From positions 8,282-72,281 of the forward strand of contig NZ_CAXXKG010000011.1 of assembly GCF_963662885.2 (NCBI RefSeq): a DNA stretch of 64,000 nt, in the 5' to 3' direction. Under the pieces are notes generated by a model. The model was not told where the DNA came from. It did no database searches and saw only the letters and a list, made by a program, of their open reading frames with translations. This DNA comes from an uncultured Pseudodesulfovibrio sp. (GTDB taxonomy: Bacteria; Desulfobacterota; Desulfovibrionia; Desulfovibrionales; Desulfovibrionaceae). Numbering within the stretch: the stretch's first letter is position 1; each line of letters begins with the position of its first letter. Of this stretch, positions 1-64,000 are shown piece by piece. The position numbers were made by a program, and so were the translations under genes.

Positions 1-339
1 GCGCTGGTCGCCACGTCCGTGGTCCTGCACTACGGCTTCGCCGCCTTCGATATGCTGCCAACAGAAAGCGCGGGACGTATCATGGCCGACCGGCATTTCT
101 TTGCGGTCGACTACACCATGTTTCTCAATGTGGCGTTCGCCGTCATGACCGGCGCGTTCTGGCTGTGGAAGCGCAGGGCCGACCGGGCCGCCATGGACGG
201 CCACATGGATCATGGCGGGGGCCACGAGGGCATGTCCCACGGCTCCTCCTCACTGGGGGAACGTCTGCTTTTCTGGTTCGCCATGGTCGCCTATGTCTGG
301 CTGGCCGGAGGCGTTTTCGTCCCGCTTTTCGCGGGCTGA
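1..339 (+). CDS. C-terminal fragment of an integral membrane protein with a His/Gly-rich loop (5' end outside window)
   Basis: Frame 1 is open from base 1 (ALVATSVVLHYGF...) to the stop at 337-339. Hydrophobic segments flank DGHMDHGGGHEGMSHG. No family recognised by eye. Confidence 0.45.
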   Translation, partial: ALVATSVVLHYGFAAFDMLPTESAGRIMADRHFFAVDYTMFLNVAFAVMTGAFWLWKRRADRAAMDGHMDHGGGHEGMSHGSSSLGERLLFWFAMVAYVWLAGGVFVPLFAG

Positions 340-580
340 TAGATCCTTTGCCAAGATAAGCAAGCCACCGCCTGAACGGGCAAAGCCTGTTGCCATGCTC
401 TCGCAATATCGCGCCAGCACGACCATTGTCTGGCAAAGACGATTCGTTGTGCTGTTTGCGCTATATTTTACTTAATGAAATCGGCTTAATAGAAAAATTA
501 TTCTGATCCAGGGTCATGCGGCATGGCCTATGCAAAGTTGGGAGGCAAGAAACGCGACCACCCAACAAGGAGAAAGGATA

Positions 581-1204
581 ATGGAGATAATTTTTAGCGC
601 ACACGGTCATTCCTGTGACCTGGCACTGCATCCGGTTTCCGAGAAGACGGCTCGGACCATCCAGAAGTATGGTTCCGAAGTCTATTCCATGAAGGCCCTG
701 GAATGGTGGCGCAAGGGTAAGACCGCCACCTGGGGCATGCGCATCGACGACATGTGCAATATCCGGGTCACGGTGGACGGCCATCCGGTGGAATTCGACT
801 ATGACCGAATCATCGCCGATCCGTTGAAGATACGCCGCCGCATGTATCTCGACAGTCGGGCCAAGTACCTCTGCGTGCTCGGCTTCGACAACGAGATGTG
901 CAAGTTTTCCTGGAAGTGGAGCGATGTCTCCGAATACGACCCTTCCCAGTTCGAGTTCATGGTCCACCAGTGGGACCGCATCATGGGCGAAGAAGGGTAC
1001 TTCATCCTGGACGAAATCCGCTACGGCAACGAGTTCGCCACCAGCCACGACTGGTGCGACGCCTCGGGTTTCACCCTGGTGCCTCCGCGCATCATCGACC
1101 TGGAAGAGGTCAGGCGCGAGCTGGCTCAGGGCGGTCCGGAGCACATCGGCCCCGCTTTCCCCTCCCCCCAACACACCACACCTTCTCTCAAGTCCCCGGA
1201 ATAG
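581..1204 (+). CDS. hypothetical cytoplasmic protein
   Basis: The track ORF starts at 530, but ATG 581 is preceded by AAGGAGAAAGG. GC3-rich codons. No recognisable motif. Confidence 0.55.
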   Translation: MEIIFSAHGHSCDLALHPVSEKTARTIQKYGSEVYSMKALEWWRKGKTATWGMRIDDMCNIRVTVDGHPVEFDYDRIIADPLKIRRRMYLDSRAKYLCVLGFDNEMCKFSWKWSDVSEYDPSQFEFMVHQWDRIMGEEGYFILDEIRYGNEFATSHDWCDASGFTLVPPRIIDLEEVRRELAQGGPEHIGPAFPSPQHTTPSLKSPE

Positions 1205-1251
1205 TCCGGGCACTCCTCTTCCCATCAGGGGTATCCGCAGCCCCGCAGGGC

Positions 1252-1279
1252 AGGCCCCGTGCAGCGATGCACGGGGCCT
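1252..1279. terminator. bidirectional stem-loop between convergent genes
   Basis: Perfect 12-bp stem aggccccgtgca / tgcacggggcct with loop gcga, followed by ttt. Lies between the stops at 1204 (+) and 1324 (-). Confidence 0.6.
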
Positions 1280-1323
1280 TTGCATTGTATGATTCGGAAA
1301 GGAAGATGGTCGCGTCTGGGGGG

Positions 1324-2847
1324 TTAGGAATCGCTGGCTCGGTCCGGGGCCGGATGGTCCACATCCATGGCCGGTTGCAGACACAGGGTTACGGTGGTTC
1401 CCTGCCCCGGGCGGCTGGCCAGGGTCACTCGGCCCCCGGATTCCTCGATGATCTTCTTGATCAGGGGCAGGCCCAGCCCGTTGCCGTCCGCCTTGGTGGA
1501 ATAGAAGGGGTTGAATGCGCGATCCAGTTCGATTTCGCTCATCCCCGTGCCGGTGTCCGTTATGCGCACGACCACGTCGCCGTCGCCCATGGTCAGGGAT
1601 ACGGTGATATTCCCGCCCTCCGGCATGGCTTCGATGGAGTTCTTGATGATGTTCACCAGGCATTGTTTCAGGGAGTCGGCGTCGCCCTGGACCGAGGGCA
1701 GGTGGTCGTCGGCCTTGATGACGATGGCGTATCCCTGGCGGCCGTAGCCCACGTCCATGAGCTCCGCCACCTCCCTGCACACGCCCGTCAGGTCCACGGC
1801 CGAGCCGGGCCCGGGGGACGGACGGACGAAATTGAGCATGTTGGTCAAGAGCTTGTCCAGTCGGCGGGTCTCCTCCACGATGATCTGGACCTTCTCGCGT
1901 TCCTGCTCGTCCAGCTTGGGGGAGCGCAGCAGGGCGTTGGCGAACCCGCCCACCGCGTAGAGCGGGTTGCGGATTTCGTGGGCCAGGTAGGTGGAAATCT
2001 CCCCGATGATGGCGAATTTATCCTGCTGTTGCTGGTACTTTTCGCGCTGGGTCCGTTCGGTAATGTCCCGGTGCATGACCATGATGTGGGACATCTGCCC
2101 GCGCATGTCGAAGATGGGGTAGGCGTAGAGCCGGTAATACTGCAACAGGCCGCTGCCGTTTACCCGGGTGACCAAGGCTTCCTCCTTGCGACCGCTGAGC
2201 AGGGTCTTGTGGAAGGGGCAGACCGGGTCGAGCTGGTTGCAGAAGGTCGAGCCGTCCCGCAGCCGGGCGGCTTCCCAGCACGGCCTTCCGAGCAGTTCCT
2301 TTCTCGGCACGCCCGCCCGCTGCCAGACCGTGCGGTTCAGGTCCTGGATGTTCCCGCTCTTGTCCAGAAGGAAGATGTCCTCGCGGATTTCGTCGATGAT
2401 GGACTGGATCAGGGTGCGCTGGTGGTCCAGGCTGGTCATGTAGTGGCCCTTGACCACGGCCATGTCGTGCAGGCCGCACAGGAAGATCAGCTCCCGGTGG
2501 TCGATGATCGCGATGGAGGGTGGCAGGTCGGCCCGCAGCGCGGCGGCGACGTCCCGGTCGCCGGTGATTTCGACCACCAGGTTGATCTCCGGATGGGCGT
2601 CGAGCATCTCCCTGTAGGTCGGGTAGACGGGGCAGGTCTCGCAGTCCTCGGGCAGCGACTGGCCGGGGGTGGTGTCGCTGATGGCGGACAGGCACATCTC
2701 GGGCAGAAATTCGCGGAAGGCCTCGTTGTAGATGATGTCGAGCAGAACCCGGAGCATGGAGCCGGTGCCGACCACGCCCACGTTGAAGGGACCGAGCGTC
2801 CCGTTCCAGTAACAGACGCCGAGGTTGTCGTATGCGAAATCGTCCAT
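1324..2847 (-). CDS. cytoplasmic sensor histidine kinase: Rossmann-like N-domain + Cys-containing PAS + HisKA/HATPase
   Basis: VGVVGTGS dinucleotide-fold-like segment. PAS-like CWEAARLRDGSTFCNQLDPVCPFH. H-box LAHEIRNPL. ATPase boxes NIIKNSIEAM, DTGTGM, GNGLGLPL. Confidence 0.9.
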   Translation of the reverse strand: MDDFAYDNLGVCYWNGTLGPFNVGVVGTGSMLRVLLDIIYNEAFREFLPEMCLSAISDTTPGQSLPEDCETCPVYPTYREMLDAHPEINLVVEITGDRDVAAALRADLPPSIAIIDHRELIFLCGLHDMAVVKGHYMTSLDHQRTLIQSIIDEIREDIFLLDKSGNIQDLNRTVWQRAGVPRKELLGRPCWEAARLRDGSTFCNQLDPVCPFHKTLLSGRKEEALVTRVNGSGLLQYYRLYAYPIFDMRGQMSHIMVMHRDITERTQREKYQQQQDKFAIIGEISTYLAHEIRNPLYAVGGFANALLRSPKLDEQEREKVQIIVEETRRLDKLLTNMLNFVRPSPGPGSAVDLTGVCREVAELMDVGYGRQGYAIVIKADDHLPSVQGDADSLKQCLVNIIKNSIEAMPEGGNITVSLTMGDGDVVVRITDTGTGMSEIELDRAFNPFYSTKADGNGLGLPLIKKIIEESGGRVTLASRPGQGTTVTLCLQPAMDVDHPAPDRASDS

Positions 2848-2889
2848 GAACTCCCTCCGGTCCGGCCTTGTCTTTGTCGACCCTTCGTC

Positions 2890-3318
2890 CTAGCGGGAAC
2901 CCGATCCGTCCAGCAGTTCGGACACGCCTATCTTGCCGTGTCGCAAAAGCTTGCGCTCCATGGCCCGCTGCACGGTCTCGAGAATCTCGGGCATGGAAGC
3001 GGGCTTGAGCAGATAGTCGAAGACCCCGTTGTGCAACAGCTTCATGGCGTCGCTGATGGAGGTGTGCCCGGTCAGGCAGACCGTTTCCACGTCAAAGCCC
3101 TGCAACTGCATTTCGTTGAAGGTCTCCGCACCCGACATGCCATCCATCTTCATGTCCAGCAAAACCACGTCGAAGTCGTTGGTGGCCAGCTTGTTCAGGG
3201 CGTCGAGTCCGCTCGCCGCCGAATCCACGGTCAATCCTTCCGCGCGGAGCAGGCGGCACAGCGACTGCCGAAACCGTTCTTCGTCGTCGACCACGAGAAT
3301 TTTCGCCTTGGGATTCAT
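2890..3318 (-). CDS. single-domain response regulator (receiver only)
   Basis: KILVVDDEE, VLLDMKMDGMSG, LTGH, DYLLKP. 142 aa with no output domain. Confidence 0.92.
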   Translation of the reverse strand: MNPKAKILVVDDEERFRQSLCRLLRAEGLTVDSAASGLDALNKLATNDFDVVLLDMKMDGMSGAETFNEMQLQGFDVETVCLTGHTSISDAMKLLHNGVFDYLLKPASMPEILETVQRAMERKLLRHGKIGVSELLDGSGSR

Positions 3319-3328
3319 GGTACACCTC

Positions 3329-4258
3329 TTATCGTTTGAAGGGAATGCGCACGTTGAACGATGCGCCCTGTCCCCTGGATGACCGCACCAGGATGTCGCC
3401 GCCCAGCTCGTTGACGATCCGCAGGCTGACGGACAGGCCGAGCCCGGTGCCCTGCCCCGGTGCCTTGGTGGTGAAAAACGGGTTGAAGATCCGGTCCCGG
3501 TATTCGTCGGGAATCCCCGGCCCGGTGTCGCGTATTTCGGTGCAGGCCATGGCCCCGTCCCGGAAGGTGGTGATGAAGATGTCGCCGTCCCGGTCCACTG
3601 CCTGAACCGCGTTGATGAGCAGGTTCAGGAATACCTGGCGCAGCAGGGGAGGGTCGGAGATCACCGCGGGCAGATGCGGGTCGAATTCCCTGTGAATGTT
3701 GATGTGACGCGGGCCTGATTCGCGCTCCACCAGCTCGAGCATGTCCTCCACCAACCTGTTCACGTCCGCTTCCTGGGCCACGGGCTTGCGGTTGCGGGCC
3801 AGGTCCAGAAGCTTGTGGGTGATATCCGAGCAGCGTGAGACCTGTGCGTGTATGACGTTCAGGCTGGTGCGGACCTCTTCCAGCACCTCGGGTAGGGCTT
3901 CGGGCGAAATGTCGGCGTTCAGGTCGCAGCGCATCAGCTCCGCCTCCTGAAGGATGATGTTCAGCGGGTTGTTGATCTCGTGGGCGATGCCCGTGGACAG
4001 TTCGCCCAGGGCCAGAACCCGCTGGGACTGGATGAGCTGGTCGTTCATTTCGACGCGCTCGGCCTCGGCCTGGTCCAGCCAACGGGCCGAGGCCCAGAGC
4101 AGCAGCCACATGCCTCCGGCCACTGCCACGGCCACGGCCAGGGCCAGGTGGTCGCCCGTGCGCCCGTGGAACCATGCGGCCGCGCCCACGGCCAGACAGG
4201 AGATCGGGAAGGCGGATCGGCCGAGCATGACGACCCGTCGGGCATAGGTCAGACTCAT
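3329..4258 (-). CDS. membrane histidine kinase with two TM helices and no obvious sensor domain
   Basis: H-box IAHEINNPL. DTGPGI and GTGLGLS boxes. Its start overlaps the stop of the upstream receiver by 4 nt. Confidence 0.9.
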   Translation of the reverse strand: MSLTYARRVVMLGRSAFPISCLAVGAAAWFHGRTGDHLALAVAVAVAGGMWLLLWASARWLDQAEAERVEMNDQLIQSQRVLALGELSTGIAHEINNPLNIILQEAELMRCDLNADISPEALPEVLEEVRTSLNVIHAQVSRCSDITHKLLDLARNRKPVAQEADVNRLVEDMLELVERESGPRHINIHREFDPHLPAVISDPPLLRQVFLNLLINAVQAVDRDGDIFITTFRDGAMACTEIRDTGPGIPDEYRDRIFNPFFTTKAPGQGTGLGLSVSLRIVNELGGDILVRSSRGQGASFNVRIPFKR

Positions 4259-4653
4259 TGCTGCCCCCGCCTCTCGATGCGCAGCCTGGCGTGCTCATAG
4301 GCCGCGCGGATGCGTTCGAGCAGGTTGTCGATGGAGAACGGCTTGAGGATGTAGTCGTAGGCCCCGAGGCTGATGCCTTCGATGCCCGACTGCAGGGAGC
4401 CGTGTCCGGTGAGCATGATGACCTCGGTGTCGCGGAACCGCTTGCGGATCTCCTTCAGCGTGTCGATGCCGGACAAGCCGGGCATGCGCACGTCCAGGAT
4501 GACCACATTCACCGGATTCTCCCGAAGGAAGGCCAGCGCGGCCTCGCCGTTGGTCACGGTGTCCACGAGAACGTTGCGCTTGGTCAGCCTGCGCCGGATG
4601 AGCTTCAGGAAATCGGGTTCGTCGTCGACCACAAGTACGCGGATCTGGTTCAT
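4255..4653 (-). CDS. single-domain response regulator
   Basis: RVLVVDDEPDF, ILDVRMPGLSG, LTGHG, DYILKP. 4-nt overlaps on both sides. Confidence 0.92.
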   Translation of the reverse strand: MNQIRVLVVDDEPDFLKLIRRRLTKRNVLVDTVTNGEAALAFLRENPVNVVILDVRMPGLSGIDTLKEIRKRFRDTEVIMLTGHGSLQSGIEGISLGAYDYILKPFSIDNLLERIRAAYEHARLRIERRGQQ

Positions 4654-6335
4654 GGTTCCTCCTTGCCGCCCGTGAATTGCGGCCCGGCAAAGGGCAGGCG
4701 GATGGTGAAGGTCGTGCCCTGTCCCGGCTCGCTGTCGACCTTGATGGTCCCGCCCAGCTTGCTCAGGGCGCTGTAGACTATGGAAAGGCCCAGCCCGGTT
4801 CCCTCGCCGGTGGGCTTGGTGGTGAAGAAGGGGTCGAACACCTTGGCCAGGTTTTCCTTGGCGATCCCCTCTCCGCTGTCGGCGATGTTCAGGACCACGC
4901 CGTCCCGGTCCGTCCGGGTGACCACCGTGATCTGGCCGTCGTGGTCGATGGCATCGATGGCGTTTTCCAGCAGGTTCAGGATGACCTGCTGCAACTGGTT
5001 GGCGTCGGTGGTGATCAGGGGGAGTTCCGGGGCGAGATCGGTTGTCAGGGCGATGTTCCGGTGCCGGGTCTCGTTTTCCAGGAAGGACGCGGTCTGGTTG
5101 GCCAGCATGTTCAGGTCCACGTCCTCCTGCAGCGGCTCCATGCGCCGGGCAAAGCCGAGCATACGGTGGGTCACGGTGCGCGCCCGCTCCACGTGGCGGT
5201 CGATGTCCGAGACCGCCTCGACCAGCTCATCCACGGCCGGGCCTTCACCCAGCTCGCCGTCGTTGATGATATCCCGGATCCAGCCCGCGCTCTCGCGGAT
5301 GATGGACAGCGGGTTGTTGACCTCGTGCGCCACGCCCGCGGCCAGCTTGCCCAAGGAGGCCATCTTGCTCGACTGCATGACCGCCGCGTCCATGTCCGCC
5401 CGCTGGCGGTCCGAGGCCCGCAGCCGGGAAACGGCCGAGGACACGGTCATGTATGCACCGAGGAAGATCATCAGGCCGCAGGCGCCGAGCAGGGCGTAGA
5501 CGATGGAGCGGGTGCGTACCAGGGGCGAAAGCTCCTCATCCGGGTTTTCCGTGATGACCAGCCGCCAGTTGGTGTCCGGCAGGGGGGTGATCCCGGCGAT
5601 GACCGGGACGCCGTCCCGCCGCCAGGATGCGATCTCCACGCCCTCGGCCTGTTCATGCGCGGGCAGGGCGACCTTTGCCAGAGCCTTGCCGCCGAAGCGC
5701 GAAGGGGTCTGGAGCACGCCCTGGCCGTTGACGATGTATGCGTCGCCCTGTTTGCCAGTGCGCACGTTGCGTACCAGCGAGGTGAACACCTCGGAGTCGA
5801 TGGTCGCCCGCAAAATCCAGGTCCTGCCCGACTCCTGGCGCTTCACCGCTATGATGAAGTGCGGGAAGTTGCGGAAGCCCATGAACACGTCGCTGATGTA
5901 CAGCCCCTTGAGCATGACCTGATGGAACCACGGCTCGTCGCGGTAGTTCACGTCCATCAGGTCGAACGGCCCGCAGTACGCCTCGTGGACGCCGTTCTGG
6001 CCGATGACCCCGATGTCGAAGAATGAGCTTGAGGTGCCGTGGACCGCGTCGAAGACCCGGTTCAGATAGGCCTGGTCGGACATCTCGGCAAAGGAGTGGA
6101 TGTCGGCCAGCATCTGGAGCTGGACCACCCGCTCGTCCAGGAACATGGAGATGGCGTCCCGCCGGTTGGCGACCATTAACCGCAGGTTGTCGGTCAATTT
6201 CTCCTCGTAGGTCTGCCGGAACTCGTTGTGAATGACGTAGCCCAGTGCGAAGAGCGGGACCAGGGAGAGTCCCAGGGTGATCAGCACCAGATACCACTTG
6301 AGGCGGGAGTATGGTGTGGCGTTCATGCCGCGCAC
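4650..6335 (-). CDS. Cache-type periplasmic sensor histidine kinase
   Basis: TM, ~250-aa extracytoplasmic region (Cache-like YISDVFMGFRNFPHFIIAV), then a second TM. H-box VAHEVNNPL. DSGEGI and GTGLGLS boxes. Paralog of 16889-18565. Confidence 0.9.
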   Translation of the reverse strand: MRGMNATPYSRLKWYLVLITLGLSLVPLFALGYVIHNEFRQTYEEKLTDNLRLMVANRRDAISMFLDERVVQLQMLADIHSFAEMSDQAYLNRVFDAVHGTSSSFFDIGVIGQNGVHEAYCGPFDLMDVNYRDEPWFHQVMLKGLYISDVFMGFRNFPHFIIAVKRQESGRTWILRATIDSEVFTSLVRNVRTGKQGDAYIVNGQGVLQTPSRFGGKALAKVALPAHEQAEGVEIASWRRDGVPVIAGITPLPDTNWRLVITENPDEELSPLVRTRSIVYALLGACGLMIFLGAYMTVSSAVSRLRASDRQRADMDAAVMQSSKMASLGKLAAGVAHEVNNPLSIIRESAGWIRDIINDGELGEGPAVDELVEAVSDIDRHVERARTVTHRMLGFARRMEPLQEDVDLNMLANQTASFLENETRHRNIALTTDLAPELPLITTDANQLQQVILNLLENAIDAIDHDGQITVVTRTDRDGVVLNIADSGEGIAKENLAKVFDPFFTTKPTGEGTGLGLSIVYSALSKLGGTIKVDSEPGQGTTFTIRLPFAGPQFTGGKEEP

Positions 6336-8938
6336 CCCGCTTCCCGGAGTTCTCCGGGCAGGCCATCCAACAGCTTTTCAATGTCCGCTTCGAAACGGTC
6401 GCGGTAGCGGACGACCATGCCCGGGTCGGCAAGGGACATGTCTATCTGTCGGGTGTGCATGAGCAGATAGCCGAGTACGGCCATGGCCTGTTCCACGGCC
6501 CGGCTGCTGACGCCCTCCAGACGGGCGAACAGGGCGTCGTCGCGGATCTCGGCGATAAAGCCTCGCTTCTCGAGAATCTCGGCCATCATGCGCGAGCGCA
6601 GATGGCGGCGGTCCATGCTCGCACCGCCTCCCTTGAACTGGAACAGGGCGTAGTTTTCGTTGGGATCGTCGCCCGCAAATCCCTCGATGGTGCAGAAGTG
6701 GAAGCCGAATCGTGATTGCAGGTTGCAGTATCGGCCGCCCACGATGAAGTAGTTGCGTTCGCCCATGTCGTTGCGCACCCCGGCTGTCAGGGCCGGATTC
6801 TGCGCCGCGTTGGTCATCACCGACATGAAACCGTCCATGGTCGGGGTGGGAGGTCCTTCCCAGGGGACGGTCATCATGCCGTACCACAGGGCCCGCATGG
6901 TACTGGACCGGACGGCGTCGATGGTGACGTTTCGGCTTGAATCCGCCGTTGCGCCCGCGTCCGCCGAGGTCCCGCCGCCGATGTCCACCAGCCAGTATTG
7001 CATGGCCCGCTCGCCGGTCAGTCTGCGCGCGCCCGAGACAGGGCGGTCGTCCCGGACGAACATCTCGTAGACCGCCTTTTCGTGGCAGAACCGGGTGATG
7101 TCGTGCATGGACCGGCATCCTTCGGGCCGGAATTCCGGGGATTCCGGGTCGGTCAGGTTCAGCGGGGTGATGAACTTGAGGACCCGTTCCAGAGCCAGCC
7201 CCACGTCGGTCGTACGCGCACGCTTTGCGGGGCGGGCTTCACGACGTATCATCCGCTTGCGGCGGCCAAGATATATGGTCCCGTTGGCCCCGTTGACCGT
7301 GACCACGCCCACGCCGGACAACCGCTCCACGGCACCGGGCGCGCCGATCAGGGCCGGGACGCCGTATTCCCTGGCCACGTTGGCCAGATGGCCCACGGAA
7401 CTGCCGAACTCGGCCACCAGGGCCGCGGCCCGGGGCAGCAGGGCGGAAAGTTGCGGACGGGCGTTCCTGGCCAGCAGGACCGCACCGTCCGGGAAGCGAA
7501 ACATGTCCTCCTCGGTCTCCACCTTGACCACGTACCCTGCGGCCGCGCCCGGGCTGGCCGGAATACAGCCGCTCAGGAGGGCCAGGCCCCGGCTCTCTTC
7601 GTCGTCCGTCCACGATTCGGACTTGTTGTCGATCCCATCGCCGCAGACGTTCAGGGGGCGGCATTGCAGGATGACGAGCAGTCCTTCGCGGTCCTTGGCC
7701 CATTCTATGTCCTGGGGATGCCCGAAATGGGCCTCTATGCGCAGGGCCATGGCGGCAAGCCGCTCCACGTCGTGGTCCGTGACGGCCGGTTCCAACTCCC
7801 TGCCGCCGAACAGCTTTTCCTTCCGGATCTTGCCGCCCGAGGTCAGAACGAACCGGATTTCCTTCTGGGCGATGTCGCGGCTTCTGATTCTGCCGGTTTC
7901 GCGGTCAACGGCGTAAGAGTCGGCCATGGAGCTGCCGTCCACCACGGCACAGGGCAGACCGGGAACGGCATTGACGATGACCACGTCCGCCTCGTCGCCC
8001 ACAGGAGGACGGGTATAGACCACGCCGCCCGCCACGGCGTTGATCATCTCCATGCACCCGGCGGCCATGACCATGCCGTCTTCGCGCAGCCCTCGGTTGC
8101 GCACGTAGGTCAGGGCCGTGGCCGAGTACATGCTTGCGATGACCTCGCGGTAGGCCTCGGTCACCCGGGCGGGTTTGACCCCGAGCCGGGAAATGAACTG
8201 TCCTGCGAACCCGGTCTGTTCCGAATCCTCGCCCAGGGCGCTGGAGCGGACCGCCAGGCGGACGTCGCCCATGCGGGCGCACTGATCGCGTACGGCTGAC
8301 TCCAGTTCGTCCGGCATGGGGGCCAGGTCGATGGCGTGACGGATACTTCGCGCCAGATCGGAAAGCTCTTCAAGGGACGTCCCGTCGTGGATCTGGATGA
8401 GCCGGTTGATTTCGTCGTCCAGGGCGGTGGATTCCATGAACAGTCGGTACCCGGAGGCCGTGATGGCGAATCCCCGCGGGACTACCGCGCCGAGTTCGGC
8501 CTTGATCTCGCCGAGCATGGCCACCTTGGAACCCGCCTCGGACAGGTCCAGGGCGCGCAGATCGGCCATACGCACCACGAGCGGGCCGAGCGGCCCCCTG
8601 GCAGGGCCGGAAAAGGCTTTGTCCATGTCTTTGACTACGGCATTGAACACATCGCGCAGGGGCTCGTATCGGTCCGGAGCCATGCTGCACAACCGCTCGA
8701 TCATCTGGCGTACGCTGGAGGCAACCATGACGCTGTAGGCCCGCACCCGGGTGATCCCGGACGGGTGGTCGGAACGGGCCGCCTCGGTCATCTCGGCCAT
8801 CAGTTCAAGGGCCTTCCCATTGGCCGCGAGCAGCAGCCTGAAGTCCTCTGACTTGTTGAGGAATCTCTCCGTTGCTTCGCGTTCGCCTTCGGGGTTGCCG
8901 TGGATGAAGCGGAACAGGGTCTTGAGCGCGGTCTTCAT
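6323..8938 (-). CDS. PEP-synthase/PPDK-like dikinase (ATP-grasp + swivel phosphohistidine domain) with an unassigned C-terminal domain
   Basis: AVRSSALGEDSEQTGFAGQF and PQDIEWAKD (PPDK_N type). Swivel motif GSSVGHLANVAREYGVPALIG (His codon 7388-7390). The C-terminal ~280 aa (6323-7162) resemble only the paralog at 38365-40818. Confidence 0.85.
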   Translation of the reverse strand: MKTALKTLFRFIHGNPEGEREATERFLNKSEDFRLLLAANGKALELMAEMTEAARSDHPSGITRVRAYSVMVASSVRQMIERLCSMAPDRYEPLRDVFNAVVKDMDKAFSGPARGPLGPLVVRMADLRALDLSEAGSKVAMLGEIKAELGAVVPRGFAITASGYRLFMESTALDDEINRLIQIHDGTSLEELSDLARSIRHAIDLAPMPDELESAVRDQCARMGDVRLAVRSSALGEDSEQTGFAGQFISRLGVKPARVTEAYREVIASMYSATALTYVRNRGLREDGMVMAAGCMEMINAVAGGVVYTRPPVGDEADVVIVNAVPGLPCAVVDGSSMADSYAVDRETGRIRSRDIAQKEIRFVLTSGGKIRKEKLFGGRELEPAVTDHDVERLAAMALRIEAHFGHPQDIEWAKDREGLLVILQCRPLNVCGDGIDNKSESWTDDEESRGLALLSGCIPASPGAAAGYVVKVETEEDMFRFPDGAVLLARNARPQLSALLPRAAALVAEFGSSVGHLANVAREYGVPALIGAPGAVERLSGVGVVTVNGANGTIYLGRRKRMIRREARPAKRARTTDVGLALERVLKFITPLNLTDPESPEFRPEGCRSMHDITRFCHEKAVYEMFVRDDRPVSGARRLTGERAMQYWLVDIGGGTSADAGATADSSRNVTIDAVRSSTMRALWYGMMTVPWEGPPTPTMDGFMSVMTNAAQNPALTAGVRNDMGERNYFIVGGRYCNLQSRFGFHFCTIEGFAGDDPNENYALFQFKGGGASMDRRHLRSRMMAEILEKRGFIAEIRDDALFARLEGVSSRAVEQAMAVLGYLLMHTRQIDMSLADPGMVVRYRDRFEADIEKLLDGLPGELREAGCAA

Positions 8939-8953
8939 GGCGGACCTCCGGGG

Positions 8954-9337
8954 CTACGGTTGGCCGCGACGTCGGGTGCGCACGGCGTCCAGCACCTTGA
9001 AATACAGCTCGTCGGTGCCCACGGGCTTGAGCAGGAAGTCGAAGGCACCCATGTCCATGCCTTTGATGAGCACGCCGGAGTCCGCGTGTCCGGTGAGGAT
9101 GATGACCGGCAGGTCCGGCCTGATCGCCTTGATCCGGCGCAGGGTCTCGAGTCCGTTCATCTCCGGCATCATGACGTCGAGGATGGCCACGTCGAACTCG
9201 CTTTCACGGACGTGGTCGATGGCCTGCTGTCCGCTGGAGGCCTCGGTAATCTCCACGTTTCTCCGCTTGAAGCGGCGCGCGTAAGCGGTCAGAAAATCCG
9301 GTTCGTCATCGACCAGGAGCAGGCGTATCTTTTTCAT
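8954..9337 (-). CDS. single-domain response regulator
   Basis: The track ORF runs to 9421, but ATG 9337 follows GGAGGA and yields MKKIRLLLVDDEPDF. ILDVMMPEMNG, LTGH, DFLLKP. Confidence 0.9.
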   Translation of the reverse strand: MKKIRLLLVDDEPDFLTAYARRFKRRNVEITEASSGQQAIDHVRESEFDVAILDVMMPEMNGLETLRRIKAIRPDLPVIILTGHADSGVLIKGMDMGAFDFLLKPVGTDELYFKVLDAVRTRRRGQP

Positions 9338-9378
9338 GGCGGTCCTCCGTTGCGGGGACTCCCCTACGGGGCCGGGGG

Positions 9379-9394
9379 CGGGGGCGCGCCCCCG
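9379..9394. repeat. 16-bp perfect GC palindrome (cgggggcgcgcccccg) in the Yip1-receiver gap
   Basis: Read directly from the sequence. Possible intra-operon hairpin. Confidence 0.5.
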
Positions 9395-9454
9395 GCCGGA
9401 TGGGGAGGGTAAGGAATGCATGCGCGCGCTCGTCGTTCGCGCGGGGGGACATCC

Positions 9455-10003
9455 CTATTGGAACAGTTCCTTCAGCTCCATGACCATGGGGGCCGCGGTC
9501 CAGAAAAAGAGGAGCATGACCACTGCGGTCAGGAGGATGAGCGTGAACGCCCTGGTCTTGCTCACCCCGAGCCCCTTGTGCAGTCCCACGCCGATGAGCA
9601 GAGCGCGGACCGGTTCCATGACCACGGCCAGCCCCGGAATCCAGGAGACGACCATGACCGCGCCGCTGGCGTATGCGTAGATGTTGAAGACCCGGCCGAA
9701 GCCGGTCCGGTCTCGCCCGGTCATGCCCATGAGGGTGAAGGTGATTACCGCCCCGAAGGCGGGCATGAGGATGGCGTTGAGCATCATGACCATCCCCATG
9801 GACAGGGAGTTTTCGAAAAAGTAGGCCATGCTCACCGAGCAGTAGAACAGGGCCGAAATCATCAGGAAGAGCAGCGCCCGGCGTGAACCCGGTTCGTCGG
9901 CCACCCGCTCGAAGTGGCGCACGGGCGTGCGCATGACGTCCATCAAGGTCTCGAAATATTCCCGGATCCCCATCCGTTGGCTGGTCTCTCGCGTCGCTTC
10001 CAT
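9455..10003 (-). CDS. Yip1-family-like polytopic membrane protein
   Basis: 182 aa. A short cytoplasmic N-terminus is followed by about five hydrophobic helices. The overall pattern resembles the YIP1 domain. Confidence 0.6.
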   Translation of the reverse strand: MEATRETSQRMGIREYFETLMDVMRTPVRHFERVADEPGSRRALLFLMISALFYCSVSMAYFFENSLSMGMVMMLNAILMPAFGAVITFTLMGMTGRDRTGFGRVFNIYAYASGAVMVVSWIPGLAVVMEPVRALLIGVGLHKGLGVSKTRAFTLILLTAVVMLLFFWTAAPMVMELKELFQ

Positions 10004-10033
10004 GGTGCCCCCATGTGTTGATGAATCGAAGGT

Positions 10034-10183
10034 CTAGAACAGGTCGCTGGTGCATTCGTAAATGCCCCAGGCCAGCATGAGTATGGTCAGTACGAACAGT
10101 ATCTTGCGTTCGGTTTGCTTGCTGAAGTAGGTCACGCCGTTCTTGTGGACGAATTCGCGTTCCCGCTTTTCTTGCTCTCGCAT
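10034..10183 (-). CDS. 49-aa single-TM peptide (below the ORF-track length cutoff)
   Basis: GGAGAAACCC then ATG. MREQEKREREFVHKNGVTYFSKQTERKILFVLTILMLAWGIYECTSDLF. GC3-biased codons. Sits between the DASS and Yip1 genes. Confidence 0.4.
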   Translation of the reverse strand: MREQEKREREFVHKNGVTYFSKQTERKILFVLTILMLAWGIYECTSDLF

Positions 10184-10199
10184 GGGTTTCTCCTTTGGG

Positions 10200-10227
10200 A
10201 GGCGGCCCGCCCGGAAGCGGGCCGCCT
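10200..10227 (-). other. intercistronic stem-loop downstream of the DASS transporter gene
   Basis: aggcggcccgc / gcgggccgcct 11-bp stem with a 6-nt loop and no T-tract on the minus strand. Confidence 0.45.
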
Positions 10228-10250
10228 GTTGGTGTTTCAGGTCAGGGTCG

Positions 10251-12101
10251 TCAGAACGACGGCAGGCTTCCGAATCCGATGCCGCTCCAGTAGATCGCCG
10301 TGAGCAGCACGATCATTATGTTGGCGATGAACCACATGGGGATGCCCACGCGCAGGTAGTCCTTGGGCTCCAGGTAGCCGGAGGCGTAGACGATGGCGTT
10401 GGGCGGGGTCCCGATGATCAGGCAGTAGGCGAAGGAAGATGCCACTGCGGTGGCCATGGCCATGAACGGCAGGAAGGTGGTGCCGGGGTGCACGATGCTG
10501 GCCATGTTCAGGGTGATGGGACCGACCGCGGCGGCTGCTGGGCCGTCGGCCATCAGGTTGGTCAGCACGGCGGTCAGGCCGTTGGAGGTCAGCATTAGCG
10601 GGATGCCGTGGTCCATGCCCAGCGGGGCCAGCATGTCGATGACGGATTGGGCCAGCCAGTAGGCGGCGCCGGTCTTGTCCAGGGTGCGGCCGAAGATGAT
10701 CGCGCCCGCGTACAGCCAGACAACGCCCCAGTCCACCTTCTCCTGATAGTCGCGCCAGTTGACCACGCCGGCCAGCAGGTAGGCCACAGCGCCCGCGACC
10801 GCGATGACGCCGATGCCGAGACGGATGGGGTAGATGCCCATGTTGTAGAATTCCTTCTCGGTGAACCAGCCGAAGACCATGACGGCGAAGATGACCATTG
10901 CCCAGATCTGGTGCTTGTTCCACTTGCCCATCTTGCCGATTTCGCCTTCCAGGTGCCGCATGGCTGGAGCCAGGGAGGTGATACGGGGCTTGAAGAGCAG
11001 GTTGGTGGCGAACCAGGTGATCGGGATCATGACGACCACGAACGGGAAGCAGTACATGATCCACTGCGCGTACCCGATGTCCATGCCGAACATGTCGGTC
11101 AGGTAGGTCATCATGATGACGTTGCGCGCGCCGCCGGACGGAGCGCCGGGGCCGCCGATGTTACAGGCCATGGCGATGGAGATCATCAGCATCTTGGCCA
11201 GTTCCTTGTCCTCGGGCACCTCGTCGGTCAGGCTGTTCTGGTAGAGCAGCATGCCGATGGGCAGGAACATGGCGGCCAGGGCGTGGTCGGAGATGAACGC
11301 GGCCAGCGGGGAGATGACGATGAAGAAGATGAGCGTGATCCAACGGACGTTGGGCACGGCCAGCTTCTTGAACATCAGGAGACACATGCGCTTGTCCACG
11401 CCGGTCTTGACGAAGGCGGCGGCGAACATGAGCGAACCCATGATGAACCATACCGCGTCGTCCCAGTAGAGTCCGGCCACCTCGCTGCGCGAGACCACGC
11501 CGGTGAAGACCAGAATGAGGCCGATGCAGAACGCCACGCCGGGCAGCGGCATGCATTCGGTCATGAAGCAGAAGACCACGAACACGACCATGGCGATGGC
11601 CACCTTGATGCTCCAGGCCCCCTTGTTGGCGCTCTTCTGGTCCTTCTTGGACAGCTCCTGGTAGTCCAGGCCCTTCATGCGCTTGTCAAAAGCGCCCTTC
11701 ATGATGCTCATGTACCTGTCGGGCGGGATGGTATCGTCCACGAAGGCCAGGGCGCGCTTGAAGTTTTCCGAATCCACGGGGATCTTGTACTTCTTGGCCC
11801 AACTTTCGTTGCGCTTCATGAGCCGTTCCTTGGACAGGGCGCCCATGCGCATGTTCTGTTCCATCATGCGGGCGGTCAGCAGCTCCCACTGCTCGCAGGC
11901 CGAGCTTTTTTTCTGGAAGAGCTCCTGACAGAGATAGTTGGTCACGACCTTGGGGCCGACCGAATACTGCATGCCGACCTTCTTCATCCCCTGGGGGGTG
12001 GGAAGAAGCAGGATTGCAGTGAAAAGTACCACCGGAATTATGAGCAGCTTCCAATTGACGAACTTGTCGTAACCGGTCGCTTTCTTCTTTGCTTGAGCCA
12101 T
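10251..12101 (-). CDS. DASS/SLC13-family anion (di/tricarboxylate or sulfate) transporter with a long N-terminal extension
   Basis: 616 aa with many TM helices and an SLC13-like repeat architecture. The first ~165 aa are one TM plus a charged soluble region. Confidence 0.8.
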   Translation of the reverse strand: MAQAKKKATGYDKFVNWKLLIIPVVLFTAILLLPTPQGMKKVGMQYSVGPKVVTNYLCQELFQKKSSACEQWELLTARMMEQNMRMGALSKERLMKRNESWAKKYKIPVDSENFKRALAFVDDTIPPDRYMSIMKGAFDKRMKGLDYQELSKKDQKSANKGAWSIKVAIAMVVFVVFCFMTECMPLPGVAFCIGLILVFTGVVSRSEVAGLYWDDAVWFIMGSLMFAAAFVKTGVDKRMCLLMFKKLAVPNVRWITLIFFIVISPLAAFISDHALAAMFLPIGMLLYQNSLTDEVPEDKELAKMLMISIAMACNIGGPGAPSGGARNVIMMTYLTDMFGMDIGYAQWIMYCFPFVVVMIPITWFATNLLFKPRITSLAPAMRHLEGEIGKMGKWNKHQIWAMVIFAVMVFGWFTEKEFYNMGIYPIRLGIGVIAVAGAVAYLLAGVVNWRDYQEKVDWGVVWLYAGAIIFGRTLDKTGAAYWLAQSVIDMLAPLGMDHGIPLMLTSNGLTAVLTNLMADGPAAAAVGPITLNMASIVHPGTTFLPFMAMATAVASSFAYCLIIGTPPNAIVYASGYLEPKDYLRVGIPMWFIANIMIVLLTAIYWSGIGFGSLPSF

Positions 12102-12127
12102 TTGGAACCTCGCAATCGGGCTTCGGG

Positions 12128-13027
12128 TTAGCTGGACGAAATGATCTTGGCGATTTCGTAGAAGAGTTCCTGTTCGCGAACGATGCCCACGTCCCTGTTC
12201 CCGTCACGGACGAGCATGCGCCGGGCCGGAAGCGTGATCATCGTGTTCGCCACGTCCATGAGATTGGCGTCTGCATTGATGACCGGGATGGTGTCGGACA
12301 TGATGTCGCGCACGGGATTGCCCATGGTTTCCCTGACCCGCGAGGAGAACAGCCCCTGCCAGAACATGGCCGAGTATTGGAGGCTGTCCGCCATGGACGG
12401 CTTGGGCGCGGACAGATAGCCGGGCCTGATGGCGTCCACCAGGTCCAGTGGGCTGAGCAGACCGGCCACGCTGCCGTCGGGATTCGTGACCACCACCGAG
12501 CGGTGCCCGGTGTCCATGAGCCGGTCCGTGGCCATGAGATGGCGCATGGACTCCTCAAGGGCCTTGATGGCGTCGCGTACGGTGCTGTTCAGGGGAATCT
12601 GGGTATATTCGTCCAGAGGGATCATGATCCCTCGGGCCAGCTTTTCGACGTAGGGCGCCTTGGTGGCGTACTCGAAGGCGTCCTGAATCTTGGTGCTCAG
12701 GAGGTCCACGTCGCAGGGTTTGGCCAGGTAATCGAAGGCGCCGGTGTCGAGCGCCTTCTTGGCTCCGGGCATGTCGCCGTGGCCGGTGAGCATTATCACC
12801 GGCAGTTCCGGCAGTTTGGCCTTGATCAGTTTGAGGGTTTCGTGTCCGTCCAGGCCACCCATTTTGACATCCAGAATGACGACGTCCGGCTTGTCGGCCA
12901 GTTTCTCCAACGCCTCTTCCCCACTGGCCGCCAGGATCGTGTCGAATCCTTTGCGGGCCAATATCTTCGCAGTGGTGGTGCGGAAGCGTTCCTCATCGTC
13001 GACCATGAGGACCTTGATTTTAACCAT
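12128..13027 (-). CDS. response regulator: receiver + CBS-pair domain
   Basis: KVLMVDDEERF, ILDVKMGGLDG, LTGHG, DYLAKP, followed by ~150 aa with a tandem CBS-like pattern. Confidence 0.8.
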   Translation of the reverse strand: MVKIKVLMVDDEERFRTTTAKILARKGFDTILAASGEEALEKLADKPDVVILDVKMGGLDGHETLKLIKAKLPELPVIMLTGHGDMPGAKKALDTGAFDYLAKPCDVDLLSTKIQDAFEYATKAPYVEKLARGIMIPLDEYTQIPLNSTVRDAIKALEESMRHLMATDRLMDTGHRSVVVTNPDGSVAGLLSPLDLVDAIRPGYLSAPKPSMADSLQYSAMFWQGLFSSRVRETMGNPVRDIMSDTIPVINADANLMDVANTMITLPARRMLVRDGNRDVGIVREQELFYEIAKIISSS

Positions 13028-13047
13028 TACAACCTCCTTGAAGTTAG

Positions 13048-13482
13048 CTAGCGCAGTTCACCCTGACCGGTGGATTCAACCATCCGGGCAGAGTGTATTT
13101 TCTTTTTTTGAAGCGTAACTTTTTCAAAGGCTTCCTCGGCCTTGCCAAGAAAGTCCTTCATGCTGACGGGTTTGATCAGATAGTCCAGGGCACCGAGCTT
13201 GAGGCCCTCCACCGCGGTTTCCATGGTGGCGTGTCCGGTGAGGATGATGACCTCGCTTAGGGGATGGTTCTTCTTGATGTGCTGCAGCGTTTCCATGCCA
13301 TCCATTCCGGGCATCTTGATGTCGAGAAAGATGACGTGCGCTTCATAGGCATTCAGCACGTCGAGGGCGTCGGCTCCAGAGGTGGCCGTGCGCGTCTCGA
13401 TGCCGAGTTTTTCGAACAGCTTTTTCGTGGTACTGAGCAGTCGCTCTTCATCGTCCACGAGGAGGATTCTCATCTGTTCCAT
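13048..13482 (-). CDS. single-domain response regulator
   Basis: Start moved to ATG 13482 (MEQMRILLVDDEERL). FLDIKMPGMDG, LTGH, DYLIKP. Confidence 0.9.
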   Translation of the reverse strand: MEQMRILLVDDEERLLSTTKKLFEKLGIETRTATSGADALDVLNAYEAHVIFLDIKMPGMDGMETLQHIKKNHPLSEVIILTGHATMETAVEGLKLGALDYLIKPVSMKDFLGKAEEAFEKVTLQKKKIHSARMVESTGQGELR

Positions 13483-13513
13483 GGTGTCACCGTTGGGTTG
13501 ATCGGTTGTTATT

Positions 13514-13636
13514 CCGCAAAATCTGTCCCAACTTAGCAACTCACATGCCAAACATAACTAATTGATTTATAGAACTATTTTCACGCAAAATTGATTGCGA
13601 GACAGGTTTGCAAGATGCTATTGCACGCAAAATCTG
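13514..13636. promoter_or_regulatory. three CGCAAAAT(C/T)TG boxes (candidate activator sites)
   Basis: ccgcaaaatctg at 13514-13525, cacgcaaaattg at 13582-13593 (part of the inverted repeat CGCAA-N6-TTGCG), and cacgcaaaatctg at 13624-13636. Confidence 0.4.
13536..13550 (-). promoter_or_regulatory. sigma-54 (-24/-12) promoter
   Basis: The minus strand reads TGGCAT-GTGAG-TTGC, an exact GG-N10-GC geometry. The predicted +1 is about 42 nt upstream of ATG 13482. Confidence 0.7.
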
Positions 13637-13826
13637 GCGGTGAATTGAATGATGGAGCGTGGTATGGGAACAATTCAGGGGTGCTCAATGCCCACAGCCC
13701 ACAGGGATGGCAGGAGAATTCCGGGACAGGTACGCATATCCCACATGACGGAAGGCATGGATACTGCTAGGCTACGTTACGTTCATGTTAAGAAAGAGGT
13801 CTTCGGACCAAGGGGAATGGTGGCGC

Positions 13827-16800
13827 ATGCCTTCGTTGTATTATGATAAAAATGATCATAAACTACTTGAAATAGTAGAAGATGTTTTAAATCGCGGCGT
13901 GGACAAGACGCAGTTCAAGACACTGCTCGAGCCCTACCTGAAGCCCCACGGCATCAAGGAACTGGCAGCGGACAGGGGATTGCGCATTGCCTATGCGATC
14001 ATGCACCTGCTCGAATCGCTCAAGTCGGATCAGGCCTCAGAGCGGACCAAGGCCCTTATCGCCCTGCGCGACGAGACCCTGACCGCGGCCAAGGGCCCCA
14101 TGCGCAACAACAGGGCACGGGTCCTGCTCCAGATCGGCAAGGAATTGGTCCGGGCCAAGGGCGACCGTTGTCGTCAACTGGCCCTGGCCCATGACTTTCG
14201 CCGCGCCGCGGCCGGAAAGGTCGGCTTTTTGCGCCAACAGATGCGCCGCTATCACCTCCTGGAGATGCCCGAGGAGTGGAATCAGATCGCCTTTGACGAT
14301 CGGGTTCATGACGCCAACAGCAAAGGACGCAAATCCGCAACCCACCTGGTCATGGACGCCTGGATCAAGGGCATTCGCTATTTGACCGTGGTCTATTATG
14401 ATTGCGTGGATCTGCCCGTGGCGCGGGAGTTGCTGGCCTCGGCCGCCATCCTCGGCATCAAGGTGCGCCTGGGCATCGAGTACCGCGCCATGCACCGGGG
14501 CCGATTCATCAAGTTCGTCTGGTGCCCCGGGGGGCTGCGTGACGACTGCGATATCGAGAGCCTTTTCCGGGTGGACGCGGTACGGGAACTGATGGAGCAG
14601 GGCAGAGAGGTTCGCGCGACCCGTTCGGAATACGTTCGGGCCGTGATCGGCGCCTACAACGAGCGGCACCGTCAATCCATCCACAAGGAATTCGGGGTCA
14701 TGCTGCCGCCGGTGGACTATGATGAAATGGTCGCCGCCGTGGGCGTGGACCAGCCTTCGGTCCTGCATTTGGGCAATTACATCCACTCTCAGGCCATGCC
14801 GCTTTTCGAGGAGCGGGTTGCCGCCCTGCGCAAGTGGGCCGACCAGGCGGATTACGACGCCAGAGCCGCCATCGCCATGCAGGTGGAATCATTGGATGCC
14901 CTGGACGTGGACACCCTGGTGGCCCGGTATCTTTCCCCGGCTGAGAACCGGGACATCCCGGACCCGGACATGCCTCGGGATGAGGGGCTGCCGGCCCTGC
15001 TTTCCATGACTCCGGCCGAGTTGACCTCCAGGTTGCGCAAAGTGGCCCATTCCAGCCACCTGACATTGATCCTGGCCGATCTCGAGCTGGAAGACGTTCT
15101 GGAGATTCTCTTCCAGTGCCAGGGCCGCATCACCCATCTGGAAGTGTTCAACACCAAGCATCTCGACCCTGGCCAGACCCGGCAGCGTATGCCGTTCAGC
15201 CAGTTGCAGCAGGCTCTCAACGAGCAGAGCGCGGTCAAGCTCAAGCGACTCATCCGCGCCTGCATGGACGATGTCCGCAAGCGGGACAGTGCGGACGCCG
15301 AGGACCGACTGGAGATACTGGAAGGGGTTTTGGAACGGTTCAACAGACTTTTGGAGTTCTACAAGCGGGTGCCGCTGGGAACCAGCATCGGTTCCGGCTC
15401 CACAGGGCGTTCCACCCGGACCCATGGCATGGGATTCGCGGTCCTGGAGACCCTTCCTCTGCGGGCCCAGCGCGAGGCGGCGCGGCTTCAGCCCGGCGAT
15501 CGTATCCCGGTGCAGTGCACGGCGATCCGGTCCAACGAGTATGTCATGCCCCGTCAGACAAAGGGATTCTGGAGCGGGCTGATCCATATGGTTTCCCAGA
15601 TGTCCATCCTGCGTCGGCTCGTCTGCCGCGTATGCACCCGATGGCGTGTGGAGGAATATGCCGTGATCGAAACGGGCGGCAACCTGCTCGCCCTGGGCGG
15701 CAGGCGGCAGGAAGGCAACGGGCTGTCCCTGTTCAAGTCCGATGGCCCTTGCCAGCATCGTCCTTCGCTCGGCCATCTGAACACCAGGCTCAAGAACCTG
15801 CTCAAGGTCATGGCCGGATTCATCCCCGCCTTTCTGACCTTTTACCTGACCAAGGACTGGTGGGTTCTGGCCTACCTCGGCGGACTCATCTGGTTTTCCA
15901 TCACGGGCCTGCGCAACGTCATCCAGTCGGTGCTCGGCGGCGGCGGGCTCAGGCGCTCACCGTTTTTGGCCTGGAACGACTACGTCGACTGGGAGCGGAT
16001 CTCCGAGTCCCTGCTCTATACGGGCTTTTCCGTGCCGCTGCTCGACTGGCTGTGCAAGTCGATGCTCATGGACAAGGGGTTCGGGGTGACCACGGCCACG
16101 AACCCGTTGCTGCTCTATTCCGTCATGGCCCTGACCAACGGGATCTACATCTCGACGCACAACGTGATCCGTGGATTGCCCAGGGAGGCGGCTGCGGCCA
16201 ATTTCTTCCGCAGCGTGCTGTCCATCCCCATCGCCATGCTCTTCAACTGGGCCATCCAGGGCATTCTGGTTCTGGCGGGATCGGCGGACCCCATGGCCGC
16301 GCTGCAACTGTGGGCGGCGGTCATCTCCAAACTGGCCTCGGACTGCGTGGCCGGCGTCATCGAAGGATTTGCGGACCGCAGGCGGAACATCGCCATGCGC
16401 CGATGGGATTATTCGGAAAAGCTGCGCCAGGTCTTTGAAATCTATTCGCGCCTGGAGATCGCCTTCCCCACTCGGGATATGCTCGGCATGCTCAACCGCC
16501 CTGCGGAGTTCATCGCCTTTTCCAGGGAGTCGAACTTCAACCATGTTCCCGAGGTTATCGCCAACGCCTTGGATCTGCTGTACATAATGGCCTACAAACC
16601 GCGCGCCAGAGAGGCCCTGCGCCAGGCCCTGGAGACCATGTCCGAGGACGAGCTGTCCGTGTTCCTGGCATCGCAGCAGATTCTGCGCGAGGAACAGTCG
16701 GTCTCCATGCTCTTCGTGGACGGCCTGGTCGGGCGCAACTTCGCCAAGGGTTTGTCCTTCTACCTGACCCGCTACGGGGCCTATCTGGACCAGATCGGCA

Positions 16801-16847
16801 AGATGACCGACGAGGCCATGCAGAAGTTGGCGGGGGACGAAGCCTAG
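13827..16847 (+). CDS. large hypothetical protein: ~640-aa soluble region + ~6 TM helices + helical C-terminal tail
   Basis: 1006-1020-aa ORF. ATG 13827 follows AAGGGGA; the track start is 13785. Strong GC3 bias. No catalytic motif recognised. Confidence 0.75.
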   Translation: MPSLYYDKNDHKLLEIVEDVLNRGVDKTQFKTLLEPYLKPHGIKELAADRGLRIAYAIMHLLESLKSDQASERTKALIALRDETLTAAKGPMRNNRARVLLQIGKELVRAKGDRCRQLALAHDFRRAAAGKVGFLRQQMRRYHLLEMPEEWNQIAFDDRVHDANSKGRKSATHLVMDAWIKGIRYLTVVYYDCVDLPVARELLASAAILGIKVRLGIEYRAMHRGRFIKFVWCPGGLRDDCDIESLFRVDAVRELMEQGREVRATRSEYVRAVIGAYNERHRQSIHKEFGVMLPPVDYDEMVAAVGVDQPSVLHLGNYIHSQAMPLFEERVAALRKWADQADYDARAAIAMQVESLDALDVDTLVARYLSPAENRDIPDPDMPRDEGLPALLSMTPAELTSRLRKVAHSSHLTLILADLELEDVLEILFQCQGRITHLEVFNTKHLDPGQTRQRMPFSQLQQALNEQSAVKLKRLIRACMDDVRKRDSADAEDRLEILEGVLERFNRLLEFYKRVPLGTSIGSGSTGRSTRTHGMGFAVLETLPLRAQREAARLQPGDRIPVQCTAIRSNEYVMPRQTKGFWSGLIHMVSQMSILRRLVCRVCTRWRVEEYAVIETGGNLLALGGRRQEGNGLSLFKSDGPCQHRPSLGHLNTRLKNLLKVMAGFIPAFLTFYLTKDWWVLAYLGGLIWFSITGLRNVIQSVLGGGGLRRSPFLAWNDYVDWERISESLLYTGFSVPLLDWLCKSMLMDKGFGVTTATNPLLLYSVMALTNGIYISTHNVIRGLPREAAAANFFRSVLSIPIAMLFNWAIQGILVLAGSADPMAALQLWAAVISKLASDCVAGVIEGFADRRRNIAMRRWDYSEKLRQVFEIYSRLEIAFPTRDMLGMLNRPAEFIAFSRESNFNHVPEVIANALDLLYIMAYKPRAREALRQALETMSEDELSVFLASQQILREEQSVSMLFVDGLVGRNFAKGLSFYLTRYGAYLDQIGKMTDEAMQKLAGDEA

Positions 16848-16888
16848 GCTCCGTCCCCCTATGGGGGTGTCCCTTGAGCGGGACGGCG

Positions 16889-18565
16889 TCATGCGCCCTT
16901 GCCGGGGATACGAACGGTGAAGGTCGTGCCTTCGCCCTTGGTGCTGTCCACGGTCAGTTCGCCGCCCAGTGCGTCGATGATCGAGTGGCAGACGGACAGG
17001 CCCAACCCCGTGCCCTGACCGGGCGCTTTTGTGGTGAAGAAGGGCATGAATATCTTGGACAGACTCTCCTGATTGATGCCGCAGCCGTTGTCGGCCACGG
17101 TGATCACAGCCCGGCCCCGGTCGTCGCCTCTGGCCGCCACTTCTATGCGACCGCCCTTTGATCCGTGGCGGTCCACCACCGCATGGATGGCGTTGTTTAG
17201 CAGGTTGACCATGACCTGCTGTAACTGGCCCGGATCGGCAATAACGGGCGGAACGTCCGGTCCCACGTCGCAGGTCACGTCGATACCGTTGACCTGGGCC
17301 TTGTTTCGGATCATGGCCCCTACCTTGGGCAGGAAATCGGCCAGGTCCATGTCCTCGACATGTGGCGCGTCCTGCCGTCCGAAGCGCAATATCTCGCGGG
17401 TGATTGCCGCGCAGCGTCCGATCTGGATCTGGAACTGGTCCGCGATCTCCTTCAACTCATCACACGCCTCTCGGTTGTCGCACACATCGGTCACGTCCTT
17501 GAGGGTCAACTCCAGCAGAGCGAGGTCGGTCTTCATGATCTGCAACGGGTTGTTGATCTCGTGCGCGAACCCGGCGGCCATCTCACCGAGTTCGGCCAGG
17601 CGGGCGGCCTGGAGCAACTGGCCTTCCAGCTTGTCTACCGCCGCAGCCTGGCCACGCAGTGTCTCGGACAGACGGCGGCTGACGATCAGGGCAAGGACCA
17701 CGATGACGGCCCCGCCGCAGAGCAGCACGAAAAGGACCGTATAGCTGGCCATGACCACGGTCTGGAAGGCCTCCTCCTCCTTTTGCCGGACGATGAGCCG
17801 CCACTTGCCGTCGTTGAGGCGGGCCGAGGCGAACAGATACTCCTCATCGTCGTCGGTTCCCGTAAACGAGATCAGGTTCTCGTTTTGTGGAGGGTAGGGG
17901 TAGCCGTCCCGTTCGAGCAGCGCACCGCCGGACCTTCGATTGGTCTGGAACAACCCCTGACTGTTGAGGATGTAAGCTTCGCCGGTGTCGCCAAGGCCCG
18001 GAGCTCCCACCATATTCCCGAAAATGGTCGGGTTGACCGTGGCCCGCAGGGTCCAGACCCGGCCGTCGATGCGCCGGGTCACGGCGATGACGAAATGGGG
18101 CACCTTTCGGTAGCCGAGATAGACGTCGCTGATGAAATAGCCGTTTTGCAGGGTCTCTCTGTACCAGTCCGCATCGCTGTAATCCTTGTCGGCCAGGCCG
18201 AAGGGGCCGACGTAGGCTGCGTGTCTGCCCTGCGGGTCGATAAGCCCCATATCCTGGAAGACCGGTCCGCCCGAGCGCAGCCATGATGTCAACTCGGTCA
18301 GGGCTTCCTGACCGTGCAGGGAGTCAACAGGGAGCAGCGCCATGAACGAGTCCAGGTCGTTTCGGCGTTCGTGAAGAAATTCGTCGATGAGTGCCGCCCG
18401 GTCCACGGCAGCCTGCCGGATAGAAGAGACCGAAAATCGCTTGGACGCCCCGGCAAAGGAGTAGAATCCGATGGCTGCCGAAATGAGCAGAGGGATCGCC
18501 GGAATGACGATCATGGTGACGAGGAGCAATCTGTGAATCCCGCAAAGGGGTTTTTGCGTGGCCAT
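16889..18565 (-). CDS. Cache-type sensor histidine kinase (paralog of 4650-6335)
   Basis: The same YISDVYLGYRKVPHFVIAV Cache-like core. H-box FAHEINNPL. DNGCGI and GTGLGLS boxes. Confidence 0.9.
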   Translation of the reverse strand: MATQKPLCGIHRLLLVTMIVIPAIPLLISAAIGFYSFAGASKRFSVSSIRQAAVDRAALIDEFLHERRNDLDSFMALLPVDSLHGQEALTELTSWLRSGGPVFQDMGLIDPQGRHAAYVGPFGLADKDYSDADWYRETLQNGYFISDVYLGYRKVPHFVIAVTRRIDGRVWTLRATVNPTIFGNMVGAPGLGDTGEAYILNSQGLFQTNRRSGGALLERDGYPYPPQNENLISFTGTDDDEEYLFASARLNDGKWRLIVRQKEEEAFQTVVMASYTVLFVLLCGGAVIVVLALIVSRRLSETLRGQAAAVDKLEGQLLQAARLAELGEMAAGFAHEINNPLQIMKTDLALLELTLKDVTDVCDNREACDELKEIADQFQIQIGRCAAITREILRFGRQDAPHVEDMDLADFLPKVGAMIRNKAQVNGIDVTCDVGPDVPPVIADPGQLQQVMVNLLNNAIHAVVDRHGSKGGRIEVAARGDDRGRAVITVADNGCGINQESLSKIFMPFFTTKAPGQGTGLGLSVCHSIIDALGGELTVDSTKGEGTTFTVRIPGKGA

Positions 18566-18678
18566 GGTTTTCTGCCTGATTTTAATTGCAAGAAATTTTA
18601 AAAAATTAACATTTATTCCAAATAGTTAAAAAATCGTGCAAAACTATTATTTTGCATAATGAATCCAGGGAGTATTTA

Positions 18679-18693
18679 GCAACCATTGTGCCG
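18679..18693 (-). promoter_or_regulatory. sigma-54 promoter (near-consensus)
   Basis: The minus strand reads CGGCAC-AATGG-TTGC. About 100 nt upstream of ATG 18565. Confidence 0.55.
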
Positions 18694-18726
18694 GAAAGGA
18701 TTTGACAAAGGGGTTTGAAGGGGCAT

Positions 18727-18753
18727 AACGGCAAAAACATATGAGGTGCCGTT
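18727..18753. promoter_or_regulatory. inverted repeat AACGGCA-N13-TGCCGTT upstream of the 18679 promoter
   Basis: 7-bp perfect arms, at about -60 to -86 relative to the predicted +1 on the minus strand. Confidence 0.35.
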
Positions 18754-18793
18754 CATCTGTCCGGCCCGCCGCAAGCACGTGAAAGAGGTTGTC

Positions 18794-21322
18794 ATGTCGT
18801 CATTTCCCTCTTCTGGTTCCCGGATCTCCGACTGGATACGGAAACATCTGCCCGGACTGGTGCGCAGGCTCGGGCTGCGGGGCAAACTGCTCCTGGCCCT
18901 GATGCCGTCCATTGTCTGTATTCTCCTGTTCACCGGGTGGGCCTCCTACAGGGTGTCGGACGAGTTTATCGACATCGCGCTCAGCCGGACCGTGCGCCAG
19001 AACACCATGGCCGTGGCCCACGAGATGGAGCAGTATCTGGACGGCTGCAGGACGGACTTGCTTTTCTTCGCCGGAGGACGGACCGATTCGGACAGTCTGC
19101 GCGACGCGTTCTCACGGCTCATGAAGTCTGGCGGCAAACCGTATTTTGAACTTTGCTATCTCCCGGCATCGGGCGGGGAGCCTGTGGTTCTGGTTCGACA
19201 GGACGGAACCGTCCATGCGGTTGCATCCAAGGCTCTCGACAGGGTGCGACCCAATCCTTTCGCCGAGTTGGACCGTCTTGCGACGCTGAAACCGGGGCAG
19301 GTGGTTCCCTCGGACGTGTTGGAAGTCTCCTACCCCATGCCCAACAAGGACAGCGCCAACCGCTACGCCACCGCCAATGTGGTCCGCTTTTACACTGCCT
19401 GTCCGGGCAACGGGACCGAGCCCCCCGGCCTGCTTTTTCTGTCCGTGGAGGCCTCCACGCTGCGTAATATCCTTTCCTGGTACAATTCGCGCAAATCGCC
19501 CCTCTGGGCCTACCCTCGAAGTGACGAACTCCGATTCAGTTATTTTCTCAATCATGAAGGTTGGATGCTCTTTCAGTCCGAAGACTATGACAAGCAGGGC
19601 AGCGAACTTACCACCTACCTGGCTAGAGAGGGATTCGACGGGTCGTTGGGCAAACCGGGCAATGCTGCGGCGTTCCGGCCCAACGAGAAATACACCGCGT
19701 ACTGGGATGCCGTAGCCACCATGGGCAAGGGTGAGAATGGGTTGGATCGCGTCGAGGAGACCAGCCCGCAACAGTCCGGCGTGGACTTCCACTATTTCAG
19801 CTACGCCCCGGTTCAGTTCAAGGTCGACCCGGCCGGACCGCCCTCGGTTTACGGCGGCGTGGTCTTCGTGGACCGCAGCCAGTTGCCGATCATCGCGGGC
19901 TACAAGAACATGGATGTCATGCTCTTCGTGACCATCGGCGGCATCGTGGTCATCTCCATCCTCATTTTCCTGTTCGGGCGCATCCTGACCAAGCCCATCC
20001 GCGAGCTTGCGGCGCGCATGAACACCCTCAATTCATTGGAGGAGATGGAAGAAATTCATTTGCCGTACAGCGGCTACGACATCACCGTGCTCCAGGAGTC
20101 CATCAACAACATCATCCGCCGGGTCAAACAGCAGGTGGTCGAAATCCAGGCAAAGGACGAGGCCATTCTCAACGTGAACAATCGGGAACGCGCCTCGCTG
20201 GAACACGAACGCGAGTTGTTGGTCGAAAACGAATTGAGCCGCATCCCGGAGATCGTGGGGGTTGGCTCGGCCACGGCCACCCTCAAGGTCAATATTCTCA
20301 AGGCCGCCCAGGTGGACGTGGATGTGCTCATCGCGGGCGAGACCGGTACCGGCAAGCAACTGGTGGCCGAAGCGGTGCATGCCCATTCAAGCCGTTCGGA
20401 CAAACCGTTCGTCTCCATCAACTGCGGCGCGCTGGACGAGAATCTGCTGCTCGACGCCTTGTTCGGCCATGTGAAGGGTGCCTTTTCCGAGGCCAAGGAG
20501 GACCGCAACGGCGCGTTCGTCGAGGCCGACGGCGGCATCCTTTTTCTGGACGAGGTCCAGTCCGCATCTCCCAAGGTTCAACAGTCCCTGCTGCGGGCTC
20601 TGGCCTCGCGCAAGATCAAGCCTCTGGGCAGCGATCGCGAGTTGACCGTGGACGTGCGCATATTGGCCGCCACCAACGTGGACATCCCGTCGCTTATCGA
20701 GGACAAGGTCTTTCGCGAGGACCTCTATTATCGGCTGAAAGTCATCGCCATCAACACGCCCGCCCTGCGCGAGAACCGCGAGAACATCCCGCTGTTGTCG
20801 GTATATTATCTCAAGCAGGCCGAAGCACTGGCTGGGCGCGAACATCTCGATCTGAGCAAGGGCGCTTTGGCCAAACTCGTGTCCCATGACTGGCCCGGCA
20901 ATGTCCGCGAACTGGTCAACTGCATCACCCGCGCCGCGGTCATGGCCGAAACCGATGTGATCCAGCCCGAAGAGATACGTCTGGAAAGCGATTTCCATTC
21001 CTGGTCCGCGCCGGTTCCGGTCACGGATGGTGAATCTTCCGACACCGGCACGCAGCAACCCGCGGCTCCGGATACCCCGCAGCCTGCCGTTTACGCCCCC
21101 GCGGCTCCGGATACCGACTCCGGTCTCAACCACCGTCAGAAGGAGGCCTGGGACATCATCCGCAAACAAGGAACCGTGACCCGCAAGGAGTATCAGGACC
21201 TTGTCGGCGGCAACCTGCCCACTCGTACCGCCATCTATGATCTCCAGGATTTCGTCAAACGAGGCCTTCTGGTCAAAAAAGGCAAAGGCCCCTCCACCCG
21301 CTACGAACTGACAATCGAGTAG
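18794..21322 (+). CDS. membrane-anchored sigma-54-type enhancer-binding protein: TM, Cache-like sensor, TM, AAA+ domain, winged-helix C-terminus
   Basis: ATG 18794 follows AGAGG. Walker A GETGTGKQ. Walker B ILFLDEV. The GAFTGA position reads GAFSEA (20477-20494). The C-terminus KEAWDIIRKQGTVTRKEYQDLV...RYELT looks like a wHTH rather than a Fis-type HTH. Confidence 0.85.
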   Translation: MSSFPSSGSRISDWIRKHLPGLVRRLGLRGKLLLALMPSIVCILLFTGWASYRVSDEFIDIALSRTVRQNTMAVAHEMEQYLDGCRTDLLFFAGGRTDSDSLRDAFSRLMKSGGKPYFELCYLPASGGEPVVLVRQDGTVHAVASKALDRVRPNPFAELDRLATLKPGQVVPSDVLEVSYPMPNKDSANRYATANVVRFYTACPGNGTEPPGLLFLSVEASTLRNILSWYNSRKSPLWAYPRSDELRFSYFLNHEGWMLFQSEDYDKQGSELTTYLAREGFDGSLGKPGNAAAFRPNEKYTAYWDAVATMGKGENGLDRVEETSPQQSGVDFHYFSYAPVQFKVDPAGPPSVYGGVVFVDRSQLPIIAGYKNMDVMLFVTIGGIVVISILIFLFGRILTKPIRELAARMNTLNSLEEMEEIHLPYSGYDITVLQESINNIIRRVKQQVVEIQAKDEAILNVNNRERASLEHERELLVENELSRIPEIVGVGSATATLKVNILKAAQVDVDVLIAGETGTGKQLVAEAVHAHSSRSDKPFVSINCGALDENLLLDALFGHVKGAFSEAKEDRNGAFVEADGGILFLDEVQSASPKVQQSLLRALASRKIKPLGSDRELTVDVRILAATNVDIPSLIEDKVFREDLYYRLKVIAINTPALRENRENIPLLSVYYLKQAEALAGREHLDLSKGALAKLVSHDWPGNVRELVNCITRAAVMAETDVIQPEEIRLESDFHSWSAPVPVTDGESSDTGTQQPAAPDTPQPAVYAPAAPDTDSGLNHRQKEAWDIIRKQGTVTRKEYQDLVGGNLPTRTAIYDLQDFVKRGLLVKKGKGPSTRYELTIE

Positions 21323-21393
21323 GGAGCCTCCGGTCCCCTTTCCTTTCCTTTCCTTTTCGCAGTGATTTCAGCCGCGCTTCGCGGTGCAGGACA

Positions 21394-21430
21394 CAAAAAA
21401 AGGCGGCCCCCAAAGGGGCCGCCGTATTTT
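21394..21430. terminator. bidirectional rho-independent terminator
   Basis: aaaaaaa-ggcggcccc-caaa-ggggccgcc-gtatttt, between convergent stops at 21322 and 21452. Confidence 0.8.
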
Positions 21431-21451
21431 CGCCGATCTTATGCGGAATAG

Positions 21452-22480
21452 TTATTCGGCAGCTTCTCGGGCAGCCTTCAACCAGCCGTCCCAGGTCGCC
21501 TTGTTGTTCTTGATCCATTCGTCCGCATGCTTGGCAATGTCCTTGTCAGACTTTTCGCCTTCGTTCATGCGGGTGTTCTGGGCGCTGATGTCGGCCAGGG
21601 GCAGGGTGAAGAGCTCCAGGAACTTGGCGGCTGCCGGGTTCTTTTCGAGGAACTTCTTGTTGGCCACAGCGCGGATATCGGAGACCACGAAACCGGCCTT
21701 GAGCGGATCGGAGACAGCGCCTTCGACGCCGGACACGGTCATGCGGTCCGCATTGCTGGCCTGGGCTTCAGTGGGCTTAATCTCGGGAACATTGATCCAG
21801 ACCACGTCCTTGCCGGGCTTGAACTTGAAAACAGTCCAGTTGGGCGTCCAGGTGTAGAAGAAGACCGGCTTGCCGGACTTGTATTCGCCCAGCGCCGCGG
21901 CCATACCCGCCTCATAGGAGGCCTTGACCGGGTTGATGTAGTCCTTGAGGCCGTACACTTCCATGTGGTGGGCGATGACTTTCTCGCAACCCCAGCCCGG
22001 AGGGCAGGCGGTCAGGTCGGCTTTGCCGTCACCGTTGGAGTCGAAGGCCTTCATGACCTCGGGACGCTTGAAGTCGTCCAGGGACTTGATGTTGTATTTT
22101 TCAACGTCGCGTTTGGACACCAGATACCCCTGCATGCCACCGGCCTTGGCCACGTAGCCGATGATCTGCGCCTTCTTGTCGAAGTTCTTGGGCAGCTGGG
22201 CGTTGTGCATGGGGAACCAGCCATTGGTCCAGTAGTCCACGTCGCCGAGCGTCACGGACTTGTAGAAGATGGGGTTGGTCAGGTCGCGGGGCTTTTTCAC
22301 TTCATAGCCCAGGGCTTCGAGTCCCTTGCGGACCAAGGCTTCCTGGAAGAAGCCGGTGTTCCAGGTGGCGCGCGCAGGCTGGACGGTGACGCCCTTGCCC
22401 GGCTGCATGTCCATGGCGAAGGCGGAAGATGCGATCAGGACCGCAAGCAGGGCGGTCAGCAGGAATTTCATACGTTTCAT
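21452..22480 (-). CDS. proX: glycine betaine/proline ABC transporter substrate-binding protein
   Basis: Signal peptide MKRMKFLLTALLAVLIASSAFA. ProX-like motifs (DYWTNGWFPMH, WGCE). In an operon with the permease and ATPase genes. Confidence 0.9.
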   Translation of the reverse strand: MKRMKFLLTALLAVLIASSAFAMDMQPGKGVTVQPARATWNTGFFQEALVRKGLEALGYEVKKPRDLTNPIFYKSVTLGDVDYWTNGWFPMHNAQLPKNFDKKAQIIGYVAKAGGMQGYLVSKRDVEKYNIKSLDDFKRPEVMKAFDSNGDGKADLTACPPGWGCEKVIAHHMEVYGLKDYINPVKASYEAGMAAALGEYKSGKPVFFYTWTPNWTVFKFKPGKDVVWINVPEIKPTEAQASNADRMTVSGVEGAVSDPLKAGFVVSDIRAVANKKFLEKNPAAAKFLELFTLPLADISAQNTRMNEGEKSDKDIAKHADEWIKNNKATWDGWLKAAREAAE

Positions 22481-22505
22481 GGAACCTCCTCGGATTCGAT
22501 TTCGG

Positions 22506-23336
22506 TTATTTCTTTCGGGCCATTGACTGAGTGATGCGGTCCAGAACGATGGCCATGAGCACGATGCCCAGGCCGCCGACCACGGCGCGTCCGATGTCCA
22601 GGGTGTTCAACCCGAGAATGACCGGAGAGCCGAGTCCACCCGCGCCGATGAGCGCGGCGATGACGACCATGGAAAGGGCCATCATGATGGTCTGGTTCAG
22701 ACCTGCCAGAATGGTCGGCAGGGCAAGGGGGATCTGGACCTTGATGAGTACCTGCCAGCGGGTGGCCCCGAAGGCCTGGGCCGCTTCCACCAGCTCCGGA
22801 TGGACCTGCCTGATGCCCAGGCTGGTCAAACGGGTGATGGGGGGCAGGGCGAAAATGATGGTCGCCAGCACGCCCGCCACGTTGCCCACGGAGAAAAGCA
22901 TGACGATGGGCACGAGGTAGACGAACGCGGGCGTGGTCTGCATGGCGTCGAGCACAGGCCGGAGCCCGGCCTCGAACCGGTCGCTACGGCCGGACATGAT
23001 CCCCAACGGGATGCCGATGATCGCACAGATGACCACCGAGGACAGGACCATGGCCAGGGTGATCATGGTTTCCTCCCACAGGCCGAGGAAACCGACCAGA
23101 AGCATGGAGGCCAGGGAGAACACGGCCAGCCGCTTGCCGGAGAATTTCCAGGCCAGGAAACAGACCACGACAATGACGATAAGCGGGTGCAGGGCGGAAA
23201 GGCCGTGCTCGAAGCCGCTCAAAAGATAGTCGACCGGCCATTTGAGCATCTGGAAGAATTCCCGATAGTTATCCACCAGCCATTCAACGGCCTCGGAGAC
23301 CCACGTGTCTAGGGGGATTATTGCGTCTTGAAACAT
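22506..23336 (-). CDS. proW: glycine betaine/proline ABC transporter permease
   Basis: 276-aa polytopic protein with an EAA-type loop (EAAQAFGATRWQ). 1-nt overlap with proV. Confidence 0.9.
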   Translation of the reverse strand: MFQDAIIPLDTWVSEAVEWLVDNYREFFQMLKWPVDYLLSGFEHGLSALHPLIVIVVVCFLAWKFSGKRLAVFSLASMLLVGFLGLWEETMITLAMVLSSVVICAIIGIPLGIMSGRSDRFEAGLRPVLDAMQTTPAFVYLVPIVMLFSVGNVAGVLATIIFALPPITRLTSLGIRQVHPELVEAAQAFGATRWQVLIKVQIPLALPTILAGLNQTIMMALSMVVIAALIGAGGLGSPVILGLNTLDIGRAVVGGLGIVLMAIVLDRITQSMARKK

Positions 23337-24556
23337 TATTGGTCACCTCCTTCGGAAAGGGCGACTTCGGTTTTATGCAGAATTTTGAGGAATCGGTTTT
23401 TGGAGACCACGCCGAGATAGCGGTTGTTGTCATCCACTACCGGTATGGGCCATGTGGCGGCGGCCACCTGCGGAAGGATGTCCTGCATGGAATCATCCTT
23501 GTGCACGGTAAAGGCTTCGGGCAGGTAGACCTGACTCAGCGGATTGTCGGGCAGTCCGGCTTCCAGCGCGTTGCGGATGCCCTCGGACGAGATCACGCCG
23601 AGAAAACGGCGGCGAGAGTCCACGGCGTAGGCGTATTCGAGGTCGCTGCCGCTCAGGATTTCATGGGCGATACGCAGGCTGCCTTTCTTGGTGAGCACTA
23701 TGGTTGGGTAGGAGTCGCGCACGATGTCGCCCGCGCTGATGACGCCGGTGGGGTCCACGCCCCGGAAGAAGGCACGAACGTAATCGTTGGCCGGGTTCTG
23801 AAGAATTTCGTCGGGCGTGCCGACCTGGACCACATTACCGCCCTCCATGATGGCGATTCGGTCGCCGATGCGCAGGGCTTCGTCCAGGTCATGGGAAATG
23901 AAGACGATGGTTCGCTGGTGCTCTTCCTGGAGATTGATCAATTCGTCCTGCATCTCGGTGCGGATCAGCGGATCGAGTGCCGAAAAGGCCTCGTCCATGA
24001 GCAGGATTTCCGGGTCCACGGCCAGCCCCCTGGCCAAACCGACGCGCTGCTGCATGCCGCCGGAAAGCTGTTTGGGGTACTGGTCTTCCCATCCGGCCAG
24101 GCCGACCTGGGCCAGTGCTTCGCGGGCACGCTCGTGGCGCTTTTCCTTTTCTACTCCGGCCAGTTCCAGGCCGAATGCCGCGTTGTCCAGCACTGTCTGG
24201 TGGGGCATGAGCGCGAACGACTGGAAGACCATGCTCATGTTGTGCAGCCGAAATTTGACCAGTTCCTCGTCGCTCATGGCGGTGACATCTTCGCCGTTGA
24301 CCAGGACCCGCCCGGCCGTGGGTTCGATGAGCCTGTTGAGCATGCGCACCATGGTGGACTTGCCCGAACCGGACAGGCCCATGATGACGAAAATTTCGCC
24401 GTCTTCGATGGTGAAGGAGGCATTGTTCACGCCCACCGTCATGCCGGTTTTCTCCAGCACTTCTGTTTTAGTGTGGCCCTGTTGCAGCAGCTCAAGGCCT
24501 TTTCGGGGTTTGCTCCCGAAAATTTTGTAAAGGTTTTCTACTTTGATTTGTCCCAT
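23336..24556 (-). CDS. proV: glycine betaine/proline ABC transporter ATPase with C-terminal CBS pair
   Basis: Walker A GLSGSGKST. Signature LSGGMQQR. Walker B LLMDEAFS. A CBS-like C-terminal ~120 aa. Confidence 0.93.
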   Translation of the reverse strand: MGQIKVENLYKIFGSKPRKGLELLQQGHTKTEVLEKTGMTVGVNNASFTIEDGEIFVIMGLSGSGKSTMVRMLNRLIEPTAGRVLVNGEDVTAMSDEELVKFRLHNMSMVFQSFALMPHQTVLDNAAFGLELAGVEKEKRHERAREALAQVGLAGWEDQYPKQLSGGMQQRVGLARGLAVDPEILLMDEAFSALDPLIRTEMQDELINLQEEHQRTIVFISHDLDEALRIGDRIAIMEGGNVVQVGTPDEILQNPANDYVRAFFRGVDPTGVISAGDIVRDSYPTIVLTKKGSLRIAHEILSGSDLEYAYAVDSRRRFLGVISSEGIRNALEAGLPDNPLSQVYLPEAFTVHKDDSMQDILPQVAAATWPIPVVDDNNRYLGVVSKNRFLKILHKTEVALSEGGDQ

Positions 24557-24645
24557 AGATACTCCGTTGAATGTGTCGACAGGCTCCCGCGCCGAGGGCG
24601 TGGGAACGTTGAGAAAGAAGACTTTCGAAATGGAATTAGAAGAGG

Positions 24646-24707
24646 GGAACCCTGTCGCGAAGTCCGCAGGGAGTGGTCACGCGGGGGTGACGTACGGACA
24701 GGGTTCC
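24646..24707 (-). promoter_or_regulatory. structured 5' leader element upstream of proV
   Basis: An 11-bp stem ggaaccctgtc / gacagggttcc encloses a second hairpin gtcac-N6-gtgac. 90-150 nt upstream of ATG 24556. Confidence 0.35.
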
Positions 24708-24739
24708 TTGTCCGCTATGGCATTTCGAGGTCAGTGACA

Positions 24740-25175
24740 TGTAGATCTTATCGGTGCACGTTTTTTAATGTTGTTTTACTAATAATACAGTTATCAATTG
24801 CTGCAACAAACTTTTGTATTAGAAAGGAGCAACTGTAAGAGTGGATTTATTACTGTATTATCGCTGTAAACTTTTGTTACATTTTGAAAACAACAGTTCA
24901 GGATGTGCATCAGCGAATTCCATCCAGAGACAATATCGAATTTGAACCATTATGTCAAAATTTGATTTTTTATTCGTTTTACGACGCGAATTTTTCGGAA
25001 ATAATATGAATTAACATATGGCTGAAACACTTTCACAAGACAGTATTTTAAGCCGTTCCCAAAAAACTGTCGTTGGTTGGGAATACCGAGGGTGAATGTC
25101 GCTGTAGAAATGCTATTAATACATTGTAATAAAAAATCTTATTGACGTGAACATAATGTCCTGTGCCCCTGCCCC
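24740..25175. other. ~430-bp AT-rich non-coding island
   Basis: Visibly AT-rich compared with the flanks. No ORF of 60 aa or more in any frame. Internal repeats: aaacttttgt at 24808 and 24868; aataatacagt at 24781 against actgtattat at 24852. Confidence 0.6.
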
Positions 25176-25302
25176 ATGAAGGGCTCGCAGGCAGTCTTGG
25201 CAGACCAAAAGACGAAGGGGCAGGGGAGGCTTTGTGGGAGGAGTCGCAGGGACGAGTTCTCGTCGTATCTCTCGGACCGCAGGACGAGATTCGGTCAGCC
25301 CC

Positions 25303-25345
25303 TTCTTGAAAAAAATGAAGGCCCGGCAGGAATTCCTGCCGGGCC
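25303..25345 (-). terminator. rho-independent terminator of the ars operon
   Basis: The minus strand reads ggcccggcagg-aatt-cctgccgggcc followed by ttcattttttt. Confidence 0.8.
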
Positions 25346-25370
25346 AGCCTTACGTTTGTTTATACAGTGC

Positions 25371-25481
25371 CTAAGAGAACAGGGAGAAGCGGAGTTCGCC
25401 GCTCTTTTCTACCCGGATGCATGCGGTCCAGGCGCTCAGGGGCGACCAGGACCGGATACGTTTCCACAAGTGTTTTTTCAT
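25371..25481 (-). CDS. 36-aa ORF between arsC and its terminator (speculative)
   Basis: GGAG lies 6 nt upstream of the ATG. MKKHLWKRIRSWSPLSAWTACIRVEKSGELRFSLFS. Below the track cutoff. Confidence 0.25.
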   Translation of the reverse strand: MKKHLWKRIRSWSPLSAWTACIRVEKSGELRFSLFS

Positions 25482-25491
25482 TATGTACTCC

Positions 25492-25929
<438 letters not shown>

Positions 25930-25938
25930 GGCGTGCTC

Positions 25939-27042
<1,104 letters not shown>

Positions 27043-27057
27043 CGCCGTTCCCTTTGC

Positions 27058-27408
27058 CTAGTTTGAGCAGGTTTCTTCGGTTTTGTTCGCCAGATGGTCC
27101 ATGAGCCGTTCATAATCCAGTCTCGCCTGCTCCAGGTCGGGCAGCCGCGTCCTGAGTATTTGCAGGATTTCGGACTGGAGTGCCCCGGCAGGTGTGGCCA
27201 GGGTATAGTAGACCCACTTGCCCTTGCGGCAGCTGTCCACCCACCCCCCATTGCGGAGGAAGGACATGTGCCGGGAGACCGTGGATTGAGGCAGGTCGAG
27301 GGCGGCCATCAGGTCGCAAACGCACAGCTCACCATGATCCAGCAGCCGCAGCACCCTCAGCCGGGTGGGCTCGCCGAGCCCCTTGAGTCGTAACGCGAGT
27401 TGTTCCAT
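27058..27408 (-). CDS. arsR: ArsR/SmtB-family metalloregulator
   Basis: ELCVCDL As(III)-binding motif and the HTH QSTVSRHMSFL. Confidence 0.92.
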   Translation of the reverse strand: MEQLALRLKGLGEPTRLRVLRLLDHGELCVCDLMAALDLPQSTVSRHMSFLRNGGWVDSCRKGKWVYYTLATPAGALQSEILQILRTRLPDLEQARLDYERLMDHLANKTEETCSN

Positions 27409-27418
27409 GAGGAGATAA

Positions 27419-27438
27419 ATATTCGCTTATGCGGATAT
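27419..27438. promoter_or_regulatory. imperfect inverted repeat, candidate ArsR operator
   Basis: ATATTCGC-ttat-GCGGATAT immediately upstream of the arsR ATG. Confidence 0.25.
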
Positions 27439-27675
27439 GTCAATGGCAATTGGGTGACGATTTTGTGCCGGGCCCATGAAACGCGTCGGTGGAATTTCCG
27501 CTGAAATGTCTGTATACGATGTCTGAAACCGAGGCGCGAGCCGCCCGGAACAGGCGCTGGCCGAAAAACAACTGGCTACGAGCCCTGGATGATGATTGAA
27601 TGCAAAACCGGCCGAGCGGCCGGAACAAAGTATGACAATACCGATCGCCCGGTAAACGGGCAGGGAGGAATACAC

Positions 27676-29034
27676 ATGAAGCCGATTTCGCGGGAAGTGT
27701 TCAGGACCTATGACATTCGCGGCCTGGTGGACAAGGATTTCGACGAAGAGTGGGTCGAGCGGCTTGGCCGTGCCTGCGGCCAGTATTTTTTGGAGAACGG
27801 TTCCAATACCGCCGTGGTCGGACATGACTGCCGCCACTCTTCGCCCGGCTACGCCAAAGCTCTGGTGCGCGGACTGAACGCGACCGGGGTGGACGTCGTC
27901 ACCATAGGCCAGGTTTCGTCTCCGGCCTTCTATTGGTCCGTGACCAAACTCGGCGAAACCGCAGGCGTCATGATCACCGCCAGCCACAACCCCTCTGAAT
28001 ACAACGGGTTCAAAGTCTGGCAGGGCATCAGCACCATCCACTCCGATGAAATTCAGGACGTCTTCGCACTCATGGAAAAGGGCGAGTTCCCTGAAGGGCA
28101 GGGGACCGCGCGGCATGAGGACATGCTCGGCAAATACGTGGCCGAACTGTCCGGTGACGTGACCCTGGCCAAGCCGATCAAGGTCGTTGTGGACGGCGGC
28201 AACGGCACGGGCGGGACGCTCACCGCAGACGCCCTGGAAAAGGCCGGAGCCGAGGTGATCCGCATCTACTGCGAGCCGGACGGCGATTTCCCCAACCATC
28301 ACCCTGATCCGGTGGTGGAGAAGAACATGGTCGCTCTGCAGGAGGCCGTGCTCAAGGAAAAGGCGGACATCGGCATCGGCCTGGACGGCGATGGCGATCG
28401 CATAGGCGTGGTCACGGAAAAGGGCGAGCTGCTCTTCGGCGACCAGTTGGTGGCCATCTATGCCCGCGACATCCTCAAGGCCTTCCCCGGCGCGGCGATC
28501 ATCGGCGAGGTCAAGTGCTCCCACCTCATGTATGACGATATTCGCGCCCATGGCGGCGATGCGGTCATGTGGAAGACCGGCCATTCCCTGATCAAGGCGC
28601 GCATGCGCGAGATCGGGGCCAAGTTCGCTGGCGAGATGTCCGGCCACATGTTCTTCGCCGACCGTTACTACGGTTTCGACGACGCCACCTACGCCGCCCT
28701 GCGCATGGTCGAGATTCTTTCCAAGTCCGACAAGCCCATGAGCGAGCAGCTCAACTGGCCCAAGACATGGTCCACTCCGGAAATCCGCGTGGATTGCCCG
28801 GAGAACATGAAGGAACGCGTGGTCGGCAAGGCCGTGGATTACTTCAGCTCCAAGTTCGACGCCATCGACATCGACGGCGTGCGCGCCGTGTTCCCTGACG
28901 GCTGGGGCCTCATCCGCGCCTCCAACACCCAGCCCGTCCTGGTCCTGCGTTTCGAAGCCGAAACCCCGGAGCGTCTCGACGAAATCCGGTCCATGTTCGA
29001 AGAAAAACTCAAGACCTGGATTGCCGAAGGCTAA
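27676..29034 (+). CDS. phosphomannomutase/phosphoglucomutase
   Basis: ATG 27676 follows GGGAGG. Active-site TASHNPSEYNGFK. Metal loop GLDGDGDR. Sugar loop GEMSGH. Confidence 0.93.
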   Translation: MKPISREVFRTYDIRGLVDKDFDEEWVERLGRACGQYFLENGSNTAVVGHDCRHSSPGYAKALVRGLNATGVDVVTIGQVSSPAFYWSVTKLGETAGVMITASHNPSEYNGFKVWQGISTIHSDEIQDVFALMEKGEFPEGQGTARHEDMLGKYVAELSGDVTLAKPIKVVVDGGNGTGGTLTADALEKAGAEVIRIYCEPDGDFPNHHPDPVVEKNMVALQEAVLKEKADIGIGLDGDGDRIGVVTEKGELLFGDQLVAIYARDILKAFPGAAIIGEVKCSHLMYDDIRAHGGDAVMWKTGHSLIKARMREIGAKFAGEMSGHMFFADRYYGFDDATYAALRMVEILSKSDKPMSEQLNWPKTWSTPEIRVDCPENMKERVVGKAVDYFSSKFDAIDIDGVRAVFPDGWGLIRASNTQPVLVLRFEAETPERLDEIRSMFEEKLKTWIAEG

Positions 29035-29055
29035 CCGTAGCGGCACATATCAGTA

Positions 29056-29093
29056 AAAAGGGCGCGGGCTATCAGGTCCGCGCCCTTTTGTTG
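29056..29093 (+). terminator. rho-independent terminator
   Basis: aaaagggcgcgg / ccgcgccctttt 12-bp stem followed by gttg. Confidence 0.8.
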
Positions 29094-29106
29094 TCGCCTC
29101 CGGCGG

Positions 29107-29165
29107 CCGGGGGAAGGGGGAAAGGGAACCCTTTGAAAAGGGCTTCCCTTTCCCCCTTCCCCCGG
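29107..29165. repeat. 59-nt near-perfect purine/pyrimidine hairpin
   Basis: The 22-nt arm ccgggggaagggggaaagggaa and its exact complement ttccctttcccccttcccccgg flank an inner stem cccttt...aaaggg. Confidence 0.85.
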
Positions 29166-29380
29166 ACCCCCATCCCCCTTTTCCTCCTAAACTTCATATT
29201 GCCGCTTCGCGGGGGAGGTCGCAAAAAAGCCTTTGACTCGACAATGAGTCGAAGGCCTTGCCATTTCTCTTAATGGAGCGAATCGGGTGCGCGAACAGCG
29301 GCTCTTTTACCTCTCTAGCACAAGGCTTTCGAGAGCCGGAAAAAATGTGCAGATGGCCCGCTCTCGGAAGCCGCTCAAAT

Positions 29381-29411
29381 AGAAAAGGCCGACACCAGAG
29401 GTGCCGGCCTT
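29381..29411 (-). terminator. terminator of the molybdopterin oxidoreductase gene
   Basis: The minus strand reads aaggccggcacc-tct-ggtgtcggcctt (one mismatch) followed by ttct. Confidence 0.6.
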
Positions 29412-29438
29412 CTCGTTATGGGGGTGGTGGTAGGTTTC

Positions 29439-31526
29439 TTATTTGGATACGGAGACGAAGTGTTCCTGCATGGCAATGGCTCCGCCGCCGCGGTCCCACT
29501 TGTCGATGCCCTTGGGCATGAGCATGTTGTCTGCGGCGCCCATTCCCCGGGCGCGGGACTCGCAAGGCAGGTCGTGGCCGAAGCCGTGGATCATGAAGAC
29601 GGCCTCGGGGTGGACGAAGTCCGTGACGAAGGCCTTGATCTTGGACTTGTAGCCGTTGCTGGACACGGTCACGTATTCGTCCTGTTCGATACCCAGCGCT
29701 TCGGCGCGCTTGGTGTTGATCCACAGGACGTTCTCGGGCATCTGCTCAAAGAGCAGGGAGTTGTTCACGGTGTGGCCCTGGGTGTGCAGCGCGCAACGCC
29801 CGAAGGTGATGCGGAACTTGTCTGCCGGGGGCCGTTCAGGGGCCTCGTAGGGCTTGAGCGACGGCAGGCCGTCGGCCTCAAGTTTGGCGTCGATGATCTG
29901 GACCTTGCCGGACGGCGTCTTGAAAGAGCCTTCCTTCACCGGCTTGTACAGCGGGTCGGAAGCCAGGGAGACGATGCCGGTCTTTTCGAAGTCCTCGATG
30001 GACACGCCGGTGCCTTCGAGCTGGAATTTCCAGATGTCCTCGATGTTGGTGTAGTCCAGTTCCTTGAGCCCCATGCGCTTTGCCAGGCCCGCATAGATTT
30101 CCCAAATGGCCTTGGTGTCGTAGACCGGCTTGATGGCGCGTTTGCGTACCTGGAAGGCGGGCTTGGGACCGTTTTTGGTCATCAGGATCTCGTCCCGCTC
30201 GAGATACGGGGAGATGGGCAGAACCACGTCCGCGTTCCAGGCGGTGTCGGACCAGGAGAAGGTCACGGCCACGAGCAGTTCGATGTCATCCCACTTGGCC
30301 TTGACGTCGTCCTTGTCCGGGAAGGCCATGAGCGGGTCATGACGCTGGGCGATGTACGCCTTGATCGGGTAGGGCTTTTCCTCCACCGCGGCCTCGTAGG
30401 CCAGATGGACCAGCCCAGGGCCCGCGTCGAAGTGCTTGCGGCCTTCCATCCAGCCGATGCCGTCCGCGCGCTGGCCCTCGGGCTTGGGGTAGAGCTCCAT
30501 GAAGCTCTTCAGCCCCTTGGCGCCCACATCGCCAGGCTTGTTCATGAACGGCAGGCCGCCCTTGGCGCCGATGGCACCGAGCAGGGCGTTGATGATGTAG
30601 ATGGTCCGGGTCATGTAGAAGGAGTCGGAGTAGCGCGCTGTCATCCAACCCGGGTGCCAGAGCACGCTCGGGGCGGCCTCGGCAAGTTGGTTACAGAAAT
30701 CGATCAGGCTCGCGGCGGACACGCCGGTCTCGGCCTCGGCCCACTCGGGGGTGTAGGGCTTGACGAACTCCACGAGTTTGTCGAAGTCCTCGACCCAGTC
30801 GGCCACGAACTGCTTGTCATACAGTTCATTATTAATAAGGACGTGGATGACCGCCAGGTTGAAGGCGTAGTCGGTGCCGGGGCGAACCATGAAGAAGTTG
30901 TCCGCCTTGGTGGCGGGAACGTTGGCCCGGATGTCGATGACGGTCAGCTTGCCGCCCTTTTCGAGACCCGCGAACAGGTTGTTCACCTCGGCCACGTTGA
31001 TGGCTTCGAGCATGTTGCGCTGCTGGAGCACCACGTGCTTGGCGTTTTTCAGGTCATAGGACACGCCCTTGCGACCGAAGCCGAACACGGAAAGAGCCGC
31101 GTTCTGCACGTTGCGCGCGCAGGCGGAGTCGTGGTTGTTGTAGTTGGCCGTGCCGATGCCGCGCAGAAAGGCGCGGTAAAAGTCGCGGAACGGGCCGCCG
31201 CGGTCCGAAAACAGAACCGAGTTCTTGCCGTAGGTGTCCTGGATGCGGGTCAACTCGTCGGCCACGTAGTCCAGAGCCTCGTCCCAGGAAACCTGCTTCC
31301 ACTTTCCTTCGCCGCGTTTGCCCGTGCGTACCATGGGGTACTGGGGGCGGTCCTCATCGTAGGTCAGGGCCGTTCCGGCAGCGCCGCGCGGACACAGGGA
31401 ACCCATGATGCCGGGGGCGTCGGGGTTGCCTTGGATATATTCCGCCTTGCCGTCGACCACCTCGACCTCGATGGGGCATCGTACCGAGCACATGCCGCAT
31501 ATGCTCTTGACATATTCCTTAGCCAT
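29439..31526 (-). CDS. molybdopterin (bis-MGD) oxidoreductase catalytic subunit, Psr/Phs-like, with no Tat signal
   Basis: N-terminal FeS motif CGMCSVRCP...C. 695 aa. No twin-arginine leader. Confidence 0.85.
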   Translation of the reverse strand: MAKEYVKSICGMCSVRCPIEVEVVDGKAEYIQGNPDAPGIMGSLCPRGAAGTALTYDEDRPQYPMVRTGKRGEGKWKQVSWDEALDYVADELTRIQDTYGKNSVLFSDRGGPFRDFYRAFLRGIGTANYNNHDSACARNVQNAALSVFGFGRKGVSYDLKNAKHVVLQQRNMLEAINVAEVNNLFAGLEKGGKLTVIDIRANVPATKADNFFMVRPGTDYAFNLAVIHVLINNELYDKQFVADWVEDFDKLVEFVKPYTPEWAEAETGVSAASLIDFCNQLAEAAPSVLWHPGWMTARYSDSFYMTRTIYIINALLGAIGAKGGLPFMNKPGDVGAKGLKSFMELYPKPEGQRADGIGWMEGRKHFDAGPGLVHLAYEAAVEEKPYPIKAYIAQRHDPLMAFPDKDDVKAKWDDIELLVAVTFSWSDTAWNADVVLPISPYLERDEILMTKNGPKPAFQVRKRAIKPVYDTKAIWEIYAGLAKRMGLKELDYTNIEDIWKFQLEGTGVSIEDFEKTGIVSLASDPLYKPVKEGSFKTPSGKVQIIDAKLEADGLPSLKPYEAPERPPADKFRITFGRCALHTQGHTVNNSLLFEQMPENVLWINTKRAEALGIEQDEYVTVSSNGYKSKIKAFVTDFVHPEAVFMIHGFGHDLPCESRARGMGAADNMLMPKGIDKWDRGGGAIAMQEHFVSVSK

Positions 31527-31798
31527 ACACTCCTCCTGTACAGACAGTGATGATTCTGCGCGCTCTTTGAATTAGGTTGGACCTTATGCGGGGTGGTCAA
31601 CCGACTGCAATATATACCCGGCATGTGAAATCTATAACATGATTTTTCTTCCAATCGGTCAAAAAAAGGGGTTATGCTTCCATTTGATTGAGAAATATAT
31701 CACAAGCAGGGGGATTGTTGACCAAGTGCGGATTTTTCTTCAGTTCCTGAGTTACTAACAAGATTGCGCGCCCAAATCCTAGTCTGCAGAGGTGGAAA

Positions 31799-32248
31799 AT
31801 GGCTGGTTACAGAATCAAATTTGACAAGAAGCGGTGCATCGCATGCAACGCCTGCCTGGTTCATTGCAAGGTGAAGAACAAGGTGCCCGCCGGGCTTTCC
31901 CTCAACCGCCTGGAGGCGGAGGGGCCCATCGCCGACGAGAACGGCAAGCCTTCGGCCATGCTGAAGTATACCAATTGTCGGCACTGTAAGAAGCCCGAGT
32001 GCGTGAGTGCGTGTCCCAACGGGGCCATGTACAAGCGTGAGGACGGGCTGGTCTTGGTGGACCTGGACAAGTGTGACGGCTGCAAGAGCTGTATCGACGC
32101 CTGTCCCTGGACCGTTCCGGTGTTCAACGACGCCACCGGCAAGATCATGAAGTGTGATTTCTGCGTGGACAGGGTCGATGCCGGTGGCACCCCTGCTTGC
32201 GTTGTCGGCTGCACGGCGAACGCCTTGAGCTTCGTGCGGCCGGAATAG
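31799..32248 (+). CDS. 4Fe-4S ferredoxin-type (DmsB/PsrB-like) iron-sulfur protein
   Basis: Four Cys clusters: CIACNACLVHC, CRHCKKPECVSACP, CDGCKSCIDACP, CDFC...C. Confidence 0.9.
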   Translation: MAGYRIKFDKKRCIACNACLVHCKVKNKVPAGLSLNRLEAEGPIADENGKPSAMLKYTNCRHCKKPECVSACPNGAMYKREDGLVLVDLDKCDGCKSCIDACPWTVPVFNDATGKIMKCDFCVDRVDAGGTPACVVGCTANALSFVRPE

Positions 32249-32332
32249 ACTGGTACCAAACTCCGCGGCCTTGGGGGACGTGGAGTGAGATTTTGGGGTC
32301 CTTTTAACATTCATTATGAGGAGGAGGTAACT

Positions 32333-33460
32333 GTGTTACGTTCCAAGAAAACTCTCCTGATGCTGGCCCTGGTCGCCGCTGTCTGCCTCATGGCTCAGCC
32401 CGCCCTGGCCGATCGTCTGGCCGACGCCATCGCCGAAGCCAAACCCACTGGTGAGCCCGGCTACATGGGCATCCCCGGCGGTCCGCAGCTGAACATCATC
32501 ATCGGTTTCCTGTGGGCGATCTGGGTAGGCTGGATTTTCTCCACCGTCGGCGCTTTTGGCGGCATCATGGCCGGTGTCGGTCACATCACCATCTATGGTC
32601 TGGGTGACTACGCCAGCTCTTTCGGCAAGGGCTCCAAGATGAACAAGGTCGTCACCGACTCCATCCGCGTGTCCAACCAGTGGTTGGTCGGTTGCTCCGC
32701 GGCCCTGTCCTCCTTCAACTACTACAAGGCCGGTCGTCTGGTTCTGCCGCTGGGTATCGCCCTGGCCATCGGTTCCGTTGCCGGTTCCTGGCTGGTTCCC
32801 TGGCTGACCGCCGGTAAGATCAGCCTGAAGGCCTACCTCGGCTACTTCGGTCTCTTCGTCCTGTTCCTGGGTTGCTACCTGTTCTACCAGACCACCCCGA
32901 AGGGCCAGGCCGGTAAAAAAGCTGCCAAGCAGGCTGCCGAAGCCTTCCAGAAGTCCGTCAAGGAACAGCAGCACGGCGGTACCGTCGATATGGCCGAGAT
33001 GGGCGTGAAGGTTCAGAAGTTCACCCCGACCATCTGCGAGTTCACCTTCTTCGGCGTCGAGTTCAAGTTCAACCCCCTGATCCCCGTGGTCGGCGGTTTC
33101 TGCATCGCGGCCCTGGCCTCCTTCCTGGGTGTCGGCGGCGGCTTCCTGCTGGTGCCGTTCCTGACCTCCGTGGCCGGCCTGCCCATGTACCTGGTTGCCG
33201 GTACCTCCGCCCTGGCCGTCCTCATCGGTATGGTCAACTCCATCGCTTCCTACATGCTGCTCAAGCAGACTCCGGTTGCCTGGGGCCTGATCGGCGCCGA
33301 GCTCGTCGGCATCGTCATCGGTTCCATCATCGGACCCAAGACCTCCAAGTTCATCCCGGATAAGGTCCTGAAGTACATCTTCATCGTCCTGGCCGTGTAC
33401 GTTGGTGTCCGCTACACCACCAAGGGCTTCCTGGGCTACTCCATCGTCCCGCCCTTCTAA
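32333..33460 (+). CDS. TauE/SafE-family (DUF81) anion exporter-like membrane protein with N-terminal signal peptide
   Basis: GTG 32333 follows GAGGAGGAGG. Two Gly-rich TM repeats (GAFGGIMAGVG, LGVGGGFLLVP). Confidence 0.7.
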   Translation: MLRSKKTLLMLALVAAVCLMAQPALADRLADAIAEAKPTGEPGYMGIPGGPQLNIIIGFLWAIWVGWIFSTVGAFGGIMAGVGHITIYGLGDYASSFGKGSKMNKVVTDSIRVSNQWLVGCSAALSSFNYYKAGRLVLPLGIALAIGSVAGSWLVPWLTAGKISLKAYLGYFGLFVLFLGCYLFYQTTPKGQAGKKAAKQAAEAFQKSVKEQQHGGTVDMAEMGVKVQKFTPTICEFTFFGVEFKFNPLIPVVGGFCIAALASFLGVGGGFLLVPFLTSVAGLPMYLVAGTSALAVLIGMVNSIASYMLLKQTPVAWGLIGAELVGIVIGSIIGPKTSKFIPDKVLKYIFIVLAVYVGVRYTTKGFLGYSIVPPF

Positions 33461-33534
33461 GTCGAGCGAACTGACAGCAAGAACGGGGGCCGCCCATTCC
33501 GGGCGGCCCCCACAAACCACGCACAGGACTGAAC

Positions 33535-34191
33535 ATGACCGGCCAAATCGTATACGAATTTCTCGACCCCTGGATGATCTGGGCCTTTAGAACCACCGGC
33601 AACGCCTACGTGGGCTTCGCCATCGGCCTGATCTGGGTCTCCCTCGTGGCAACCGTCATCGGCGAGTTGTGCATGGCCGGGGTCTATTTCACCAACAAGA
33701 AACATTTCCGGACCATCAACCGGGACATGGTCGACCACCACAATCTGTCGGTCAAGGCGCTGGGCGCCAAGAACAAGACCGCTTGGAAGGCCTGCAACTC
33801 CATCGCCAACGACGCCTTCGGCAAGAACTTCTTTGCCCGCATCGCGTTGTTCGCCTCGTCCCTGTGGGTGGTCCCGTTCGGCATCGGCTGGTTGTTCTAC
33901 CGCTTCGGGCACGTTGACTTCACCGTGCCGTTCCTCGGTTCCGTTGGTCCTGCTTTCGTCTTCATTCCGGTCTACATCCTGGTCCGCTACCTGTTCAGCC
34001 TGGCCAAGCCGTGGCTGCCGGTTTTCAAGACCATCCGCCAGAAGGTCAAGGACAACGAGGCCGGGGACGAGATGCTCGAGTTCACGGACCTGCTCAGTGA
34101 AGAGGACAAGAAGGAATACATGCGCAAAAAGGAGCGGGCCAAGGTCAAGCCTGGGCTCATTGAGAGCAAGCCGGTCCCCGAAGGGTCCTAG
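33535..34191 (+). CDS. hypothetical membrane protein
   Basis: 218 aa with about four hydrophobic helices and a Lys/Glu-rich tail. Confidence 0.6.
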   Translation: MTGQIVYEFLDPWMIWAFRTTGNAYVGFAIGLIWVSLVATVIGELCMAGVYFTNKKHFRTINRDMVDHHNLSVKALGAKNKTAWKACNSIANDAFGKNFFARIALFASSLWVVPFGIGWLFYRFGHVDFTVPFLGSVGPAFVFIPVYILVRYLFSLAKPWLPVFKTIRQKVKDNEAGDEMLEFTDLLSEEDKKEYMRKKERAKVKPGLIESKPVPEGS

Positions 34192-34208
34192 CGATTTCGC
34201 AAAAGGAA

Positions 34209-34238
34209 AAGCCGCCCCACGGGGCGGCTTTGTTCTTT
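34209..34238 (+). terminator. rho-independent terminator
   Basis: aagccgccc-cacg-gggcggctt followed by tgttcttt. Confidence 0.75.
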
Positions 34239-34259
34239 GATATATCCGGCCTTGCCGGT

Positions 34260-34772
34260 TTAGGGGGCGGCTTTTTCCACGGCCTCCAGGAAGCCGGGAA
34301 GGTCCGAGGGGCCGATCAGGTAGTACCGATCTTCGGTCTGGATGCAGAGCACGTCCGAGCGGTTGGTGACCACGACCGCCTCACGGCCGTCCTTGATCTC
34401 CACCATGCCGGATCGGTAGGCGCCGAAGGTCATGTACTTCTTGGTCTTGGTGAATTTGAAGTCCGCATCCTTTTTCAGGTCCACGCGGAAGGTCTTGACC
34501 ACCGAGGCCCAGGGGATGACCGCCGAAGCGAACGGCGGGGCGGCCAGCAGGACGCCTTCATCCGCTACCGTGACCGTTGCCCGCTTGGGCGTGATGTAGA
34601 GCATGTACCAGTAGAACATGGACAGCGGTCCGGCCACGGCGATGAGGCAGATACCGGTCCAGGTCAGGCCGGAGTTGAAGCTCCAGGCCACGGCCGCGGC
34701 GACAATGGCCACGATCAGGAGGAAAAAGGTGAGCACGGTCTTGCTCATGGGGATCTTGAAAATCGTCGTCAT
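34260..34772 (-). CDS. membrane protein: two TM helices + PH-like soluble domain (tentative)
   Basis: ATG 34772 follows AAGGAG. 170 aa. Confidence 0.55.
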   Translation of the reverse strand: MTTIFKIPMSKTVLTFFLLIVAIVAAAVAWSFNSGLTWTGICLIAVAGPLSMFYWYMLYITPKRATVTVADEGVLLAAPPFASAVIPWASVVKTFRVDLKKDADFKFTKTKKYMTFGAYRSGMVEIKDGREAVVVTNRSDVLCIQTEDRYYLIGPSDLPGFLEAVEKAAP

Positions 34773-34934
34773 GGGAACTCCTTGCTTGGGCACGCCCGTG
34801 TGCTGGTCCCCTTCATACTGCCTTGGGGCCTTGTTGCCAAGGGATAAGACTTGTTGGAATACGCCTTGAATTTCTGTACTGTTTCAGAGCACGTCCGAAA
34901 CGCGGCGCGAGTAGCGCCCGGAACCGATGATCCG

Positions 34935-35876
34935 ATGATGAACAAACTGAAAATCCGTATGACAACCTGGGCGATGGTACTGGCGCTTCTTCTGCCCGTG
35001 GCAGTCATGTCCGGGTGCTCGGACGAGAAGCCCGTCAAGGTCGATCTGTCCAAGCGCGAGGATCTGGTGGCCCCCCGTATGGACGCGGCCATCACCTATG
35101 CCTACCTGCCGCAGTACTCCCACACCATCTCCTATCAGCGCCACCGCAAGCTTATCGAATACCTGCGCCGGACAACCGGCCTGCCCCTGCGCCAGATCTT
35201 CCCCGACACCTTCGAGGAGCACGTCAAGATGGTCGAGCGCGGGGAGATAGACATTTCCTACTCCAATCCGTTCGTCTACGTGCGTCTGGCCAAGGCCGGC
35301 GCCCAGGCCTTCGCCCGGGTCATAGAACCCTCGGGCGAGCCCAATTTCCGCGGGCAGATCATCGCCCGTTCGGACAACGCGGCCATCAATTCCATCAGTG
35401 ATTGCCGGGGCAAGCGCTGGATCGCGGTGGATCCCAATTCGGCGGGCGGCTATCTCTTTCCTCTGGGATTGTTCTACGACCACAATATCCATTCGTCCGA
35501 TTTCGAGACCCTGGATTTTGCGCCCGGTCCGGGCGGCAAGCAGGAAAAGGTCGTCCTGGCCGTACATGCGGGCGTGTACGACATCGGGACCATTCGCAAA
35601 GGTACTCTGGACGTGGTCAAAAACAAGATCGACCTCGGTTCCATCCGTGTCCTGGCCGAAACCCGCGCGTATCCCGGCTGGGTGTACGCGGCTCGCAAGG
35701 GGCTCGACCCGGCGGTGGTGGAAACCATTGCCAAGGCCATGTTCGCCCTGGACGAGGACACCCCGGAGCACCGGGCCATTCTGTCCGCCGCGGGCATGAA
35801 GGGCATCATCCCGGCTCGCGATCTGGACTACGATCCGGTCAGGGAACTGGCCGTGAAACTGAAACTGGACCGGTAG
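34935..35876 (+). CDS. PhnD-fold periplasmic substrate-binding lipoprotein
   Basis: Lipobox VMSGC. PhnD-like GEIDISYSNPFVYV and DPNSAGGYLFP. No ABC permease or ATPase gene nearby. Confidence 0.8.
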   Translation: MMNKLKIRMTTWAMVLALLLPVAVMSGCSDEKPVKVDLSKREDLVAPRMDAAITYAYLPQYSHTISYQRHRKLIEYLRRTTGLPLRQIFPDTFEEHVKMVERGEIDISYSNPFVYVRLAKAGAQAFARVIEPSGEPNFRGQIIARSDNAAINSISDCRGKRWIAVDPNSAGGYLFPLGLFYDHNIHSSDFETLDFAPGPGGKQEKVVLAVHAGVYDIGTIRKGTLDVVKNKIDLGSIRVLAETRAYPGWVYAARKGLDPAVVETIAKAMFALDEDTPEHRAILSAAGMKGIIPARDLDYDPVRELAVKLKLDR

Positions 35877-35882
35877 GCGTTC

Positions 35883-37943
35883 ATGCGTATTATCCCTCGC
35901 CTCAAGTTCCGCACCAAGCTCAATCTGGGCATGTCCGCCATCCTCGTGGGCATGGCCGTTCTCCTGCTGCCGCTGGTCGGAACCATGAGCGCCAACTCTC
36001 TGGTGGAGGAGAGCAAGAAGCGCGGATCGTCCCTGGCCGAAGGGTTGTCCGTGCGCGCCGTGGACCCCATGCTTGCCCGCGACTTCCTGCGGCTCAAGAA
36101 CATGGTCGACGAGCAGTCCACGGTCGAGGACGTGATCTACGCCTTCATCCAGGACAAGAGCGGCTTTGTCCTGGTCCATACCTTCCAGAAGGGGTTCCCG
36201 GTGGACCTCATCGAGGCCAACAAGGCTGATAACGGCGAGTCCCTGCACATCCAGTTGCTGGCCGACGGGTCCAGGCGGATCTACGATTTCGCCGCTCCGA
36301 TTCTGGTTTCGGATGGCAGACTGGGCACCGTGCGCATCGGCCTGTCTCAGGCCCGTATCCAGATGGCCGTGCAGCGCCAGCTGACCCTCATGGCCGGTCT
36401 GTTTACCGGAGCGTTGATCCTGGCCACGTCGCTGGGCACCATCTTCGCCCGGCGGGTCACCGCCCGGCTGGGGCGGCTGCGTTCCCATGCCGAGGAGATG
36501 CTCACCGGCAATCTGGACATCACCTCCGGCCCCACATGGGGCATCCACTGCTGGGAGAAGCAGGAGTGCGGCATCACCCAGTGTCCGGCCTACGGCGAGA
36601 CACGGCGGCGGTGCTGGTACATCGCCGGGACCATGTGCCCGGACTGCAACAACGAGGGCAATTTCCAATGCAGGCTGGAGTCCTGCCGCCGGTGCGTGGT
36701 CTACCGCGAAAACGCGGGCGACGAGATTCAGGACCTGGCCGAGACCTTCGACGTCATGGCCCTGTCGCTCAAGAGCCATATCGAAGAGCTGCGCGATGCC
36801 GAGCGTAATCTGCGTGACCAGCAGCGGCTGACCCGGACCATTCTGGACGTTTCCCCGGACCGTGTCTCCCTGGTGGACGCGACCATGCGCTATCGAGGCT
36901 GCAACAAGAGCTTCGCCCAGTCCGTGGGCATGTCCCTGGCCGAGATCGAGGGCAAAACCGACTTCGACCTCTTCCCCGAAAGCGAGGCCGAGGAGCGCCA
37001 CATGGCCGCCCGGGACATCCTCCAGTCCGGGCGCAGGCTGGACACCCAGCTCATGGTTGAAACGGGCGGGGGCGAGCACTGGTTCCACGTGGTCTGCGTG
37101 CCGGTCTTCAACGACGAGGGACGCATTGACGGGCTGTTGCGGACCGACCGCGATATTTCTGACATCAAACGCTATGAGAATCAGCTCATCCAGGCGCAGA
37201 AGATGGAGTCACTGGGCTTGCTCGCCGGTGGCGTGGCCCACGAGATCAACACCCCGCTCGGCATCATTCTGGGCTATGCCCAGCTCCTGCAGGAGGATGT
37301 GGATGCGGACAGCCAGATCCATCAGGACCTGGCCATCATCGAAAAGCAGACCCAGGTCTGCAAGAAGATCGTGGCCGACCTGCTCGGTTTCTCCCGCCAG
37401 ACCCAGTCGGCCAAGCGCGAGATGTGCTTCAACAACTCGGTCATGGAGGCGGTTTCCCTGGTGCGTCACACCCTGGAGCTGGACAAGGTGGCGATCGTCA
37501 CCCAGCTCGACGACCGCTATCCGATCATCTACGGCGACCCGGAGAAGCTCAAACAGGTCTGGATCAATCTGCTGACCAACGCGCGCGACGCCATGGCCGG
37601 GCAGGGCGGGACCATCCTCATCCGCACCCGGTTGGACACCCCTGTGGGCATCGTCTCCCTGTGGGTGGCCGACAACGGGTCAGGTATTGCCGAAGATGCG
37701 CTCAAAAAGATTTTTGATCCGTTTTACAGCACTAAGGCCGTGGATAAAGGCACCGGCCTAGGGCTGTCCGTCTCTTTCGGGATCATCGAAGACCACGGCG
37801 GCGATATTCACGCCGTGAGCCCGGTTCCCGACGACTTCGGTTTCCCTGAAGCGAAAGAGGGAATCGAGGGCGGCGGGACGGTATTTGAAGTGAACCTCCC
37901 CCTGGACCATCAGGCCGATGGCGGGGAACCGGAAAAGGAGTAG
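35883..37943 (+). CDS. sensor histidine kinase: periplasmic domain, HAMP with a 9-Cys insertion, PAS, HisKA/HATPase
   Basis: H-box VAHEINTPL. DNGSGI and GTGLGLS boxes. Cys-rich CWEKQECGITQCP...CRLESCRRC at 36549-36695. Confidence 0.9.
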   Translation: MRIIPRLKFRTKLNLGMSAILVGMAVLLLPLVGTMSANSLVEESKKRGSSLAEGLSVRAVDPMLARDFLRLKNMVDEQSTVEDVIYAFIQDKSGFVLVHTFQKGFPVDLIEANKADNGESLHIQLLADGSRRIYDFAAPILVSDGRLGTVRIGLSQARIQMAVQRQLTLMAGLFTGALILATSLGTIFARRVTARLGRLRSHAEEMLTGNLDITSGPTWGIHCWEKQECGITQCPAYGETRRRCWYIAGTMCPDCNNEGNFQCRLESCRRCVVYRENAGDEIQDLAETFDVMALSLKSHIEELRDAERNLRDQQRLTRTILDVSPDRVSLVDATMRYRGCNKSFAQSVGMSLAEIEGKTDFDLFPESEAEERHMAARDILQSGRRLDTQLMVETGGGEHWFHVVCVPVFNDEGRIDGLLRTDRDISDIKRYENQLIQAQKMESLGLLAGGVAHEINTPLGIILGYAQLLQEDVDADSQIHQDLAIIEKQTQVCKKIVADLLGFSRQTQSAKREMCFNNSVMEAVSLVRHTLELDKVAIVTQLDDRYPIIYGDPEKLKQVWINLLTNARDAMAGQGGTILIRTRLDTPVGIVSLWVADNGSGIAEDALKKIFDPFYSTKAVDKGTGLGLSVSFGIIEDHGGDIHAVSPVPDDFGFPEAKEGIEGGGTVFEVNLPLDHQADGGEPEKE

Positions 37944-37945
37944 AT

Positions 37946-38311
37946 ATGGCTAATATATTGGTTCTCGACGACATCAGCGACGCCGGAATGTTGGTAAAAC
38001 GCATCCTGGAACGCAAAGGGCACAAGGTGTGGAATTTCACCGAGGAAGAGGATGCCCTGAAGCATGCGGCCGGGACGAAGATCGACCTGGCCATCCTGGA
38101 CATCAAGCTCAAGAAGATGACCGGCGTCGAGGCCCTTGAGGAACTCAAGAAGGTCAACCCGGACATGATGGCGATCATGCTGACCGGCTATCCCACCCTG
38201 GAGACCGCCCGCGAGTCGCTCCGGCTCGGGGCTCAGGAGTACTGCGTCAAGCCCATCAACAAGGAGGAACTGGAGGTCAAGGTGGCCGAGGTCCTCAACG
38301 GCGCGGAGTAG
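37946..38311 (+). CDS. single-domain response regulator
   Basis: NILVLDD, ILDIKLKKMTG, LTGY, EYCVKP. 121 aa. Confidence 0.9.
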   Translation: MANILVLDDISDAGMLVKRILERKGHKVWNFTEEEDALKHAAGTKIDLAILDIKLKKMTGVEALEELKKVNPDMMAIMLTGYPTLETARESLRLGAQEYCVKPINKEELEVKVAEVLNGAE

Positions 38312-38364
38312 GCGGGGCCAGGGCCGGCGCAACGGAAACCATATCGTATAGCCAAGGACGTTCC

Positions 38365-40818
38365 ATGTATCTCAAGCAGCTCTTCAGGCATTGGACCTAT
38401 CAGGTATTCGCTCCGGGTACCCTGCTTCGGCGCAAGTACGAGGCCTTCAAGTCCCTGCTGGCCCACGACGCAGTGGCCCTGGAACTGGTCGCCGACCTTG
38501 AGGAGATGTTTTACGGCAAGCGGCTGGCCGACCGTCAGCGCGCGCTCTGGATGACCAATCGGTTGTCCTCGGCCGTGTCCACCATGGCCGGGCAGTTGGT
38601 GGAGATGAATCCGACCCGGTACATGGATCTGCCCGAATACTTCCGCAAGATCGATTTCTACGTGCATATGGCGCTTGAGCTCGAACAGCCCGAGGTCGGG
38701 CCGCCGTACATTCTCTCCCTGGAAGAGGCCGGGGTCATGCCGAAGCTGGCAGGCGGCAAGGCGTCCAACCTGGGCCGGGCCAAGGCCCTGGATGGCATCC
38801 CGGTGCCGCCGGGTTTCGTGGTCACGGCCAATGCCTTCAACTATTTCATCGACTTCAACGGGCTGGGTGAGGAAATCGAAAAGCGGCTGCGGCAGATGGT
38901 CGTAGGCGACCGGGACCTTCTGGCCCGGCTGACCGCCGAGATGCAGGAGCTCATCCTGGCCGCCGAGGTTCCGGAGGAGATCGCCCGGGGCATCCGCTAC
39001 GGCGTGTCCGAGATCATCAGCGGCGACGACCTCATCGCGGTCCGGTCCAGCGCCCTGGCCGAAGACGGCGAGATATCCTTTGCCGGGCAGTACGCCTCGG
39101 AATTGAACGTCCAGCCCAACGATGTCCTTGAGGCGTACAAGCGGGTCCTGGCGGGCAAGTACTGCCCACGGGCCGTGGCCTACCGTATCTCCAACGGGCT
39201 GACCGACAGCGAGACAGCCATGGCCGTGCTGGTCATTCCCATGGTGGACGCGGACACCGCCGGCGTGCTCTACACCCGCGACCCGGACTGCCGGGGCCGG
39301 GAGGCCATGGGCGTGTACGGCGTGCGCGGCCTGGGCCACGGACTGGTGGACGGCTCCACCTCCCCGGACAAAGCCGTGCTGACCAGGGAAGAGACCCCGC
39401 GTCTGGACCCGGAATGCACCCCGGATGCGGGCGGCCTGCCTTCGGAAGAGTCACTCATCCGGCTTGGCCAACTGGCCATGCGGCTGGAGGAGGCCTTCGG
39501 GCGGCCCCAGGATATCGAGTGGGCCGAGGACGTCACCGGGGAGCTGTATATTCTTCAGACCCGGCCCTTGCAGGAGGAGCGCGAGGAGGCCCTGGCCGTT
39601 CAGGAACCGCTTCCCACGGCCGCCTTTCCCATTGCCCAAGGGCTGGAACGCGCCTCAACGGGCGCGGGCTGCGGCACCGTGTATATCGCCGACACGGGCG
39701 AACGCATCGCCCAGATTCCTGATGGAGCCGTGGTCGTCACTCCGAGCCTCAAGCCCTCGCTGTTGACCTTCATCGGAAGAATGAACGGGGTCATCTCGGC
39801 CACGGGCAGCCGGGCCAGCCATTTTGCTTCCGTGGCCCGCGAATGGGGTGTGCCCGTGGTGGTCGGCGACGTGGACGCAGGGCTCGAACCCGGGCAGCTC
39901 GTCACCGTGGATGGCACGGGCGGCGCCATCTATGAAGGCTGCGTGGAAGAGATCATGACCAGGGCGCGCGAAGGCGAGCAGATTTCCGAACGGGTGGTGG
40001 AGCAGTATGCCAAGGTCGCCCCTCTGACCGTGCGCCTGAACCTGACCGACCCGCAGAGCGAGGACTTCACCCCCATGGGCTGCAAGTCCCTGCACGACGT
40101 TATCCGGTTCTGCCACGAGAAGTCCGTGAACGAGATGTTCGCGGTCATGGACAAGAAGGGACGCGGCATGCACTCGGCCAAGCGCCTGGAAACCAGTCTC
40201 CCGCTGGTCATGTACGTGCTGGATTTGGGCGACGGTTTCTTCGCCAACGCGGGCGAGGGCAAGACCGTGTCGCCCCAGGACATCAAGTGCCGTCCCATGT
40301 GGGCCCTGTGGTACGGATTGTCCGACGACCGGGTCAAATGGCCTTCGCGGCTGACGGCCATGGACTGGGAAGAGTTCGACAAGGTTTCGGGCGGCATCTT
40401 CAGCTTCGACTCCAAGCTGCTGGCCAGCTACGGGCTGATATCCGAGGATTATCTGCACCTGATGGTCCGTTTCGGCTACCACTTCTCGGTGGTGGATACC
40501 ATCTGCGGTCCCGAGCAGGGGGCCAACTACATCAATTTTCGCTTCAAGGGCGGCGGGGCAGGCTTTGACCAGCGATTGCTCCGGCTGGAATTCATCCGCA
40601 GGATTCTGGAACACTACGGGTTCGAGACCACCACGCGCGGCGACATGATCGACGCCAAATGTTCCCGGTTGCCGGAAAACGACACCCGGCGGCTGCTCAT
40701 GCGGCTGGGCTATCTGATGGCCGTGACCCGGCTCATGGATATGCGCATGGACGATGAGGAACAGGTCGCCATCGAGGTCGAGCGGTTCATCAACGATGCG
40801 GAGTCGCGCGATGGCTGA
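38365..40818 (+). CDS. PEP-synthase/PPDK-like dikinase, paralog of 6323-8938
   Basis: AVRSSALAEDGEISFAGQY and PQDIEWAED. Swivel motif GSRASHFASVAREWGVPVVVG (His codon 39820-39822). Shared C-terminal domain from LNLTDPQSEDF. Confidence 0.85.
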   Translation: MYLKQLFRHWTYQVFAPGTLLRRKYEAFKSLLAHDAVALELVADLEEMFYGKRLADRQRALWMTNRLSSAVSTMAGQLVEMNPTRYMDLPEYFRKIDFYVHMALELEQPEVGPPYILSLEEAGVMPKLAGGKASNLGRAKALDGIPVPPGFVVTANAFNYFIDFNGLGEEIEKRLRQMVVGDRDLLARLTAEMQELILAAEVPEEIARGIRYGVSEIISGDDLIAVRSSALAEDGEISFAGQYASELNVQPNDVLEAYKRVLAGKYCPRAVAYRISNGLTDSETAMAVLVIPMVDADTAGVLYTRDPDCRGREAMGVYGVRGLGHGLVDGSTSPDKAVLTREETPRLDPECTPDAGGLPSEESLIRLGQLAMRLEEAFGRPQDIEWAEDVTGELYILQTRPLQEEREEALAVQEPLPTAAFPIAQGLERASTGAGCGTVYIADTGERIAQIPDGAVVVTPSLKPSLLTFIGRMNGVISATGSRASHFASVAREWGVPVVVGDVDAGLEPGQLVTVDGTGGAIYEGCVEEIMTRAREGEQISERVVEQYAKVAPLTVRLNLTDPQSEDFTPMGCKSLHDVIRFCHEKSVNEMFAVMDKKGRGMHSAKRLETSLPLVMYVLDLGDGFFANAGEGKTVSPQDIKCRPMWALWYGLSDDRVKWPSRLTAMDWEEFDKVSGGIFSFDSKLLASYGLISEDYLHLMVRFGYHFSVVDTICGPEQGANYINFRFKGGGAGFDQRLLRLEFIRRILEHYGFETTTRGDMIDAKCSRLPENDTRRLLMRLGYLMAVTRLMDMRMDDEEQVAIEVERFINDAESRDG

Positions 40819-41875
40819 TAAGACCGCCGCCTACAAGGTGACCTGGGTCACGGACCAGCTCGGCGTGGGCAGCGCGCCCATGAGCTACCCGCAATTGGAC
40901 GCCATCCGCGCCCAGGGCGTGGACGCCATTCTCAACCTGTGCGGCGAGTTCTGCGACCTGCACGACATCGAGAAGGGGGCCGGTTTCGAGGTCCATTACC
41001 TGCCGTTGGAAGACGAGGAGGCCCCGGGTCTGATCGAGTTGGAAAAGACCCTGGCATGGCTGGACGAAGCCATCTATCTGGGCAAGAAGGTGCTGATCCA
41101 CTGCCGCCACGGCATAGGGCGTACCGGCACGGTGCTCAACGCCTATCTGCTGCGGCGCGGTCTGGGGCACAAGCTGGCGGGCAAGGCGCTCAAGAAGCTC
41201 AAGAGCAAACCAGCCAACTTCGTCCAGTGGCGGACCATCCGCAAATACGGCAAGCAGTCCGGCCAGCTGACCGTTCGAGAGCCGTCCCTTGAATTCAAGC
41301 GGCTGGTGGATTTGTCCCCGTTTTTCAATGACTACAGCGAACTGGTCGCGCGCGTGGACGAGAGCGGCCATGCTTCCGAAGGGCTGGCCTGCGGTCTGGA
41401 TCACAGCCAGTGCTGCACCACGCCGGTCTCGCTGACCCTGGCCGAGGCCGTGTATATTTCCCATCGCATCAACCAAAAGCTGTCCGGAGAGGAGCGGCTC
41501 AAGGTCATCGAGCGGGCCGTTGCCACGGCGCAGGCCGAGCGCAAGGCGGCCAGCGACGTGTCTTCAGGCAAGGACGGTGAATACTGCCTGTCCGAGGCCG
41601 GTGCCGTCTGTCCCCTGCTTGAGAACGACAAGTGCCTGCTCTTCGAGCACCGGCCCATCCAGTGCCGCGCCTTCGGTCTGGATCAGGACGATGCCGGTGG
41701 ATTGTGGGGGACCATGATCAATCCGGCGCTGAACAAGATCTCGGCGGAAATCTGGTTCGCCTACACCGGCTCCATGGCGTCCGGCGACATGCCGCACTTC
41801 GCCTTGCCGGACGTGGTTTCCGGCAAGTTCGTGGAGACCATCTTCCGGTTCATGATGCGGCAGGGGCTGGAATAG
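40811..41875 (+). CDS. dual-specificity (HCX5R) protein-tyrosine-phosphatase-like domain fused to a YkgJ/UPF0153-type Cys-rich domain
   Basis: VLIHCRHGIGRTG (Cys codon 41102-41104). C-terminal CGLDHSQCC...CPLLENDKCLLFEHRPIQCR. Its ATG overlaps the dikinase stop (ATGGCTGA). Confidence 0.8.
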   Translation: MADKTAAYKVTWVTDQLGVGSAPMSYPQLDAIRAQGVDAILNLCGEFCDLHDIEKGAGFEVHYLPLEDEEAPGLIELEKTLAWLDEAIYLGKKVLIHCRHGIGRTGTVLNAYLLRRGLGHKLAGKALKKLKSKPANFVQWRTIRKYGKQSGQLTVREPSLEFKRLVDLSPFFNDYSELVARVDESGHASEGLACGLDHSQCCTTPVSLTLAEAVYISHRINQKLSGEERLKVIERAVATAQAERKAASDVSSGKDGEYCLSEAGAVCPLLENDKCLLFEHRPIQCRAFGLDQDDAGGLWGTMINPALNKISAEIWFAYTGSMASGDMPHFALPDVVSGKFVETIFRFMMRQGLE

Positions 41876-41881
41876 CCCGGC

Positions 41882-42736
41882 CTAGACCGAGCAGTGCAAC
41901 TCCACAAAGGGGTTGGCCAGCTGCGGCAGGTAGGGCTCGGCAAAGAAGACGTGTCCTTCCCTGGGCAGGGTCAGGGGCGCGGCATCCGGGTCGGTGGACA
42001 CGCTGACCGTGTCCTTGGTGAAGGTCACGGTCATGGGCACCACTTCCTGTTCCGCCTCACTGCAAAGACTTTCCCTGTTTTCCGGTACATGGCAGTGGGT
42101 GTGCCCGTCCGGATGGACCACCGTCAGCTTGGTCAGCGTGGTGATCACCCGGCAGACCTTCCCTTCCTCATCGAATTCCAATGAATTGGCATCCCCGTTG
42201 ATACCCACGGCGTCTGGGTCGTAGGCAGTCATTTCGCCTGCCCGGGTGGGCACGGTGGTGGGTTTGGCCGGTTCCAGGGAGCGGACCTTGCCGTCGCGTG
42301 TGAAGCTGATGCCGATGCGCGCCTCGATGGGTCCGACAGGGGTAGGCACGGACAGGGTCTCTCCCGGCCACAGGGTCAGGCTGCGCAGGCTGCGGTCGTC
42401 GTAGAAGCTGACGCTCAGCACCTTGACCTGGATCAGTCCGATGGGCGTGGTCAGGCTGACGGGCTTGGACAGCCCCGCCTCGTCGTCCTGGCTCCAATAG
42501 CCCGACAACTTGCCGTTCAGGGGGAAGATGCGGTTGATCGTGCCGTTCGGGTGAAAGGATACCAACTCCCCCGGAATCTCACCGATGGAGGTGGAGAATA
42601 TGGTCTGTTTCTCAAGAGGCACGGATTTTACCGCGCCCGTGGCGTGATATTCCACGGGGAGAATCTCCCGTTTCCTGAGGTCGTCGTCAGTGTGTTGGGG
42701 AATCAGTTCACCGTACTGCGTGGATATGGTCTGCAT
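41882..42736 (-). CDS. hypothetical protein made of short beta-hairpin-like repeats (MORN-variant-like, tentative)
   Basis: GAGAGG RBS. Recurring xFxxxGxxxxx units (VSFHPNGTINRI, ISFTRDGKVRSL, LEFDEEGKVCRV). Confidence 0.6.
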   Translation of the reverse strand: MQTISTQYGELIPQHTDDDLRKREILPVEYHATGAVKSVPLEKQTIFSTSIGEIPGELVSFHPNGTINRIFPLNGKLSGYWSQDDEAGLSKPVSLTTPIGLIQVKVLSVSFYDDRSLRSLTLWPGETLSVPTPVGPIEARIGISFTRDGKVRSLEPAKPTTVPTRAGEMTAYDPDAVGINGDANSLEFDEEGKVCRVITTLTKLTVVHPDGHTHCHVPENRESLCSEAEQEVVPMTVTFTKDTVSVSTDPDAAPLTLPREGHVFFAEPYLPQLANPFVELHCSV

Positions 42737-43466
42737 GATAACCTCTCTTGGAGTCTTGGAAGGCGGAACGGTGACTGAGGTGGCAACCGTCCGGGATCCT
42801 TGAGGGTGCGGGGCGTCCGGCGAGGCCGTGGCGTCCGATGAAAAGCAATGTCAGGTAGCTGATGAGCAGCAGGGCCAGGGAGAGCAGGCCCGCCTGTCCG
42901 TATTCCAGGGATTCGGTGTGCTCGAAGATGGCGATGGAAGCTACCTTGGTCTGGCCCGGTATGGAGCCGCCGAGCATCAGGGCCACACCGAACTCGCCCA
43001 CGGTGTGCGCGAAGATCAGCGCGGCCGAGGCGGTCAGTCCGCCCAGGGCGTTGGGCAGGATGACATGGCAGAATGTCTGGAAATGGGTCATGCCCGAACA
43101 GCGGGCGGCTTCGATGATGCCCGGATCGATTTTTTCAAAGGCAGCGCGCATGGGCAGTACGCCGAAGGGCAGGCTGTAGATGAGCGAGCCGATAACCAGT
43201 CCGGAAAAGGAAAAGGGCAGGGGGAATCCGAAGAGCGATTCCCAGGCCGCGCCCAGGGGCGAGGTCGGGCTCATTATCATGAGCAGGCCGAAGCCGAGCA
43301 CCGTGGGCGGCAGGACCATGGGCAGGTTGCAGGCCGCTTCCACGAACCGCTTGCCCGGCATGCTCGACATGGCCAGCCAATAGGCCAGCGGCATGCACAG
43401 GCAGAGCAGCAGAGGCGTGACCGCCAGGGCCAGCTTGCCGGTTATCAGGAGCGCCGTGAAGTCCAT
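42708..43466 (-). CDS. modB: molybdate ABC transporter permease, with an atypical 40-aa C-terminal tail
   Basis: ATG 43466 gives MDFTALLITGKLALA. ModB-like EAA loop IEAARCSGMTHFQTF. The tail overlaps the next gene by 29 nt. Confidence 0.8.
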   Translation of the reverse strand: MDFTALLITGKLALAVTPLLLCLCMPLAYWLAMSSMPGKRFVEAACNLPMVLPPTVLGFGLLMIMSPTSPLGAAWESLFGFPLPFSFSGLVIGSLIYSLPFGVLPMRAAFEKIDPGIIEAARCSGMTHFQTFCHVILPNALGGLTASAALIFAHTVGEFGVALMLGGSIPGQTKVASIAIFEHTESLEYGQAGLLSLALLLISYLTLLFIGRHGLAGRPAPSRIPDGCHLSHRSAFQDSKRGYHADHIHAVR

Positions 43467-43473
43467 GCCGCTC

Positions 43474-43602
43474 CTATGGGGTAAGGGTGGACGGGGACGA
43501 CTGGGCGACAAGACCCTGCGCCGCACTGGGCGGCATGGCCGTGGAAGCCGTGCCGGACAGAACGCAAAGCCACAGACAGATGTATACGAACTTCTTGAAC
43601 AC
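43474..43602 (-). CDS. 42-aa signal-peptide-like mini-ORF (possible modA remnant)
   Basis: AGGAGG then GTG. VFKKFVYICLWLCVLSGTASTAMPPSAAQGLVAQSSPSTLTP. It ends 7 nt before the modB ATG. Confidence 0.3.
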   Translation of the reverse strand: MFKKFVYICLWLCVLSGTASTAMPPSAAQGLVAQSSPSTLTP

Positions 43603-43610
43603 GGGACCTC

Positions 43611-44705
43611 CTAGTTCTTGACGAGTTTGGTGAGTTCACTGTCGGTCAGGGGGCGTTCCAGCTCCCAGGCCAGCTTTCTTACTTCATCGACAAGGGCCGA
43701 GATGCCCTGTTCCGGAAGGTCGAGGCCGTGGTCCGCAAGGGCGTTGGCGACCGCCGCGCGCCCACTTTTTCCGCCAACAGCGACCATCCGGTTCGCGCCG
43801 ATGCGGGCGGGGTCGAAGGGTTCGAAAAGTTCAGGCGACTTGCTGAGAGCGTGCGCGTGAAGGCCGGACTCGCAAGCGAAAATGTCCTTGCCCGCGATCG
43901 CCTTGGTTCGGGGAATCGGCACCCCGGCAGCTTGAGAAACGAAATGGCAGAGGTCGCGAAGGTCTTCAACTTTGTACGCATGGCTGTTCTCCTTGAGTGT
44001 CAGGTAGGCGGCCAGTTCTTCCGTGGCCGCGATGCCGGAACGCTCGCCGATGCCGAGCAGGCTGACGTCGGCATAGTTGGCACCGGCGGACAGCGCGGTA
44101 ACCGCGTTGCCAGTGGCCATGCCGAAATCGTCGTGGCAGTGCACGGCCAGGTCGATGTCCAGTTCCTTCTTGAAGGTTGCGACCAGTTCCGCCATCGCAG
44201 GCGGGGTCAAAAGGCCCAGGGAGTCGGACAGGCGCACGCGGGACGCGCCCACGTCCTGCGCCAGTCCGGCTGCCTTCAGAGCGAAGTCCCGGTCGGCTCT
44301 GGAAAGGTCTTCCAGTCCGACGGACACGTATTCCAAGCCCAGGAGCCGGGCCGCGAGAACGGTGCGGGCCAGGCGTTCCAAAAGCCCCTCGCGGTCGGTC
44401 CCGAGTCTGTTTTCGATATGCAGGTCGGATACGGGCACGCCGATATTGATTCGGTCGATCCCAAGGCCCGCGGCCTTGCGGATGTCAGCCTCGCGGCAGG
44501 GCGACCATACGGACAGGGCGGTGCGGCCGCGCCGCGTCCCTATTCTATATATGAGTTCGTCCAGACCTTCCTGGCCCACCCAGCCCAGCTCGATCTCGTC
44601 CACTCCTATGGACATGAGGCCGGACACGATCCGTTCCTTCGCCTCCATGGAGAAGTAGGCTCCAAAGAGCTGAGCGCCTTCTCTGAGTGTGGTGTCGATC
44701 AACAT
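43611..44705 (-). CDS. nifV: homocitrate synthase
   Basis: DTTLREGAQ and HCHDDFGMATGN motifs. 364 aa. Adjacent to nifH. Confidence 0.88.
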   Translation of the reverse strand: MLIDTTLREGAQLFGAYFSMEAKERIVSGLMSIGVDEIELGWVGQEGLDELIYRIGTRRGRTALSVWSPCREADIRKAAGLGIDRINIGVPVSDLHIENRLGTDREGLLERLARTVLAARLLGLEYVSVGLEDLSRADRDFALKAAGLAQDVGASRVRLSDSLGLLTPPAMAELVATFKKELDIDLAVHCHDDFGMATGNAVTALSAGANYADVSLLGIGERSGIAATEELAAYLTLKENSHAYKVEDLRDLCHFVSQAAGVPIPRTKAIAGKDIFACESGLHAHALSKSPELFEPFDPARIGANRMVAVGGKSGRAAVANALADHGLDLPEQGISALVDEVRKLAWELERPLTDSELTKLVKN

Positions 44706-44753
44706 GTGGTTTGTCCTCTTGATATTGTTGCAGGGGTTGCTGGCTCTTTATGA

Positions 44754-44768
44754 GCAGGAAGGATGCCA
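44754..44768 (-). promoter_or_regulatory. sigma-54 promoter of nifV
   Basis: The minus strand reads TGGCAT-CCTTC-CTGC. The predicted +1 is about 37 nt upstream of the ATG. Confidence 0.55.
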
Positions 44769-44836
44769 ATTCTCAAAATGAGCGTATCATACTGAAATCA
44801 AACAGGAAAATTATTGACGTAAAAGATAGGGATTTG

Positions 44837-44919
44837 CCTACGTTTTTGTAGGTTGCGACACTAGTGTCTGCGTGACTGGTGCGAACCTACACTTTTTGTA
44901 GGTAGCTACACCGCTGTAG
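44837..44919. promoter_or_regulatory. shared upstream activator region: array of GTAGG/CCTAC inverted repeats plus a 12-bp palindrome
   Basis: CCTAC-N6-GTAGG at 44837-52. GACACTAGTGTC at 44857-68. CCTAC-N7-GTAGG at 44886-902. CTACA-N4-TGTAG at 44906-19. Two TGTAGGT-N-GC-N-ACA 14-mers at 44847 and 44897. Confidence 0.5.
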
Positions 44920-44970
44920 GAAATTCATTTTCTCCTAATAATACAGTACGTTAATATTGTAGTTCGGGTT

Positions 44971-44985
44971 TGGCACGGCGTTTGC
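44971..44985 (+). promoter_or_regulatory. sigma-54 promoter of nifH
   Basis: TGGCAC-GGCGT-TTGC, an exact consensus match. The predicted +1 is about 33 nt upstream of ATG 45030. Confidence 0.85.
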
Positions 44986-44990
44986 CTTAG

Positions 44991-45860
<870 letters not shown>

Positions 45861-45896
45861 TTCTCCCCGACATTTCGCCCAGTCGGCGGTTCCGGC

Positions 45897-45926
45897 AGGC
45901 GCGGAATTTGAGAAAATTCCGCGCCT
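45897..45926 (+). other. 13-bp stem-loop after nifH (no T-tract)
   Basis: aggcgcggaattt-gaga-aaattccgcgcct. Confidence 0.6.
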
Positions 45927-46016
45927 ACAGGGGACAACCAGCCAAAAAAGATGGCGGATGTGGAAACTGAAAACAATCAAAGTCCTTTAATAACGAAGAG
46001 ATAGGAGAGAGCAAAA

Positions 46017-46370
46017 ATGATGATCATGGTACGAGCAATTGTGCGGCCCGAGAAAGCGGACACCGTTCTGGCCGCTCTGATGGACAACGGCTTTCCCGCC
46101 GTCACCAAATATTCCGTGGCCGGTCGCGGCAAGCAGCGCGGCATCAAGATCGGTGAGGTCACCTACGACGAGATCCCCAAGACCATGCTCATGTGCGTCG
46201 TCAACGCCGCCGACAAGGACTTCGTGATCAACACCATCATGGATGCAGCCCGCTCCGGCAACAAGGGCGCGTTCGGCGACGGCAAGATCTTCGTCTCTGA
46301 TGTCGAGGACGTCTACACCATCAGCTCCGGCGTCAACGAGACCGCCGCAGCCAGCGAGGAGGCCGCGTAA
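46017..46370 (+). CDS. nifI1: PII-family nitrogenase regulator NifI1
   Basis: GlnB-like MVRAIVRPEK...GDGKIFV. Sits between nifH and nifD. Confidence 0.9.
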   Translation: MMIMVRAIVRPEKADTVLAALMDNGFPAVTKYSVAGRGKQRGIKIGEVTYDEIPKTMLMCVVNAADKDFVINTIMDAARSGNKGAFGDGKIFVSDVEDVYTISSGVNETAAASEEAA

Positions 46371-46744
46371 TGAAGGAAGTCATCGCAGTCGTGCGCATGA
46401 ACATGATGAACCAGACCAAGGCCGCCCTGAGCGAAGCCGGCGTGGACGCCTTCTTCGCCCACGCAGCGGAAGGCCGAGGCAAGGGGTTCGTCAACTCGGC
46501 CGTCGTCGAAGGCGCTGAGAGCGGCTACGAAGAAGCCGCCGCCGTCCTCGGCGAAAAGGGCAAGCTCTATCCCAAGCGCATGGTAACGGTAGTGGTCCCC
46601 GATGACATGGTGGATGACGTCGTCGAAGCCGTCATGGCCGCCAACAAGACCGGCAAGCCGGGCGACGGCAAGATATTTGTCCTGCCCGTGGGTGACGCTG
46701 TTCGCGTCAGAACCGCCGAAACCGGCGCAAAGGCCATAGCCTAG
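46370..46744 (+). CDS. nifI2: PII-family nitrogenase regulator NifI2
   Basis: PII-like protein with an extended T-loop. GDGKIFVLPV. TAATG overlap with nifI1. Confidence 0.9.
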   Translation: MKEVIAVVRMNMMNQTKAALSEAGVDAFFAHAAEGRGKGFVNSAVVEGAESGYEEAAAVLGEKGKLYPKRMVTVVVPDDMVDDVVEAVMAANKTGKPGDGKIFVLPVGDAVRVRTAETGAKAIA

Positions 46745-46766
46745 CCGAGATCAAGGAGTATTGAGA

Positions 46767-48404
46767 ATGGCCAAGACCAAGAAAGTGGTGCAGCTCATGC
46801 CCGCCGACATCAAGGAAGAACTTCTGAAGAAGTACCCTCCCAAAGTCGCCCGCAAGCGTGCCAAGCAGATAATGATCAACGAAGCCACGGAAGCCGAGGC
46901 GCCGCCTGAGATTCTGGCGAACGTCCGTACCATTCCCGGCATCATCACCATGCGCGGTTGCACCTACGCGGGTTGCAAGGGCGTTATCATGGGCCCGACC
47001 CGCGACATCCTGAACATCACCCACGGCCCCATCGGCTGCGGATTCTACTCCTGGCTCACCCGCCGCAACCAGACCGATTCGAGCAAGGACGGCGTGAACT
47101 ACATGCCTTACTGTTTCTCGACGGACATGCAGGACCAGGACATCATCTTCGGTGGTGAGAAGAAGCTCGCCGCCGCCATCCAGGAAGCCTACGACATCTT
47201 CCATCCCAAGGGCATCTGCGTCTTCGCCACCTGCCCGGTGGGTCTGATCGGCGACGACATCCATGCCGTCTCCAAGAAGATGAAAGAGAAGTTCGGCGAC
47301 TGCAACGTCTTCGCCTTCTCCTGTGAAGGTTACAAGGGCGTGTCCCAGTCCGCTGGCCACCACATCGCCAACAACCAGGTCTTCACCAACCTGGTTGGCG
47401 AGAACGAGGAGCCCAAGGAAGGCAAGTACAAGATCAACCTGCTCGGCGAGTACAACATCGGCGGTGACGGTTTCGAGATCGATCGTATCCTCAAGAAGTG
47501 CGGGATCACCAACATCTCGACCTTCTCCGGCAACTCGACCTACGACCAGTTCGCCTCCGCCCAGCACGCCGACCTCGACTGCGTCATGTGCCACCGTTCC
47601 ATCAACTACGTGGCCGACATGCTCGAGACCAAGTACGGCATCCCGTGGATCAAGGTGAACTTCATCGGCGCCAAGTCCACGGCCAAGTCCCTGCGCAAGA
47701 TCGCCGAGTACTTTGGCGACAAGGAACTCATCGACCGTGTCGAAGAGGTGATCGCCGAGGAAATGCCTGCTGTCGAGGCTACCCGCGACATGGTTATGCC
47801 GCACACCGAAGGCAAGACCGCCATGCTGTTCGTCGGTGGTTCCCGTGCCCATCACTATCAGGACCTCTTCACCGAGATGGGTATGAAGACCCTGTCCGCC
47901 GGTTACGAGTTCGCCCACCGCGACGACTACGAAGGCCGTCAGGTCATCCCTGAACTCAAGCCCGACGCCGACTCCCGCAACATCGAGGAGATCACTGTCG
48001 AGGCCGACGAGAAGCTCTACAACCCGCGCAAGACTCCCGATGAGCTCAAGGCTCTGGAAGACGCCGGTTACGAGTTCAAGCACTACGAGGGCCTGAACGA
48101 CCAGATGGACAAGGGCACCCTCGTTATCGACGACCTGAACCAGTACGAGGCCGACAAGCTGGTCGAACTCCTCAAGCCCGACATCTTCTGCGCGGGCATC
48201 AAAGAGAAGTTCTCCATCCAGAAGCTCGGCGTGCCCATGAAGCAGCTGCACAGCTACGACTCCGGCGGACCGTATGCCGGGTTCAAGGGCGCCATCAACT
48301 TCTACAAGGAAATTGATCGGCTCGTGTCCTCCAAGGTGTGGTCCTACATGAAGGCCCCCTGGCAGGAATCCCCCGAACTGACCGCGACCTTTGTTTGGGA
48401 ATAG
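46767..48404 (+). CDS. nifD: nitrogenase MoFe protein alpha chain
   Basis: ATG 46767 follows AAGGAG. HGPIGC, CPVGLIGDD and HSYDSGGPYAGFKG motifs. Confidence 0.97.
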   Translation: MAKTKKVVQLMPADIKEELLKKYPPKVARKRAKQIMINEATEAEAPPEILANVRTIPGIITMRGCTYAGCKGVIMGPTRDILNITHGPIGCGFYSWLTRRNQTDSSKDGVNYMPYCFSTDMQDQDIIFGGEKKLAAAIQEAYDIFHPKGICVFATCPVGLIGDDIHAVSKKMKEKFGDCNVFAFSCEGYKGVSQSAGHHIANNQVFTNLVGENEEPKEGKYKINLLGEYNIGGDGFEIDRILKKCGITNISTFSGNSTYDQFASAQHADLDCVMCHRSINYVADMLETKYGIPWIKVNFIGAKSTAKSLRKIAEYFGDKELIDRVEEVIAEEMPAVEATRDMVMPHTEGKTAMLFVGGSRAHHYQDLFTEMGMKTLSAGYEFAHRDDYEGRQVIPELKPDADSRNIEEITVEADEKLYNPRKTPDELKALEDAGYEFKHYEGLNDQMDKGTLVIDDLNQYEADKLVELLKPDIFCAGIKEKFSIQKLGVPMKQLHSYDSGGPYAGFKGAINFYKEIDRLVSSKVWSYMKAPWQESPELTATFVWE

Positions 48405-48413
48405 GAGAATACA

Positions 48414-49790
48414 ATGGCTTTACTGAAACATACACCCGTTGAGATCAAGGAGCGCAAGGCGCTCACCATCAACCCGGCCAAGACGTGTCAGCCCATCGGC
48501 GCCATGTACGCCGCCCTGGGCATCCACGGCTGCCTGCCGCACTCCCACGGCTCCCAGGGTTGCTGCGCCTACCACCGCTCGACCTTGACCAGGCACTACA
48601 AGGAGCCCATCTCCGCCGCGACCTCGTCCTTTACTGAAGGTGCGTCCGTGTTCGGCGGTCATGCGAACCTGGTCCAGGCCATCGACAACATCTTCACGGT
48701 CTACGACCCCGAAGTGATTGCCGTGCACACCACCTGCCTGTCCGAGACCATCGGCGACGATCTGAACCAGATCTTCGACAAGGCCCAGAAGGGCGGCAAG
48801 GTGCCCGAAGGCAAGACCTGCATCGGCGCTCCCACCCCGAGCTACGTCGGCTCCCATGTGACCGGCTTCTCGAACATGGTCAAGGCCATGGCCCAGCTGG
48901 CCGAGCCTTCCGGCAAGAAGACCCACAAGGTCAACGTCATCCCCGGTTGGGTCGAGCCCGCCGATATGGCCGAGATCAAGCGCCTCTGCGCCATGGTCGG
49001 TGTGGACATCACCCTGTTCCCGGACACTGACGGCGTGCTCAACGCCCCGCTGACCGGCGAGTACAAGATGTTCCCCGATGGCGGCGTGACCGTGAAGGAG
49101 CTCAAGAAGACCGGCGACGCGCTCGGCACCCTGGCCCTGGGCGAGTGGTGTTCGGCTGATGCCGCCCGCTGGCTCGACGCCAAGTGCAAGGTTCCGTGCA
49201 CCGTGCTGGACATGCCGTTCGGCCTGGCTGCCACCGACCGCTTCATCGACGTGCTGCGCACCGTTGCCGGTGTCTCCGTCCCCGACTCCGTCGCCTTCGA
49301 GCGCGGCCAGCTCGTGGATATGATCTCCGACATGCACCAGTACTTCTACAAGAAGCGCGTGGCCCTCTGGGGCGACCCGGATCAGCTGATCTCCATGTGC
49401 GAGTTCCTGGTGTCCCTCGACATGCAGCCCGTCTACGTCGTCACCGGCACCCCGGGCAAGAAGTTCGAGGCCCGGATCAAGGAGATCTGCGCTGACCAGC
49501 CTTTCGAGGTCAAGGTCAAGGCCAAGGGTGACATGTTCCTGATGCACCAGTGGATCAAGAACGAGCCGGTCGACCTGCTTATCGGCAACACCTACGGCAA
49601 GTACATCTCGCGTGATGAGGACATTCCGCTGCTGCGCTGGGGCTTCCCCATCCTGGATCGCCAGGGGCATCAGTACTTCCCGACAGTCGGCTACAAGGGT
49701 GGACTCAGGCTTCTTGAGAAGATTCTGGGACTGCTGCTGGATCGTAAGGACCGCGACGATCCGGAGACGACCTTCGAGCTCGTCCTGTAG
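48414..49790 (+). CDS. nifK: nitrogenase MoFe protein beta chain
   Basis: CQPIGAMYAALGI, HGSQGCCAY, TTCLSETIGDD. Confidence 0.97.
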   Translation: MALLKHTPVEIKERKALTINPAKTCQPIGAMYAALGIHGCLPHSHGSQGCCAYHRSTLTRHYKEPISAATSSFTEGASVFGGHANLVQAIDNIFTVYDPEVIAVHTTCLSETIGDDLNQIFDKAQKGGKVPEGKTCIGAPTPSYVGSHVTGFSNMVKAMAQLAEPSGKKTHKVNVIPGWVEPADMAEIKRLCAMVGVDITLFPDTDGVLNAPLTGEYKMFPDGGVTVKELKKTGDALGTLALGEWCSADAARWLDAKCKVPCTVLDMPFGLAATDRFIDVLRTVAGVSVPDSVAFERGQLVDMISDMHQYFYKKRVALWGDPDQLISMCEFLVSLDMQPVYVVTGTPGKKFEARIKEICADQPFEVKVKAKGDMFLMHQWIKNEPVDLLIGNTYGKYISRDEDIPLLRWGFPILDRQGHQYFPTVGYKGGLRLLEKILGLLLDRKDRDDPETTFELVL

Positions 49791-49801
49791 CGTTTATACC
49801 C

Positions 49802-49838
49802 GGTCCGGGGCGGGGACCTTCCCCCTCCGCCCCGGACC
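49802..49838 (+). other. 12-bp GC stem-loop after nifK
   Basis: ggtccggggcgg ... ccgccccggacc. Confidence 0.6.
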
Positions 49839-49863
49839 AAACAACCAAACCAAGAAGGCCGTC

Positions 49864-51033
49864 ATGTCCACTTTCGCTGATAATACTTCCCATCCCTGTT
49901 TCGGCATGACCGCACGCAAGACCGTGGGCCGCCTGCACCTGCCCGTGGCCCCGCGCGCCAACGCACGCATCCGTTTTTCGGGCGGCAACGGCAACAAGCC
50001 GGCGATGATGCCGGACGAGGCCGTGACCTGGCTTGATCATGTGATGGAACAGGGAAAGCCCATTTCCATCGTGGGCATCACCGGGCCCGGCGACCCCCTG
50101 ACTTCCCCGGAGCTGACCCTGCGCACCCTGCGCCTGGTCCGGGAGAAGTATCCCGATCTTTCCCTCTGCCTGACCACCCTGGGCATGAACGGCGCCGAGT
50201 ACGCCGAGGAACTGGCCGAGGTCGGCCTGTCCCACATCACCGTGCTGGTGGATGCCGTGGACCCCGAGGTGGCGGAGAAAATTTACGCCTGGATACGGCC
50301 CGCCAAGCGGACCCTGCCCCTGAAGGAGGCCGCGGAGCTGCTGGTCACGGACCAGGCCCGCGCCGTGTCCGCCTTCAAGAAGGCCGGTGTGACCGTCAAG
50401 ATCAACACCACCGTCTACCCCGGCTACAACGCCGGTCATGTGGAGAAGATCGCTTCGACAATGTCCGGCCTGGGGGCCGACATCATGGCCGTGGTCCCGT
50501 TCCACCCCGAAGAGGGTGTGGAGGACGCGCCTCAGGCCACCGATATGGAGCTTCTGTCTGAAATCCGCGACCGCGCGGGACGCCATATAGACCTCATGCC
50601 CGCCTTCAACGAATGCGGCGAGCAGTTGGTCGGCCTGGAATCTCCGAACAAGCCGGGCGCCTCGATCTCGGTCATGCCCAAGCCCACCAAGGAGCGCCCC
50701 AACGTGGCCGTGGTCAGCTCGACCGGCATGGATGTCGACCTGCACCTGGGTCACGCCATCAAGGCCATGATCTACGGCCCGCGCGGCGACGGCCTGGCCT
50801 GTCTGCTCGGCGTACGCGATCTGCCCGAACCCGGTTCCGGGAACGACCGCTGGGAAAAACTGGCCGACACATTGGGCGACTGTTTCGTCCTGCTGACCGC
50901 CTCGGCCGGCGAGAACCCCAGAAAAATTTTGAGCCGCAAGGGTCTGTCCGTCCTGATCACGGACGGCGAGATCGAGGGAACCGTGGATGTGCTCTACGGG
51001 GGCGGTAAGAAAGGCAAGAAGAACAAGAAGTAA
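49864..51033 (+). CDS. NifB paralog lacking the radical-SAM CxxxCxxC motif, fused to a NifX/NifB-C-like domain
   Basis: Aligns with NifB (HPCF, GRLHLPVAP, GITGPGDP, SHITV..DAVDPE..KIYAW), but reads RANARIRFSGG where NifB has KCNIQCNYCNR. Confidence 0.8.
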   Translation: MSTFADNTSHPCFGMTARKTVGRLHLPVAPRANARIRFSGGNGNKPAMMPDEAVTWLDHVMEQGKPISIVGITGPGDPLTSPELTLRTLRLVREKYPDLSLCLTTLGMNGAEYAEELAEVGLSHITVLVDAVDPEVAEKIYAWIRPAKRTLPLKEAAELLVTDQARAVSAFKKAGVTVKINTTVYPGYNAGHVEKIASTMSGLGADIMAVVPFHPEEGVEDAPQATDMELLSEIRDRAGRHIDLMPAFNECGEQLVGLESPNKPGASISVMPKPTKERPNVAVVSSTGMDVDLHLGHAIKAMIYGPRGDGLACLLGVRDLPEPGSGNDRWEKLADTLGDCFVLLTASAGENPRKILSRKGLSVLITDGEIEGTVDVLYGGGKKGKKNKK

Positions 51034-51052
51034 CAAGAAGGAGAGTGAGGAA

Positions 51053-51355
51053 ATGGCGATTCCCGAGAGAATGATCATCTGTTGTCAGTCCTTCCGTGCG
51101 GCCGGGGACCCCAAAGGCATCTGTCACAAGCAGACCGACGGTTTCCTGCAGTACGTGGAGGAAGAAATTTTGGATCGTGGTCTCGACGCCCTGGTGGTCG
51201 GCTCCACCTGCCTGAAGCAGTGTGAATCCGGTCCCATCATGGTCATCCAGCCTGAGAACTGGTGGTTCAAGGGTGTGGATTCCGAGGAAGCGATCGACGC
51301 TATTTTGGACGGCCTGGAAGACGGCGAGCCCGCCGAAGAATACCTGGCGTCCTAA
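51053..51355 (+). CDS. thioredoxin-like [2Fe-2S] ferredoxin
   Basis: ATG 51053 follows GGAGAGTGAGG. Cys pattern CC...C...C..C with GPIMVIQPENWWF. Confidence 0.8.
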   Translation: MAIPERMIICCQSFRAAGDPKGICHKQTDGFLQYVEEEILDRGLDALVVGSTCLKQCESGPIMVIQPENWWFKGVDSEEAIDAILDGLEDGEPAEEYLAS

Positions 51356-51370
51356 GGAATCGAGAGTCCC

Positions 51371-51802
51371 ATGCCTGAAGCCGTCGTCATCCGCCCCGCA
51401 ACCCGCACGGACCTTACCGGTCTTGTGTCCCTGCTCGGTTCGGTCTCCTCTCTCCGTGAGGACCCGGCCGCCGGGGACGGGCAACGGCGCGATCTGGAGC
51501 TGATGCTGAAAAACGGTCGGGGACGCATCCTGATCGCGAGTGTTGCCGACAGGACTGTGGTCGGCATGTGCTCGGGACGGCTGACGATCCAAGAGGCTGA
51601 AGGCGGTCCCGCCGTCCTCATCGAAGATGTGGTTGTCCGTGAGGACTGGCGGGGCCAGGGCCTCGGCGAATTGTTGATTCACCGGCTCACCGAGTGGGCC
51701 AGGGCCGATAGCGCGGGGCGCCTGATGCTCCTCGCAGACCCGGACGCGGCCCCGGCTCCCGGATTTCAAAACAACGCCCATCGTCCGGGCAACCGACTGT
51801 AA
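51371..51802 (+). CDS. GNAT-family N-acetyltransferase
   Basis: Acetyl-CoA loop VREDWRGQGLGELL. 143 aa. Confidence 0.75.
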   Translation: MPEAVVIRPATRTDLTGLVSLLGSVSSLREDPAAGDGQRRDLELMLKNGRGRILIASVADRTVVGMCSGRLTIQEAEGGPAVLIEDVVVREDWRGQGLGELLIHRLTEWARADSAGRLMLLADPDAAPAPGFQNNAHRPGNRL

Positions 51803-51825
51803 TTTATCGATATAGGGGAAGTGTA

Positions 51826-53220
51826 ATGAGTACGACCAGTTCGACCATACTCGAGGAAAGACAGGACCAGATCCATCGAACGGGCGAAGGCGCCATCGAT
51901 ATCGCCTGCAACCGCGAGTCCCTGGCTGGCGCCGTCAGCCAGCGCGCGTGCGTGTTCTGCGGCTCCCGCGTGGTCCTTTATCCCATAGCCGACGCCCTGC
52001 ACCTGGTGCACGGACCCATCGGCTGCGCGGTCTACACCTGGGATATCCGCGGCTCGCTGTCCAGCGGCCCGGAACTCCACCGGCTGTCCTTTTCCACGGA
52101 CCTGCAGGAGACCGACGTCATCTTCGGCGGCGAGAAAAAGCTCGAAGCCGCTCTGGACGAACTCATCGACCGGCATTCCCCCAAGGCCGCCTTCGTCTAT
52201 TCCACGTGTATCGTGGGACTCATAGGCGACGACCTGGAAGCGGTCTGCCGCAAGATGAGTGAAAAGAAGGGCATCCCGGTGCTGCCGGTCATGTCCGAAG
52301 GGTTCAAGGGCAACAAGCGGGCCGGGTATGAGGCCGCGTGCAAGGCCATGTTCCGGCTCATCGGTCAGGGCGACACCTCCGATATTTCGCCCATTTCAAT
52401 CAATATTTTCGGCGACTTCAACCTTGCCGGCGAAATCTGGATCATTCGCGAGTACTTCGAGAAGATGGGTGTCCAGGTGGTCGCCAACGTGACCGGCGAC
52501 GGCCGCGTGGCCGACATCGCCCGCAGCCATGGCGCGGCCCTGAATCTGGTCCAGTGTTCCGGTTCGACCATGGAGCTGGCCAAGATGATGGAAGAGAAAT
52601 ACGGCACTCCGTACAAGCGTGTTTCCTACCTCGGCATCGAGGACATGGCCGACTCCCTCTACAAGGTGGCCGACTTCTTCAAGGACAAGGACCCGGGTAT
52701 CGTCGAAAGGACCCAGGCTCTGGTCCGCGATGAGCTGAGCAAGCTCATGCCCGAGCTGGCCCGCTACCGCAAGGACCTGGAAGGCAAGCGCGTGGCCATG
52801 TACGTGGGCGGCTCCTTCAAGGCGTTTTCCCTGGTCAAGGCTTTCCGCCATCTGGGCATGAAGGTCGTGGTTGTCGGTTCTCAGACCGGCACCAAGGAAG
52901 ATTACGCCGAACTGGCCGAAATCACCGATCCCGGCACCATTATCGTCGACGACGCCAACCCGCTCGAGCTGTCCCAGTTCATCAAGGAAAAGGATGTGGA
53001 CGTGTTCGTGGGCGGGGTCAAGGAACGGCCCATCGCCTACAAGCTGGGTGTGGGATTCTGCGATCACAACCATGAGCGCAAGGAGGCCTTGGAAGGCTTC
53101 AAGGGCATGCTCAACTTCGCCCGCGAAATCCATGCCTCGGCCATGTCTCCGGTCTGGCAGTTCGCCCCCCGGCGCGCCAACCGTAACAAGGAAGCCCGGA
53201 AGGAGGCCGTCAATGAGTAA
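51826..53220 (+). CDS. nifE: nitrogenase FeMo-cofactor scaffold NifE
   Basis: CVFCGSR, HGPIGCA, STCIVGLIGDD. NifD-like. Confidence 0.93.
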   Translation: MSTTSSTILEERQDQIHRTGEGAIDIACNRESLAGAVSQRACVFCGSRVVLYPIADALHLVHGPIGCAVYTWDIRGSLSSGPELHRLSFSTDLQETDVIFGGEKKLEAALDELIDRHSPKAAFVYSTCIVGLIGDDLEAVCRKMSEKKGIPVLPVMSEGFKGNKRAGYEAACKAMFRLIGQGDTSDISPISINIFGDFNLAGEIWIIREYFEKMGVQVVANVTGDGRVADIARSHGAALNLVQCSGSTMELAKMMEEKYGTPYKRVSYLGIEDMADSLYKVADFFKDKDPGIVERTQALVRDELSKLMPELARYRKDLEGKRVAMYVGGSFKAFSLVKAFRHLGMKVVVVGSQTGTKEDYAELAEITDPGTIIVDDANPLELSQFIKEKDVDVFVGGVKERPIAYKLGVGFCDHNHERKEALEGFKGMLNFAREIHASAMSPVWQFAPRRANRNKEARKEAVNE

Positions 53221-54580
53221 GGTCAAGACCGCAAGGCCCAATTTCGTTTCCACGACCAACGCCTGCAAGCTCTGCACCCCGCTCGGGGCCTCCATGGCCT
53301 TCCGGGGCGTGGAAGGGGCCATTCCCTTCCTGCACGGCTCCCAGGGATGCGCCACCTACATGCGTCGCTACATCATTTCGCATTTCCGCGAGCCCGTGGA
53401 TATCGCGTCCTCGGCTCTGGGCGAAAAGAACGCCATTTACGGAGGCGGCCCGAACCTGAAGAAGGGCATCCTCAACGTCATGAAGAAGTACGAGCCGAAG
53501 CTGATCGGTGTGGCGACCACCTGCCTGACCGAGACCATCGGCGACGACGTGCCCATGTACTTCAGTGAATTCTTCAAGGAGTTCGGAGATCTCGACCTGC
53601 CCGAGCTGGTCCGGGTCTCGACCCCCAGCTACAACGGCACGCACATGGACGGGTGGCACGGCGCGGTCCGCTCCCTGGTGGAGCAGCTCTGCCTGGAAAA
53701 GGCCGAGGACGACGGCCGGGTGAACATCCTGCCCAGCATGGTTTCCTGCGAGGATGTCCGCCATCTGCGCGACATCTGCGATCACTTCGGGATCAAGGCG
53801 ACCATCCTGCCCGACATCTCCGAGACCCTGGATGGTCCGGCCCTGGAAGACTACGTCAAGATTCCCGAAGGCGGTACGCCCATCAGCGAAATCAAGACCA
53901 TGAGCGCTGCGGCGGGAACCATCGAATTCGGCCGCTGCCTGCCCGCCAAGACCGGCGGCTCCAGCCTGGAAGAGCGTTTCGGCGTGACCAATCACCGCAT
54001 CGGCCTGCCCATGGGGCTTCGCGAGTCCGACCGCTTCTTCGAGACCCTGGAGGATATCTCCGGCAATCCCATGCCGCGCCGCTACGAACTGGAGCGCGGC
54101 CGGTTGGTGGATGCCTACGTGGACGGTCACAAGTACATTTTCGGTAAGCGCGCCGTGGTCTACGGCGAGGAAGATCTGGTCGTCGGCCTGTGCGCCTTCC
54201 TGTCCGAGATCGGGATCGACGTGGTCCTGGCCGGAACCGGCGCACGCGGCAAGGGGCTGGAAGAGGCCATCGCCAAAGTCACGGACGGTGTGGCCCGCAT
54301 GGCCCCCGAGGTGCGCGAGGGCGTGGACTTCCACGACATAGCCGCCGAGGCGGGGGAGCTTGCTCCGGACCTGCTGGTCGGCCACTCCAAGGGTTACCGT
54401 TACGCCAAGGCGTGGAACGTGCCCCTGGTGCGCGTGGGCTTTCCCATCCATGACCGCTTCGGCGGACAGCGCACCCTGACGCTGGGCTACAAGGGTACCC
54501 AGGCCCTGTTCGACCGCGTGGTCAATGCGGTCATCGAGAAGAAGCAGGCCGATTCTCCCATCGGCTACGGATATATTTAA
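53213..54580 (+). CDS. nifN: nitrogenase FeMo-cofactor scaffold NifN
   Basis: ATG 53213 overlaps the nifE stop (ATGAGTAA). HGSQGCATY and TTCLTETIGDD. The track ORF from 52871 is an upstream in-frame extension. Confidence 0.92.
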   Translation: MSKVKTARPNFVSTTNACKLCTPLGASMAFRGVEGAIPFLHGSQGCATYMRRYIISHFREPVDIASSALGEKNAIYGGGPNLKKGILNVMKKYEPKLIGVATTCLTETIGDDVPMYFSEFFKEFGDLDLPELVRVSTPSYNGTHMDGWHGAVRSLVEQLCLEKAEDDGRVNILPSMVSCEDVRHLRDICDHFGIKATILPDISETLDGPALEDYVKIPEGGTPISEIKTMSAAAGTIEFGRCLPAKTGGSSLEERFGVTNHRIGLPMGLRESDRFFETLEDISGNPMPRRYELERGRLVDAYVDGHKYIFGKRAVVYGEEDLVVGLCAFLSEIGIDVVLAGTGARGKGLEEAIAKVTDGVARMAPEVREGVDFHDIAAEAGELAPDLLVGHSKGYRYAKAWNVPLVRVGFPIHDRFGGQRTLTLGYKGTQALFDRVVNAVIEKKQADSPIGYGYI

Positions 54581-54669
54581 TCAGAGAACGAAACTCCAAC
54601 GCGGCAGACCCAGAACCGACAAGCACCCGGCCCGTCCCCGACCGCCGGAGCAACCACAGGAGAACCGAT

Positions 54670-55938
54670 ATGTCCAAGGATACCACCAAGCACCCCTGTT
54701 TCAACAAGAGTAGCGCCGGAAGCTGTGGCCGCGTGCACCTGCCCGTGGCTCCCAAGTGCAACATCCAGTGCAACTACTGTAACCGCAAGTACGACTGTGT
54801 GAACGAGTCCCGCCCCGGCGTGACCTCCGGCGTGCTCAAGCCGTTCCAGGCCGCGGAATACATGGACAAGGTTCTTGAAAAGGAACCGCGCATCACCGTG
54901 GCGGGCATCGCCGGTCCCGGCGATCCCTTCGCCAACCCGGCCGAGACGCTGGAGACCATGCGTCTGCTGAACGAGCGCCACCCGGAACTGCTTTTCTGTC
55001 TGTCCTCCAACGGCATGGGTATCCTGCCGTATCTGGACGACATCGCCGAGCTGGGCGTGTCCCACGTGACCATCACCATTTCGGCGGTGGACCCGGCCAT
55101 CGGAGCCAAGATCTACGCCTGGGTCAAGGACGGCAACGTGGTCTACCGGGGTGAGAAGGGCGCGGAGATTCTTCTGGACCGCCAGCTCAAGGCCATCAAG
55201 GGCCTCAAGGAGCGGGGCATCACGGTCAAGATCAACTCCATCGTCATCCCCGGCATCAACGATCACCACATCGTCGAGGTCGCCAAGGTCTGCGCCTCGC
55301 TCGGCGCCGATATTCAGAACATGATCCCGCTCAAGCCCACGGCCGACACGCCGTTTGCCGACGTCCCCGAGCCGGGCCGCGAGACCGTCCTGCCCCTGCG
55401 CAAGGAAGCCGAGCCGTTCATCGAGCAGATGACGCACTGCAAGCGTTGCCGCGCCGACGCGGTCGGCCTGCTCAGCGACGACCAGTCCGTGGCCCTGTGC
55501 GGCACCCTCCAGGCCTGCTCCAAGCTCAAGCCCCTGGAGGTTACCATGGCACGCCCGTTCGTGGCCGTGGCCACCCGTGAAGGGTTGCTGGTCAACCAGC
55601 ATCTGGGCGAGGCCAAGTCCTTCCAGATCTGGGGCGAATCCGAGACCGGCGGCTACCGCCTCATCGAGGAGCGTCAGGCCCCGCAGGCGGGCTGTGGTCC
55701 CAAGCGCTGGTCCGATCTGGCCGCAACCCTCAAGGATTGCCGCGCGGTGCTCTGCGCCGCGGTGGGCGAGACCCCGCGAATGCTCCTGGAAGAGCACGAT
55801 ATCAAGTCCTACACCGTGGACGGCTTCATTGAGGACGCCCTGCGCTTCGTCTTCGAAGGCGGCGACATCAACGCCCTCAAGGTCCGCCGTTCGGGCATCG
55901 GTTCGGGGTGCGCCGGAGGTGGCGCGGGCTGCGGTTAA
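54670..55938 (+). CDS. nifB: FeMo-cofactor biosynthesis radical-SAM protein NifB (with C-terminal NifX-like domain)
   Basis: HPCF, GRVHLPVAPKCNIQCNYCNRKYDC, GIAGPGDP, HCKRCRADAVG. Confidence 0.95.
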   Translation: MSKDTTKHPCFNKSSAGSCGRVHLPVAPKCNIQCNYCNRKYDCVNESRPGVTSGVLKPFQAAEYMDKVLEKEPRITVAGIAGPGDPFANPAETLETMRLLNERHPELLFCLSSNGMGILPYLDDIAELGVSHVTITISAVDPAIGAKIYAWVKDGNVVYRGEKGAEILLDRQLKAIKGLKERGITVKINSIVIPGINDHHIVEVAKVCASLGADIQNMIPLKPTADTPFADVPEPGRETVLPLRKEAEPFIEQMTHCKRCRADAVGLLSDDQSVALCGTLQACSKLKPLEVTMARPFVAVATREGLLVNQHLGEAKSFQIWGESETGGYRLIEERQAPQAGCGPKRWSDLAATLKDCRAVLCAAVGETPRMLLEEHDIKSYTVDGFIEDALRFVFEGGDINALKVRRSGIGSGCAGGGAGCG

Positions 55939-56154
55939 TCGCGGCCGTTTCTACCCCATTGCGTCGTTGCTGCGGGAAAGCCGGACCCTGCGTCTGAAGG
56001 CATACGCTTCGCCCCCGGCTTTCCCCGGCGTCTGGCTCTCGAACCGGTCTGAACTCGATTGTGACGGGCCATATCGGTTCGATGCTGGCCCCGACAGTCT
56101 TTCCCGGGCCGGGGCTTTCCGGCCCGTAACCAGAAAGAACCCATGGAGGAACAA

Positions 56155-56400
56155 ATGAACAAGGCGACATTGGAGAAAGTTTTCGAATACGCGTCCAAAC
56201 CCGTGCAGGGGACCATGTCCCGCAAGCTGCGCAAGGACGTGAAGATCCAGGTCAACGAGGGCGAAGTCTACGAAGGCGCCACCCTGTTCCTGGGCGAAGA
56301 GTTCGTGCGCGTTACCTGCATCAAGGACGGCATGAACATCAACACCTACTACGATTGGGAAAAGATCGCCTCGGTGCGTACCCTAGGCGTGATGGAATAA
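56155..56400 (+). CDS. 81-aa hypothetical protein at the end of the nif operon
   Basis: GGAGGA lies 5 nt upstream of ATG 56155. GC3-biased. Followed by a terminator. Confidence 0.55.
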   Translation: MNKATLEKVFEYASKPVQGTMSRKLRKDVKIQVNEGEVYEGATLFLGEEFVRVTCIKDGMNINTYYDWEKIASVRTLGVME

Positions 56401-56422
56401 ACGCCCTGCCCATCGGATAATC

Positions 56423-56455
56423 AAGGCCCCGCCGGTACTCGGTGGGGCCTTTTCG
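56423..56455 (+). terminator. rho-independent terminator of the nif operon
   Basis: aaggccccgcc-N7-ggtggggcctt followed by ttcg. Confidence 0.7.
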
Positions 56456-56517
56456 TGTCCGGCGGAGTTGCGGCGACACGAGAACGATTCGGTCTGCACA
56501 TCCTTGCTCAAACGGCG

Positions 56518-56552
56518 GACACCCCCCGCCGGGCCGTCCGGCGAGGGGTGTC
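56518..56552 (-). terminator. 15-bp stem-loop downstream of nifA
   Basis: gacaccccccgccgg-gccgt-ccggcgaggggtgtc (one mismatch). Confidence 0.5.
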
Positions 56553-56583
56553 TGCGTGGGGTGGAGGTATGTATGCCGAAATT

Positions 56584-58167
56584 CTAGGTCTGGCCTTCCT
56601 TGATCCGCCGGAGCTTGGCCCTGCCCTCGGCGATCATGGATTCGAGCCCGTACTTCTTGACCCGGTAGCCCATCTGTCTGGCGGACAGGCCCAGGGCCTC
56701 CGCGGCCTTGTACTGGACCCAGCCGTTGCGTTCCAGGGCAGCCATGACCTCGTTGCGCTCGAATTCCTTGAGCGAGGTGTGGCGCGGTGCGTCCTCGGAC
56801 ATGGGAATGGCTTCCTGGACTGTTGCCGACTGTCCGGGCGCGAGATAGGATTTGAGGAATTCCAGGCTGATGCGGTCCTCCTCGGACATGATGACCAGCC
56901 GCTCGATGAGGTTCTGCATCTCGCGCACGTTGCCGGGCCAGTCATAGCGGATCAGGGCGTCCAGCGCCGTGGAGGTCAGGTGGATGTTCCGCCCGTAATC
57001 GCTGGCCATCTTATGCAGGAAATGGTTGAGCAGACCGGTGATGTCCTCCTTGCGCTCGCGCAGGGCGGGTACGCGGATGGGGAAGACGTTCAGCCTGTAG
57101 TAGAGGTCCAGGCGAAACTTGCCGCGTTCCACCAGGTGGCCCAGGTCGCGGTTGGTGGCGGCCAGGATGCGAACGTCGATGGTCCGGGTCCGGTTGGAGC
57201 CCAGCCGTTCCAGTTCCTTGTCCTGGAGTACGCGCAGGAGTTTGGCCTGCAATCCCATGGGCAGCTCGCCGATCTCATCCAGAAAGATGGTACCGGTGTC
57301 CGCTTCTTCGAAACGGCCGGGCCGGGTGCCTGTGGCGCCGGTGAAGGCCCCTTTCTCGTGGCCGAAAAGTTCCGATTCCAGGAGGTTGCCCGGGATGGAC
57401 GCGCAGTTGACCTTGATGAACGGGTTGCCCTTGCGTTCGGACAGTTCGTGGATGATCCGGGCGATGAGCGTCTTGCCCACACCGGATTCACCGAGCAGCA
57501 GAACGGTGGCGCGGGTGGGCGAAACCTTTTCCATCTGGCGCTGCACTTCGACCATGGCCGAGCTCTGGCCGACGATGTAAGGCCCCTTGGACTTCTTGGA
57601 AATCTGGTACTTGAGCGAAGTGTTCTCGCGCTTGAGCGCTGCCTCGCGGGCCATGATCTTCTCGTTCAGGCTGAGGAACTGGCCGATGAGCGTGGCCACC
57701 ACCTTGAGGAAGTCCACGTCTTCCTCGAAGCTGATTTCGTCCTCGAACAGGCGGTCCACGTTGAGCACGCCGATGGGGTCGCCGTGCAGAATGATCGGCA
57801 CGCCGATGAACGAGATCATGCCTCGTTTGACCCGGCGCGAGCCCGTCTTGTCGAGGAAGAGCGGTTCCTTGTCGATGTCCGGTACGTAGTACGGTTCACC
57901 GGTCTGGAAGATGCGGCCGGTGACGCCTTCGTCGAGCTTGTAGACACCACGCCGCTTCTCTTCGGTGGTCAGTCCGTAGGAGGCGTTGATGGACAGCTGC
58001 CCCGTCTCCGGGTCGAAGAGGGTGACCGTGGCCCGCTGCATTGAGAGCTGTTCGGAAAGGATTTTCAGAACGCCGTCCAATGCCGACTGCAGGTCGATGG
58101 CCTGGTCGATGACCTGGCATATGGACTGTAGGGCTGACAGTTTTAATCCTGGGACATTCGCTAGCAT
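56584..58167 (-). CDS. nifA: sigma-54-dependent nif activator (GAF + AAA+ + Fis-type HTH)
   Basis: GAF-like N-terminus. GESGVGKT, canonical [47 protein letters not shown]. Adjacent to the nif genes. Confidence 0.85.
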
Positions 58168-58179
58168 GGCCAGTGAATA

Positions 58180-58194
58180 GCAAGCACGATGCCA
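58180..58194 (-). promoter_or_regulatory. sigma-54 promoter motif abutting the nifA start codon
   Basis: The minus strand reads TGGCAT-CGTGC-TTGC. The predicted +1 falls about 1 nt upstream of ATG 58167. Confidence 0.5.
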
Positions 58195-58323
58195 TGCGCG
58201 AAATGTGGCGCGGGGCTTGGCTTTTCGGCCCTTGGCGCATACGAAAAGGGAGATAAACTTTTACAAATATGTCAACGCGGCGCAAAAGATGTACATATCT
58301 GCAATATTGCGGAGCCCTGAGTG

Positions 58324-60147
58324 CTAGTTCCGGGGTCGGCGGTTGCCTCCGTTTTTCGGCCGCTTGCGGCCTTTGCCATGGCTTGGCTTGCCGCCCGGAG
58401 CCCGTCCCGTATCCGGCATGAGTATGGCGTGCTGGCGCAGCCTCTGGGCATCGGTTTTGGCGACATAGATGGGATTGCCCTGCAGGTCGCACTCGGCGTG
58501 GAACATGGCCGCAGCAGCCGTGCCGGGCAAGGGGATGAAGCACTGGACCTGCTCGGGTTTCCAGCCGCGCGCGTCGAGCCAGGAGTGCAGGGCGCGCATG
58601 TCGTCCTCGGTGCAGCCCGGGAAGGCGGACATGAGGTAGGGGATGACATACTGCTTCTTGCCCGCTTTTTTCGATTCCTTGTCAAAAAGGTCCAGGAAGG
58701 TCTCGAAAGTCTCGAAGCCGGGTTTGCGCATGAGCTTGAGCACGTGGTCCACCTGATGTTCGGGCGCGACCTTGGCCTGCCCGCCCACGAATTCGCGGAT
58801 CATGGTGGTCAGGGCCTGCATGTCGGTCACGGCCAGGTCGATGCGCCAGCCCGAGGCCACACGCACGTGGTCCACGGAGTTGACGTCGGACACGGATCGC
58901 AGCAGGGAGACGAAGTCGCGCTGGGCGACGCGGTAATGCTTGCAGATGCGCGGGGTCAGACAACTGGCCCGCTCGCAGGTGGATTGGTCGGCTGCGCAGT
59001 GCGCGCCCCACATGTTGGCGCTCGGGCCGCCAACGTCCGAGATGGACCCGGTCCATCCCTTGACCTCGGTGATGGCCCGGACTTCGCCCAGGATGGATTT
59101 TTTGCTGCGCGAACGGATGGTCCGGCCCTGATGCAGGGCCAGGGTGCAGAACGAGCAGCCGCCCGAACAGCCCCGGTGGGTGGTCACGCTGGTGCGGATC
59201 ATGTCCGCGGCCGGAATACGTTCCTTGTAGGCCGGGTGTGGCTGTCTGGTAAAAGGCAGTCCGGCCAGTTCGTCCAGACCTGCCGTGTCGAGCAGCGGGC
59301 CGGGCGGGGAGACCAGAACCATGCGGTTGGCGGTCTGCTGCACGGCCCAGGCCTTGTTCTGGTGGACCTGCTTTTCAAGCAGCTTGGTGGCCTCGATGAG
59401 CTGTTTGGGGTCTTCAAGGATTGCCTCGTGGGAGGGTAGTTCGAGAATCTCGGCCCCTTCAGGAATGTCGTCCACGGTCCCGGGAACAGCCAAACCGGGC
59501 AGTCCGACCAACTGGGGACGCAAGGCGCGCAGGTCAACTTCACCGACCTCGTCCAGGATGGTGGCGATGGTCTGCGCCAGGGTGACGATGGAGTTCTCGG
59601 CCATGCCATAGGTGATGGCGGTGGCCTTGGAGTCGAGCAGCACGGATTTGCGCACCGAATCGGACCAGAAATCATAATGGGAGATACGCCGCAGCGACGC
59701 CTCGATGCCGCCCAGTATCACCGGCAGCCCAGGAAAGGCCCGTTGGACCGCGTTGGTGTAGGCTATGCACGCCCTGTTGGGACGCGACCCCGCCTTGCCG
59801 CCCGGTGTGTAGGCGTCGTCCGAACGCTTCTTGCGGAAGGCCGTGTAGTGGGCCAGCATGGAGTCCAGCGACCCGGCGGAGACACCCGCGAACAGCCTCG
59901 GGCGGCCCATGCGCAGTATGTCGTCGGGTTTGTCCCAGGCGGGCTGGGCGCAGATACCGGTGCGGAAGCCGTGGCGGACCAGCCAGCGGCCGAGCAGGGG
60001 GACGCCGAAAGAGGGGTGGTCCACATAGGCGTCGCCGGAGACCAGGAGAATATCCAGTTCATCCCAGCCGAGCACGTCCATTTCCTCGCGGGACATGGGC
60101 AGGACTTTGGGCTGGCGGAGGGGGTGCGTTTGTTCCTTTCGTGACAT
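58324..60147 (-). CDS. ygiQ: YgiQ-family (UPF0313) radical SAM protein
   Basis: MSREEMDVLGWDELDILLVSGDAYVDHPSFG N-domain. CSGGCSFC. Basic C-terminal tail. The start is uncertain between 60147 and 60183. Confidence 0.88.
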   Translation of the reverse strand: MSRKEQTHPLRQPKVLPMSREEMDVLGWDELDILLVSGDAYVDHPSFGVPLLGRWLVRHGFRTGICAQPAWDKPDDILRMGRPRLFAGVSAGSLDSMLAHYTAFRKKRSDDAYTPGGKAGSRPNRACIAYTNAVQRAFPGLPVILGGIEASLRRISHYDFWSDSVRKSVLLDSKATAITYGMAENSIVTLAQTIATILDEVGEVDLRALRPQLVGLPGLAVPGTVDDIPEGAEILELPSHEAILEDPKQLIEATKLLEKQVHQNKAWAVQQTANRMVLVSPPGPLLDTAGLDELAGLPFTRQPHPAYKERIPAADMIRTSVTTHRGCSGGCSFCTLALHQGRTIRSRSKKSILGEVRAITEVKGWTGSISDVGGPSANMWGAHCAADQSTCERASCLTPRICKHYRVAQRDFVSLLRSVSDVNSVDHVRVASGWRIDLAVTDMQALTTMIREFVGGQAKVAPEHQVDHVLKLMRKPGFETFETFLDLFDKESKKAGKKQYVIPYLMSAFPGCTEDDMRALHSWLDARGWKPEQVQCFIPLPGTAAAAMFHAECDLQGNPIYVAKTDAQRLRQHAILMPDTGRAPGGKPSHGKGRKRPKNGGNRRPRN

Positions 60148-60300
60148 CCCCGCATGATGAACCACGTGCCCGTCCAGGTCCACCTATTTTCCGCTTCAAA
60201 TCCTTCCCGCGCCCCTGGTTTATCGTTCTTTGTCCGGTCTGGATGGGCCTGTACAGGCCGGATGTATACGCGTAGTATACTCAGATCGGAGGATTTGCTC

Positions 60301-61296
60301 ATGAAAGCCATGCTGCTTACTGAATACGGCGAGAAGTACCCCTTTGTGGAACGCGACGTGCCCACGCCCACTCCCGGGCCGGGCGAGGTCCTGGTCCGTG
60401 TGGCCGGAACCAGTCTCAACCCCATCGACAACAAGATAGCCACCATGGGCGCGTCCCTGGCCTTTGCGCCCGAACTGCCCGCGCTGCTGGGCATGGATAT
60501 GTCCGGCGTGGTCGAGGCTGTCGGAACCGGCGTTGCCCGCTTCAAGGTCGGCGATCGGGTGTTCGGCTGCCCGGGCGGCGTAAAGGGGTTGCCCGGCACG
60601 CTGGCCGAGTACGTGGTCGCGGACGAACGGCTGTTGGCCCGCGCGCCTGAAAACATGGACCTTGTGGACGCGGGCGCCCTACCTCTGGTGGCCACCACGG
60701 CCTGGCTCGGGCTGTTCGACAAGGCGGGGCTGACCTCCGGAGAACGGCTTCTTGTTCAGGGCGGCGCCGGAGGCGTGGGCCACATGGCCGTGCAACTCGG
60801 CGTTCAAGCCGGTGCCGAGGTCTTTGCCACGGTTTCGTCTCCGGACAAGGCCGCCGTGGTCGAGGCCCTGGGCGGCACACCCATAGATTATACGGACGTA
60901 TCCGTGGACGCGTACGTGGGCGAATACACCGCCGGCAGAGGCTTTGATGTGGTCTACGACACCGTGGGCGGCTCGGTTCTGGATGATTCGTTCAAGGCAA
61001 CCCGCATCGGCGGCCGGGTGATCTCCACCAATACCCGCTCCACCCACGATCTGGGGCCGCTGCACGCCAAGAGCCTGTCCCTGCACGTGGTCTTCATGCT
61101 CCTGCCCCTGGTGACCGGCGAAGGCCGGGAACGCCACGGTGGGATTCTGGAGCGCGTGGCCACGCTGGTAGACGCTGACGAACTGGCGGTGCTGCTGGAT
61201 GAGCGTCGTTTCGGGTTCCGCGACATCGCTTCGGCCCACGAATATTGGAGACAGGGCGGGGCCATGGGCAAGATCGGAATCGCGATCGACGATTGA
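60301..61296 (+). CDS. MDR-superfamily zinc-type/quinone oxidoreductase
   Basis: ATG 60301 follows GGAGGA. GEVLVRV..SLNPID. Nucleotide fold GGAGGVGH. Confidence 0.88.
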   Translation: MKAMLLTEYGEKYPFVERDVPTPTPGPGEVLVRVAGTSLNPIDNKIATMGASLAFAPELPALLGMDMSGVVEAVGTGVARFKVGDRVFGCPGGVKGLPGTLAEYVVADERLLARAPENMDLVDAGALPLVATTAWLGLFDKAGLTSGERLLVQGGAGGVGHMAVQLGVQAGAEVFATVSSPDKAAVVEALGGTPIDYTDVSVDAYVGEYTAGRGFDVVYDTVGGSVLDDSFKATRIGGRVISTNTRSTHDLGPLHAKSLSLHVVFMLLPLVTGEGRERHGGILERVATLVDADELAVLLDERRFGFRDIASAHEYWRQGGAMGKIGIAIDD

Positions 61297-61312
61297 GCTT
61301 GTTGACCGTCTG

Positions 61313-61348
61313 AAACGGCGGGACCGGGCTATTGCCCAGCCGTTTTTT
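61313..61348 (+). terminator. rho-independent terminator
   Basis: aaacggc...gccgtttttt with an inner gggc/gccc stem. Confidence 0.7.
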
Positions 61349-61498
61349 GAACTGTGCGGGATACAAGGAAGAATCTAATTGAAACTTGACAAAATCAACC
61401 TCACAATAAAGATTGTGTCACAATACGTATAAGAATTGGACGGCGGCCTCAGTTTGCGGTCTCCGCACGCGGAACCAATCCTCATCCAAGTGAAATCT

Positions 61499-64000
61499 AT
61501 GCCTTCTGAGAAAAAGCCAGTGTCACCAGCAGCCTCGAAGTCTGCTCAGACCTCCTCGAACGGGAACGAAGCCACGGCCAACCAGGCTACGCCAAAGCCC
61601 GCCGCAGGCGCGACCAATCCCGTCTCGGGCAAGGTCGATGACGGAAAATCCGCAGCCCGGACCACGCGGATGGACACGGGCCCCATGCCGGGCAACGGTG
61701 AAAAATCCGTCGGCCAGCCCGCTTCGAAGGGAGCCCTTTCGAACGGAGGGACCAGCCAGGACGGGGCAGGTGCGCCCGGTGGGGCGCAGGCCAAGCCGCA
61801 ACAACCCAAGCCCCAGGAAGGGCAGCCCGATTCCGGCCAGGCCGCTGGACAGAAGCCCGGACAGCCGCAGCCCGGACAGCCCGGCCAGCCGCCCAAGGCA
61901 GGCCAGCCCATCAAGGGACAAATGCCTCCGGGTATGGGCCCCATGCCGGGGATGCCCGGCATGCAGCAGCCCGTCCGGGTGGAGACCGACGAGCGGTTGA
62001 CCCCCAAGGACATCGATTTTCAGCCGCCCCTGGTCATCTGCCTGTCGATCATCAGCCGACTGCTCGGCAAGCCGGTTTCCTCGGCCACGCTCAAGGCGGG
62101 CATCCCTCAGCAGGAGGGCGTCATCACCGCCGCCTCCATCGTCCGGTCGGCCGAACGCATCGGCATCAAGGCCAAGACCGTGTACCGCGAGAAGCTCCAG
62201 TCGATCACCAAGCTGGTCATGCCGTGCATCCTGCTTTTGCGCGGTGGCAACGCCTGCGTGCTCCTGGACTTTGCGGGCACCACGGCCCGGGTCATCGTGC
62301 CGGGTCACGGCATGGACGAGACCGAGATACCCATCGCCACCCTCAATGAGGAGTACACCGGGTACGCCATTTTCTGCCATCGCACGTCCAAGCTGGACAA
62401 GCGGGCAAGCGAGCTGAAGCTGCTCAAGACCAAGCGCTGGTTCTGGGGGGTCATCGGCAAGTTCTGGCCCATCTACAAGCACGTTGTCGGCGCTTCGATC
62501 ATGACCAACATCATCATCATCGCCTCGCCGCTGTTCGTCATGAACGTCTACGACCGGGTCATCCCGAACAATGCCACCGAGACCCTGTGGGCGCTGGCCA
62601 TCGGTATCGCCATCGCCTACCTGTTCGACTTCCTGCTCAAAAACCTGCGCTCCTACTTCGTGGACGTGGCCGGTCGCAACGCGGACGTGCTCATCGGCTC
62701 CAAGATCATGAACCACCTTACCTCGGCTCGGCTGGACTACATGCCCGAATCCGCGGGCGCGGTGGCCAACAACATCCGCGAGTTCGAGTCTCTGCGCGAG
62801 TTCTTCGGGTCGTCATCGCTCGTGGCGCTCATAGACCTGCCGTTCCTGATCCTGTTCATCTGCGTCATCTACTACATCGGCGGGCCCATCGCCTATCCGA
62901 TCTTCGTGGCCGTGCCGCTGGTCATCCTTGTGGGCGTGTTCATGCAGATCCCCTTCCAGCGGATCATCGAGAACCACTACAAGGAATCCACCCAGAAATA
63001 CGCCCTCCTGTTCGAAGTCGTGCAGGGGCTGGAGACCATCAAGACCAGTATGGCCGAGGGCCGCATCCAGGCGCGCTGGGAAAACGTGGTCGGTTTGTCC
63101 GCCCACTCCAACAGCCACGCCAAGACCATCGCCAACGTGTCCATCACCTTCTCGGTCTTCGTCACCCAGATGGTCTCCGTGGCCGTGGTCATTACGGGCG
63201 TGTACCTCATCTCCAAGGGCGAGCTGACCGTGGGCGGATTGATCGCCTGCAACATCCTGTCCGGCCGTTCCATGGCGCCGCTGTCGGCGGTGGCCGGGCT
63301 GCTTTCCCGCTTCCAGCAGTCCCGCATGGCCCTGAACGCCCTGGACATGCTCATGGAGATGCCGTCCGAGCGGCCCGACGACAAGGAAACCTTCCACTAC
63401 GGTGCCATCGAGCCGTCCGTGACCCTGACCGACGTGTCCTTCAGCTATCCCGGCACGGACAAGGCCGTGCTCCACGACGTCAACCTGAAGCTCAAGCCCG
63501 GCGAGAAAGTCGGCATCGTGGGCCGGACCGGCGCGGGCAAGACCACGCTGGGCAAGCTCTGCGTGGGCCTCTACCAGCCGGTTGAAGGCTCGGTGCAGGT
63601 GGGCGACATCGACCTGCGGCAGATGGACGTGGCCGACCTGCGACGCAAGGTGGGCTACATCTCGCAGGACAGCCTGCTTTTCTATGGCACGCTCAAGGAC
63701 AACATCGCCTTCGGCCTGCCCGAGGCGGACGACCAGTCCATCAACGCGGCGGCCCAGATAGCCGGGGTCAACGACTTCGTGCGCGATCACCCGGCGGGCT
63801 TCGGCATGATGGTCGGCGAGCGGGGGACTTCCCTGTCCGGCGGCCAGCGCCAGGCCGTGACCATCGCCCGCGCCATTCTGCCCGATCCGGAAATCCTGAT
63901 CATGGACGAGCCGTCGAGCAACATGGACAACCAGTCGGAATACCGCCTCAAGGAGCGGCTCAAGGAATACATCGAGGACAAGACTCTCATCGTCATCACC
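61499..64000 (+). CDS. type I secretion system ABC transporter (C39-like domain + TMD + NBD), 3' end outside window
   Basis: The frame is open from ATG 61499 to the window end (834 codons), and the gene is absent from the ORF track. LVICLSIISRLLGKP C39-like domain. Walker A GRTGAGKTT. Signature LSGGQRQ. Walker B ILIMDEPSS. Confidence 0.9.
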   Translation, partial: MPSEKKPVSPAASKSAQTSSNGNEATANQATPKPAAGATNPVSGKVDDGKSAARTTRMDTGPMPGNGEKSVGQPASKGALSNGGTSQDGAGAPGGAQAKPQQPKPQEGQPDSGQAAGQKPGQPQPGQPGQPPKAGQPIKGQMPPGMGPMPGMPGMQQPVRVETDERLTPKDIDFQPPLVICLSIISRLLGKPVSSATLKAGIPQQEGVITAASIVRSAERIGIKAKTVYREKLQSITKLVMPCILLLRGGNACVLLDFAGTTARVIVPGHGMDETEIPIATLNEEYTGYAIFCHRTSKLDKRASELKLLKTKRWFWGVIGKFWPIYKHVVGASIMTNIIIIASPLFVMNVYDRVIPNNATETLWALAIGIAIAYLFDFLLKNLRSYFVDVAGRNADVLIGSKIMNHLTSARLDYMPESAGAVANNIREFESLREFFGSSSLVALIDLPFLILFICVIYYIGGPIAYPIFVAVPLVILVGVFMQIPFQRIIENHYKESTQKYALLFEVVQGLETIKTSMAEGRIQARWENVVGLSAHSNSHAKTIANVSITFSVFVTQMVSVAVVITGVYLISKGELTVGGLIACNILSGRSMAPLSAVAGLLSRFQQSRMALNALDMLMEMPSERPDDKETFHYGAIEPSVTLTDVSFSYPGTDKAVLHDVNLKLKPGEKVGIVGRTGAGKTTLGKLCVGLYQPVEGSVQVGDIDLRQMDVADLRRKVGYISQDSLLFYGTLKDNIAFGLPEADDQSINAAAQIAGVNDFVRDHPAGFGMMVGERGTSLSGGQRQAVTIARAILPDPEILIMDEPSSNMDNQSEYRLKERLKEYIEDKTLIVIT

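Follow-up and report, generated by a model that had tools for sequence, protein, structure and literature searches.

A probable Pseudodesulfovibrio operon in which sensor kinases and output-less receivers accompany a DASS transporter and an uncharacterised ATP dikinase

Introduction

What do response-regulator receivers act on when none of them carries a DNA-binding output domain and they are encoded together with sensor kinases, an anion transporter and a dikinase? This question is raised by twelve minus-strand open reading frames which follow in a row (1324-13482) in a 64,000-nt stretch of DNA from an uncultured Pseudodesulfovibrio sp., hereafter called the window. An initial annotation of the sequence had described them as a sigma-54 operon and had suggested a branched, non-transcriptional phosphorelay with the dikinase as a likely output. 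In this sulfate-reducing bacterium, the genes encode a DASS transporter alongside an uncharacterised ATP dikinase and a signalling part of three sensor kinases and five receivers without output domain. They belong to a gene-cluster family that is widespread in Desulfobacterota.

Results

The run of twelve genes is real and probably constitutes an operon (Table 1). Their GC3 values of 0.82-0.90 are of the coding type, neighbouring frames overlap by 13, 4 and 4 nt or are separated by gaps of 10 to 117 nt, and the domains of their products could be assigned by Pfam, which bears out the gene run as first described. The gene order given at that time also stands with regard to the domains; the exception is a "Rossmann" label for the N-terminus of the PAS kinase, the first 145 aa of which show no Pfam match and contain only a GxGxxG-like string. 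A TTG at 13551 was rejected as start of receiver 1 in favour of the conserved ATG at 13482, and the mechanically called ORF 3315-4298 is in the wrong frame for the two-TM kinase, whose correct gene is 3329-4258. Synteny of all twelve genes holds even where the dikinases are 53% identical; between genera, DASS identity amounts to 87% versus this 53%.

Table 1. Features of the operon, its surroundings and the paralogous locus in the window.
Feature	Position	Strand	Remarks
Convergent gene	530-1204		shares end-of-operon hairpin
Strong GC hairpin, operon end	1252..1279	.	common to convergent gene
Cytoplasmic PAS histidine kinase, 507 aa	1324..2847	-	Pfam PAS_4, HisKA, HATPase_c
Stand-alone receiver 5, 142 aa	2890..3318	-	Pfam 1.3e-26; clade of its own
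Two-TM histidine kinase, 309 aa	3329..4258	-	Pfam HisKA, HATPase_c; two hydrophobic segments
Stand-alone receiver 4, 132 aa	4255..4653	-	Pfam 1.7e-32
dCache sensor histidine kinase, 561 aa	4650..6335	-	Pfam dCache_1, HisKA, HATPase_c
Atypical dikinase, 871 aa	6323..8938	-	Pfam PPDK_N plus PEP-utilizers mobile domain only
Stand-alone receiver 3, 127 aa	8954..9337	-	Pfam Response_reg 5e-31; dikinase 15 nt downstream
GC-rich intercistronic hairpin, Yip1/receiver 3 gap	9370..9397	.	no U-tract; next ATG ~33 nt away
Yip1-domain multi-TM protein, 182 aa	9455..10003	-	Pfam Yip1 2.7e-11; syntenic in L001-L004
49-aa single-TM protein	10034..10183	-	Shine-Dalgarno AGGAG
GC-rich intercistronic hairpin, 3' of DASS gene	10200..10227	.	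no U-tract; next start codon 16 nt away
DASS-family anion:Na+ symporter, 616 aa	10251..12101	-	Pfam Na_sulph_symp 2.7e-48
REC + CBS pair (2 CBS), 299 aa	12128..13027	-	Pfam Response_reg plus CBS
Stand-alone receiver 1, 144 aa	13048..13482	-	Pfam Response_reg 1.4e-29; start codon conserved
Sigma-54 -24/-12 promoter element TGGCATgtgagTTGC	13536..13550	-	~54 nt 5' of first ATG
Conserved upstream repeats TTTTGCGTGCAAT; CGCAAT-N5-TTGCG	13560..13640	-	conserved alignment block
Second dCache kinase, associated	16889..18565	-	Pfam; sigma-54-like motif at 18679-18693
Membrane-anchored sigma-54 activator	18746..21322	+	AAA+ plus C-terminal HTH; Pfam Sigma54_activat 7e-59
Second, paralogous locus	32285..41875	+	one minus-strand gene interrupts
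bPH_5 gene interrupting second locus	34260-34793	-	
Second-locus receiver	37946-38311	+	
Second-locus dikinase paralog	38365-40818	+	

The promoter motif noted initially (TGGCAT-N5-TTGC) is present and is conserved in orthologous upstream regions. Hereby, TTGGCA[TC]-N5-GTTGC is invariant in an alignment of five such regions from two genera, and the Maridesulfovibrio region keeps the element although its flanks have diverged. Counted across the window, the motif on its own does not exceed the chance level (7 matches at one mismatch versus 5.5 expected). Across the family loci of related Desulfobacterota, 40 strict motifs lie on the dikinase strand and 4 on the opposite strand with 2.5 expected, corresponding to a strand-specific, ~16-fold enrichment, and sigma-54 activator genes are frequent neighbours of these loci. 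The operon is probably sigma-54-driven. The upstream repeats possibly represent an activator binding region, and similar half-sites also precede the other kinase gene. A candidate activator of the operon is encoded at 18746..21322; Pfam detects no receiver domain in this protein.

Two GC-rich hairpins lie within the run, one of which encloses the GC palindrome 9379-9394 that had been flagged as a possible boundary between units. In Maridesulfovibrio, hairpin 10200..10227 is kept in position and hairpin 9370..9397 in structure, in both cases with a different sequence. Because the hairpins are located only 16 and ~33 nt before the next start codons, their placement argues for read-through rather than for separate units, although, being similar to the hairpin at the operon end, they could terminate part of the transcripts. 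Most probably, the twelve genes constitute a single functional unit with a single sigma-54/activator-dependent transcript, which the two conserved hairpins may modulate by tuning the relative amounts of its segments.

All five receivers retain the acceptor-site residues D12, D13, D57, T87 and K109, and Pfam finds no output domain in any of them, in agreement with the earlier description. Receiver clades are position-specific across the family loci: the clade of receiver 3 adjoins the dikinase in loci L001-4, L013, L017, L018, L054 and L079, that of receiver 4 is always placed in the order kinase-receiver-kinase, and one clade is found either 5' of TauE or 5' of the dikinase. REC-CBS proteins encoded in the DASS clusters of Desulfobacteraceae match that of the operon from end to end at 53-58% identity, and the dCache kinase of the operon shares 43% identity with kinases of these clusters. 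Orthologs of the second dCache kinase are found at 1430-3121 in L002/L003 and, in Maridesulfovibrio, directly 5' of receiver 1. Since an HPt domain and a hybrid kinase are both absent from the cluster according to Pfam, the proposed phosphorelay does not hold in the strict sense; rather, the signalling genes are several parallel or branched two-component pairs.

The DASS protein scores over the cutoff of NCBIfam TIGR00785 (222.7 bits). Its identity to the transporters of this family in the Desulfobacteraceae clusters reaches no more than 27-32%, which weighs against assigning its substrate. The 49-aa peptide has no Pfam match; its protein sequence is preserved across four orthologous loci (L001-L004; NG[VT]TYFSKxTER[RK]ILF).

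The dikinase consists of an N-terminal helical region (~1-115), an ATP-grasp domain (134-438), a swivelling His domain (482-553) with the invariant H517, and a C-terminal domain (~580-865). Pfam matches cover residues 134-553 only, the PEP-utilizers_C domain being absent, matches to PDB sequences end near profile position ~609, and the protein remains under every NCBIfam cutoff (e.g. 287 versus 598 bits). Its closest solved relatives are PEP synthase 2ols, RPH 5hv1 and HpeI 9goj. For the conserved C-domain (~290 aa), of which AlphaFold provides a confident model (pLDDT 84), no Pfam, PDB-sequence or PDB-fold match was found (best fold E 0.02, TM <0.3). Its invariant polar residues include H612, D613, R616, H619, E620, H747, R781 and D833, and in 1152 representative clusters it occurs almost only C-terminally in the dikinase architecture. 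The C-domain is a new domain in place of the PEP/pyruvate TIM barrel; with this replacement and scores far below the equivalog cutoffs, an assignment as PEP synthase was rejected. The second dikinase of the window, described at the outset as a paralog, is indeed a true full-length one (32% identical, C-terminal domain included).

To place the operon within its family, 58 related Desulfobacterota loci with enough flank were surveyed, counting same-strand genes up to 6.5 kb from the dikinase. A receiver is found near the dikinase in 57/58 loci, a kinase in 51/58 and TauE or DASS in 53/58, and in 21/58 the gene immediately 5' of the dikinase encodes a stand-alone receiver. The receiver-dikinase pair, for which gaps of 15 nt (operon) and 53 nt (second locus) had been correctly given, is thus a conserved couple far beyond this genome, in line with the functional couple supposed at first; no receiver-dikinase fusion was found, which weighs against the explanation favoured below. 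A core of the order receiver-dikinase-kinase-receiver-kinase-receiver is preceded on its 5' side by TauE and M228 in L036, by DASS, the 49-aa protein and Yip1 in the window, and by DUF2721 and SulP in L054. This swap of transporter type (TauE, DASS, SulP) around a constant receiver-dikinase-kinase core strengthens the link between signalling and transporter.

The second locus encodes, in this order, TauE, a 218-aa membrane protein, a PhnD-like binding protein, an sCache-HAMP-PAS kinase, a receiver, the dikinase paralog and a DSP phosphatase, and the block recurs in L081 and L082. Its gene order matches the published DVU0251-0245 gene list; as DvH is not among the 120 matches listed, the likeness to DVU0245-0251 is one of gene order and sizes. 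These genes form the "nitrate cluster" of Desulfovibrio (DVU0245-DVU0251 / Dde_0597-Dde_0605; Korte et al. 2014, PMC4001038), which has the identical seven-gene order and near-identical gene sizes. The nitrate cluster shares with the operon a sensor kinase, an anion permease and a PPDK_N-plus-mobile-domain dikinase that is immediately preceded by a stand-alone receiver. Unlike it, the operon has neither a periplasmic binding protein nor a DSP phosphatase, carries DASS, the 49-aa protein and Yip1 where the nitrate cluster has TauE and a hypothetical protein, and possesses three kinases, five receivers and a sigma-54 promoter compared to one kinase and one receiver. Mutants of DvH and G20 in TauE, the binding protein, the receiver or the dikinase all gain nitrate resistance, and the G20 cluster mutants are mildly sick on thiosulfate. 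The DvH phosphatase mutant behaves opposite to the TauE, binding-protein, receiver and dikinase mutants, whereas that of G20 has the same fitness sign as the others; that study gives phenotypes only, no mechanism (PMC4001038).

DASS/cache-kinase/receiver/CBS clusters of Desulfobacteraceae have been proposed as sulfate-uptake regulators (Sci Adv 2025, PMC11887813). They share with the operon a DASS protein, cache sensor kinases, response regulators and a receiver-CBS fusion, and the REC-CBS protein and cache kinases of the window are 43-58% identical to those of DASS-kinase-REC-kinase-REC-CBS modules adjoining a dikinase in Desulfobacteraceae MAGs. However, USP genes recur in the Desulfobacteraceae loci and are absent from the operon, the published cluster categories (PMC11887813) include neither dikinase nor TauE, and the regulators are called WalR-type there with transcriptional control proposed, whereas the operon receivers have no output domain. 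The operon is a variant, not described before, of known but uncharacterised cluster types.

As in PEP synthase, pyruvate phosphate dikinase and PTS enzyme I, an ATP-grasp domain is followed by a phosphohistidine mobile domain in the operon dikinase, which differs from them, in addition to its low scores, by the unrelated domain replacing the TIM barrel and by the extra N-terminal helical domain. Rifampin phosphotransferase, PigC/RedH and HpeI, which do not act on pyruvate, likewise phosphorylate their substrates by means of an ATP-grasp domain and a His swivel; beyond these shared domains, no similarity to them in sequence or fold was found. RPH places its substrate-binding domain between ATP-grasp and a His domain at the C-terminus, whereas the operon dikinase has a central His domain and its C-terminal domain last. 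The receivers resemble the CheY, DivK and CpdR type in being receiver-only, with intact acceptor sites, and encoded beside a presumed kinase or target. To our knowledge, there is no precedent for a dikinase or an anion transporter as target of a single-domain receiver.

Discussion

The best explanation overall, which we hold with slightly better than even confidence, is that DASS and two small membrane proteins are coupled to a sensing network of several kinases, with receivers that target proteins instead of DNA and with the dikinase as receiver-coupled effector. The operon is most likely a post-translational controller of oxyanion uptake, and the cluster family may regulate the uptake of sulfate or thiosulfate at this same level. 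Hereby, an oxyanion outside the cell, most likely a sulfate- or thiosulfate-type one, would be the signal for the periplasmic dCache kinases; the internal or energy state would be monitored by the cytoplasmic PAS kinase together with the REC-CBS protein, and each kinase would phosphorylate the neighbouring single-domain receiver. Receiver 3 would be the dedicated partner of the dikinase, presumably acting on it. Like other dikinases with a swivelling His domain, the dikinase would autophosphorylate H517 from ATP with release of AMP and Pi, and its C-terminal domain would hand the phosphate on to a target controlling the activity of the transporter. A protein hydroxyl appears more likely than a metabolite here, although the many invariant His, Arg and Asp residues of the C-domain are just as compatible with a small anionic substrate. 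In the paralogous locus, the Cys-type dual-specificity phosphatase would erase the mark of the dikinase; this writer/eraser reading is weakened by the shared fitness sign of the G20 phosphatase mutant.

It is rather unlikely that the dikinase is a metabolic enzyme which phosphorylates a small molecule imported by the adjacent transporter, the two-component genes only adjusting expression or activity to substrate supply. Its closest solved relatives are small-molecule dikinases, phenylphosphate synthase, HpeI and rifampin phosphotransferase are precedents for activation or trapping, and a transporter nearly always adjoins the dikinase. Moreover, the dense invariant His, Arg, Asp and Gly-Gly of the C-domain are typical of a small-ligand or phosphate site, and some "swivel plus C-domain" proteins of 380-425 aa are reminiscent of the split subunits of small-molecule dikinases. 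The transporter swap alongside a conserved C-domain, however, fits one organic substrate poorly, unless it is a common inorganic oxyanion. In addition, dikinase loss in DvH/G20 equals the transporter-loss phenotype, which points to transport control rather than downstream metabolism, and the phosphatase in the paralogous locus is of a Cys-based protein type.

We regard it as quite improbable that the output is transcriptional, with receivers as phosphate sinks or connectors that modulate kinases and sigma-54 activators and the dikinase as one regulated product. Single-domain receivers do act as phosphate sinks in other systems, the family is strongly associated with sigma-54 motifs and activator genes, and a PAS-kinase-plus-activator pair adjoins TauE-M228-(receiver)-dikinase in many loci. 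Nevertheless, receiver clades hold fixed places beside dikinase or transporter across large phylogenetic distances, five receivers per three or four kinases exceed the need of a sink role, and the local activator has no receiver domain to compete on.

Very doubtful is a dikinase that serves as non-canonical phosphodonor, passing the H517 phosphate to the neighbouring receiver's aspartate, so that a PTS-like relay driven by ATP would bypass the histidine kinases. A precedent for His-to-protein transfer exists in the homologous enzyme I of the PTS, a phosphohistidine carrier domain is encoded beside a receiver with intact acceptor site, and several loci (e.g. L018, L024, L047, L053 and L067) contain receiver plus dikinase without a kinase within 8 kb. 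Against this stand the kinases of the 51 loci, the missing HPt-like conserved histidine in the N-terminal domain of the dikinase, and the conserved, active-site-like C-domain, which would be left without obvious role. Finally, a chance juxtaposition of unrelated units around an ordinary gluconeogenic PEP synthase is hardly credible: many records bear the names "phosphoenolpyruvate synthase" or "pyruvate, water dikinase" and internal hairpins could split the transcripts, but this reading already conflicts with what the domains and the synteny show, namely the absent TIM barrel with scores far under the equivalog cutoffs, the twelve-gene synteny retained at 53% dikinase identity, and the family-wide association with receiver, kinase and transporter.

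Organization of the operon

The twelve minus-strand ORFs that the initial annotation had assigned to one operon were all recovered (1324-13482), with coding-type codon bias and a GC3 of 0.82-0.90, and the distances between them are those it had claimed (20, 26, 67, 30, 117, 15, -13, -4, -4, 10 and 42 nt). Its domain calls are likewise matched by Pfam, with the exception of the 'Rossmann' N-terminus of the last kinase, which has no Pfam support; for this N-terminal part, as for the 49-aa peptide, Pfam and NCBIfam searches down to a cutoff of E<=5 returned no significant match. The 49-aa ORF, located behind the first internal hairpin, is a real gene whose product is conserved in four loci. Two gene models were discarded: a TTG start for receiver 1 would overlap the promoter, the ATG at 13482, which is kept in Maridesulfovibrio, being the start, and ORF 3315-4298 represents an Arg/Gly/Pro-rich wrong frame, the two-TM kinase being encoded at 3329-4258.

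Features in and around the operon and elsewhere in the window
Feature	Position	Strand	Remarks
Main sigma-54 element TGGCATgtgagTTGC	13536-13550		GG at -24, GC at -12, canonical spacing (TGGCAC-N5-TTGC)
Weaker sigma-54-like element TGGGACagattTTGC	13516-13530	-	20 nt downstream of the main element; conserved only within Pseudodesulfovibrio
GC-rich hairpin 1	10200-10227		After DASS gene; ends 16 nt before next start codon
GC-rich hairpin 2	9370-9397		Between Yip1 and receiver 3; ends ~33 nt before next start codon
Operon-end hairpin	1252-1279		Strong; faces convergent gene
1020-aa protein	13785-16847	+	Divergent from sigma-54 promoter; no Pfam/NCBIfam match; conserved in the two closest relatives (L001, L004); kinase gene in this position in Maridesulfovibrio
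Second dCache kinase	16889-18565		
Sigma-54-like CGGCAC-N5-TTGC	18679-18693		Before second dCache kinase
Sigma-54 activator (candidate for this operon)	18746-21322		Membrane sensor part, no receiver domain; 5 kb away
Glycine-betaine-type ABC transporter	21452-24556	-	OpuAC binding protein, permease, CBS-domain ATPase; adjoins activator gene
Arsenic-resistance-like set	25492-27408	-	ArsR-family HTH, SBF/ACR3-type carrier, low-molecular-weight phosphatase (ArsC-like)
Perfect sigma-54 consensus TGGCACggcgtTTGC	44971-44985	+	Just upstream of nifH (45030-45860)
Further sigma-54 motif	58180-58194	-	Precedes gene 56584-58167

Promoter and transcript continuity

Taken by itself, the main sigma-54 element is at chance level, the window containing seven one-mismatch matches where 5.5 are expected. 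Its core TTGGCA[TC]-N5-GTTGC is invariant in five of five orthologous upstream regions, in a comparison with two relatives from Pseudodesulfovibrio and two genomes of Maridesulfovibrio, the flanks having otherwise diverged; repeats upstream of the promoter are also conserved among these regions. Across 80 related loci, 40 strict motifs lie on the dikinase strand and 4 on the opposite strand, where a first-order Markov model predicts about 2.5. When the stretch upstream of the dikinase was scanned in loci having 5 kb or more of flank, 26 of 29 matches fell outside the genes labelled in the annotation, often before TauE, kinase or receiver genes. Because the motif is both conserved in orthologous regions and enriched on the dikinase strand, the predicted sigma-54 dependence of the operon is well supported.

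The activator listed in the table, whose N-terminus gave nothing significant in Pfam and NCBIfam even at E<=5, is a candidate regulator of the operon promoter. Its gene is divergent from that of the second dCache kinase, which in Maridesulfovibrio is located directly upstream of receiver 1. The region before this kinase (18566-18745) contains a perfect inverted repeat, TGCAAAA-N7-TTTTGCA, and has TTTTGC[AG] / [CT]GCAA half-sites in common with the operon promoter region (13500-13640), which may be sites for a common regulator. The element upstream of nifH represents a classical nitrogen-fixation promoter.

Hairpin 2 includes the GC palindrome that had been flagged earlier. Both internal hairpins keep their position and stem length in Maridesulfovibrio while their sequences differ, which argues for selection on structure. 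They lack a U-tract, as does the hairpin that ends the operon, and partial termination at the internal hairpins could thus still occur. Their short distances to the next start codon leave no room for a promoter, and inside the cluster both a simple sigma-70 promoter scan and an intrinsic-terminator scan yielded matches at or below chance. Given the missing promoter room and the outcome of the sigma-70 scan, read-through with segmental stabilisation or attenuation is the simplest reading.

Receivers and kinases

As had been claimed, none of the five receivers possesses a DNA-binding output; the only non-receiver output part is the CBS pair of receiver 2, and the CheY residues D12, D13, D57, T87 and K109 are kept in all five as well as in the receiver of the second locus. 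The kinases carry HisKA and HATPase_c domains and thereby qualify as parts of a two-component system. Neither an HPt domain in any of the twelve products (Pfam) nor a receiver domain in the kinases was found, and no HPt-like conserved His was detected in the N-terminal helical domain of the dikinase. Since HPt domain and hybrid kinase are both missing, the term 'phosphorelay', used initially, is not justified. In a neighbour-joining tree of 179 receiver domains the clades follow gene position; receiver 3 clusters with other dikinase-adjacent receivers, and one clade immediately precedes either TauE or the dikinase.

An atypical dikinase

In this Pseudodesulfovibrio-like sulfate reducer, the dikinase shares 88-89% identity with proteins of P. 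hydrargyri and 'D. caledoniensis'. Its matches to known families are confined to residues 134-553, comprising the ATP-grasp domain PPDK_N (PF01326, 2.9e-76, residues 134-438) and the swivel domain (PF00391, 2e-14, residues 482-553). As H517 of the swivel domain does not vary among 86 sequences, the enzyme would be expected to autophosphorylate from ATP. The family profile aligns with the solved structures of PEP synthases, rifampin phosphotransferase and PPDK no further than profile position ~609, and residues 571-871 gave no Pfam match to the PEP-utilizers_C TIM barrel even at E<=5. NCBIfam scores are far under the cutoffs (287 bits vs 598 for NF005057; 274 vs 740 for TIGR01418). PEP synthase was therefore rejected as identity of this protein, which has the ATP-grasp domain and the swivel His, lacks the C-terminal TIM barrel and stays under the equivalog cutoffs. 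Membership in the rifampin phosphotransferase family was rejected as well: the His domain is central instead of C-terminal behind a substrate domain, the equivalog scores 198 bits against a cutoff of 999, and Foldseek aligns only the ATP-grasp part.

The last ~290 residues are strongly conserved, with H612, D613, R616, H619, E620, W685, H747, N762, G770, G771, R781, D801 and D833 invariant, and the predicted structure of this C-domain is confident (pLDDT 84). A PDB sequence profile search and Foldseek with the full-length model gave matches in the ATP-grasp and swivel parts only. Foldseek with the separate C-domain model found no match in the PDB, the best hit (YbjN/T3SS-chaperone-like, E 0.02, TM <0.3) being too weak, and Pfam and NCBIfam gave nothing significant for C-domain or N-domain even at E<=5. 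The C-domain occurs in 1152 representative clusters at 50% identity, at least that many belonging to the dikinase family, and is nearly always the C-terminus of proteins of 850-890 aa; some proteins of 380-425 aa consist of swivel domain and C-domain alone. No receiver-dikinase fusion was found among unusually long family members, whose extra ~210 aa contain no Pfam domain. The locus contains a large enzyme family, mis-annotated as PEP synthase in many genomes, with a conserved domain of unknown fold and without structural relative.

Aligned over their full length, the window's two dikinases share 32% identity. Paralog pairs at most 10 kb apart, in tandem or divergent, occur in three related loci (L054, 1883-4477 and 7941-10562; L020; L040) and mirror the two copies seen here.

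Related loci

A genome scan returned at least 584 relatives, essentially all from Desulfobacterota, and 80 of the loci were annotated by similarity to the proteins of the window. Fifty-eight of these loci have 5 kb or more of upstream sequence; among them, a receiver is present within 6.5 kb on the same strand in 57, a histidine kinase in 51 and a TauE or DASS gene in 53. Directly upstream of the dikinase lies a stand-alone receiver in 21 of these 58 and a 228-aa membrane protein (M228) in 32, so that phylogenetic profiling corroborates the proposed receiver-dikinase association. In the commonest layout, a dCache kinase is followed by two or three receivers, TauE, M228 and the dikinase, often with a PAS kinase and a sigma-54 activator, or modules of the type DASS-kinase-receiver-kinase-REC-CBS, on the flanks; other recurrent components are tandem USP proteins and a degenerate receiver. 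Maridesulfovibrio keeps the full twelve-gene order at 53% dikinase identity, with a DASS protein 87% identical. The core receiver-dikinase-kinase-receiver-kinase-receiver is constant and the transporter part exchangeable, being DASS, 49-aa peptide and Yip1 in the window, TauE and M228 in one related locus (L036), and DUF2721 and SulP (Sulfate_transp and STAS) in another (L054).

M228 (e.g. L010 7066-7752, and ~44 other loci) has one TM segment per end and a ~160-aa soluble domain, and is almost always encoded between TauE and dikinase. It belongs to no Pfam family, Pfam and NCBIfam giving nothing significant even at E<=5. Homology to Yip1 was tested; BLASTP detected no similarity and the TM topologies differ.

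Relation to described clusters

The second locus contains, in this order, TauE, a membrane protein, a PhnD-like binding protein, an sCache-HAMP-PAS kinase, a receiver, the dikinase and a DSP phosphatase. By domain, this order agrees with the genes listed for the nitrate cluster DVU0251-0245 / Dde_0597-0605, DvH not being among the 120 matches listed; D. aminophilus and another Desulfovibrionaceae genome have the same block and gene sizes. The twelve-gene operon, in contrast, has only receiver, dikinase and kinase in common with the nitrate cluster and does not show its seven-gene order. The 218-aa protein of the second locus gave nothing significant in Pfam and NCBIfam even at E<=5 and is unrelated to M228. 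In the nitrate cluster, transposon mutants of TauE, binding protein, receiver and dikinase all gain nitrate resistance, the DvH phosphatase mutant is more nitrate-sensitive, and a leaky thiosulfate transporter was proposed (PMC4001038); this 2014 paper is the only one in the literature searched to name these Desulfovibrio genes.

DASS, cache kinases, response regulators and REC-CBS also link the operon to the DASS/cache-kinase/regulator/USP/CBS/REC-CBS clusters described as a sulfate-uptake control system in a 2025 paper that does not mention a dikinase (PMC11887813). For comparison, Desulfobacteraceae MAG loci of similar composition were used in place of the published Ds. variabilis sequences. 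REC-CBS and cache kinases share 43-58% identity with parts of these modules, and the DASS protein (TIGR00785 family) ~30% with the DASS proteins there; it is a putative sulfate transporter by family membership. The locus represents an elaborated form of two cluster types described earlier but unexplained.

Proposed role

The conserved module, under predicted sigma-54 control, combines sensor kinases with output-less receivers, an anion transporter and an atypical dikinase. As far as they go, sequence data support the early proposal of a receiver-dikinase couple whose output is non-transcriptional and linked to the transporter: the dikinase is probably coupled functionally to its neighbouring receiver, and the receivers are likely to act post-translationally. 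That the module controls oxyanion uptake, probably of sulfate or thiosulfate, has about an even chance of being correct. Tentatively, the dikinase might phosphorylate a target protein from which the DSP phosphatase removes the phosphate. More speculative is the reading of the ~870-aa dikinase as founding member of a new, receiver-gated class of signalling kinases acting as a sulfate/thiosulfate uptake switch. Hereby, the receiver-gated swivelling-phosphohistidine enzyme would turn ATP into AMP and Pi, its new-fold C-terminal domain would phosphorylate a protein of the transporter complex, and the dual-specificity phosphatase would erase this mark, yielding a fast post-translational switch attachable to TauE, DASS or SulP.

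Among the rival explanations, a dikinase directed at a metabolite, as are the solved enzymes matched by its ATP-grasp and swivel parts, appears unlikely. Receivers that are sinks feeding back on transcription seem improbable, and slightly more so a dikinase serving as phosphodonor to the receiver, which retains the CheY residues and is accompanied by histidine kinases in most loci. A PEP synthase or a chance juxtaposition is contradicted by the data and can practically be dismissed.

For sulfate uptake in dissimilatory sulfate reducers, the regulation of which belongs to the same question, no transporter has been identified experimentally; of the four families proposed, three are DASS, SulP and TSUP/TauE, none verified experimentally (PMC5840216). 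The operon type joins these three leading candidates to one conserved control module, which, if the switch reading is true, would be the long-sought fast switch of sulfate/thiosulfate uptake in sulfate-reducing bacteria. A dikinase substrate, if found, would establish a new enzyme activity and perhaps a novel type of two-component output, and the operon supplies concrete genes for deletion and proteins for assay. A related cluster sets Desulfovibrio nitrate sensitivity, a trait of relevance to oil-field souring control (PMC4001038).

Two observations concern the borders of the second locus. The DSP-type phosphatase (40754-41875, plus strand) carries a fused CxxCxxCC domain, putatively metal-chelating, and its true start is probably later than the listed one since the ORF overlaps the dikinase by 65 nt (4 nt in L081, the D. 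aminophilus locus). At the TauE end, a cytoplasmic-looking molybdopterin oxidoreductase (695 aa) and a Fer4_11 protein adjoin (29439-32248); D. aminophilus has the same neighbours (L081 1-2714), an arrangement of possible relevance to the thiosulfate hypothesis put forward for the nitrate cluster.

Follow-up and report, generated by a model that had tools for sequence, protein, structure and literature searches.

A nitrate cluster locus of a Pseudodesulfovibrio sp. encoding a swivel-histidine dikinase with a new C-terminal domain, a Cys-based phosphatase and a two-component system

The five consecutive genes described here, from an uncultured Pseudodesulfovibrio sp., make up the regulatory half of the "nitrate cluster" found in sulfate reducers, a locus already described genetically. 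The fourth gene encodes a dikinase that represents a novel variant within the PpsA/PPDK swivel-His family. At slightly less than even odds, the five genes form the control half of a conserved module of seven to eight genes, of which a TauE-family permease and a small membrane partner are the working part. The window is the whole stretch of DNA that was analyzed, 64,000 nucleotides of contig NZ_CAXXKG010000011.1.

In oil reservoirs, the formation of sulfide by sulfate reducers is suppressed by injecting nitrate and other oxyanions, and nitrate resistance in these organisms arises through mutations in exactly this cluster. To our knowledge, the roles of its dikinase and phosphatase have had no explanation since 2014. 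The analysis turns "poorly annotated" genes into a testable mechanism with defined residues (His486 of the dikinase, Cys98 of the phosphatase and Asp52 of the receiver), a new domain with invariant residues and a family-wide link to membrane transporters, and it sets right the widespread but mistaken label "pyruvate, water dikinase". With a protein as the acceptor, the dikinase would represent a kind of bacterial protein kinase not seen before; with a small oxyanion, the chemistry would be new for sulfur-cycle organisms.

Gene order and the nitrate cluster

The five co-directional open reading frames that an initial annotation had described as a PhnD-fold lipoprotein, a HAMP/PAS histidine kinase, a 121-residue receiver, a dikinase and a phosphatase fusion are present at the same coordinates, and Pfam supports each assignment (Table 1). 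The intergenic gaps are, in order, 6, 2 and 53 nt, followed by the predicted 8-nt overlap of the phosphatase gene with the dikinase stop (ATGGCTGA, 40811–40818). The genes from position 34935 onward belong together as proposed, but the module does not start there, since the genes for a TauE permease and a small membrane protein lie upstream.

Table 1. Features of the locus, in window coordinates
Feature	Coordinates	Strand	Basis
2x[4Fe-4S] ferredoxin-like protein, DmsB/TtrB-like, 149 aa	31799–32248	+	Pfam Fer4_11, E 1.8e-26
TauE/SafE (TSUP) family anion permease, DVU0251/Dde_0598 counterpart	32285–33460	+	Pfam TauE, E 7e-25
Multi-pass membrane protein, 218 aa, no family, DVU0250/Dde_0600 counterpart	33535–34191	+	Linkage to TauE
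Bidirectional terminator-like hairpin	34208–34231	.	10-bp stem, 7 GC pairs, T-runs on both strands
Membrane protein with bacterial PH domain	34260–34793	-	Pfam bPH_5, E 1.7e-8
PhnD-fold periplasmic binding lipoprotein, DVU0249/Dde_0601 counterpart	34935–35876	+	Pfam Phosphonate-bd, E 1e-61
Sensor histidine kinase: periplasmic sCache_3_2, HAMP split by Cys-rich insert, PAS, HisKA, HATPase	35883–37943	+	Pfam
Cys-rich insert in kinase HAMP domain, aa 223–271	36549–36695	+	Cys conservation in 49 orthologues
Single-domain CheY-type receiver, 121 aa, without output domain, DVU0247/Dde_0603 counterpart	37946–38311	+	Pfam Response_reg, E 1.5e-22
Dikinase, 817 aa, ATP-grasp and swivel-His	38365–40818	+	Pfam PPDK_N and PEP-utilizers mobile domain
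Dikinase N-terminal extension, aa 1–127	38365–38745	+	No Pfam match at E ≤ 10; conserved across 118 homologues
ATP-grasp nucleotide-binding domain (PPDK_N, PF01326), aa 128–409	38746–39591	+	Pfam E 2e-68
Swivel phosphohistidine domain (PF00391), Pfam match aa 451–520, His486	39715–39924	+	Pfam E 5e-16
New C-terminal acceptor domain, putative, aa 552–817, alpha+beta	40018–40815	+	No Pfam/PDB-sequence match; AF2 fold
DSP phosphatase fused to Cys6 module	40811–41875	+	Pfam DSPc / Tc-R-P / PTP-SAK
Cys-based DSP/PTP phosphatase domain	40811–41305	+	Pfam Tc-R-P, DSPc, PTP-SAK
Cys6 metal-binding module, predicted, YkgJ/CxxCxxCC-like, fused to phosphatase	41378–41680	+	PF03692 19.4–20.9 bits

The nitrate cluster comprises DVU0251–DVU0245 in D. 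vulgaris Hildenborough and Dde_0597–Dde_0605 in D. alaskensis G20 (Korte et al., 2014; PMC4001038). Seven gene types occur in the same order in the window and in Table 3 of that paper: TauE, the membrane protein, a PhnD/PtxB-like protein, a HAMP/PAS kinase, a receiver, a protein with PPDK_N and mobile domains, and a phosphatase. An Oleidesulfovibrio locus (L095) has the arrangement DUF169-TauE-hyp-PhnD-HK-RR-dikinase-DSP, which is the order of Dde_0597–0605, and all seven window proteins are collinear with their counterparts there at 37–74% identity (68% for the TauE permease). The DVU and Dde orthologues are putative assignments, made from the order and sizes of the genes, from their domain content and from the loci of Oleidesulfovibrio and Nitratidesulfovibrio. 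The window differs in lacking the DUF169 gene that is listed for the G20 cluster and carried by the Oleidesulfovibrio one, in being interrupted by a bPH gene that runs on the opposite strand, and in its histidine kinase, which is intact in contrast to the pseudogene of D. vulgaris.

In D. vulgaris, mutants in the permease, membrane protein, binding protein, receiver and dikinase genes become nitrate-resistant, most strongly the mutant in the permease gene (DVU0251), and the phosphatase mutant remains sensitive (fitness -6.04); in strain G20, the phosphatase mutant is mildly resistant (+2.08) (PMC4001038). The receiver mutant of D. vulgaris has a strong phenotype even though the histidine kinase is a pseudogene (PMC4001038). 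The authors of that study proposed a "leaky thiosulfate transporter", the permease substrate being a hypothesis only, and reported phenotypes, with no biochemistry and no function for the dikinase or phosphatase (PMC4001038). The initial view of the cassette as an uncharacterized system therefore holds for its chemistry but not for the cassette itself, because it is collinear with a cluster that has mutant phenotypes.

A TauE gene is found in 41 of the 60 related loci that have 6 kb of upstream sequence, and the gene for the 218-residue membrane protein, which has no Pfam or NCBIfam match, adjoins it in 37 of the 60. In six loci (five from Desulfobulbales and one from an unclassified deltaproteobacterial MAG), the TauE and small membrane protein genes abut a dikinase gene without the phosphatase; the small membrane protein gene directly precedes the dikinase gene, and in one of them (L021) its stop overlaps the dikinase start. 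Residues Asp11, Arg19, Asn54, Asn88, Trp119 and Arg123 of the small protein are invariant (alignment A3). The permease, with the small membrane protein as its proposed partner, is most likely the effector of the module.

The lipoprotein, with its lipobox VMSGC, matches a family defined at the level of the fold (PF12974) and falls below the cutoff of every NCBIfam transporter equivalog; the TtrS sensor domain is also matched. Its identification as a PhnD/PtxB ABC binding protein was rejected (TIGR03431, 92 bits versus a cutoff of 261; TIGR01098, 94 versus 112). No ABC permease or ATPase gene adjoins it, the next gene being that of the kinase, and it is proposed to be the ligand receptor for this kinase. 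The kinase (sCache_3_2, HAMP, PAS_4, HisKA and HATPase_c domains; H-box AHEINTPL) is encoded on the upstream side in 38 of the 60 loci. The insert in its HAMP domain, in which Cys223, Cys229, Cys234, Cys244, Cys268 and Cys271 are invariant among 49 orthologues and Cys252 and Cys255 are 80–84% conserved, is probably a metal or Fe-S site. The receiver has the acidic pocket (Asp8/Asp9), phospho-acceptor Asp52, Thr80 and Lys102 of its class, and the domains of both partners score above the Pfam cutoffs. In 55 of 71 loci its gene immediately precedes that of the dikinase, bearing out the suggested association of an output-less receiver system with the dikinase/phosphatase pair, and where there is no separate receiver a hybrid kinase carrying one adjoins. 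We propose that the receiver is an allosteric switch of the dikinase.

The dikinase and the phosphatase

The dikinase has the same order of ATP-grasp and swivel-His domains as PpsA and PPDK, with conserved motifs, and its first 565 residues align to the PpsA structure 8a8e (E 2e-57). The ATP-grasp blocks VRSSALAED..SFAGQ, QDIEWA and LQTRP are conserved and align to the PpsA structures 8a8e, 9dae and 2ols. His486, annotated initially as the swivel phosphohistidine, is confirmed as codon CAT at 39820–39822 within GSRASH, five of whose six positions are >95% conserved in the homologue alignment; two positions ahead of this catalytic His, Ala takes the place of the regulatory Thr of PpsA/PPDK. The 127-residue N-terminal extension is family-specific and absent from PpsA. 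Six distant members of full length were scanned, and in these PPDK_N begins at approximately residue 116–134, which means that they retain the extension. It is a candidate receiver-docking region.

The principal difference from PpsA and PPDK is at the C terminus, where their TIM barrel is replaced by an unrelated α+β domain of 266 residues. As the initial annotation had suspected, the last ~260 residues do not correspond to a PEP/pyruvate barrel. Neither terminal region (residues 1–127 and 552–817) has a Pfam match even at E ≤ 10, PEP-utilizers_C is not matched at this threshold on residues 531–817, and residues 552–817 have no match among PDB sequences with either the whole protein or a profile of the C-terminal domain as the query. 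The AF2 model of this domain (pLDDT 76) is a mixed sheet with helices, for which Foldseek found no PDB match below E 1e-3 and no TIM-barrel enzyme among the matches. The domain defines a family of 1307 representative clusters (~1300 at 50% identity) and, in the best 150 of these, sits almost always at the C terminus of proteins of ~800–870 residues. Residues His576, Asp577, Arg580, His583, Glu584, His705, Asp710, Gly728, Gly729, Arg739 and Asp791 are conserved in at least 97% of 143 representatives. The region is predicted to be a new acceptor domain with an invariant set of His, Asp, Glu and Arg residues. The combination of intact catalytic motifs and a new third domain predicts a working phosphotransferase with an acceptor other than pyruvate.

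Comparisons with other members of the superfamily led to several identities being rejected. Rifampicin phosphotransferase (Rph), the prodigiosin ligases PigC/RedH and plant glucan-water dikinase (GWD) are fellow members whose third domain directs the phosphate to an acceptor other than pyruvate, and none of them is receiver-controlled or linked to a permease. In Rph and PigC, the acceptor domain lies between the ATP-grasp and a C-terminal His domain; in the window dikinase, the His domain is central, and the protein scores 150–183 bits against NCBIfam models of these relatives with cutoffs of 999–1350 (183 versus 999 for the rifamycin phosphotransferase model NF041857). Plant GWD has N-terminal carbohydrate-binding modules and a His domain that precedes a C-terminal nucleotide-binding domain, and is functionally paired with the DSP-type phosphatases SEX4/LSF2. 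Identity with GWD/PWD was rejected because Pfam finds no CBM and the order is ATP-grasp then His; the GWD/SEX4 comparison drawn initially stands as an analogy only, the context being anion transport and not glycan metabolism. PTS Enzyme I was also rejected, since the mobile domain alone matches (TIGR01417, 21 bits versus 342) and an ATP-grasp domain is present instead.

The phosphatase domain has the HCX5R P-loop of the Cys-based PTP/DSP superfamily (HC98RHGIGR104TG, the Cys98 codon at 41102–41104), a general-acid Asp68 ~30 residues upstream and the DSP fold, with a DSPc score of 46 bits against a cutoff of 33.5. Cys98, Arg104 and Asp68 do not vary among 57 genomic orthologues or within alignment A2. 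In Foldseek, its model matches Tk-PTP, SsoPTP, KAP, MKP5 and VHZ with TM ~0.8 on the target and E ~1e-7. Protein tyrosine and dual-specificity phosphatases thus come nearest to the domain, for which phosphomonoesterase activity is predicted. The P-loop, general-acid Asp and compact fold are shared with Tk-PTP, SsoPTP, VHZ/DUSP23 and KAP, to which the window enzyme adds two conserved cysteines in the catalytic domain (Cys44, invariant; Cys48, at least 90% in alignment A2 and 89% across the 57 orthologues) and a C-terminal region of 190 residues with six more. Of the fusion claimed initially, the HCX5R core is confirmed by Pfam and the invariant residues; the YkgJ-type module is a sub-threshold match to PF03692 (YkgJ/CxxCxxCC; cutoff 23 bits) with six conserved cysteines, of which Cys194, Cys201, Cys267, Cys275 and Cys285 are invariant and Cys202 is 95% conserved in the 57 orthologues, all six being invariant in alignment A2. 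The JGI name for the homologues is "Fe-S-cluster containing protein".

The phosphatase gene lies directly downstream of the dikinase gene in 70 of the 77 species-level loci with room for it, much too often for a chance arrangement. In at least four cases (L061, L076, P0172 and P0199/L094) a single protein combines the two, and both adjacency and fusions are conserved across orders. Unlike the archaeal and atypical PTPs, this type of phosphatase always has a dikinase as its encoded companion or fusion partner. The proposal of a functional pair is borne out by the adjacency, translational coupling and natural fusions; the writer-eraser activity attributed to the pair is suggested by comparative and genetic data. 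In a distant branch, a gene for an ArsC/LMW-PTP-type enzyme with a Cys P-loop, situated 1 nt upstream of the dikinase gene, is an analogous replacement of the phosphatase; the neighbors in distant branches include an ArsC-like reductase with a fused DF-family redox domain. Distant dikinases adjoin TauE and another membrane protein, or ChrA, MFS, GDT1 or TerC transporters; some have no transporter neighbor, and some have a weak lectin/ConA-like C-terminal extension (Glyco_hydro_59_C, E ~1e-5).

Proposed switch and alternatives

Our preferred reading, with a probability of about 0.45, is that the sensor drives, and the receiver gates, a switch by phosphorylation and dephosphorylation that determines how active the anion permease is. 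The PhnD-type lipoprotein would bind a periplasmic oxyanion (thiosulfate-like) and signal to the Cache/HAMP/PAS histidine kinase, which would phosphorylate the output-less receiver; the phosphorylated receiver would then bind the dikinase and turn it on. The dikinase would load His486 from ATP (with the β-phosphate, as in PpsA/PPDK) and hand it on to an acceptor held by the new C-terminal domain, which would bind metal. The likeliest acceptor is one of the proteins in the permease complex. The translationally coupled Cys phosphatase would strip this phosphate from the acceptor, and its Cys6 module would probably confer sensitivity to redox state or metal. In the phosphorylated state the permease would be active, with anion influx, and in the dephosphorylated state it would be off. 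The basis for this reading is the gene content, domains, intact catalytic motifs, conserved linkage and fusions reported above, together with the mutant phenotypes in the literature; from these we infer that the receiver is coupled to the dikinase, what the acceptor is and in which direction the effect runs. The mutant pattern in D. vulgaris is as expected if the kinase opens an anion entry route and the phosphatase shuts it.

A working analogy for the output is the PTS (Enzyme I/EI-Ntr, HPr/NPr and EIIA), in which the state of a relay started by a swivel-His protein of the PEP-utilizer type controls LacY, MalK, TrkA and KdpD. Enzyme I, in contrast to the window dikinase, uses PEP through a TIM barrel, has an N-terminal HPr-binding domain and lacks an ATP-grasp domain; the locus has no HPr or EIIA genes, and reversal would be by a Cys phosphatase. 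The similarity of the phosphatase domain to protein phosphatases and the linkage to TauE and the membrane protein (37–41 of 60 loci) count for the permease switch. Several observations count against it. We know of no ATP-using member of the swivel-His superfamily that phosphorylates a protein. The dense invariant set of the C-terminal domain resembles a small-molecule or metal active site more than a docking surface, and the distant dikinases beside unrelated transporter families, or none, are hard to square with recognition of one permease. The phosphatase mutant of G20 is resistant and not sensitive, the receiver phenotype in D. vulgaris is strong despite the kinase pseudogene, and in the window the permease genes are a separate transcription unit, judged from the hairpin.

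The main competing explanation, which we regard as unlikely, is that the dikinase activates a substrate by phosphorylating an imported oxyanion or a hydroxylated sulfonate/phosphonate-like metabolite in a C-terminal active site (ATP + X + H2O → AMP + Pi + X-P). The CX5R enzyme, with its Cys6/redox module, would hydrolyze X-P or attack it reductively, like ArsC or APS reductase, and nitrate toxicity would reflect import and mis-activation. The invariant HD..R..HE, His705, Asp710, GG, Arg739 and Asp791 do resemble a catalytic site that binds metal or anion, and all characterized relatives with a replaced third domain (Rph, PigC/RedH, GWD and phenylphosphate synthase) act on small molecules or glycans. 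The tetrahedral-oxyanion transporters (TauE, ChrA) and the ArsC-like reductase with its DF-family domain near distant dikinases, the additional Cys44, Cys48 and Cys6 module of the phosphatase, and the recurrence of a ferredoxin-like gene beside TauE point in the same direction, and the D. vulgaris phenotypes also fit a toxic dikinase product that the phosphatase clears. However, we know of no phosphorylated oxyanion of this kind in biology, a kinase and a phosphatase acting on one metabolite would be a futile cycle, and the phosphatase fold is nearest to protein phosphatases. Receiver gating of a metabolic enzyme would also be unusual, and it is not obvious how losing a downstream enzyme would keep nitrate out. 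A broader reading, itself clearly less likely than not, is that the whole C-terminal-domain family is an unrecognized class of ATP-driven swivel-histidine kinases outside central metabolism, either "protein, water dikinases" or oxyanion phosphorylators. The former would be the first of their kind, phosphorylating membrane transport proteins that are reset by Cys phosphatases; the latter would phosphorylate an inorganic or organic oxyanion for processing by a CX5R/redox enzyme. Either would explain the gating of oxyanion entry and nitrate resistance in sulfate reducers.

The remaining explanations are far less probable. The phosphate on the phospho-His of the dikinase could be passed to the Asp of the adjacent receiver, an ATP-driven route alongside the histidine kinase, and the receiver itself could act on the permease. 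This improbable route fits the position of the receiver gene directly upstream of the dikinase gene and the nitrate resistance of both receiver and dikinase mutants in D. vulgaris despite the kinase pseudogene, but many family members with no nearby receiver keep the same invariant C-terminal residues. Because a Cys phosphatase is not expected to act on an acyl phosphate, the tight coupling and fusions would also be left unexplained. More improbable still is the GWD/SEX4 analogy taken literally, as a bacterial phosphorylation cycle on a polysaccharide: membership of the same superfamily, the pairing with a DSP-type phosphatase and the lectin/ConA-like extension of some distant members are set against the lack of a carbohydrate-binding module in the dikinase and its close relatives, a domain order that is the reverse of that in GWD, neighbors that are permeases and sensors and not glycan enzymes, and mutant phenotypes that concern anion sensitivity. 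An ordinary PEP synthase beside an unrelated phosphatase and two-component system would agree with the database label and with the best NCBIfam matches, which are PpsA models, and with the presence of PPDK_N and swivel-His domains. It is already refuted by domain, score, fold and linkage: the scores are below the cutoffs (PRK06464, 271 bits versus 598; TIGR01418, 253 versus 740) and the matches span the first two domains only, PEP-utilizers_C is lacking, the predicted fold is not a TIM barrel, and the adjacency to the phosphatase and the fusions are conserved across orders.

Flanking elements

The ferredoxin-like protein upstream of the permease scores below the cutoffs of the NCBIfam models for DmsB/TtrB-like proteins. 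A homologue adjoins TauE upstream in 5 of the 22 loci in which that side is visible, and the gene is possibly an accessory and not a core part of the module. Membership of the bPH gene is uncertain. In this lineage it is inserted between the two halves of the module, convergent with the permease unit and parted from it by the terminator-like hairpin. It is missing from most other loci and occurs at the same position in L001–L006, L012, L013, L019, L022, L023, L049 and L053.

The cassette and its surroundings

The five genes of the cassette are co-directional in the ORF list of the window, with spacings of 6, 2 and 53 nt followed by an 8-nt overlap, and their coordinates, gaps and Pfam domains bear out the arrangement described in the initial annotation. 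The codon for the catalytic His of the dikinase (His486) was also found in the sequence where it had been placed, at 39820–39822. The boundary of the cassette had been drawn so as to leave out the TauE permease and the 218-aa membrane protein immediately upstream. A promoter scan of the window gave sites no more numerous than in shuffled sequence.

Features of the cassette and the flanking region in the window
Coordinates	Strand	Feature	Remarks
25939-27042	-	ACR3 arsenite efflux pump	ordinary neighbour
27589-29034	+	phosphoglucomutase/phosphomannomutase	ordinary neighbour
29439-31526	-	molybdopterin oxidoreductase	divergent from the DmsB/TtrB-like gene
31799-32248	+	DmsB/TtrB-like 2x[4Fe-4S] protein	36 nt upstream of the TauE gene
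32285-33460		TauE/SafE-family permease	Pfam; upstream of the cassette
33535-34191		218-aa multi-pass membrane protein	directly upstream side; no family found
34208-34231		terminator-like hairpin	between the membrane-protein gene and the convergent bPH gene
34260-34793	-	bPH_5 membrane protein	separates permease pair and sensor operon
34935-35876	+	PhnD-fold protein	Pfam Phosphonate-bd, E 1e-61; lipobox VMSGC seen in the sequence
35883-37943	+	histidine kinase	Pfam periplasmic sCache_3_2, HAMP, PAS, HisKA, HATPase_c
36549-36695		Cys-rich insert of the histidine kinase	kinase aa 223-271
37946-38311	+	receiver, 121 aa	Pfam Response_reg
38365-40818	+	dikinase, 817 aa	PPDK_N aa 128-409, E 2e-68; PEP-utilizers mobile domain aa 451-520, E 5e-16
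40811-40818		dikinase/phosphatase overlap	ATGGCTGA
40811-41875	+	phosphatase fusion, 354 aa	Pfam DSP/PTP domain; sub-threshold Pfam CxxCxxCC match in the C-terminal half
41882-42736	-	284-aa ORF	convergent with the phosphatase gene
42708-43526	-	ABC-transporter permease subunit (BPD_transp_1)	ordinary neighbour
43611-44705	-	homocitrate-synthase-like gene (HMGL/HCS_D2)	ordinary neighbour

A scan with one genome per species gave 80 related loci, mostly from Thermodesulfobacteriota (Desulfovibrionales, Desulfobulbales, Desulfobacterales, Desulfobaccales and Syntrophobacterales), and their gene content was mapped by tblastn. The TauE gene is present in 41 of the 60 loci with enough upstream sequence and is next to the small membrane protein in 37. 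Six loci, five of them assigned to Desulfobulbales and one an unclassified deltaproteobacterial MAG, are ordered hybrid kinase (CHASE5...receiver)–TauE–membrane protein–dikinase, all without the phosphatase, and in locus L021 the stop of the membrane-protein gene overlaps the dikinase start. The position of the bPH_5 gene is kept in Pseudodesulfovibrio and in some other Desulfovibrionaceae loci. A homologue of the DmsB/TtrB-like protein adjoins TauE in 5 of 22 other loci, and the molybdopterin oxidoreductase is probably cytoplasmic because its Fe4S4 domain begins at residue 5; these two neighbours hint at reduction of the transported anion. The 284-aa ORF is kept only in the two closest genomes (L001 and L002) and had no match in Pfam or NCBIfam.

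The dikinase and its C-terminal domain

NCBIfam PpsA models scored the dikinase at 253–271 bits, against cutoffs of 598–740, with the alignment limited to the first two domains, and the PDB sequence matches (8a8e, 9dae, 2ols and Rph structures) end at about residue 565. Residues 1–127 and 531–817 had no match in Pfam, even at E ≤ 10, or in NCBIfam. A profile of the C-terminal domain (residues 552–817; alignment A1, 20 sequences) gave only noise against PDB sequences (E 0.09), and the AlphaFold2 model of this domain (pLDDT 76, pTM 0.77) is a mixed α+β structure with no β/α barrel, for which Foldseek returned nothing below E 1e-3 in the PDB. That this part of the protein could not be matched to the PEP/pyruvate TIM barrel in the initial annotation is borne out and, judged from sequence and model, the dikinase is not a PEP synthase. 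Secretion-chaperone and YbjN-like folds (2plg, 4h5b and 3kxy) recurred as weak Foldseek matches with TM scores of 0.2–0.37 and were not relied on.

The ATP-grasp blocks and the GSRASH motif are kept across 118 full-length homologues, so that the dikinase should autophosphorylate. The residue at His −2 is Ala, whereas PpsA and PPDK have at this position a Thr that serves PSRP/PDRP regulation. An exhaustive profile search of 1.84 billion representatives placed the C-terminal domain in 1307 clusters, and among the best 150 of these it is almost always C-terminal in proteins of ~800–870 aa; the 127-aa N-terminal extension is retained in distant members too. Residues H576, D577, R580, H583, E584, Y695, H705, D710, F726, G728, G729, R739 and D791 are at least 97% conserved in 143 representatives, which include some with only 34–40% identity to the query, and together they resemble a catalytic site that binds metal and anions.

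Neighbours of distant dikinase members include TauE and another small membrane protein (Alph_Pro_TM), accompanied by a kinase and a single-domain receiver. A relationship between this TauE companion and the 218-aa protein of the window was rejected, with an hhalign probability of 0.1%. In locus L084 (6681–12461), a 1048-aa member is flanked by genes for an MFS transporter and, across a 3-nt gap, a ChrA chromate-type transporter, and ChrB is close by; the C-terminal domain family is thus tied to oxyanion transporters of at least two kinds. Other distant members are found beside LysE, GDT1 and TerC membrane proteins, and a few have no obvious partner gene. The distant dikinase of locus L081, which has an extra lectin-like C-terminal extension, is preceded at 1 nt by a DF-family (seleno)protein redox domain fused to an ArsC/LMW-PTP-type domain (787–1491), a predicted Cys-P-loop enzyme of a different kind in the place of the DSP. 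Locus L091 (1457–9547) contains two paralogous dikinases of the family with a dCache/PAS histidine kinase and a single-domain receiver between them, surrounded by Usp, CBS and PilZ genes.

Pairing with the phosphatase

By tblastn, in 70 of the 77 loci with room for it, the gene immediately after the dikinase encodes the phosphatase; 68 of these were scored by script, and the other two are L001 and L006, where the two genes overlap. The Cys-rich half is also present in 66 of the 68. A single-domain receiver directly precedes the dikinase in 55 of 71 loci, and the kinase and the PhnD-like gene were found in 38 and 40, respectively, of 60. In-frame fusions of the two enzymes occur in L061 (from a Desulfobaculum isolate) and L076, as well as in the representative homologues P0172 (1252 aa) and P0199 (1205 aa), the latter within a PhnD-kinase-receiver-fusion operon. 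In L093 the two halves are on opposite strands yet still together. Such linkage counts and fusions are classic signs of a functional pair, so that the core proposal of the initial annotation, a signal-regulated dikinase and phosphatase, holds when conservation across related genomes is checked; the pair would be under two-component control.

All 57 genomic orthologues of the phosphatase, and all sequences of the 26-sequence alignment A2, keep Cys98 (the catalytic Cys), Arg104 and Asp68. Foldseek matched the AF2 model (pLDDT 74) to the archaeal protein tyrosine phosphatases Tk-PTP and SsoPTP and to KAP, MKP5 and VHZ, with TM ~0.8 on the target; only the DSP half was matched, with nothing for the Cys6 half. 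In the latter, C194, C201, C267, C275 and C285 are invariant in the 57 orthologues and C202 is 95% conserved, and all six are invariant in A2. The catalytic domain has two further conserved Cys residues, of which C44 is invariant and C48 ~90% conserved. Homologues carry the JGI label 'Fe-S-cluster containing protein'. A polymorphic toxin, as the Pfam name Tc-R-P might imply, was rejected, the protein being cytoplasmic, always coupled to the dikinase and without toxin-system context. One homologue with 85% identity (P0279) is filed under a eukaryotic transcriptome (eukprot TRINITY contig) and almost certainly stems from contaminating bacteria there.

Relation to the nitrate cluster and possible function

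In an Oleidesulfovibrio genome, from the genus of Desulfovibrio alaskensis G20, the order is DUF169-TauE-hypothetical-PhnD-kinase-receiver-dikinase-DSP, and all seven window proteins match this cluster collinearly with 37–74% identity. The cassette had not been recognized as a characterized system, but the same gene types in the same order have been published as the nitrate cluster, DVU0251–DVU0245 of D. vulgaris Hildenborough and Dde_0597–Dde_0605 of G20 (Korte et al. 2014, PMC4001038). In the annotation table of that study, a TauE-like permease comes first, followed by a conserved hypothetical protein, a PtxB/phosphonate-binding protein, a kinase with HAMP and PAS domains, a regulator made up of a receiver alone, a protein with PPDK_N and mobile domains and, last, a dual-specificity phosphatase (PMC4001038). 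Because the homologue search gave Nitratidesulfovibrio and Oleidesulfovibrio members, none labelled D. vulgaris Hildenborough, the identification of the cassette with the DVU/Dde tags is indirect, through gene order and the Oleidesulfovibrio match.

Transposon insertions in any of five genes (permease, membrane protein, binding protein, receiver or dikinase) allow growth at 100 mM nitrate; the D. vulgaris phosphatase mutant is still inhibited (fitness −6.04), and the G20 phosphatase mutant is weakly positive (+2.08) (PMC4001038). Korte et al. proposed a leaky thiosulfate transporter (PMC4001038), and a later paper describes a putative thiosulfate transporter with high nitrate affinity (PMC9723548). 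The literature found on the cluster consisted of Korte 2014 and brief citations, with no biochemical role for the dikinase or the phosphatase, and the main text of Trotter et al. 2023 does not mention it. The locus is therefore known genetically, as are the superfamilies of both enzymes. What is new is a defined candidate acceptor domain without sequence or structural relatives, the family-wide coupling of the dikinase to Cys-P-loop enzymes, receivers and membrane transporters, and a concrete mechanism, open to testing, for a phenotype that has gone unexplained for a decade and matters in practice for souring control. That the cassette represents a new class of kinase chemistry is conceivable, if doubtful.

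We favour, at a probability of about 0.45, a sensor-driven switch on the permease. The binding protein and kinase would signal to the receiver and the receiver to the dikinase, whose His486 would be loaded from ATP; the dikinase would phosphorylate an acceptor held by the new C-terminal domain, the Cys phosphatase would reverse this, and the phosphorylated state would correspond to active anion entry. Such a switch fits because an output-less receiver adjoins the dikinase, transporters are linked across the family, the phosphatase fold is protein-phosphatase-like, the two enzymes occur fused, and D. vulgaris mutants of dikinase and phosphatase have opposite phenotypes. A precedent is the PTS, where transporters are controlled by a swivel-His relay. 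Against the switch, we know of no ATP-using member of the dikinase superfamily with a protein as its phosphate acceptor, the C-terminal domain resembles an enzyme pocket, different branches have different transporter partners, and the phosphatase phenotype in G20 is at odds with it.

The main rival is phosphorylation by the dikinase of the imported small molecule or oxyanion, with hydrolysis or reductive processing of the product by the CX5R enzyme and its redox module; it would fit the invariant His/Asp/Arg pocket of the C-terminal domain. The oxyanion transporters (TauE and ChrA), the ArsC-like replacement of the DSP and the recurring ferredoxin-like neighbour point the same way, but the chemistry needed is so far unseen and we regard this alternative as rather unlikely. 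Much less likely than either it or the permease switch are transfer of phosphate from the dikinase to the receiver, which we consider very improbable, a glycan phosphorylation cycle, more improbable still, and an ordinary PEP synthase, to which we give the least weight. The remaining probability is assigned to explanations outside these five.

The sensor kinase of the proposed permease switch has its HAMP domain split by the Cys-rich insert, with the pattern C-x5-C-x4-C-x9-C ... C-x2-C, and the six Cys are invariant in 49 orthologues. The insert probably forms a metal or Fe-S site on the cytoplasmic side, through which the kinase may combine a signal of redox state or sulfide with that of its periplasmic ligand. 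With Cys residues conserved in the phosphatase as well as in this insert, probable metal or redox sites lie at either end of the pathway.
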